A DNA stretch of 20,000 nt from an uncultured virus (IMG/VR IMGVR_UViG_3300035150_000049). Taxonomy: Duplodnaviria; Heunggongvirae; Uroviricota; Caudoviricetes. Each line of letters begins with the position of its first letter. Within the stretch, counting starts at the first letter, position 1. Below, one piece after another: positions 1 through 20,000 of the stretch. Both the position numbers and the translations under genes were made by a program. Location of the stretch: IMG/VR virus record IMGVR_UViG_3300035150_000049. One strand, written 5' to 3'. The notes below the pieces were generated by a model. That model was not told the origin of the DNA and searched no databases. It saw nothing but the letters and a program-made list of their open reading frames with translations.

Positions 1-307
1 GCGGGATATAGATAAAAACACCGTGATCGTCTTCGTGAAGTTGCGCGTCAATCATCGACCGTTCATCAAGCGCCTTCGGGTTTACCTCGGCGCAGTGGGC
101 GTTTGTAAAAACCTTGAATTCGTCTGAGGCGCGGATATCGTAGCCGTAGGATGATACGCCGTAAGATATCGCCGCCGGCGGCGCTGGATAAGTATAATAT
201 CCCGGTGGGGCAGGGTCCCTTTCGCGCACCTGTCGGTCTACGAACGGCTCAATCATGCCGTGCTCGCGTGCCATTTTTTTAATCCAGTGGTCGGGTTTGA
301 TTGTCAT
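1..307 (-). CDS. dcd: dCTP deaminase, N-terminal part (runs off window)
   Basis: Not in the ORF track. Manual translation [29 protein letters not shown]...[23 protein letters not shown]...VNPK matches the dCTP deaminase N-terminus (MIEPF, [12 protein letters not shown]). Confidence 0.93.
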
Positions 308-405
308 GCGTTTTGTTCTTTTTCCGCGAGACGCTGCAACGCTTGCCCGGTGACAAAAATCACGGCGTATCTTGGATTGGCGGCCCGGCTAGTCGGCGCG
401 GTCAT
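304..405 (-). CDS. possible 33-aa peptide
   Basis: [33 protein letters not shown] fills the gap between the HTH gene and dcd, with an ATGA overlap on the dcd start. Confidence 0.35.
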
Positions 406-622
406 TGTATTCTTCAATTGCGCTTTTGAGCGCCCGCTCGCGTTTTTTAAGCTCCACCTCAATATCACTGATTCTAAGTCGCGCAACGGCAAAAACACTT
501 TCTGGTAAAAACGTCAACCTGCCGGTTTCTGATCGGGTAGCCATAAGCCCCCATTCGTCCCGCAGCAGATAGACTGACGCCGTTTCGACGCCTAAAATTT
601 CTGCGACTTGTTTCGCTTTCAT
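389..622 (-). CDS. MerR/excisionase-type HTH DNA-binding protein
   Basis: MKAKQVAEILGVETASVYLLRDEWGL...RSETGRLTF resembles a MerR-like wHTH followed by a coiled coil. AGGAGG RBS upstream. Confidence 0.7.
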   Translation of the reverse strand: MKAKQVAEILGVETASVYLLRDEWGLMATRSETGRLTFLPESVFAVARLRISDIEVELKKRERALKSAIEEYNDRAD

Positions 623-645
623 ATATAACCTCCTAACTTGACTGC

Positions 646-674
646 ATTATAATGGTTTGTGGAACAAAAGTCAA
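646..674 (-). promoter_or_regulatory. leftward sigma70-type promoter
   Basis: TTGACT (674-669), 17 bp spacer, TATAAT (651-646). Confidence 0.85.
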
Positions 675-703
675 GCAATTTTTAAAATTGGTATCCAAGT
701 TAC

Positions 704-732
704 TTGACAAAATAAAAATAGTGTGTTATCAT
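704..732 (+). promoter_or_regulatory. rightward sigma70-type promoter
   Basis: TTGACA (704-709), 17 bp spacer, TATCAT (727-732) with upstream TG. The palindrome CAAGT-T-ACTTG (696-706) overlaps the -35. Confidence 0.8.
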
Positions 733-774
733 ATAGACAGTTAAGTAAACAACGCAAGCAAACAGGAGAGAGCA

Positions 775-969
775 ATGAACAACAAAGCTTACACCCAAGT
801 ACAAACCGGAACACGCGAAAGTTGGAAGCAATTCGGCAACGGTACAGCAATCCCCCAACGACGACGTGAAGTTGTAATCGACATGGAAAAAGTTCAGCAA
901 TTACGCAACGAAGCAAACGAACGATGGATCGAAATGCACGGCGAAATGCAGAACCCGATGCCCTGGTAG
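775..969 (+). CDS. hypothetical protein (64 aa)
   Basis: AGGAG RBS; first gene after the rightward promoter. Confidence 0.7.
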   Translation: MNNKAYTQVQTGTRESWKQFGNGTAIPQRRREVVIDMEKVQQLRNEANERWIEMHGEMQNPMPW

Positions 970-1026
970 CGAAACGCCCACACGGGCGTCTGCGGGAACT
1001 AGCCGCCCCGCACTGATGAGCTAGGC
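967..1026 (+). ncRNA. hammerhead ribozyme, type II
   Basis: Elements in order: TAGC, GAAA, stem III (CGCCC acac GGGCG), GTC cleavage triplet ending at 990, stem I (TGCGGG/CCCGCA), CTGATGA (1013-1019), GCTA (stem II, pairing with 967-970). The conserved core is complete. Confidence 0.92.
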
Positions 1027-1048
1027 CGAGTACCTTAAAAATCAAATA

Positions 1049-1134
1049 ACCGACAGCCCGCCGCGCAAATCGGCGTACTCGAAGCTGAGGGGCGACAATC
1101 GGTAGATGACAAAACGCGACTGACCGCACAGTCG
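1049..1134 (+). ncRNA. candidate structured RNA (3-way junction plus hairpin)
   Basis: ACCGA/TCGGT and GCCC/GGGC enclose GCCG-CGCAAAT-CGGC and CTC-GAAGCT-GAG, followed by a CGACTG/CAGTCG hairpin (1117-1134). Confidence 0.45.
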
Positions 1135-1170
1135 ATTGTGACGATAATGAAGCATACAGGAGATAAGATC

Positions 1171-1428
1171 ATGCCAGTTGATAAACGATACGGCGGGAGC
1201 AAATGGGACAAATTTATTCATCCCTACGAAGACAAAGACGAGGTTACGCACTATGCAGTAGCACAACGGAATGAAACAACCGGGCAGTATATCGCGCCGC
1301 TAGACCGCGCGACCCAACAACTAACGGGGTGTTCATCCGAGTTCGCAACCAATGCAGCCGGTATCGGCGGTGGATTATCACTAGATGAAGCGCGTCGGCG
1401 CGCACGCTACTTGTATCGTGGAATCTAG
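1171..1428 (+). CDS. hypothetical protein
   Basis: An AGGAG RBS precedes ATG 1171 (MPVDKRYGG...), so this start is preferred over 1138. Confidence 0.75.
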   Translation: MPVDKRYGGSKWDKFIHPYEDKDEVTHYAVAQRNETTGQYIAPLDRATQQLTGCSSEFATNAAGIGGGLSLDEARRRARYLYRGI

Positions 1429-1638
1429 TCGAAACGCCCGGCCTAAGCCGGGCGCATGACCCGTAAGCTCACCGCATCCACGCGGCGCGGGTTGGGTAAC
1501 GCAGAGTGTGAGCGACACATCACCCGGCGCGGCGTTCCGGCTAAGGCTAGGACGTTCGGGCGGAAGGGATGGCGAGCCTGTCGGTTGACGGCGAGGGGAC
1601 CTGGGTGGGTGTAACCCCAGGCGGGTGATGAGACAGAT
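1423..1638 (+). ncRNA. hammerhead-like RNA with large insertion and non-canonical core
   Basis: ATCT-A-GTC (1423-1430) pairs with GACAGAT (1632-1638). GAAAC, a 7-bp stem III hairpin and GCA lie at the 5' side; GTGATGA lies at 1625-1631; there are several internal helices. Confidence 0.55.
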
Positions 1639-1658
1639 CAAATAAGGGGAAAAATAAA

Positions 1659-1889
1659 ATGGATTACTTGGACAAAGACCTGATCGCCCTGGCGCGCCGG
1701 ATGAAGGCGTCAGAACTAATTTCGTCGGTCGCTCTTAAGGGCGCGGGAATGGGCGACCAGCAAAACAATATATGTGTGTTTGATACACTTTCGCCGCTGG
1801 CGGGCATAATGAGATTTATCCTTGACTGCGAGTGGTTTTATCCTGATGCGCGCGAACGACTGCGCGTACTACTGGAGGAGATAGAATGA
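1659..1889 (+). CDS. hypothetical protein
   Basis: AAGGGG RBS; ATGA overlap with the next gene. Confidence 0.7.
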   Translation: MDYLDKDLIALARRMKASELISSVALKGAGMGDQQNNICVFDTLSPLAGIMRFILDCEWFYPDARERLRVLLEEIE

Positions 1890-2182
1890 CCGAGCTTATC
1901 AATAAAATCCCGAACGACGGAGCAGAGTGTCGGGTCTACCCCGAACACGGCAATGCCTGCGCCGCCGTTCTCGTTGTCACCGGTACGACGTTAACAAAGG
2001 CGCGCGAGGGCTTCTATCACGAAGTTCTCGTGGGCAAACTACACAAACTAGCCGAGTGCCCGGCGTGGCTGGGCTTTTTCATCGAGGCTCAATACCCGCA
2101 AGCATACCGCTACATCACGAGCGGTGAGCGGTTGCACGATGCGTTTAGGGCATGGGAGGGCTTAAATGTTGTACCCCGTTGA
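1886..2182 (+). CDS. hypothetical protein
   Basis: GGAGG RBS; translationally coupled to the upstream gene. Confidence 0.75.
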   Translation: MTELINKIPNDGAECRVYPEHGNACAAVLVVTGTTLTKAREGFYHEVLVGKLHKLAECPAWLGFFIEAQYPQAYRYITSGERLHDAFRAWEGLNVVPR

Positions 2183-2456
2183 TGCACACGGACACCATAA
2201 CGACGCGCAGTATTGGCCCCAAGAACCCATGTGGCTCGTTGCAGCGTGGCGATTAAACCGCGCGGCTGCGCGTTTTTTCGATCTTAAAATGAACGAACTA
2301 CTCTCGTTGCCGTTCGAGGATCCGATAAGGGCATCCCTTGAGCACGTCGGCTTAGCCGCTGACGCCGAATCAGGCGACTTTATGAAGTGGTGTTTTTACA
2401 CCGACATCGCAGAAAGCTTAGAGAAAATCATAGAATTAAAGGAGAAAAGATTATGA
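2166..2456 (+). CDS. hypothetical protein
   Basis: GGAGG RBS; ATGA overlap with the downstream gene. Confidence 0.7.
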   Translation: MLYPVDAHGHHNDAQYWPQEPMWLVAAWRLNRAAARFFDLKMNELLSLPFEDPIRASLEHVGLAADAESGDFMKWCFYTDIAESLEKIIELKEKRL

Positions 2457-3982
2457 GTGAAGAAAATAGTTTCGGGATTGATATGGCACAGGTGCCAAGC
2501 GAGCTTGTGCCCTATACGCCAGACGAACAGGCGTATATGAGCCAGTTCAACGGCGCGCAGAATATCGAGCTTGCGTGTCAAGCCTTGGCGCTTCTGTGGC
2601 CGGGCGCGCGCGCCGTACTCAACAATCAATACTGGAAAGCCGAATACGGCAACATCGTTTTAAAGCAACTTGTTAACCTCTCCATTCGATGGCGCGCCAA
2701 TCCCATGAACGGCGAGATTTGGTGCTTACCGTCCAAAAACGGCCCGAATTTTATGGCGGGCTATAAACTATGGGACAAGCGTTTTTGGGAACAGTTTAAC
2801 TCCGCCGACTTCCAAATTTCATATGAAATTATCGAAGACCCTGAGCGCAAGGTTACGCTTGGCGCAAGCCAACGCGACGTTTTGGTTCACTGCGTTCTCA
2901 AGCGCAAGGACCACGGCGGCTATATGGACAATCTAGAGCGCGCGATTGAGATTGTAAAGCTGGCCGGCGTGACCGGCGTTGAGGTATTGACCGAAGCGCG
3001 AAAGATGGTCGAAGACCCGTCGAGCGTATACGACGGATGGGGATGTGTCAATCCCGGTACAGATCAATCGAAGATTTACGACCCGCGCCAGCACGCGCAA
3101 GACTTGGCACGAAAAAACGCTTACCGCACGCTGGGCGTTGATGTTACGCAAGCGCCCCCTGACGCCGCGTACCGCGAAGACTATAAGTTACGGCTGACAG
3201 CAACTGTCGAACAGCAAGCTATTATCGAGCACCGCGAGCTTACTACTGGCGAACAACAGCAGATTCACGAACATGCCCGCGAGGTTGCCGAACGGCTTGC
3301 CCCAAAAGGAAGCGCCGGTTCTGAAAAGGAACCGGCCTATCGCGTTCGCCAGGAAATCGCAGATTACGTTGAACAAAATCGCTATACATTAGCCGGGTCG
3401 GTGTCAAAGAAACAGCGCGGGATGGTCGCTGGGAAGCTTACCGAGCTTGTTGGAGAAGCCGCAAGGGTCGAGCTACTCGAATGGCTGAGCGGGCAAACGT
3501 CAACCGCCGACCTTACGAAGGCACAGGCGTCGGGTATCATCGAATGGGCAATGACCGAAAGAGCGAAAGAAGAAGCAGCGGAATGCCTACGCGCGTTTGC
3601 GCTTCAGCGTGGGCAAGTAGATGTGTTCACGGGCGAAATCACCGAAGGTGAGATCGTTGAAGATGAGAAAAACGGCAAGGGCGAGCCGGTTGATATTCTC
3701 ACCGAAGACATCGAAGACGCGCGCGTTGAAATGGAGGCCGCGCCAACGCTGCCGGAGGCGGTGGCAAGTGCACTGGGCATCACCATCGATGAAGCGGTGG
3801 ATAAACTTGCTGAACTTGAGGACGCCGGGCTTGGCCTCACGACCGCCAAAGAGATCGTCAAATACCTTCGAGTAGCAGGTGATGAACCGTCCACGCTTGA
3901 CAAACACTTCCCGCGTGACGAGCACGGACAGCCCGTTATGTTTAAGGAAGAGTCACAAGACATGAGCTATTTCGAAGACTAG
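2453..3982 (+). CDS. RecT/Red-beta-like single-strand annealing protein with long C-terminal extension
   Basis: AAGGAG RBS before ATG 2453. RANPMNGEIWCLP...MAGYKLW and PRQHAQDLARKNAYR resemble RecT/Bet family motifs. The C-terminus has an LTKAQASGIIE helical motif and an acidic tail. Confidence 0.6.
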   Translation: MSEENSFGIDMAQVPSELVPYTPDEQAYMSQFNGAQNIELACQALALLWPGARAVLNNQYWKAEYGNIVLKQLVNLSIRWRANPMNGEIWCLPSKNGPNFMAGYKLWDKRFWEQFNSADFQISYEIIEDPERKVTLGASQRDVLVHCVLKRKDHGGYMDNLERAIEIVKLAGVTGVEVLTEARKMVEDPSSVYDGWGCVNPGTDQSKIYDPRQHAQDLARKNAYRTLGVDVTQAPPDAAYREDYKLRLTATVEQQAIIEHRELTTGEQQQIHEHAREVAERLAPKGSAGSEKEPAYRVRQEIADYVEQNRYTLAGSVSKKQRGMVAGKLTELVGEAARVELLEWLSGQTSTADLTKAQASGIIEWAMTERAKEEAAECLRAFALQRGQVDVFTGEITEGEIVEDEKNGKGEPVDILTEDIEDARVEMEAAPTLPEAVASALGITIDEAVDKLAELEDAGLGLTTAKEIVKYLRVAGDEPSTLDKHFPRDEHGQPVMFKEESQDMSYFED

Positions 3983-3988
3983 ACAACC

Positions 3989-4008
3989 GGGCGCGTGAAA
4001 GCGCGCCC
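3989..4008 (+). other. intergenic GC hairpin with GAAA loop
   Basis: GGGCGCG-TGAAAG-CGCGCCC with no U-tract. The same loop recurs at 4667-4688. Confidence 0.55.
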
Positions 4009-4021
4009 AAAGGAGAAAAAA

Positions 4022-4171
4022 ATGAGATGTAACGACTGTAACGATAACGCAATAGTTTTTTTGCGTGCAGCGAACGGTGAATGCGGGTATTTTTGCGCTC
4101 AGCACGCCGCAGAGTTCAGGACATACGCAGCTTACTGGTGTGGCGGGATCAAATACGAGAGGGTGCTATGA
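4022..4171 (+). CDS. small Zn-finger-like protein (49 aa)
   Basis: Not in the ORF track. MRCNDCNDNAIVF...GYFCAQHA carries CxxC...CxxH. AAGGAG RBS and ATGA overlap with the next gene. Confidence 0.7.
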   Translation: MRCNDCNDNAIVFLRAANGECGYFCAQHAAEFRTYAAYWCGGIKYERVL

Positions 4172-4356
4172 ACAAAAAAGCGGTGCAATTCGCGCGCGAC
4201 AACACAGCTATTGCCGCGCAACTCAAGGCGCTTCCGGTCGGCCACGTTATCGCGCCAACCGACCTTGACACGATCTTCGCATGTGAGGCGTTGGCGAAAG
4301 AAGGAAAGATGAAGCGCGAAGTCGTGAGAGGTGCCATCAGGTTCACGAGAATTTAG
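4168..4356 (+). CDS. hypothetical protein, possibly small wHTH
   Basis: ATG 4168 (MNKKAVQF...) is coupled to the upstream stop. ALAKEGKMKREVVRGAIRF resembles a wing motif. Confidence 0.65.
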   Translation: MNKKAVQFARDNTAIAAQLKALPVGHVIAPTDLDTIFACEALAKEGKMKREVVRGAIRFTRI

Positions 4357-4363
4357 AGTCATC

Positions 4364-4435
4364 GCCGGCGTAGCTCAAGAGGTAGAGCAACTGGCTTCCA
4401 ACCAGAAAACGCGGGTTCGAGTCCCGCCGCCGGCT
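4364..4435 (+). tRNA. tRNA-Gly (anticodon TCC)
   Basis: Acceptor GCCGGCG/CGCCGGC, D-arm GCTC/GAGC, anticodon loop CT-TCC-AA, T-arm GCGGG-TTCGAGT-CCCGC, discriminator T. CCA is not encoded, and there is an A-A mismatch at the top of the anticodon stem. Confidence 0.92.
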
Positions 4436-4467
4436 TTTGGTCTTTAGAGTAACGCACAGGAGGCGCA

Positions 4468-4647
4468 ATGCTCACAATTGACCGGCTTTCTATCGGTGTG
4501 GTAGCCGAGAGGAAAGTTTGTACATCAAAAGAAATCACACCGGCGCAGTGTGTAAATCCGTTAAAGGACCGTATATGTTTGCTGTCGCGTTCGTGTCGCG
4601 CCGCTACCACTGACGGCGCGATGGCAAAAAAATCGGCATGGCGATAA
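4468..4647 (+). CDS. possible 59-aa ORF (may instead be structured RNA)
   Basis: AGGAGG lies 4 nt before the ATG (MLTIDRLSIG...KKSAWR). The ORF overlaps strongly base-paired sequence. Confidence 0.3.
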   Translation: MLTIDRLSIGVVAERKVCTSKEITPAQCVNPLKDRICLLSRSCRAATTDGAMAKKSAWR

Positions 4648-4742
4648 GCCGAGTTATATCATCTTCGCCCGGCGTGAAAGCGCCGGGCACACTATCTGAA
4701 AAATCCGATAAATTGCATGTAAGTGACAAAGCTAATCTACCT

Positions 4743-4806
4743 GGCTGACGGGGTACGTCGATGGGACGCAGGAATGCGCAAGCGGGTTCGACTCCCGCCC
4801 CAGCCA
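4743..4806 (+). ncRNA. tRNA-like RNA lacking an anticodon loop
   Basis: Acceptor-like GGCTG(ac)GG/CCCAGCC-A, D-like GTC-GATGG-GAC, mini-arm GCA-GGAA-TGC and a perfect T-arm GCGGG-TTCGACT-CCCGC. Confidence 0.65.
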
Positions 4807-4888
4807 CTCCCCGCCGTTGTTCTTTTTAACCGTGGGGGTTTGCTAAGACGCGGCGGGATTTTTTGAAATGAAAATAGGAGAAAAGATA

Positions 4889-5308
4889 ATGACAGATGCT
4901 TCAACAGAGCAAGAACTCCGAGAACTTGAGTCGCAAATCCAGGCGCTTGCCGACGTGTACCGGCGCGCCTACGATGAAATCAAAGCGGTGAAACGGCAAG
5001 TCGAGCCGCAGATGGACGCGGCGAAAGAAGCCCTGGGGCCGCTGATGGAGCGGTATCGGGAGATCACCGGCGGCAACTACGCCGACGCTCTGGGCTACGT
5101 CCAGGTGCGCGCCGGGCAATCGAAGATCAAATATGATATCGCGCCGATTTTGAAACGGTGGCAGGAAGACCCGATCACTTATCACTACGTCGCCGGGGCA
5201 TTGAAGCTCGACGAGAAAGTGTTGGACAAGGCGCGCAAAGACGGCGCGGCGTGGCTTGAGCAGTATCGGGAAGAAACGGCGGGGAAGTCGTCGTTAGCGA
5301 TTAAGTGA
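4889..5308 (+). CDS. coiled-coil phage protein, Gp157/Gam-like architecture
   Basis: AGGAG RBS. N-terminal coiled coil followed by a beta-rich part with LKLDEKVLDKA and a terminal SSLAIK. Confidence 0.5.
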   Translation: MTDASTEQELRELESQIQALADVYRRAYDEIKAVKRQVEPQMDAAKEALGPLMERYREITGGNYADALGYVQVRAGQSKIKYDIAPILKRWQEDPITYHYVAGALKLDEKVLDKARKDGAAWLEQYREETAGKSSLAIK

Positions 5309-5314
5309 GGTGAA

Positions 5315-5845
5315 ATGATGTTCGCAAACTACTACCGAAACGAAGAAAAGACCGACCGGGAGCGCTATTTAGAGCGGCAGCTTGAGGAGTACCGACGCGA
5401 AGATGAGCGACGCACGGAGGAAGAATCTGAACGGCGCTACCAGCGCCGCCAAGAGATTCACGAACGCGCAGAGGAAGTGTTGCGTGATGCATCCACCTGG
5501 GAGGTCGCTATCTCGAATAGCTTAGTGTTGTTGCGGCGCGAGGCAGAATATGAAGCCGAAGCCCTCCGCGAGCTTGATATGACCCAAGAGGAGTACAACC
5601 TTAAGCACGGTGCGCCGTGGTTTGAGCGTACCACGAAGTTAACCGAGCGAATGCAAGAAATCTACAAAGAGGAGAGCGCCGCCGCTGAAAGCGAAATCAA
5701 GGCGCTCGAAGCGCAGATCGAGGCGGTGCGCATGAAGGTACTTGAGCGCACGGCGGACAGGCTAGAGCCTGAAATTGACGACGACAATCAGTACCTCGTG
5801 AATGCGCTCCGCGAGAACGAGCCTGAAGTTTTAGTGAATTGGTGA
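5315..5845 (+). CDS. hypothetical charged coiled-coil protein
   Basis: GAGGTG RBS; Glu/Arg-rich helical sequence. Confidence 0.75.
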   Translation: MMFANYYRNEEKTDRERYLERQLEEYRREDERRTEEESERRYQRRQEIHERAEEVLRDASTWEVAISNSLVLLRREAEYEAEALRELDMTQEEYNLKHGAPWFERTTKLTERMQEIYKEESAAAESEIKALEAQIEAVRMKVLERTADRLEPEIDDDNQYLVNALRENEPEVLVNW

Positions 5846-5851
5846 GGTGAA

Positions 5852-6364
5852 ATGATGAGCAATAACACTTACGCCACACTGCACGATTTGGCAGGTGATG
5901 CGTGGGAGGCATTTTTGGAAGTTGCGGAGGCCGCAGGCATCAGCAAAGAAGATGTGTTCGCGCTGGAAAAGTCGGCGGAATTCTATATCGAGCGCAGCGG
6001 CCATTACACCAAACGGCGCAAACACAGCTATTTGTGCGCGCTGAAGACCGCGCAGGATCGCGCTCGCTACGCCGCCTACGTTGCGAAGTGGCCGCACTAC
6101 TGCCGGAAGTGCGACGGGTCGGGCGGGCGATGGCTCCCCGGAACATACCACTACCCGCCGGACTTCGACCCGTGCGGATGCCTGGAAGACGGATATTGTC
6201 CCCGCTGCGGCGTGCTGACCTGGGAGCAAGAAGACTTCGACGGCGCGCCGGTGACCTGCCCCGAATGCGGGTGGCAGGAAGACGATCCCGACGAAGCGCC
6301 GATCCCGTGGATAGATGGCCCTTGCAGGTGCGAAGAAATGGAGTTACGGGCGACTAATTTGTAA
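5852..6364 (+). CDS. multi-CxxC Zn-binding protein
   Basis: Motifs CRKCDGSGG, CGC, CPRCG, CPECG; GAGGTG RBS. Confidence 0.75.
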   Translation: MMSNNTYATLHDLAGDAWEAFLEVAEAAGISKEDVFALEKSAEFYIERSGHYTKRRKHSYLCALKTAQDRARYAAYVAKWPHYCRKCDGSGGRWLPGTYHYPPDFDPCGCLEDGYCPRCGVLTWEQEDFDGAPVTCPECGWQEDDPDEAPIPWIDGPCRCEEMELRATNL

Positions 6365-6370
6365 TTTCGT

Positions 6371-6417
6371 GCCCCCGGCCTCGGTAAGGCTCGCGCAGGG
6401 CTGAGGTCGGGGGCTTT
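6371..6417 (+). terminator. long hairpin, possible terminator
   Basis: GCCCCCGGCCTCGG...CTGAGGTCGGGGGC followed by TTT. Confidence 0.5.
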
Positions 6418-6433
6418 AAAAGAAAGGAAAGCA

Positions 6434-6946
6434 ATGTATGAGTTGGCTCTATATGCCGGTGCTGCCGGCGGACTGCTCGCCTCGAAATGGCTCCTCGGCT
6501 GGCGTACCGTCTGCTATGTCGAGTACGACGCCTTCTGTATCGAGGTGCTCAAGGCCCGCATCAGAGACGGACTGCTCGACAACGCGCCCATCTGGGACGA
6601 CGCCCGCACCTTCGACGGGCGACCCTGGCGTGGATGCGTGGATATCGTCACTGCGGGCTTCCCGTGCCAACCATTCAGCGCCGCCGGCAGACAACTTGCC
6701 GGTGACGACCCGCGCAATATGTGGCCGGACACCGTTCGCATACTTAGAGAAGTCCGGCCCCGATGGGCCTTTCTGGAGAACGTCCCAACACTGCTTGCCG
6801 GGTCTCACGGTTACTTTGGCCGCGTTCAACAAGACCTGGCCGAGATCGGGTATGCAGCACGGTGGGATTGCATACCGGCTTCCGCCGTCGGCGCGGATCA
6901 CCGCCGCGACCGGCTCTGGATCGTGGTACACCCCACTGGCGGGTGA
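6434..6946 (+). CDS. C5-cytosine DNA methyltransferase, catalytic (alpha) part, motifs I-VIII
   Basis: LYAGAAGG (I), GFPCQPFS (IV), LENV (VI), HRRDRLWIV (VIII), then a stop codon. Confidence 0.9.
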   Translation: MYELALYAGAAGGLLASKWLLGWRTVCYVEYDAFCIEVLKARIRDGLLDNAPIWDDARTFDGRPWRGCVDIVTAGFPCQPFSAAGRQLAGDDPRNMWPDTVRILREVRPRWAFLENVPTLLAGSHGYFGRVQQDLAEIGYAARWDCIPASAVGADHRRDRLWIVVHPTGG

Positions 6947-7427
6947 TGCGACGCTGAGCAGTCCGTTGTCGCGCCAGGCGCGCTGGCCCACACCCATCGC
7001 GCGAGACGCCGACAAGATGTGTACGAATTCTCTAAGTCGTTTATTGAGGACAGGTAGCAAACGAGGTCGGCTATATGCAACACCGACGGCGGCGGATGCA
7101 ATCGGTACGACCGGCGGCGGTCAGCGCCGCAGTCTCCGTAATGACGCCGGCGGACAGATAAATCCCGACTGGGAAGAGTGGCTCATGGGTTGGCCGGTTG
7201 GTTGGACCGCCTTGAAGCCGCTGCCGAAAAGCGCGATTGACGATTGGTTAACAGGGCTGAGCGATGAAACATGGTGGAATATCGACCCGCATACTACGGG
7301 AGAAATCAACCGGACAGCGAGAACCGCCGACGTTCCCGACCGTAGAGAGCGTGTTCGCGTCATTGGACAAGGGCAAGTGCCAGCGTGCGCGGCGCGTGCG
7401 TGGCAGGTGCTTACAGATGTTATTTAA
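6438..7427 (+). CDS. C5 methyltransferase second (beta) part, TRD plus motifs IX-X, in overlapping +1 frame
   Basis: TPxAxD repeats (WYTPLAGD, WPTPIARD, YATPTAAD), INPDWEEWLMGWPVGWT (IX) and RVIGQGQVPACAARAW (X). The true start is uncertain. Confidence 0.8.
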   Translation: MSWLYMPVLPADCSPRNGSSAGVPSAMSSTTPSVSRCSRPASETDCSTTRPSGTTPAPSTGDPGVDAWISSLRASRANHSAPPADNLPVTTRAICGRTPFAYLEKSGPDGPFWRTSQHCLPGLTVTLAAFNKTWPRSGMQHGGIAYRLPPSARITAATGSGSWYTPLAGDATLSSPLSRQARWPTPIARDADKMCTNSLSRLLRTGSKRGRLYATPTAADAIGTTGGGQRRSLRNDAGGQINPDWEEWLMGWPVGWTALKPLPKSAIDDWLTGLSDETWWNIDPHTTGEINRTARTADVPDRRERVRVIGQGQVPACAARAWQVLTDVI

Positions 7428-7538
7428 CCCAACAAGAAATGCTATTGCGAGAATTCAACCTGTAATTGTCCACCGTGCCCGGTCTTGTCCCGCTGCTCGC
7501 GCAGGGCGGAGGTTGGGGGCTTTCTCAAGGAAAAGGAC

Positions 7539-7865
7539 GTGAGAATCAAGCTCAAGTCGCTACTCCACCAGCGCGCGGAGTTTCGCGGAACCGTCGCGCG
7601 CTTTGGCTCCCGGCGCACGGAGCGTAATCCGAATGCACCGCGCGTGGGCACGATCTGCGTGGAGAACGTCGCGCTCGCTGCCACCGGCGAACAGGTCGCC
7701 GATCACCAATGGTTTGATGCCGAGGATTTTCCCGGCGTTCGTGTGGGTGATGCGGTGACGTTCGAGGCCGAGGTAAGGCATTACGTCAAAGGCGGGCGGT
7801 CGTACAGGGACCGGCGTTATGGAAGGGTAGCGGAGCTTGATTACAAGTTGTTTTTGGGAGGTTAA
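7539..7865 (+). CDS. hypothetical phage protein (OB-fold-like)
   Basis: GTG start after AAGGA; contains ADHQWF...VGDAVTFEAEVRHYVKG...DYKL. Confidence 0.7.
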   Translation: MRIKLKSLLHQRAEFRGTVARFGSRRTERNPNAPRVGTICVENVALAATGEQVADHQWFDAEDFPGVRVGDAVTFEAEVRHYVKGGRSYRDRRYGRVAELDYKLFLGG

Positions 7866-7867
7866 GC

Positions 7868-8728
7868 ATGGGTAAAAAATCAAAAATCAGTTGGACAGAC
7901 GCGACCTGGAACCCCTGGCGCGGTTGCCGCAAGGTCAGCGCCGGGTGTGCAAATTGCTACATGTTTCGGCAGCAGCGGCGCTTCGGCGACGACCCAACCG
8001 TGGTCATGCGCTCGAAAACGACATTTAATGACCCGCTGAAGTGGGCGGAGCCGCAGCGGATTTTTGTTTGTTCGTGGTCGGACTTCTTCATTGAGGACGC
8101 CGATGAATGGCGCGATGAGGCTTGGGCGATTATGCGTGCAGCGCCGCAGCACACGTACATGCTGCTCACAAAGCGCCTAGAGCCAATCGCCGAGCGCCTG
8201 CCGGACGACTGGGGCAATGGATACCCTAACGTCTGGCTAGGTGCGAGCGTTGAAAATCAGCGCGTCGCCGACGAACGAATACCGCTATTGCTGCAACTGC
8301 CGGCGGCGGTGCGGTTCTTGAGTTGTGAGCCGCTTTTGGGTGCGGTGGACCTGAATGAGTACATCAAGTTAACGGCAGATAACAGCACGGACGAACACTT
8401 CGAGCGCGAGCACTGGGGTTACGACGATTGGAGCGGGGGATTCATGTGTCGCGCTACTACTGGCGATGACTCCTGTTACGACCCGCAGGAAGGCATTCAT
8501 TGGGTCATCGCCGGCGGCGAGTCAGGGCCAGGATACCGCCCGATGGGCATGGCATGGGCACGGTCGCTGCGCGATCAGTGTCAAGAAGGCGGTGTGCCGT
8601 TTTTCTTCAAACAGCAGGCAGCATATCGGAGCGAACAAGCACCATACATTGTCGAAGAAGATGGTCGCCATACAGAGTATCAACAAATGCCGGACTTAGT
8701 GATACCGGCAGAGGAGATAAAGCAGTGA
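7868..8728 (+). CDS. DUF5131 / phage Gp37Gp68 family protein (radical-SAM-like)
   Basis: ISWTDATWNPWRGCRKVSAGCANCY, IFVCSWSDFF, LLTKR, NVWLGASVENQ, RFLSCEPLLG, WVIAGGESG, VPFFFKQ. Confidence 0.93.
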   Translation: MGKKSKISWTDATWNPWRGCRKVSAGCANCYMFRQQRRFGDDPTVVMRSKTTFNDPLKWAEPQRIFVCSWSDFFIEDADEWRDEAWAIMRAAPQHTYMLLTKRLEPIAERLPDDWGNGYPNVWLGASVENQRVADERIPLLLQLPAAVRFLSCEPLLGAVDLNEYIKLTADNSTDEHFEREHWGYDDWSGGFMCRATTGDDSCYDPQEGIHWVIAGGESGPGYRPMGMAWARSLRDQCQEGGVPFFFKQQAAYRSEQAPYIVEEDGRHTEYQQMPDLVIPAEEIKQ

Positions 8729-9078
8729 TCGTATACATAGACACCAATAATGTTCACGACGCCGTTGTCGTGCTCGAAAACGTCGTCGATTACTTGGTCG
8801 CAGTCGAAGCGGACCAGGAACCGGTGCCACATTATTTGTATGCAAACAACGGCGATGTACACGAACCGGAAGGCCTCGTGTACGCCGAACAAAAACCGTG
8901 CGGCTGCATCGGCGAGTTCGCTACCGGGCGCGGTCAATACGCGCGCCTTGACGCCGACGAAGAAATCGCCCGGATCATCCGCGAAGGCGGCGCGATTGCC
9001 GTGCTGCCCGTCGAGATGGTACGCGGTGAGTCGTGCCCGATCTGCGCGGGCCAGATGCCGCTGGGTGAGGTGGCATAA
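8725..9078 (+). CDS. hypothetical protein with Cys motifs
   Basis: GTGA overlap and GAGGAG RBS; motifs PCGC and CPIC. Confidence 0.7.
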   Translation: MIVYIDTNNVHDAVVVLENVVDYLVAVEADQEPVPHYLYANNGDVHEPEGLVYAEQKPCGCIGEFATGRGQYARLDADEEIARIIREGGAIAVLPVEMVRGESCPICAGQMPLGEVA

Positions 9079-10109
9079 TGACGGCGCTAACGTTCAACAA
9101 CGACCTGATGAACAAGATCAAGCACGGCCACAAGACTCAGACGCGCCGTCCGGTAAAAGCCGGCGAACGCCTTGCTTGGTATTTCCCGCGTGACGTGAAA
9201 ACTATGCCGTCGCCTGCCGTCTTTACGCCCAGCAATCGCGCCCGCTGGTACATGGGCTGCACCCGTGCTATTAAGCCGGGCCGCACGGCCAAAGGCATCG
9301 GGCGTGTGATGATTACCCTCATTCGGCGCGAACGTGTGATTGACATTACTGAACAAGATGCCATTGCCGAGGGCTTCACCGACCGCCAAGCGCAGTTTCA
9401 TTATGTGGATAACGACAACGTGCTGCATGAAATACGCGGACCGCGCGCCTCGTTCTTCAAGCGCTGGTGTGCGATGTACGGACTCAAGGCGCTTGAATGG
9501 GAGTGCTGGGTGCTTGATTTCATACTGCGCTCGTTTCGCGCCGATCTCGATTTCGCCGACCACGCCGCTGCGATGGACTTCTTTAATGTCGCCTTCCAGA
9601 ACCCACAGGCGCAGTACCTCGTCACCCCGACAGACCCAGAGGCGGCGCGCGCGTGGCTGGCCGAGTACGCCAACATGGTCAATTTCTCCTGGCGCGTTTC
9701 CTCGAAACCCTTCGAAGAACGCCTGGCAGAAGCCGGCCCGATGCGCCTCAACGATGTGACGGACATCGACACTTTACACGGTCGGAACTGTGGCTGGGGG
9801 TTTTGCGATCGTGAGGTAGACGACGAAAACAACGGCTTTCTTTGCGACGCGCCGGTTGCGCCGGGCGAAGATGTGATGGTTTCTTCTGAGACGGGCAAAC
9901 GCTTTTGTCACACATGGCAATGCCCGGTGGCATGGGAAGCGAATGTCGCGGCGATTCGGGAATTTTCCCCAAGCCTTTACGAGAGCGACTTCGCGGACTG
10001 CGATGATGAAGAAACGGCCAACGATTGGATGGTGCTCAGCGCCCGGCCACGCTACGCCTATGTGCCAAACGTAATGGTCGAGGGCGTGGAGGAAGTGTGG
10101 CGACGATGA
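9078..10109 (+). CDS. ASCH-domain protein fused to a Cys-rich C-terminal domain
   Basis: IKHGHKTQTRRPVK and IRRERVIDITEQDAIAEGF are ASCH motifs. The C-terminal half has CGWGFC...GFLC...RFCHTWQCP. Confidence 0.8.
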   Translation: MTALTFNNDLMNKIKHGHKTQTRRPVKAGERLAWYFPRDVKTMPSPAVFTPSNRARWYMGCTRAIKPGRTAKGIGRVMITLIRRERVIDITEQDAIAEGFTDRQAQFHYVDNDNVLHEIRGPRASFFKRWCAMYGLKALEWECWVLDFILRSFRADLDFADHAAAMDFFNVAFQNPQAQYLVTPTDPEAARAWLAEYANMVNFSWRVSSKPFEERLAEAGPMRLNDVTDIDTLHGRNCGWGFCDREVDDENNGFLCDAPVAPGEDVMVSSETGKRFCHTWQCPVAWEANVAAIREFSPSLYESDFADCDDEETANDWMVLSARPRYAYVPNVMVEGVEEVWRR

Positions 10110-10582
10110 AACAGATTTCACTCTTTGAGGACCAACGCCTTGACCGCGCCGGCGCAGTCGAACTCTCGCTTGCCAGTCTACGCGAGTATGGGCAGCGCTA
10201 CCGCCACTGGGCCATCGCGTACAGCGGCGGCAAGGACAGCAGCGCAACTGTGACTTTCGTCGCCTGGGCCATCAAAACCGGGCAGCTTGAGCCACCTGAA
10301 ACCCTCACCGTACTCTACGCCGACACGCGCCAGGAACTACCGCCGCTCCAGCAGGCGGCAATGCACCTGCTTGATGACCTGGCGCGCGACGGCTTCAATA
10401 CGCGCGCTGAAGGTCGAATGGTTGGCGGGTTTCGACAACAACCATGTCGAGCTAATCGCGCAATACGGCGATTACGTAGACCCACAGGGACGCCGGCACA
10501 CGCTCAAGCGGCGCGGCTTGGGTCATTTGTCGAACCCGCGCAGCGTTGCACTTTCGATGTCTTTCGGCGCGATTATGAGTAA
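10106..10582 (+). pseudogene. truncated PAPS-reductase/DndC-like PP-loop gene
   Basis: IAYSGGKDSSAT and LYADTRQELPPL are present. Family-like sequence stops near DGFNTR (~10405), and the downstream RWC/GxR motifs are absent. Confidence 0.7.
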
Positions 10583-10727
10583 GTGCCGCGAGTTGGCGGC
10601 GTTGAGGGATATATGAAAGGAGGCAAGTATGTCGGGGTGTACCTAAAGCCTGATACGTTTAATAAAAAAAATCGAGGTGGATTTGGAGATGATTTTTCTC
10701 TGCCAGCCTCATGTATAAACAAAGCGC

Positions 10728-10765
10728 AGCGCGGCGCACGGAGATGTAGTGCGTCGCGCTTTTTT
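10728..10765 (+). terminator. intrinsic terminator
   Basis: AGCGCGGCGCAC/GTGCGTCGCGCT stem followed by a T tract. Confidence 0.75.
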
Positions 10766-10787
10766 GATTCTTGACGCGCCGGCGCAC

Positions 10788-10817
10788 TTGCGCGAGCGTG
10801 TACAATACTGTACAATA
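10788..10817 (+). promoter_or_regulatory. promoter with tandem TGTACAATA repeats (candidate operator/parC-like site)
   Basis: TTGCGC, 17 bp spacer, TACAAT (10811-10816). TGTACAATA occurs at 10799-10807 and 10809-10817. ATG 10824 lies 7 nt after the -10 and has no RBS. Confidence 0.6.
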
Positions 10818-10823
10818 ATGCAC

Positions 10824-11159
10824 ATGAGTAAAAAGCGTTTACCAACGACCTGGGTTTTCGACGACCTGCACCCCGAACTTTTCAAGCTCGCAGCCGAGCT
10901 TGAGGCAGCGGACTCGCGCACGACCGATAAGAGCGGTCGCATCCGAGAATTGCTCTTGCTTGGTCTCCAGGTAGAGCGCGGGGAGGCGCAGCGCGAGGGG
11001 CGTTTGTGGGCAGACGGTGACATTGATGCATTCATAAACGCCCTGCAATCGCGCGGCCTGGTCGTTTCTGGCGACGCCGGCGAAACAGTGGAGCGCGAGG
11101 AAGCGGTTGATTTATCCGAAATGGTTTTGGATGACGACACACTCGACGATTTTCTATAA
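10824..11159 (+). CDS. ParR-like adaptor (ribbon-helix-helix-like, acidic tail)
   Basis: KSGRIRELLLLGL resembles RHH helix 2, and the C-terminus is DLSEMVLDDDTLDDFL. Directly upstream of the actin-like gene. Confidence 0.6.
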   Translation: MSKKRLPTTWVFDDLHPELFKLAAELEAADSRTTDKSGRIRELLLLGLQVERGEAQREGRLWADGDIDAFINALQSRGLVVSGDAGETVEREEAVDLSEMVLDDDTLDDFL

Positions 11160-11168
11160 GGAGTTGCG

Positions 11169-12170
11169 ATGCCAATCGTAAATATCGGAGTTGACGACGG
11201 CAACGTGCGTCGGAAACTCATTACCAAAAAGCACAAACTAGATACGCCGGTCGGACTGAGCCTTGTCCGGCGCGAAGGCGGTAGAGGAGACCTCGAAGTC
11301 GCTCAAGCTGCCGGCGATGTCATTACGTGGCGCAATGGCTCGCAGTGGACACCCGAACCGTCCGCCAGTGCCTCGACCGAAATGGCGCGCTTCACACACT
11401 GGCCGGAAGCGATGAAAATCAGCTTCCTGTATTCGCTTTCGCGTGTGCCGACCGAGACTAAATCGAAGCGCTTCCGGGTGATGATCGGCGCACCGCTCGA
11501 CGCATTGAACGATGCTGAGGCCGTGCGCAAGGCGGCACGCGAGGAGCTTTGTGGACTGTACACCTTTGAAGTGAACGGCGAACCTCAGAGTATCGAAATC
11601 GCGGATGCTTATATTGCGTCGCAGCCGAAGGCGGCGCTCGTGACGACACCAGGATTTAAGAATAAGCGCGTGTTTTTAGCCGACTGGGGTTTCGTGACCG
11701 GCCATTCAGTCGGTTACGATGAAGCGAGAAAGCAGGACGGGCAATCGGCGTTCATCGACGCTGTGACCGGATGGCGGAGGGTCGGGGCGTACAGAGCCGC
11801 TGACGAACTCTCCAACTACCTGAACGGCGTGTACACGAACTACGGCCTGAGCAAGATCGTTAACATCCATGAGGCCGACCAAATCATTCTCGGTGCGCGG
11901 CGCTTAGAGGTTCCGAACGGCGCGATGACCGAGGCGACCGAGTTCGTTAAGGTACTCAAGGCGCAGAACTTTAACGCCGGCGTCGAGTTCTTCAATGCGC
12001 AAATGGCACACATGGTTCCAGAGATTATTCGGTTCGTCGGCGGAACGACCGTAAGGTACGAACAGCAAATCCGGGCGCGGTGGAAGTCGTTGGTCAGCAT
12101 TCCAGAAGACCCGATCTTTAGTGTAGCGCAGGGGTTGCTGGTGCTCGCCAATAGTTATTGGCGGGATTAA
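11169..12170 (+). CDS. ParM/StbA-family actin-like ATPase
   Basis: IGVDDGNVRRK (phosphate 1), SQPKAA (connect), FLADWGFVT (phosphate 2), FVGGTT (adenosine), PEDPIFSVAQGL; 333 aa. Confidence 0.85.
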   Translation: MPIVNIGVDDGNVRRKLITKKHKLDTPVGLSLVRREGGRGDLEVAQAAGDVITWRNGSQWTPEPSASASTEMARFTHWPEAMKISFLYSLSRVPTETKSKRFRVMIGAPLDALNDAEAVRKAAREELCGLYTFEVNGEPQSIEIADAYIASQPKAALVTTPGFKNKRVFLADWGFVTGHSVGYDEARKQDGQSAFIDAVTGWRRVGAYRAADELSNYLNGVYTNYGLSKIVNIHEADQIILGARRLEVPNGAMTEATEFVKVLKAQNFNAGVEFFNAQMAHMVPEIIRFVGGTTVRYEQQIRARWKSLVSIPEDPIFSVAQGLLVLANSYWRD

Positions 12171-12181
12171 GACAAAAGTTG

Positions 12182-12194
12182 TGATACAATACTG
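12182..12194 (+). promoter_or_regulatory. extended -10 promoter
   Basis: TG-A-TACAAT. TACAATACTG (12185-12194) is identical to 10801-10810. Confidence 0.5.
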
Positions 12195-12251
12195 AGGGAA
12201 ATTAAGCGCAGCCCAAAGGCAGCTGCGCGTAGAGAGGTCATCGACGTTCAA

Positions 12252-13664
12252 ATGACCACACGAAGAATTTTAGCACAAATCATAATCACGTGCTCTACTG
12301 CATGTATCTTAATTTTCTTACTCACCGGCTGCGATGCAATGCAGCCGGCGGATCAGGCTGTTGTCTACGCCACGGTCCCGTCGGGCGCACTTGCGCCGGG
12401 TATCGAGGCCGACAACGCCATGAGTACGGCCCAAGCGCTCGCCTGGGTTGCGACGCAAGATGCTATCGATAAACAGAACACCGTCAGCGCTTCGGATGCG
12501 CTGGCGGCTCAGGCGGCGCAAGCTCAGGTGCAGGCGACGCAAGCCGCCGCCGATGCCACACTGAAAGCCGAGGAGCGCAGCGCTGCCGCCACGCTCCAGG
12601 TTGAGCGGTACAATGCGGATGCTACGCAGCAGGCCGTGAGCGTAAACATGACCGCGACGGCGGGCAGTATCGCGCTACACGGTAGAGAACTGGAAATCAC
12701 ACAGACGGCGATTATCGTCACGCTCGACGGGGCAGAAGCAAATATCAAATCCGCCGAGGCTAGGCAAGCCGAAGTGGATGCCGACCAAGCGGCTAAAGTC
12801 GCTCAGCAGGCAGATATCGACCGCCAAACCGATTACATCTTTAAGTTGGTTGGCGGGATACTGTTAGTCGCCGTAGTTTTTAGCGCGTTCTTGGTTGCGC
12901 TTCTGTATGGCGCTCGCTGGCTCAGCGTGATTATCGCCATCGATGTACGCCGGCGTATGATTCTCGAAGAGCTTGGCCTTCAATACGACAACAACGCCGG
13001 CAAATGGGTGCCGCTGCCGGGGCATGATTGGCCGGCGCTTCCTGCGCCTGAGCCTGAACCAGAACCGGAGCGTGAGATTACCATTGCCGGGCGCGTGTAC
13101 ACGCAAGAGGACCTGGAGGACGCCGAGAAAGCGCGGCAGGAGCAAGCACACCGTACCGCATGGCGCAATGCAGCGATTGCGTTTCTGCGGTGGGGTGAGT
13201 ATGAAGTTGATGACGAACCGATAGGGTACTCGCGCGCCCGCATGACCGCTCACGCCGGCGTAACCGATCCGACCTGGCGCACCATGACGAAATGGCTCGC
13301 CGAGATGGGATTCATGTATCAACCGCGAACTGGCGCGGCGTACACGTTGACACTGAATGACGCAGGGGAACACATGACCGTTTCGCAAATTATCCAGAGT
13401 CCAAAGTGGGCGACTTCTTACGACTATCCGAAGGGTGAAATCATGTCCATCGAGCCGCCGAAAACGCAAAAATCTCTAGACCCAACCCAACCCGCGCACC
13501 CGGTTTCAACCGGGGGAGACCGGGTTCAACCCGCCAACCCGCCCGAAAACGGCGCTTTTGTCGTCGGGACTGACGAAAATGGCAGGCGAACAGTGCGACG
13601 TTGGGGCGGCATGGGGCCGCCGGGTAGCTACGACGCGCAGATAGACGAACTCTGCACAGAGTAA
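12252..13664 (+). CDS. membrane lipoprotein: Ala/Thr/Gln-rich helical region, TM helix, C-terminal wHTH-like domain
   Basis: Lipobox FLLTG-C; ATQAA/ATQQA/TATA-rich stalk; hydrophobic LVGGILLVAVVFSAFLVALLYG; PEPEPEP linker; SRARMTAHAGVTDPTWRTMTKWLAEMGFM. Confidence 0.7.
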   Translation: MTTRRILAQIIITCSTACILIFLLTGCDAMQPADQAVVYATVPSGALAPGIEADNAMSTAQALAWVATQDAIDKQNTVSASDALAAQAAQAQVQATQAAADATLKAEERSAAATLQVERYNADATQQAVSVNMTATAGSIALHGRELEITQTAIIVTLDGAEANIKSAEARQAEVDADQAAKVAQQADIDRQTDYIFKLVGGILLVAVVFSAFLVALLYGARWLSVIIAIDVRRRMILEELGLQYDNNAGKWVPLPGHDWPALPAPEPEPEPEREITIAGRVYTQEDLEDAEKARQEQAHRTAWRNAAIAFLRWGEYEVDDEPIGYSRARMTAHAGVTDPTWRTMTKWLAEMGFMYQPRTGAAYTLTLNDAGEHMTVSQIIQSPKWATSYDYPKGEIMSIEPPKTQKSLDPTQPAHPVSTGGDRVQPANPPENGAFVVGTDENGRRTVRRWGGMGPPGSYDAQIDELCTE

Positions 13665-13669
13665 AAAGG

Positions 13670-13701
13670 GCCGCGCTCGAAAGGGCGCGGTTTTCGTTTT
13701 T
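13670..13701 (+). terminator. intrinsic terminator
   Basis: GCCGCGCTC-GAAA-GGGCGCGGT followed by TTTCGTTTTT. Confidence 0.7.
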
Positions 13702-13745
13702 CGGGTTTGCTGACACTTTGCGTATCGTGAAAGCGCTATTTTGTC

Positions 13746-13776
13746 TTTTGCTAAGAAAAGCAAAAAATGGTATAAT
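13746..13776 (+). promoter_or_regulatory. sigma70-type promoter with overlapping inverted repeat
   Basis: TTGCTA (13748-13753), 17 bp spacer, TGG-TATAAT (13771-13776). TTTTGCT-N6-AGCAAAA overlaps the -35. Confidence 0.75.
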
Positions 13777-13830
13777 GGAGGCGGTGATAGAAAGCATGGG
13801 CGCAAGCCCCTACCCTACTGAGGTACAGCA

Positions 13831-14094
13831 ATGACGATTGAAGCTAACTATCAAAAAGTGTGCCGCGTGATGTCTGTGGACATCGCGCGCACCGAAGCAA
13901 AATTAAATGCGCTTAGAGTTGATCTTGAAGACGCACAAACGTCGCCGACCTACGCGCATTATCTAGCGTGGTATTTCGATAATGTGATCGAGGACTACCA
14001 TAAAGATGGTTTTTACTATGGCCCGCGCTTATCTTGCGGAAAATTTGAGCGGCGGGGTGCTCCCCCGCCATACGAGCTTGGGGTATATGACTAA
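13831..14094 (+). CDS. hypothetical protein
   Basis: GAGGT RBS; first gene after the promoter. Confidence 0.7.
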   Translation: MTIEANYQKVCRVMSVDIARTEAKLNALRVDLEDAQTSPTYAHYLAWYFDNVIEDYHKDGFYYGPRLSCGKFERRGAPPPYELGVYD

Positions 14095-15094
14095 CCCTCT
14101 CTCCCTCGCCCACGAATACCTCCGTTCCCCCCGCGTGAAGTCTCGCGCCGCCGGCACGCAGAGCCATTACCGCGCGGCCCTGGCGCACTTCTGCGACCCA
14201 GGCGACGCCGATAATCCGCGCGTATGCTTTACTACCTCCCTCCCCCACTACAACGGCGAGCGTATCAATCTGCTCGCCAACTTCTTGATTTTTCTGCGAG
14301 AGCGCGGACTGTCAGCGCTCACAGCCCGCGCCTACGTAGTGGACGTTAGGACTTTTCTTGAATGGTGCGCGCTTAACGATCTCCTCCCCCGCGATTGGCC
14401 GATGGAGAAGATGAGTGAGGCATTCGACGACGTGGTGAGCGATGCAGCGGATTACAACCCCGAAACCAGCCCACCCGAAATCCCTGAAGGCATCGAGCGT
14501 CTACTAACCTATCACAGCGACCTGACGCCGCCGGATGATCTGGGCGAGGATAAGCTGCATACATGGGAGCTTGACCGGCTGCGCGACGCCGCGCTGATCC
14601 GCGTGCTCCACGATAGCGGTGGTCGCATTTCCGAGGTACTAAGCCTGCGTACCGGCGACTTTCCGCCGATGGCCCTGGAGCGTGTCGCGCAGGGCGAATA
14701 CTGGCGCGTGCTCGTCACCGGCAAGAAAAACCACAAGTACCATCTATGGCTTAGAGAGGCGGTGTTTTTCATCGACGAATACATGGAAGCGCGCGGTGCG
14801 TCGTCCGACCACAACGAGCCACTGTTTGCGTGGCACAAGCTAAGTAAGGCCGGCGAATCGCTCAGTCGGCAAATGGCATCATGGGTCACGGTGCGCGCCT
14901 CTCGCGCGCTTGGCCTCGGTGACATCACGCCACACGACTTTAGGCACTGGAAGGCGACGCGGTTGCGCAGCGCTGGACTGAGCCTGGAGGATATCGCGCA
15001 CGTGATCGGGCACATGGACATACAGACGACGAAAGACTATTACGCTCACGTCGATGTGAGCGACCTGGAGGCGCGCTTAAGGCGCGTGGAGTAA
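14087..15094 (+). CDS. tyrosine recombinase (XerC/D-like integrase/resolvase)
   Basis: SGGRISE (R), GKKNH (K), HDFRH (HxxR), IGH (H), TTKDYY (Y), plus an N-terminal SAM-like domain. Start probably at 14087. Confidence 0.93.
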   Translation: MTNPLSLAHEYLRSPRVKSRAAGTQSHYRAALAHFCDPGDADNPRVCFTTSLPHYNGERINLLANFLIFLRERGLSALTARAYVVDVRTFLEWCALNDLLPRDWPMEKMSEAFDDVVSDAADYNPETSPPEIPEGIERLLTYHSDLTPPDDLGEDKLHTWELDRLRDAALIRVLHDSGGRISEVLSLRTGDFPPMALERVAQGEYWRVLVTGKKNHKYHLWLREAVFFIDEYMEARGASSDHNEPLFAWHKLSKAGESLSRQMASWVTVRASRALGLGDITPHDFRHWKATRLRSAGLSLEDIAHVIGHMDIQTTKDYYAHVDVSDLEARLRRVE

Positions 15095-15150
15095 CACACG
15101 AAGGCCGCGCGGGTTGACGCTGCGGCGAAGAAGTTGAAGCGAGGTGAGGA

Positions 15151-15516
15151 ATGACACGATATTACATAAGGCTCGAAGCTGCCGCCGGCGCATTGATGCA
15201 CGCGCGAGCGGCGCTCATGGGCCTGGACCTAGACATCGAATGGCCCTCGGAGCTTGACGACATAGCGGACAAGCTTTACGAAACCATATATAAAGCAGCA
15301 GATGCCGACGAGCGCTATCAAAAATATATTGCTTACGCTAGAGAGTTGGACATGAGAGGTCTTCACGGAATGGTCGATCACACGCGATACAGCGACTATA
15401 AGGCATATATTGAACCGTTACTCGACAGACTTAATCAAGAGTATTCCGACGCCGGACACACTGCACGCGCAATGAAGATTGCCGCCGGCGTTGATGAGAC
15501 AACAGATGAACGCTGA
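15151..15516 (+). CDS. hypothetical protein
   Basis: GAGGTGAGG RBS. Confidence 0.75.
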   Translation: MTRYYIRLEAAAGALMHARAALMGLDLDIEWPSELDDIADKLYETIYKAADADERYQKYIAYARELDMRGLHGMVDHTRYSDYKAYIEPLLDRLNQEYSDAGHTARAMKIAAGVDETTDER

Positions 15517-15907
15517 GCAACGCCAACATTTCCGCCGCTCTGCCGGCGCATACTGCATCAAGATCATTCACGACTACGCCATGAACGCGGCGCAGAACGC
15601 CGAAGTCGCTCGCCGCTACAACTCCCCCGGCGCGCCCGCCTGGGCGCGCATCGCCGCATTCTACGAAGTCCGTGCCGCCGACAAAATCGCGGCGACCGAG
15701 GGTGACACGGAACCAACGCGCGCCATCCTGCACTATTCGGCGGGTTTCTGCGCACTCAAGGCCGGTGATGTTGCGACGGCGACTCGGATGATGGAGCGTG
15801 GCCGTGAGACTGTGAGGCACGGACACCCATCACAGCGGCTTGATGAGCTTGAGTCGGCGCTGGAAGCGGAGCAGATTTTGTATCCTGACGGTTTATTTTT
15901 GAGGTAA
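15506..15907 (+). CDS. hypothetical helical-repeat (TPR-like) protein
   Basis: EPTRAILHYSAGFCALKAGDVATATRMMERG; overlaps the upstream stop. Confidence 0.65.
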   Translation: MNAEQRQHFRRSAGAYCIKIIHDYAMNAAQNAEVARRYNSPGAPAWARIAAFYEVRAADKIAATEGDTEPTRAILHYSAGFCALKAGDVATATRMMERGRETVRHGHPSQRLDELESALEAEQILYPDGLFLR

Positions 15908-15914
15908 ATGAAGA

Positions 15915-16238
15915 ATGAGCAACAACACTCCCCCACTCGCGCGCTTGATCGAGCGCGCCAACGCCGAAATCACAGCGCTGAGCCAGGGCAAGAAGACTTG
16001 GCGCACCTGCATTCCGGCACAGCCGAACGACTCCGACGTGGTGATCGGCGACGCGGTGATTGCACTCAAGGCGCGCGCCGAAGCGCTTGAGACGGCACTA
16101 GCGGCGTTGCTTGAGCGCACGCCATACACCGAATATGATTTTTGTGGATGCGCCTATTGCGGCTGCGATTATGACGCACCGCACGAAGAAGGCTGCGCGT
16201 GGGCACAGGCGCGCAAGTTATTAGAGGTGAAAGAATGA
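15915..16238 (+). CDS. hypothetical protein with C-terminal Cys/His motif
   Basis: CAYCG...HEEGCAW; ATGA overlap downstream. Confidence 0.75.
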   Translation: MSNNTPPLARLIERANAEITALSQGKKTWRTCIPAQPNDSDVVIGDAVIALKARAEALETALAALLERTPYTEYDFCGCAYCGCDYDAPHEEGCAWAQARKLLEVKE

Positions 16239-16579
16239 GCAAAAACCAATACAATCCCGACCGCGTATCACGTCCTTCAGAATCGTTTTGTGAGGCACGA
16301 GACGACTTTGGGGACGATCATTTTATACCAGTTGGCTTTGCTATAAATCGATCCCGACAATATGAAAATTTGATAGAGGCCCGCGTTGAGGAACTGGAAG
16401 CCGAAAATGCCGAACTACGCGCGGCGATAGCGGCGTTCGTAGATGTATTTAAGGTTGAGTCCGGTTTCCACGAAGGTCATTTTCAGCTATCAGTACGGCC
16501 AAATGTTATGACGGGCTTTCGTGGCTCTCGCGGCGAAGCGCTCAAGCGCTTGATTGATCTATCTAAGGTGGAGAAATGA
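16235..16579 (+). CDS. hypothetical protein
   Basis: GAGGTG RBS before ATG 16235 (MSKNQYNPD...); coiled coil RVEELEAENAELRAA. Confidence 0.7.
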   Translation: MSKNQYNPDRVSRPSESFCEARDDFGDDHFIPVGFAINRSRQYENLIEARVEELEAENAELRAAIAAFVDVFKVESGFHEGHFQLSVRPNVMTGFRGSRGEALKRLIDLSKVEK

Positions 16580-16580
16580 A
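16531..16580 (+). repeat. direct repeat A, copy 1 (50 bp)
   Basis: 49/50 identical to 17270-17319. Confidence 0.95.
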
Positions 16581-16620
16581 AATTTATTTCTATGGGGGGA
16601 AGAAAAAGAATGAGCAAAGA
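16575..16620 (+). repeat. direct repeat B, copy 1 (46 bp)
   Basis: 44/46 identical to 17579-17624. Confidence 0.93.
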
Positions 16621-16821
16621 GCATATATAGAAAGATTAGAACGGGCACTGCGCATTGTTGGTAAGCGTACCGAATACCCGACACCGGCACCATTTTTTCG
16701 TGACTATACCGGGCAATGGTGGCAACTGACACCATTCTCTTACGGGCAGTTAACAGGCAACTGGTCTGAAATTCAGCGTGTAGTAAAAGAAGCGCTAGCG
16801 GAATCGCAAAGGAAGAACTAG
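16576..16821 (+). CDS. hypothetical protein
   Basis: GGTGGAG RBS and ATGA overlap. Confidence 0.65.
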   Translation: MKIYFYGGKKKNEQRAYIERLERALRIVGKRTEYPTPAPFFRDYTGQWWQLTPFSYGQLTGNWSEIQRVVKEALAESQRKN

Positions 16822-16822
16822 A

Positions 16823-17179
16823 ATGATTGCACCAAATTACTTTTCAATGAATTATCATCCCGAAATGAACCCTCCCCGTTTTCAAGTATGGAATGCAAAA
16901 TTTGAGATAAACGCGATCGGCTTTGATTCACCTGATAACGAGTCTCGTAACGCGATATCAGTCACGGGATGGGTTGATGTACCCGACACTCAAAAATGGC
17001 ATATTCATATCATCACAGATGAAATACTGCCGTGCGCGCCACAAACAAGTTTATGGTTAAAGGTTCCGATTACGGAAGACAAATCATTGTCGGGCAAATT
17101 TGTAACATTGCGCACTGATATGCAGAATGATAGATATTATATTGATTATATGAGTTTTGGGGAAATTGAAATAGATTAA
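16823..17179 (+). CDS. hypothetical protein (AT-rich)
   Basis: AAGGA RBS; starts 1 nt after the upstream stop. Confidence 0.7.
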   Translation: MIAPNYFSMNYHPEMNPPRFQVWNAKFEINAIGFDSPDNESRNAISVTGWVDVPDTQKWHIHIITDEILPCAPQTSLWLKVPITEDKSLSGKFVTLRTDMQNDRYYIDYMSFGEIEID

Positions 17180-17269
17180 AGTCCCGATTATTCGAATAGG
17201 TGGCGCGGATAGCGTGGGTATAAGTTTCCCGCTACTTGGCGGTGGGTATGATGAAGAAAAAACACGCGA

Positions 17270-17319
17270 CGGCGAAGCGCTCAAGCGCTTGATTGATCTA
17301 TCTAGGGTGGAGAAATGAA
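17270..17319 (+). repeat. direct repeat A, copy 2
   Basis: CGGCGAAGCGCTCAAGCGCTTGATTGATCTATCTAGGGTGGAGAAATGAA. Confidence 0.95.
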
Positions 17320-17617
17320 CGACGAACTAACCGGACGCGAGCCTGCGCTCTCGCAAGACTCGAAATTAAGCGGCATGGAGCCGCGACTTAGTCAGACGCA
17401 AACGCGCGCGGAGTTTTTCTTGTGGCTTCTATACGAGCGCCAGCGCGGACACGAACCAATGGCAATGAGGTTTGACCAAGACAGAACGGTGGCATTTACA
17501 ATTAGTGTTCCGGCAAAATACGAAGTTGTCGCAAGAGAGTATATGGAAGAGAGCGCGAAAATTTTAGAAGCCTCGTTGAATGAAAATTTATTTCTATTGG
17601 GGGGAGAAAAAGAATGA
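17315..17617 (+). CDS. hypothetical protein
   Basis: GGTGGAG RBS; ATGA overlap downstream. Confidence 0.7.
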   Translation: MNDELTGREPALSQDSKLSGMEPRLSQTQTRAEFFLWLLYERQRGHEPMAMRFDQDRTVAFTISVPAKYEVVAREYMEESAKILEASLNENLFLLGGEKE

Positions 17618-17624
17618 GCAAAGA
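17579..17624 (+). repeat. direct repeat B, copy 2
   Basis: AATGAAAATTTATTTCTATTGGGGGGAGAAAAAGAATGAGCAAAGA. Confidence 0.93.
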
Positions 17625-17892
17625 ACTCGTAGCCTGCGGCGGATGTTCCGCTGAGATACCAGAGGAAGAAGCGGAAGTGTGCTGGTATTGTCACAGCTAC
17701 CTATGCTTCTCCTGCTGGCAGAGACTCGGTCACTGCGGCCACCCGGAGGCCGAAACCGAAAATCGCCTTGCACGAGAGGCGCGGGCGCGTGGCGAGCATT
17801 ACGATCCACACGACGCGGATTATCACACGGCGGTATTGCGGCAGCTACACGGAATACCAGATCACGAGCGCCGCCGGCAGAAATATAGTTAG
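17614..17892 (+). CDS. Zn-finger-like protein
   Basis: CGGC...CWYC...CFSC...HCGH. Confidence 0.75.
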   Translation: MSKELVACGGCSAEIPEEEAEVCWYCHSYLCFSCWQRLGHCGHPEAETENRLAREARARGEHYDPHDADYHTAVLRQLHGIPDHERRRQKYS

Positions 17893-17914
17893 CGAGAAAG
17901 CGAATTCCGGATAG

Positions 17915-17948
17915 AAAAAAGCCCCGACTGAATAGTCGGGGCTTTTTT
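17915..17948. terminator. bidirectional intrinsic terminator
   Basis: AAAAAA-GCCCCGACT-GAAT-AGTCGGGGC-TTTTTT between convergent units. Confidence 0.92.
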
Positions 17949-17981
17949 GACCGATTTCTTAAGCGCATTTCGATCAACTAT
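17915..17981 (-). ncRNA. candidate ~70-nt sRNA
   Basis: Has its own promoter (17988-18016), a hairpin TTGATCGA-loop-TCGGTCAA, and ends at the terminator. Confidence 0.55.
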
Positions 17982-17987
17982 ACGAGT

Positions 17988-18016
17988 ATTGTATCTCACT
18001 CAAAGGCGTTAGACAA
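17988..18016 (-). promoter_or_regulatory. sigma70-type promoter P2
   Basis: TTGTCT (18016-18011), 17 bp spacer, TACAAT (17993-17988). Confidence 0.7.
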
Positions 18017-18038
18017 GATCGTCATAGGAAACAATGCC

Positions 18039-18192
18039 ATACCAACGGGCGGGAATTGCACCCGCTCGGCTTATTTTCTTCGTCCGTGCTGTCCACTCCC
18101 AAGCCATCGACACGCGCATCAACCGTAATCAATGCGTCGCTCCCTCTCGTGGTGGCTTCCAGGCGCGTCACTGTCCGCGCTGCCGTTGGTAT
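18039..18192 (-). ncRNA. tRNA-like RNA with ~100-nt domain replacing the anticodon arm
   Basis: 10-bp terminal stem ATACCAACGG/CCGTTGGTAT, CA linker, D-like GCGC-GGACAGTGAC-GCGC, insert, then T-arm GCGGG-TGCAATT-CCCGC stacked directly on the 3' strand. Confidence 0.7.
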
Positions 18193-18221
18193 TGATGCTA
18201 GCTATTCGCATCTGATAATGG

Positions 18222-18250
18222 ATTGTATCACGCTTCATACCAACAGACAA
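18222..18250 (-). promoter_or_regulatory. sigma70-type promoter P1
   Basis: TTGTCT (18250-18245), 17 bp spacer, TG-A-TACAAT (18227-18222). Begins immediately after the upstream stop codon. Confidence 0.75.
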
Positions 18251-18691
18251 CTATTCCAGCATATCGCCCGAATCGTCCGGTACGGATTTTACCAGTCCGG
18301 TCGCCTTCGCCCACGAATACGCGGTCGGCGCGCCCAGGAGCGTTAGCATCAATAGCATCAACTGGTAGAGCCATTCAACCCGCGCGTCCACAATCGCGCC
18401 CGCGTCGAGCAGATTAGACGCAAGTGCCAGCCCCACGAAGCCGAAGGTCCACACACCGACAATCCAGCGCCCCCAGCCGTCCTTGTAAATCCTTGCGAGC
18501 TGTAGCGCCCGCTTCGTGACCTCGGTGGCCGCCGAGACGATCAAGGACAAGCCAAGCGTGCCGAATGCAAGCGAACTTACCCAATCGGGCAAAAGAACGC
18601 CTTCGATCATCGGCTCGTCTTCATCGGCGCGCACGACGCCGGGCAGCGCCAGTAGCGCGAGAACGAACATGAGCACAATTAAGTTTTTCAT
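18251..18691 (-). CDS. holin-like multi-pass membrane protein with N-terminal signal peptide
   Basis: MKNLIVLMFVLALLALPGVVRA-D followed by three hydrophobic segments. IVSAATEVTKR and AYSWAK are holin-like motifs. Confidence 0.6.
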   Translation of the reverse strand: MKNLIVLMFVLALLALPGVVRADEDEPMIEGVLLPDWVSSLAFGTLGLSLIVSAATEVTKRALQLARIYKDGWGRWIVGVWTFGFVGLALASNLLDAGAIVDARVEWLYQLMLLMLTLLGAPTAYSWAKATGLVKSVPDDSGDMLE

Positions 18692-18796
18692 TTAATCATC
18701 TCCATTTTGTCTAAGTGCACGCCATGACAGGTATGCCACGAGTGCAAAAGCGATTGTAAGAATAATCACGCCCAAGCAAAACAACTCAAGCGCCAT
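18692..18796 (-). CDS. 34-aa single-TM protein
   Basis: Not in the ORF track. MALELFCLGVIILTIAFALVAYLSWRALRQNGDD; GGAG RBS; its stop abuts the next ATG. Confidence 0.7.
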   Translation of the reverse strand: MALELFCLGVIILTIAFALVAYLSWRALRQNGDD

Positions 18797-19397
18797 GATA
18801 GACTCCCAGAAAAAGCAAAAACAACATCACAATACTTATACCATAAATCATAAATAAAAGTATAATAACCGGCGCAAACTTACGTAAATCTCTAACAAGC
18901 GACACAAGCCCCATCCGCGAATCGCCATTTCCGAACAGTACGACTCCGTGATGTTTTACATCATTCTCAATGCGTTCAACTGTTTTTACAACCGGCATCA
19001 ATTCAGACACATCGGCGCGAAGGCCAAAAAGTGCAGTATTTTGGTATTGCTGGTGAATGTCATCGGTTGGCGGGGGCGGCGCGTTAGGGTTGTTTCGCAT
19101 GTGTTCAAATTGAATTGCATAAGCTAGATTATCGATTTGTTGTTGTTGGTCTACGCCTACGTCGTCTTTTAATCGCCACAAAAACGCAACCGCGGCGGGC
19201 TTTCCCGGCTCAACTTCACCATAATTATTAAGCGCTGTCCACACACGTGCGGCGAACCCCCCGGATGTCCCGCTAAAATCGATTTGCCGCGCAACAACAG
19301 AGCAGCATGATTCTAGAATAACCCGGCGCTGTTCTTCATTTTCTAGATTCCTGGTAGCTATTTCTATAAATTCAGCGGCAAGTGATTGATCCATCAC
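18786..19397 (-). CDS. EAD8-like effector-associated domain fused to coiled coil and C-terminal TM helix
   Basis: QRRVILE...QIDFSGTSGGFAARVWTALNNYGEVEPGKPAAVAFL...VGVDQQQQIDNL, then a PPPP linker, LFGNGDSRMGL and a hydrophobic C-terminus. Confidence 0.65.
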   Translation of the reverse strand: MMDQSLAAEFIEIATRNLENEEQRRVILESCCSVVARQIDFSGTSGGFAARVWTALNNYGEVEPGKPAAVAFLWRLKDDVGVDQQQQIDNLAYAIQFEHMRNNPNAPPPPTDDIHQQYQNTALFGLRADVSELMPVVKTVERIENDVKHHGVVLFGNGDSRMGLVSLVRDLRKFAPVIILLFMIYGISIVMLFLLFLGVYHGA

Positions 19398-19768
19398 GGA
19401 TATTTGTCTTTTATTTTTTTCACTTTATCTTTTACTTTTTTTGCTTTTTCTTTTGTGTCCGCCGACAATTCGCCATTCAAATCCTCAACGATGGCGTCGA
19501 GCGTATCGGCTAATTCATAGAGATTGGTACCGTCCCCCTCGACGAACGCCAGCGCGCGCAGTGCGTCTTTATCGAGCGTAAGCGTCGGGTCAATGTCACC
19601 AGGGATAAGCACGCCGGTTTCTATGTCGAAGCTCTCCTTACGCGGCAATGCGCCAAGCCAATACTTTACTTCAAAAAACGCTTCTTTATATGCGCCGTCT
19701 GGCGGCTTTACATTTTCTATTTGAAAGACTCTGTTATCCAGCTTTCTAATAATTAAATAGTAAGGCAT
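19394..19768 (-). CDS. hypothetical protein downstream of tail fibre
   Basis: MPYYLIIRKLDNRVF starts 2 nt after the upstream stop; ATGA overlap downstream. Confidence 0.7.
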   Translation of the reverse strand: MPYYLIIRKLDNRVFQIENVKPPDGAYKEAFFEVKYWLGALPRKESFDIETGVLIPGDIDPTLTLDKDALRALAFVEGDGTNLYELADTLDAIVEDLNGELSADTKEKAKKVKDKVKKIKDKYP

Positions 19769-19770
19769 AA

Positions 19771-20000
19771 TTATGTCCATGTAATCATATTAAGTGTTGA
19801 TCCCGGCGCATTAGATACTGCTGGGCTGTAATTAGTGGTATTGTTATCGTTTCTTCCTGATGTATTGGATGCTTGAATATATGCAAAATTATCTGCTAAG
19901 TATCCAGTTGTGCAGCTACGAGATGTTGCGGATACAGCCTGAATAATTCCAGTTAATGAATTATATCCGGTTGTGCAAGCAAGTGAAAATGTGTTTTGTG
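19771..20000 (-). CDS. C-terminus of probable tail fibre/spike (beta-helix-like), partial
   Basis: Manual translation ...ACTTGYNSLTGIIQAVSATSRSCTTGYLADNFAYIQASNTSG...NYSPAVS...MITWT*. Repeated CTTGY...IQA unit; Ser/Thr/Asn-rich. Confidence 0.55.
   Translation of the reverse strand, partial: QNTFSLACTTGYNSLTGIIQAVSATSRSCTTGYLADNFAYIQASNTSGRNDNNTTNYSPAVSNAPGSTLNMITWT

Follow-up and report, generated by a model that had tools for sequence, protein, structure and literature searches.

A candidate minimal HDV-like ribozyme nested in a hammerhead-like frame between two phage genes

What RNA occupies the gap between the ORF at 1171-1428 and the 76-aa gene at 1659-1889? The window, by which we mean the whole 20,000-nucleotide stretch of DNA analysed (IMG/VR IMGVR_UViG_3300035150_000049), is part of a novel tailed-phage-like genome in which nearly all ORFs lack a Pfam or PHROG family. 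The first-pass annotation had described the gap as a hammerhead-like scaffold with a structured insert of ~160 nt. Judged from sequence, the first 56 nt of that insert (1458-1513) are likely to be a minimal, P4-less HDV-like self-cleaving ribozyme of the theta kind, standing in the stem I place of a probable hammerhead relic. The features discussed are as follows.

967-1030, + strand: HH1, a type II hammerhead that is intact; it scores 39.4 bits with Rfam RF02276 (gathering score 37)
1171-1428, + strand: ORF_W (ORF 1138/1171-1428 in the ORF list), which encodes 85 aa without a family and separates HH1 from the HDV-like ribozyme
1423-1435, + strand: 5′ part of the probable hammerhead relic; its stem II 5′ strand overlaps the TAG stop and is followed by GAAAC, with TAGTCGAAACGCCC matching the start of the hammerhead at locus L022
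1435-1454, + strand: hairpin of 8 pairs with loop CUAA, from folds; it would be both relic stem III and the 3′-terminal hairpin of the upstream product
1454-1456, + strand: GCA, read from the sequence, replacing the hammerhead GUH triplet (C at 16.1)
1458-1513, + strand: predicted minimal HDV-like (theta-type) ribozyme, from the segment parse, covariance model R1, the published layout and flank shuffles; predicted cut between U1457 and G1458
1518-1630, + strand: separate folded domain, with closing stem 1518-1526/1622-1630 and three hairpins (~1527-1560, 1574-1593 and 1599-1620)
1625-1638, + strand: 3′ part of the probable hammerhead relic; GUGAUGA, in which G replaces C3, followed by GACAGAU as the 3′ strand of stem II
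1659-1889, + strand: downstream gene, 76 aa, no family (ORF list; RBS AAGGGG at ~1645-1650)

A strong sigma-70-like promoter match (11/12) at 704-732 faces the + strand genes. HH1 begins at the TAG stop (967-969) of the first small gene, with CGAAACGCCC at 970-979, and would be expected to cut after GUC, between C990 and U991. In G001, a 61-kb IMG/VR genome that is the nearest found, the HH1 copy scores 41 bits against RF02276. Within 997-1004 and 1020-1025, HH1 shows two differences between the window and G001 or the G001-like contig X3 described below (A1001G and A1023G), both in the predicted loop I/3′ tail pseudoknot (CUAG with CUAG); each turns A-U into G-U, so that the pseudoknot is kept. 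Separately, divergent promoter-like sites with 11/12 matches each lie within 646-732 and separate a minus-strand 77-aa gene (389-622) from the plus-strand operon with both ribozymes, a layout that resembles a phage switch region.

HDV-like layout at 1458-1513

The site reads GACCCGT-AA-GCTCAC(C)-GCA-T-CC-ACGC-GGC-GCGGGTT-GG-GTAACG-CAGAG(T)-GTGAGC and follows the nested double-pseudoknot order P1-P2-P3-P3′-P1′-P1.1-L4-J4/2-P2′. P1 joins 1458-1464 to 1487-1493 with 7 of 7 pairs, starting from G1458-U1493 (-9.9 kcal/mol), P2 joins 1467-1472 to 1508-1513 (-8.1 kcal/mol), and P3 lies at 1474-1476 and 1484-1486. J1/2 is AA (1465-1466) and C1473 is unpaired. L3, UCCACGC (1477-1483), has the form U-CC-ACGY, and its C1478 and C1479 pair with G1494 and G1495, the GG that follows P1′, as P1.1. 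In place of P4 stands the six-base L4 GUAACG (1496-1501), after which J4/2, CAGAGU (1502-1507), opens with the putative catalytic C1502. The insert helix GCTCAC/GTGAGC noted earlier is P2 of this fold.

The first minimal HDV-like examples are reportedly those of Riccitelli et al. in 2014. Minimal HDV-like ribozymes without P4, in which J4/2 begins with the catalytic C, are described by Kienbeck et al. (2024; PMC10879173), and the commonest theta ribozyme in supplementary file 5 of that paper is P1-AA-P2-ACC-T-CC-ACGT-GGT-P1′-GG-GTAACG-CTAA-P2′. Whole-word counts in its 13,257-row theta table are 4128 for GTAACG, 1192 for ACGC, 44 for CAGA and 7 for CAGAG. With the theta ribozymes of Caudoviricetes phages as presented there, the window copy shares segment order and lengths, J1/2 AA, L3 U-CC-ACGC, P1.1 GG, L4 GUAACG, C as first base of J4/2, a 7-pair P1 starting with G, phage origin, sense orientation to the adjoining genes and a non-coding position. 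Unlike them, it belongs to a phage from a wetland metagenome and not from the gut, is not next to a tRNA, leaves one C unpaired between P2 and P3, has a J4/2 of 6 nt (these last two features are also found in contig L084, below), carries an A-G mismatch in P3 and is nested in a probable hammerhead relic. The tRNA-associated theta subgroup is marked by cleavage no more than 5 nt from a tRNA 3′ end; a simple hairpin lies upstream of the window copy, and the nearest tRNA, tRNA-Gly at 4364-4435, is the only one in the window. As it does not adjoin a tRNA, we group it with the ‘isolated’ hits of that study (PMC10879173).

Searching IMG/VR with the core pattern TCCACGYGG-N8-GGGTAACGC, which takes 17 bases from the window, returned 56 loci, all of which parse into the same fold (P1 with 7/7 pairs in 52 and 6/7 in 4; P2 complementary). 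RCC precedes the loop in 56/56, and 19 of the 56 lie directly after a tRNA, within 6 nt (ARAGORN). For a family alignment we took the 11 of 42 distinct relatives with matching segment lengths; all 187 of 187 cells are paired, 14/17 pairs change on both sides, and slid controls reach 35-43% pairing. A G-U first pair, as in the window, is the commonest state (9/11). The covariance model R1, built from these 11 with P1 and P3 only and with the window excluded, matched the window at 1458-1512 with 42.3 bits (E 1.7e-10), its only match there at E ≤ 10, a score that is partly circular because the members were fished with 17 window bases, so that only P1, P2, J1/2 and J4/2 count as independent. Across the whole of G001, R1 gave one match only (7.8 bits, E 2). 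When the flanks were shuffled with the core held fixed, G1 together with a 7/7 P1 and a P2 of at least 6 pairs arose in 20 of 200,000 trials.

A narrower pattern led to one metagenome contig, L084, which reads GCCCTGC-AA-GGGTGGC-C-GCC-TCCACGC-GGC-GCAGGGC-GG-GTAACG-CAGAGA-GCCACCC. It has the sub-layout of the window copy, with a single C left unpaired between P2 and P3 and with CAGAGN as a J4/2 of 6 nt, and its P1 and P2 are different in sequence yet complementary. Closer to the window itself, blastn at a distant setting found no close homologue of the copy in INPHARED phages, a viral scan with a window 18-mer and a metagenome scan with the conserved 3′ flank each gave 0 matches, 0 loci carried the 509-aa neighbour protein, and the 76-aa protein was found in G001 only; protein searches returned 2 matches each, the window's own protein included. 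Covariation for the window locus itself is absent because these searches found no close homologue of it. Taken on sequence grounds, homology of 1458-1513 to the minimal HDV-like ribozymes is nonetheless well supported, and we hold it with high confidence.

Activity is another matter, owing to P3. G1474-C1486 and C1475-G1485 pair, whereas A1476 and G1484 do not; the standard RCC/GGY has three pairs, and the third is C-G in 56/56 IMG/VR relatives and in L084. In the published theta table, the words ACC and GCC together account for 13,106 counts, and of the 45 places with GCA the six listed are all anticodons (PMC10879173). An alternative P3 register is possible, with CGC 1473-1475 pairing GCG 1482-1484, which departs from the family layout. 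The mismatch means that the window copy may be weak or dead, and we put the chance that it cleaves at present just short of even. A bleaker account would have both the hammerhead and the HDV-like copy dead, the latter a true homologue inactivated through P3, and the region an untranslated spacer or structured leader. It draws on the mismatch falling at a pair that is invariant in the 56 relatives and L084, on the high sensitivity of the 3-bp P3 of the HDV and CPEB3 ribozymes to single mutations (Roberts et al. 2023, PMC9901934), and on the remnants or complete lack of the module in G001 and in a further haplotype, X2, which make it dispensable in this lineage. Against this, all other conserved positions and the whole of P1 and P2 are intact, so that any decay would have to be very recent, and we consider this account rather unlikely.

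The Rfam models see the ribozyme only in part. Under permissive thresholds, cmscan placed two HDV families over 1456-1556, RF00094 (HDV_ribozyme; 24.5 bits, E 0.33) and RF02682 (HDV-F-prausnitzii; 21.1 bits, E 0.2), both far below their gathering scores of 50 and 44. P1, P3, L3 and GGGUAAC align to these models, which expect a P4 helix that the window RNA lacks; it is because of this expectation that the alignment sets the 3′ part on GGCUAA at 1539-1544. Read literally, that alignment describes a full-size ribozyme with P4 at ~1500-1539, catalytic C1541 within GGCUAA, and P2 formed by AGCU 1466-1469 with GGCU 1545-1548, and the CUAA with a 4-pair P2 partner directly behind it can indeed be read in the sequence. 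This reading is very improbable: the base of P4 has no convincing helix, its P2 leaves 3-4 unpaired bases before P3, GGCUAAGGCU belongs to a hairpin (1533-1554) kept in G001 through four pair-compatible changes without any 5′ half, and the P4-less parse fits the family exactly, including L4 GUAACG and a 6-pair P2. P4-less members are thus missed by the Rfam HDV models. Two other ideas were set aside: the ‘pinch’ peripheral-domain proposal, which in the source concerns a J1/2 insert (PMC4908430), has no counterpart in the window RNA, and ORFs across the region (52 aa on the + strand, 86 aa on the - strand) are at odds with G001, which lacks window 1429-1514, where the + strand ORF begins.

The hammerhead-like frame and the 1518-1630 domain

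All pairings and core deviations from which the first-pass annotation had built its hammerhead-like scaffold are in the sequence. ORF 1138/1171-1428 ends with TAG (1426-1428), and behind this stop comes TC-GAAAC-GCCC (1429-1439), as it does at HH1; CGAAACGCCC occurs at two sites only in the window, 970 and 1430. Stem II joins 1423-1430 (AUCUAGUC) to 1632-1638 (GACAGAU) with 7 pairs and a bulged A1427 (duplex -3.9 kcal/mol) and is part of the minimum-energy fold. The GAAA of the core is present at 1431-1434; the triplet is GCA (1454-1456) instead of NUH, and CUGANGA is replaced by GUGAUGA (GTGATGA at 1625-1631), whose G at position 3 cannot pair with G8. ACCCG (1459-1463) can form a stem I-like helix with CGGGT (1622-1626; -6.6 kcal/mol), and CATCACCCG (1518-1526) can pair with CGGGTGATG (1622-1630; -14.8 kcal/mol); the helices GCTCAC 1467-1472/GTGAGC 1508-1513 and CCTGGG 1599-1604/CCCAGG 1615-1620 are also there. 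Stems III (8 pairs) and II (7 pairs, one bulge) can form; stem I, with 5 pairs, is mutually exclusive with two other pairings and is weaker than either. Folding 1415-1650 to minimum energy gives helices like stems I and II and a hairpin like stem III; the 236-nt stretch as a whole is no more stable than shuffles (z = -0.46), and the Rfam hammerhead models, RF02276 included, gave no match over 1423-1638 even at E ≤ 10.

The flanks of the frame have exact words in common with real phage type II hammerheads. A pattern derived from HH1, containing CGAAACGCCC, returned 11 IMG/VR loci with type II hammerheads, which follow a stop codon immediately and leave ~20-30 nt to the next start; one of them, L022, reads TAG-TC-GAAAC-GCCC...GGGC-GTC-...-CTGATGA-GAC-AGG. 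The 14-mer TAGTCGAAACGCCC of the window 5′ flank was found in 1/11 of these loci (L022) and the 11-mer TGATGAGACAG of the 3′ flank in 3/11 (L018, L020 and L022, two being identical copies), matches of which only the extra bases count, since the loci were fished with a pattern containing CGAAACGCCC. The frame is laid out as in phage type II hammerheads: stem II contains the stop codon, and 27 nt separate the 3′ end of the frame from the ATG. Set against the type II hammerheads of phages and prophages (RF02276) as described in PMC3088659, the likeness extends from this beginning at the upstream stop codon and end ~27 nt before the next start to the L022/L018 flank words, GAAAC, a G+C-rich stem III hairpin, a GUC/GAC stem II and an intact copy (HH1) 460 nt upstream. 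The differences are GUGAUGA for CUGAUGA, GCA for GUH, stem I replaced by 165 nt, and the lack of a loop I/3′ tail pseudoknot and of an Rfam match.

In hammerheads, C3-G8 is a base pair that covaries to U-A, and 15.1/16.1 mutants lose at least ten-fold in activity (Perreault 2011, PMC3088659). Both deviations in the window hit pairs treated as essential in that paper, C3-G8 and A15.1-U16.1, and a decayed hammerhead therefore fits: with its core broken at C3 and at U16.1, the frame is probably a true remnant. Of the three options offered earlier, decay is the one that fits the frame, whereas a new catalytic hammerhead variant and a switch found no support. For an active variant with a 160-nt insert in stem I one can cite GAAAC, the stem III hairpin, UGAUGA and the 7-pair stem II in the right order, as well as flanks common to real hammerheads. 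We regard such a variant as extremely improbable, given a G at 3 unable to pair with G8 and a C at 16.1 that breaks A15.1-U16.1 (PMC3088659), the missing Rfam hammerhead match at E ≤ 10, the competition of stem I (-6.6 kcal/mol) with both P1 (-9.9) and the 1518-1526 closing stem (-14.8), and G001, which has GAUAA and no 5′ half.

The built-in alternative pairing that had been proposed to sequester the core exists, but it instead closes an independent domain (1518-1630) conserved in G001. The domain is closed by CAUCACCCG/CGGGUGAUG (-14.8 kcal/mol); its consensus fold with G001 has 35 pairs, with four one-sided changes, all compatible, and no two-sided ones, and it matched no Rfam family. It is dispensable, being absent from haplotype X2. 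A riboswitch-like device, in which the 3′ strand CGGGUGAUG would pick either 1459-1463 or 1518-1526 and so gate cleavage, accords with the mutual exclusivity of these pairings. It is nevertheless highly improbable, as the whole ribozyme has been made once transcription reaches 1513, more than 100 nt ahead of the competing strand, no ligand-binding family matched, and the 9-pair stem is kept in G001, where nothing remains to gate.

Cleavage context and predicted products

The earlier expectation of cleavage near 1456 was nearly right in position and mistaken in cause: the minimal HDV-like ribozyme is predicted to cut between U1457 and G1458, one base from the expected hammerhead site (after A1456). 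The 8-pair hairpin at 1435-1454 ends 3 nt before this cut, and the 45 nt upstream fold at -18.1 kcal/mol. A hairpin of -8 kcal/mol or lower ending at most 6 nt before the site was found in 19/29 distinct non-tRNA contexts and in 4/29 controls, the controls being windows 100 nt further upstream and some of the 29 contexts carrying T-loop-like words that may mark tRNAs missed by ARAGORN. The hairpin thus recurs in non-tRNA contexts, and the hairpin-then-ribozyme arrangement is common.

Among the relatives, L028, L034, L035, L037, L038, L046, L053, L070, L073 and L075 each carry a strong hairpin 0-4 nt before the cleavage site (~240-283 in ribozyme orientation). Hairpins before non-tRNA minimal HDV-like ribozymes are often trailed by U residues, and the arrangement looks like terminator-like 3′-end structures fused to a ribozyme.

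In the mechanism we propose, the ribozyme lies between two genes of an early phage operon, which would start at the promoter-like site 704-732. As the transcript emerges, P1, P3, P1.1 and P2 would form the nested double pseudoknot, and C1502 would act as general acid in cutting the chain between U1457 and G1458. The mRNA upstream of the cut would extend from a 5′-OH at U991, made by HH1, to a 2′,3′-cyclic phosphate at U1457 and would retain the terminal hairpin, while the downstream mRNA would begin with a 5′-OH and the ribozyme fold. Together with the HH1 cut between C990 and U991, this would release ORF_W as a 467-nt single-gene RNA. Such release matches the role proposed for phage hammerheads that flank single genes, namely the cutting of polycistronic transcripts into single-gene mRNAs (PMC3088659). 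The window copy stands where phage hammerheads are thought to make such cuts and, with HH1, brackets one small gene. For minimal HDV-like ribozymes not next to tRNAs, Kienbeck et al. (2024; PMC10879173) leave the role open; if cutting is real at this locus, ‘isolated’ members would be linked to mRNA processing, and the locus would exemplify the replacement, at a single site, of one class of self-cleaving RNA by another.

The HDV-like ribozyme at 1458-1513 belongs to a known family, and what is unusual is its nesting in a probable hammerhead relic. A viral scan for CGAAAC followed, after 25-55 nt, by an HDV-like core gave three matches, none of them such a composite: in one a tRNA T-loop precedes a theta ribozyme, the other two are coding stretches of identical sequence, and nothing in them resembles a hammerhead. 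The flanks of the 29 non-tRNA relatives held no composite, and we found no description of one in open-access papers and preprints.

Haplotypes of the locus and exchange of cassettes

G001 aligns to the window over HH1 and its spacer (968-1173, 77%) and over 1515-2157 (83%), and its counterpart of the 76-aa protein is 91% identical. Another ORF stands in place of 1174-1514, so that G001 is without the 5′ hammerhead part and without the ribozyme; it keeps 1515-1640 at ~90-92% identity, where GAUAA replaces GAUGA. Behind the position of window 1120, G001 carries 30 inserted nt whose best alignment is to window 1471-1497, with a score of 29 reached by 3/5000 shuffles and another window site at 27, a weak hint, at sequence level, of a decayed ribozyme copy. 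We also compared Logan contigs from three DNA runs of wetland origin; no RNA run was listed as carrying the stretch. The X1 contig has the sequence of the window and may be its source, X3 is G001-like, and in X2 window 1113 is connected to 1619 by 32 different letters, which makes it a third haplotype without ORF_W, ribozyme or domain. Among nine related loci carrying relatives of ORF_W, which itself matched nothing in Pfam or PHROG, a ribozyme-like stretch follows the gene in 0/9.

All three haplotypes have the 3′ relic GGGTGATRAGACAGATC, with GAUAA in G001, and two relatives without the 5′ half retain the 3′ half GGGTGATRAGACAG. The hammerhead frame is thus made up of a 3′ part resident in the lineage and a 5′ part observed in the window alone. 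Cassettes enter and leave at this gap, which is a seam between them. From this we sketch a succession in place, in which an HDV-like ribozyme within hammerhead stem I took over the intercistronic cut, moving the site by one base; the hammerhead core would then have been free to decay, the stem III hairpin would have been kept as the 3′ end of the upstream mRNA, and the gaps that hold ribozymes would be cassette-swap seams. This scenario is speculative, and we lean against it.

Several repeats were seen in the window. GCGAC-TGACCGCA (1119-1134) and GCGCA-TGACCCGTA (1453-1465) form an imperfect direct repeat bracketing the ORF_W cassette, and G001 has two tandem TGACCG starts at the first repeat site (window 1119-1134); these repeats may be recombination scars. 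Further downstream, a 29-nt direct repeat (93% identical; 6389-6417 and 7495-7523) brackets a methyltransferase-like gene at 6438-7427, which looks like an inserted cassette, as both of its flanks map to one overlapping G001 site (16120-16228). At 15892-17627, the gene starts AAAGAATGAGCAA are repeated in 4 copies, and near-identical intergenic repeats of 46-50 nt (96-98%) are spaced 739 and 1004 nt apart, which suggests tandem paralogous small genes.

Follow-up and report, generated by a model that had tools for sequence, protein, structure and literature searches.

A late gene of a temperate tailed phage joins an EAD8 adaptor domain to a predicted tail-anchored membrane module

Main finding

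A late gene of an uncultured temperate tailed phage encodes a protein in which an EAD8 domain is joined, through a Pro-rich linker and a long helix, to a C-terminal membrane anchor. The gene was analysed in a stretch of 20,000 nucleotides, referred to here as the window, and it is a real gene of the phage that carries it. Terminase, DnaB, integrase, a ParM-like protein, and Dit-like and Gp37-like tail genes mark the replicon as that of a tailed temperate phage, the host of which is probably a filamentous member of the Chloroflexota. The main reading, to which a probability of roughly 0.4 is given, is that the phage EAD8 protein interferes with the EAD8 wiring of its host by titrating effectors or sensors. 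Knowledge of EADs comes solely from computational studies of bacterial conflict systems, and homotypic coupling, the role proposed for them, has rarely been tested directly; an enzyme-free EAD8 encoded by a phage is a natural probe of that coupling. No phage-encoded EAD was found in the literature searched, and such domains go unmentioned in the available parts of Kaur, Burroughs, Iyer, and Aravind 2020 and 2021.

Gene, product, and coding constraint

An ORF at 18786..19397 had been reported by an earlier reading made from the letters of the DNA alone (the sequence-only reading), and it is present on the minus strand in the ORF list and its translation. A GTG at 19397 is an alternative start that would give 203 aa; the likely start codon, an ATG at 19394, forms the overlap TGATG with the stop codon of the upstream gene. 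The database copy of the protein, on a contig of 67,311 bp, is 202 aa long. The gene and the parts of its product are as follows.

18786..19394, minus strand: EAD8-linker-helix-GNG-TM gene, 202 aa from the ATG at 19394
19092-19388, minus strand: folded head, about residues 4-102
19122..19346, minus strand: Pfam EAD8 match (PF19961), residues 18-92
19059..19091, minus strand: Pro-rich linker NPNAPPPPTDD, start of the constant module
18933..19058, minus strand: long helix predicted to be cytoplasmic, residues 114-155 (AlphaFold2)
18909..18932, minus strand: conserved kink FGNGDSRMG with the GNGxxRxG motif, a turn at residues 156-163 in the model
18789..18908, minus strand: amphipathic stretch and single C-terminal TM helix (predicted tail anchor), helix 164-196

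Versions of the protein on the viral contigs G001 and L008 are 80% and 42% identical, respectively, and a word-index protein search returned only its own copy and that of G001. In the comparison of the window with G001, dN/dS of the EAD8 head was 0.17 and the rest of the gene had 0 non-synonymous versus 13 synonymous changes, a pattern that indicates purifying selection on the gene.

Domain identification and fold of the head

The resemblance of the N-terminal region to EAD8, originally noticed by eye, was borne out by the Pfam search that had been proposed for it: PF19961 was matched above its curated cut-off (E 4e-12; 47.1 bits, cut-off 27) over profile positions 17-93 of 96. EAD8 was the sole family, since no other Pfam family was matched by the protein at E<=10, and a PHROGs search gave no family for the 202-aa protein. 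The G001 orthologue likewise scored above the cut-off (49.0 bits). The motifs picked out by eye, namely IDFSG, YGEVEPGKPA, VGVDQQQQIDNL, the PPPP linker, and GNGDSRMGL, are all present in the translation. Judged by its profile match, the head is a genuine EAD8 domain, and it has the form expected of the family, being a small, non-enzymatic, helical domain (with one short hairpin) at the N-terminus; supplementary file 3 of Kaur 2021 counts 26 architectures with EAD8 at the N-terminus, 3 with it in the middle, and 6 with it at the C-terminus.

The AlphaFold2 model of the full-length protein had a mean pLDDT of 92, and that of the head alone a pLDDT of 95.9. The modelled head consists of helices at residues 4-17, 21-31, 33-36, 45-59, 68-77, and 82-102, with a short beta-hairpin at residues 61-67 between them. 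A structural search of the head against 48,161 chains was performed with VIA-align, in which the top-ranked rows spanning the whole head were PYD and CARD domains with middling Z scores of 6.3-7.1; the best match was the AIM2 PYD (Z 7.1, rmsd 3.8, 90 residues aligned), and the rows also list the bacterial death-like domain 8ss1 and the viral FLIP MC159. None of the 48,161 chains reached Z>=8, and Foldseek searches of the PDB with the full model and with the isolated head stayed empty at E<=0.001 (best E 1.7). EAD8 has been linked to bDLD1 by HHpred with p 3.8e-6 (Kaur et al. 2021, supplementary file 1).

Membrane module and its neighbours

The remainder of the architecture that had been described (Pro linker, coiled coil, GNG, and TM helix) can be followed in the translation, the AlphaFold2 model, and the hydrophobicity scan. 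The linker is non-helical in the model (residues 103-113), and its PPTDD motif is common to relatives that have no head or another head (P0075, P0077, and P0084). The long helix is probably a coiled coil; in VIA-align, residues 111-203 aligned to single long coiled-coil helices alone. Within the kink, G56, N57, G58, R61, and G63 are invariant in a four-row alignment of the constant module, the numbering being that of the alignment. A Kyte-Doolittle scan found one hydrophobic segment, at residues 170-202 with a peak of 2.99; R/K residues precede the TM helix, and a tail of 4 residues lies outside. A single C-terminal helix is thus predicted to anchor the product by its tail in the cytoplasmic membrane, with the long helix and the Pro-rich linker projecting into the cytoplasm and carrying EAD8 at the tip.

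The gene belongs to a cassette of three translationally coupled membrane-protein genes that closes a siphovirus-type tail operon. Its neighbours are the following.

18251..18691, minus strand: gene of a 146-aa membrane protein, the last gene of the operon
18692..18796, minus strand: gene of a 34-aa single-TM peptide, sharing 11 nt with the 3' end of the EAD8 gene
19394..19780, minus strand: 128-aa upstream gene, its stop overlapping the EAD8 gene start, located after the tail-fibre-like ORF
19771..19998, minus strand: 3' portion of a large tail-fibre-like gene that runs past the window end

The same cassette, in the same gene order, was found on three further viral contigs (G001, L008, and L018), and at least four phage lineages have it as the end of the tail operon. 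The 34-aa peptide is kept in G001 at 32/34 residues; its equivalent place is taken in L008 by a 41-aa TM peptide and in L018 by a short hydrophobic ORF. Directly 3' of its TAA lies the ATG of the 146-aa gene, the product of which has a signal-peptide-like N-terminus followed by 2-3 TM segments and is 86% identical in G001. Eight homologues of the 146-aa protein were found, one of which (68% identical) is named from an Anaerolineae MAG; it occurred in 0/401 Anaerolineae genomes searched, and it shows weak colinear similarity (E 0.005) to a 227-aa protein that occupies the corresponding position in L018. The product of the 128-aa gene is 41% identical in G001, and the gene is also present in G405 and absent from G406. 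Neither the 128-aa nor the 146-aa protein has a Pfam or PHROG family. The tail-fibre-like end is 50% identical to the C-terminus of a 729-aa G001 protein, and syntenic L008 genes match SPP1_Dit (weakly) and Sipho_Gp37.

Small TM proteins tightly coupled as the last late-operon genes, as found here, are a trait of lysis cassettes, and the lysis cassettes of temperate siphoviruses typically sit at the tail-operon end. The sequence-only reading had called the neighbours holin-like and the region a lysis region. The neighbours are indeed membrane proteins, but no holin family in Pfam or PHROGs was matched by the 34-aa, 146-aa, or 202-aa proteins, and no endolysin or lysin family was found among the 29 window ORFs and 5 cassette ORFs searched against the same databases. 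The complete 61-kb G001 also gave no lysin family, either in 14 ORFs searched with Pfam and PHROGs or in a wider set of ORFs (62 against PHROGs, 60 against Pfam); a lysin of a novel kind may still be present. The XhlA profile (PF10779) was not matched by the window protein at E<=10, and the XhlA model, applied at E<=1 to six-frame translations of three phage records (G001, G405, and G406), found nothing, while the controls matched. Two candidate assignments by Atlas, XhlA/DUF1515 for the C-terminal half (0.83) and Phage_holin_5_2 for the 146-aa protein (0.79), were rejected as below the reliable range. The label 'lysis region' rests on position and topology and is unproven.

Exchange of the head among related phages

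Whether orthologues occur that lack EAD8 had been suggested as a check, and they do: the L018 cassette has a wHTH-like domain in place of the EAD8 head, and other relatives have no head or another one. The membrane module stays constant and its head can be exchanged, with EAD8 in some versions, a wHTH-like domain in another, and nothing folded in others. Viral contigs yielded the constant module (the viral scans were pattern-seeded and returned only four contexts), and it was absent from 400/401 Anaerolineae genomes searched, the one match being marginal. Together with its membrane partner, the PPTDD-helix-GNG-TM module makes up an undescribed phage gene pair.

Comparison of the window with G001 located the following boundary within the gene.

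19140..19208, minus strand: recombination joint, a boundary between divergent and conserved sequence near the C-terminal end of EAD8

The blastn alignment of the two sequences extends over 18038-19208 at 91% and ends at 19208. Identity between the proteins is 100% from about residue 87 onward and about 53% up to that point, and dS is 0.18 in the conserved part versus about 2.1 in the divergent part. The EAD8 head, the 128-aa gene, and the tail-fibre end are all just 41-53% identical between the window and G001. Positive selection as the cause of the head divergence was rejected and recombination was preferred, because dS is saturated in the head and its dN/dS is low (0.17). A contig from run X3 also has a loose end at 19208; it is G001-like and hence not independent. 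Contigs from run X2 cover the window in parts only.

In the tree, the EAD8 heads from six close relatives group as a single clade (SH-aLRT 99), and for a group of ten rows the support is 93. The proposal that the EAD was captured by a phage fits this six-head clade, the temperate tailed-phage replicon, and the occurrence of the module with other heads. Ten relatives looked up by cluster were all singletons on short contigs. The related phage G405 carries a soluble 105-aa EAD8-like ORF that scores below threshold (23.4 bits). The window and the complete G001 have one EAD8 copy each, no second copy being found in either, and no NTPase partner or EAD8-bearing sensor is encoded in the phage. A viral scan with an alignment of P0008-P0011 and P0022 returned no locus, and in a metagenome scan five short loci matched EAD8 alone and no further cassette turned up.

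Cellular EAD8 domains

The library search gave 127 matches, 72 of which were submitted to Pfam; EAD8 was above the cut-off in 69 of these, and many EAD8 matches also bear TIR, caspase, CHAT, trypsin, NACHT, nSTAND1, NB-ARC, iSTAND, or FGE domains. Phage heads score 44-55 bits with the Pfam EAD8 model versus 60-85 for most cellular heads. The nearest cellular EAD8s are in Anaerolineae MAGs at 4/6 loci, and the closest lie in Anaerolineae conflict islands with TIR, NACHT, and FGE domains; one near relative is an EAD8-TIR-NACHT-FGE protein, and one locus combines a pair of EAD8 genes with a DGR reverse transcriptase and with one gene each of the KAP-NTPase-FGE and NACHT types. EAD8 relatives of the phage head were found in just 7/401 Anaerolineae genomes searched, and EAD8 was found in 0/4 genomes with terminase relatives. 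Cellular-looking EAD8 proteins with TM segments also exist (P0008-P0011 and P0022), as does an EAD8-TM-SH3 arrangement (P0013, P0032, and P0042).

In the published model, as given in the available text of PMC7159879 and PMC8195603, EAD8 mainly recruits effectors via homotypic contacts. The sole role proposed for it in the literature is that of a homotypic Death-like adaptor connecting NTPase sensors (STAND, iSTAND, and NACHT) to effectors (TIR, caspase, and trypsin), and EADs are also proposed to multimerise (PMC7159879, in the same portion). In a DGR preprint, EAD8 joins a STAND/CLec sensor to a trypsin-like effector. Phage structural proteins are known to trigger some STAND sensors.

Proposed mechanism and alternatives

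The sequence-only reading had suggested that a phage-captured EAD could sequester host effectors or couple them to lysis, which is plausible. In the proposed interference, the phage head would dock onto EAD8-bearing host proteins, a step suggested by the published role of EAD8 in the homotypic coupling of sensors and effectors. Host EAD8 effectors or sensors would thereby be drawn away from productive sensor-effector assemblies, and the titration would act in the late phase, during structural-protein production. Interference is considered the most likely outcome because the phage copy has no enzyme and is pinned to the membrane. The head moves with the tail-fibre end and recombines close to the edge of the domain, a pattern to be expected of a head that has to fit the EAD8 variant of one host lineage. 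Such domain-precise recombination suggests that adaptor specificity belongs to host range. If it binds and blocks host EAD8s, the protein would parallel, in bacteria, the Death-fold decoys that animal viruses make, and would be a first anti-defence factor whose target is the adaptor wiring instead of a sensor or signal.

A complex prediction of the head (residues 1-105) with the nearest Anaerolineales EAD8 (residues 1-110), used as a stand-in for the host partner, was uninformative (score 0.00). Several points count against interference: the place in the late operon is late for an anti-defence factor, the match to the Death-like fold is middling (Z<8) with an empty Foldseek search, EAD8 relatives are rare among the Anaerolineae genomes (7/401), and the lower Pfam scores of the phage heads may reflect drift to a different partner. 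In addition, the membrane module works with other heads or none, so its core job would be independent of EAD8 and may be lysis.

This last point favours a coupling to lysis, which we regard as possible but unlikely, and in which the cassette would be a holin system whose tail-anchored protein, as holin partner or antiholin, would be brought to host EAD8 assemblies by its EAD8 head, or be recruited by them through it. Activation of NLR-like suicide in the host would then be turned into a phage-timed membrane lesion and release. Several features agree with lysis coupling: the cassette stands at the tail-operon end and faces the integrase module in convergent orientation, its three small membrane-protein genes are translationally coupled, and the constant module carries various heads, which would suit a head that feeds regulatory signals into an unchanging membrane device. 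A precedent is LypABC, a CARD-NLR-like system that, according to the available text of PMC13236601, is needed for lysis by a gene transfer agent. Lysis coupling is opposed by the lack of an endolysin or holin family in the window and in the complete G001, by the empty XhlA model and the sub-reliable Atlas leads, and by the consideration that early lysis on host alarm would forfeit the burst of the phage. If true, it would join the holin clock to NLR-like immunity, a connection so far met solely in LypABC. A more general scheme, judged rather improbable, is that phages of multicellular filamentous bacteria plug a lysis-type cassette into the NLR-like suicide network of the host via Death-like heads, whose occupancy would set effector silencing versus phage-timed lysis, and that the head is swapped with the tail-fibre tip and so tracks the adaptor allele of the host.

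It is doubtful that EAD8 serves self-assembly only, oligomerising the phage's own tail-anchored proteins with no host partner, in which case clustering or spacing of heads could nucleate or delay hole formation. Multimerisation is known or proposed for Death-fold domains and EADs (PMC7159879, in the part available), the top whole-head rows include filament-forming PYD and CARD domains, the long helix after the head is suited to a coiled coil, and the head can be replaced or omitted. Left unexplained, however, would be the capture of a domain otherwise confined to conflict systems (69/72 Pfam-tested matches being EAD8, many of immune type), the co-variation of the head with the host-range end of the tail fibre, and the soluble EAD8-like protein of G405.

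Very unlikely is a defence effector borne by the prophage for the benefit of the host (a moron), by which an EAD8-NTPase sensor of the lysogen would recruit a membrane disrupter and abort superinfection. The phage is temperate, as its integrase indicates, cellular-looking EAD8 proteins with TM segments exist, and the published scheme, in the passages available, wires effectors as EAD8 plus a non-sensor module; against this, the start of the gene overlaps the stop of the preceding late gene, leaving no intergenic space for a promoter separate from the tail genes, the constant module is viral and essentially absent from the 401 Anaerolineae genomes, and the phage encodes no sensor with EAD8. A chance ORF or a decayed remnant without function can be dismissed, being contradicted by the Pfam match, the full-length conservation of the protein in other phages, the purifying selection on the gene, and the confident fold prediction.

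Comparison with known systems

The head is like the EAD8 domains of conflict systems in that it is small, non-catalytic, N-terminal, and above the profile cut-off, and it is homologous to the EAD8 heads of TIR, caspase, NACHT, and FGE proteins; it differs from them in that it is phage-encoded within a late operon and has a tail-anchored coiled-coil/TM module, not an enzyme or NTPase, as its fusion partner. Like XhlA of the Bacillus prophage PBSX, the protein is small, pairs a cytoplasmic helix with a TM segment at the C-terminus, and is encoded just before a holin-type membrane protein at the late-operon end. XhlA, the membrane partner of the holin XhlB, is required together with XhlB and XlyA (PMC5589764, in the portion available) and has no adaptor head, whereas the window protein lacks a sequence match to the XhlA profile and an endolysin gene after it. 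As in LypABC of the Caulobacter GTA (Banks et al. 2026, PMC13236601), Death-like or NLR-type modules may be tied to particle release; LypABC, as the available text describes it, is host-encoded with enzymes and an NTPase, whereas the window phage itself encodes the adaptor domain alone.

Among Death-fold adaptors (CARD, Pyrin, DED, and DD) and bDLDs, the likeness lies in the whole-head structural rows, which are PYD and CARD, and the difference in the low Z scores of the head (just 5.5-7.1), the identity of 4-16%, and the beta-hairpin at residues 61-67. Animal viruses encode decoys that consist of a Death fold only, such as vFLIP (MC159), the poxvirus pyrin-only proteins, and CARD-only proteins. 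By analogy with vFLIP and the pyrin-only decoys, the window protein is a virus-encoded adaptor without an effector that could block homotypic host assemblies; unlike them, it is encoded by a bacteriophage, tethered to the membrane, and part of a membrane cassette.

The EAD8 gene and its predicted product

The gene occupies a single open reading frame (window 18786..19397, minus strand). Codon 1 is GTG (19397) and codon 2 is ATG (19394), the latter overlapping the TGA of the preceding 128-aa gene (TGATG); since the protein-collection copy is 202 aa long, the ATG at 19394 is the likely start. Residues are numbered here according to the 203-aa reading (P0001). The only Pfam family matched at E<=10 was effector-associated domain 8 (EAD8, PF19961; E 4e-12, 47.1 bits against a curated cut-off of 27), with residues 18-92 aligned to profile positions 17-93 of 96, so the domain call made by eye in the sequence-only reading was correct and far above chance. 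A PHROGs search with the protein returned no family.

An AlphaFold2 model was built from a 57-row alignment (mean pLDDT 92), and its head is compact and helical. The segments of the model are as follows.

Segments of the EAD8 protein in the AlphaFold2 model (residues)
4-17, 21-31, 33-36, 45-59, 68-77, 82-102: head helices
61-67: short hairpin
103-113: Pro-rich linker
114-155: single long helix
156-163: turn at the FGNGDSRMG motif
164-196: last helix

A Kyte-Doolittle scan gave a sole hydrophobic segment, at the C-terminus, with Arg and Lys ahead of it and only four residues after it; with this arrangement the protein should, by the positive-inside rule, be tail-anchored and otherwise cytoplasmic.

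Foldseek searches with the whole model and with the head alone (pLDDT 95.9) returned no solved structure at E<=0.001. A second structural search, independent of Foldseek, was performed against 48,161 chains, and Death-fold domains ranked at the top among the rows spanning the whole head.

Death-fold rows in the structural search with the head
AIM2 PYD: Z 7.1, 90 residues aligned, rmsd 3.8
NLRP7 PYD: Z 6.9
A CARD: Z 6.7
Apaf-1/caspase-9 CARD disk: Z 6.7
NLRP3 PYD: Z 6.5
BCL10 CARD: Z 6.3
Also present: bacterial death-like domain, Z 5.9; viral FLIP MC159, Z 5.5

Because none of the 48,161 chains reached Z 8 and such values are common for helical bundles, a Death-like fold of the head is a lead, not proof. 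The ranking agrees with the HHpred link between EAD8 and bDLD1 (p 3.8e-6) given in supplementary file 1 of Kaur et al. 2021.

Relatives of the head and of the membrane module

A full HMMER search against 1.84 billion representatives yielded 127 matches at E<=0.001, of which 72 were run against Pfam. EAD8 was above the cut-off in 69 of the 72, many of them with TIR, caspase, CHAT, trypsin, NACHT, nSTAND1, NB-ARC, iSTAND, Roc-COR, FGE-sulfatase or kinase domains, which are the repertoire of EAD8-coupled conflict systems described in passages of PMC7159879, PMC8195603 and a preprint on DGR-linked systems. The other three (P0075, P0077 and P0084) align to query residues 101-196 only and have in common the PPTDD motif, the helix, an invariant GNG..R.G turn and the TM anchor; at the N-terminus they are dissimilar (a weak wHTH-like domain in P0077, short low-complexity stretches in P0075 and P0084). 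EAD8 is joined to the same kind of tail in the best full-length matches (P0004-P0007, 194-212 aa) and in P0009. Since the tail is kept with other N-termini, the membrane half is, on these alignments, an independent module, and EAD8 one of several possible heads. P0013, P0032, P0042 and P0059 are EAD8 proteins that have a TM segment and, outside the cytoplasm, an SH3_3 or LysM domain; this layout would attach EAD8, on the cytoplasmic side, to a membrane protein that binds the cell wall.

Of 129 candidate EAD8 domains, 123 entered a maximum-likelihood tree; the six left out, the three head-less matches among them, covered fewer than 70 profile positions. The six close membrane-anchored proteins form one clade (SH-aLRT 99) and, together with P0008, P0009, P0010 and P0022, are split off by a branch with support 93; P0011 is placed elsewhere. 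The simplest reading of this tree, which is short on columns and has no proper root, is one old capture of EAD8 by the constant module.

Phage replicon and conserved cassette

The closest record, G001, which is rated complete, is a viral contig of 61,289 bp that carries terminal repeats; its copy of the EAD8 protein is 80% identical. The window encodes a tyrosine integrase, a ParM-like partition protein, DUF5131, a DNA methyltransferase, a PAPS-reductase-like protein and a dCTP deaminase, and further G001 genes encode the small and large terminase subunits, DnaB and a Gp3-like recombination directionality factor; by this gene content the replicon is a phage. Individual features of the window and of G001 are as follows.

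Window 4364-4435: tRNA-Gly (anticodon TCC), in the early region
Window 11169-12170: ParM/actin-like partition protein
Window 14006-15094: tyrosine integrase
G001 L015 and L005:534-14037: sugar-modifying block within the late region (UDP-glucose dehydrogenase, NAD-dependent epimerase, two FkbM methyltransferases, two GT2 glycosyltransferases)
G001 L004:2406-2888, plus strand: Macro-domain protein adjoining the dCTP deaminase
G001 L003:13628-14065, minus strand: pentapeptide-repeat protein

A phage that encodes both the ParM-like protein and the integrase might maintain its prophage as a plasmid, by integration, or in both ways. The sugar block may modify glycans of the virion or the host surface. 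The Macro-domain and pentapeptide-repeat proteins are candidate counter-defence genes (acting on ADP-ribose-derived TIR signals and by DNA mimicry, respectively); TIR is common among EAD8 host proteins.

The EAD8 gene belongs to a conserved cassette in a phage late operon. The order in G001 is a 935-aa, a 729-aa and a 131-aa ORF, the EAD8 protein, a tiny TM peptide and a 146-aa membrane protein, after which come opposite-strand genes including the integrase. A third viral contig (G405) has genes matching SPP1_Dit (weakly) and Sipho_Gp37, then the cassette in the same order (a 145-aa and a 97-aa ORF, the EAD8 protein P0007, a 41-aa TM peptide and a 140-aa membrane protein). At the position of the EAD8 protein, a fourth contig (G406) has the wHTH-headed P0077, followed by a short hydrophobic ORF and a 227-aa protein that is weakly colinear with the 146-aa protein (E 0.005) and has a signal peptide, TM segments and an SH3_3 match below threshold. 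The junctions of the four window genes are TGATG, an 11-nt overlap and TAAATG; because the genes abut or overlap in this way, they are read as one translationally coupled unit closing the tail operon.

Recombination and base composition

Compared with G001, the EAD8 protein is 100% identical from about residue 87 to its end and about 53% identical over the first 86 or so residues. The gene is under purifying selection, with 13 synonymous and no non-synonymous differences in the conserved part (dS 0.18) and a dN/dS of 0.17 in the head, where dS is saturated (~2.1). Positive selection on the head was rejected on these head values, and the change near residue 87 is best described as a recombination joint. 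At the nucleotide level G001 aligns over 18038-19208, the match ending within the head. On the upstream side of the joint, identity to G001 is 41% for the 128-aa protein and 50% for the tail-fibre C-terminus; on the downstream side it is 86% for the 146-aa protein. As judged from these identities (41-50% upstream, 86-100% downstream), the head shares a divergent segment with the distal tail-fibre end, and the membrane module lies in the conserved one.

Two pairs of direct repeats are present in the window.

16531-16580 and 17270-17319: 50 nt, 98%
16575-16620 and 17579-17624: 46 nt, 96%

Both coincide exactly with gene boundaries among the small plus-strand genes that separate the integrase from the cassette, which explains the C-terminal ...ALKRLIDLS(K/R)VEK peptide shared by two different ORFs; they may be shuffling-promoting junctions or repeated regulatory sites. 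The G+C content is 0.44-0.52 over 16001-20000, against 0.52-0.64 over 1001-16000, and the cassette and tail-fibre end are the most AT-rich parts of the window.

Host

Four of six genome loci of the EAD8 family are in Anaerolineae-class MAGs, one is in Calditrichaceae and one in Scytonema; one Anaerolineae EAD8 protein (1055 aa) has the architecture EAD8-TIR-NACHT-FGE. The nearest cellular head, 41% identical to the phage head, belongs to a 189-aa protein in an Anaerolineales conflict island.

L058 (G005 contig C100) 1451-11857: NACHT (878 aa), DGR reverse transcriptase and bAvd, KAP-NTPase-FGE (893 aa), 189-aa EAD8 protein, CBM9 protein, 444-aa EAD8 protein

The island resembles the DGR-linked systems described in passages of the DGR preprint. 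EAD8 was found in all five loci genomes (1-9 matches each) as against none of 14 control genomes. In searches confined to 401 Anaerolineae genomes, relatives of the large terminase subunit were found in 10 (best identities 43% and 42%) and of the head in 7, the constant module gave one marginal match and the 146-aa protein gave none; a 68% identical homologue of the latter is present in a MAG named as Anaerolineae. On the strength of the locus MAGs, the nearest head, the terminase relatives and this homologue, a Chloroflexota (Anaerolineae) host is likely, not proven.

Proposed role

In the model set out in passages of PMC7159879, EAD8 is a homotypic coupler only, bringing effectors to NTPase cores, and for this reason an enzyme-free, membrane-pinned phage EAD8 head should dock onto host EAD8 proteins. 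It would thereby interfere, acting as a decoy and also keeping its targets at the membrane; this is the favoured, if tentative, reading, to which a probability of about 0.4 is given. Late expression is compatible with such a decoy, since phage structural proteins are the signal to which some bacterial STAND sensors respond (PMC13581612).

The main rival, considered unlikely, is that the cassette is a lysis system which the head couples to host immune assemblies; LypABC is a precedent for such co-option in the case of a gene transfer agent (PMC13236601). The label "lysis region" in the sequence-only reading is reasonable in view of the position and the three small membrane proteins, and a class I holin topology (N-out, C-in) is conceivable for the 146-aa protein, as judged from a hydrophobicity scan, not a dedicated predictor. 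The label is not demonstrated, however: Pfam and PHROGs gave no holin or endolysin family in the cassette proteins, 29 other window ORFs or the G001 ORFs scanned (14 with both libraries, 62 with PHROGs and 60 with Pfam), the XhlA profile had no match in G001, G405 or G406, and Atlas leads toward holin-type families were weak. As G001 (L003-L006, L015, L016) is rated complete and has no such family among its scanned ORFs, this phage group may have a lysin of a type not yet described. G405 also encodes, on the other strand, a soluble 105-aa EAD8-like ORF (L057:1151-1468, minus strand; 23.4 bits, cut-off 27), which fits a decoy better than a pure lysis role; no second EAD8-like copy was found in the window or G001. 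That the head serves self-assembly only is improbable, and that the protein is a prophage-borne defence effector is more improbable still.

A literature search on EAD8 and effector-associated domains with phage found no paper describing a phage-encoded EAD. What appears to be new is a known adaptor domain in a phage carrier, its architecture with a tail-anchored membrane module, and its genomic setting. Animal viruses have decoys that consist of nothing but a Death-fold domain, and the putative phage EAD8 decoy is likened to them in its mode of working.
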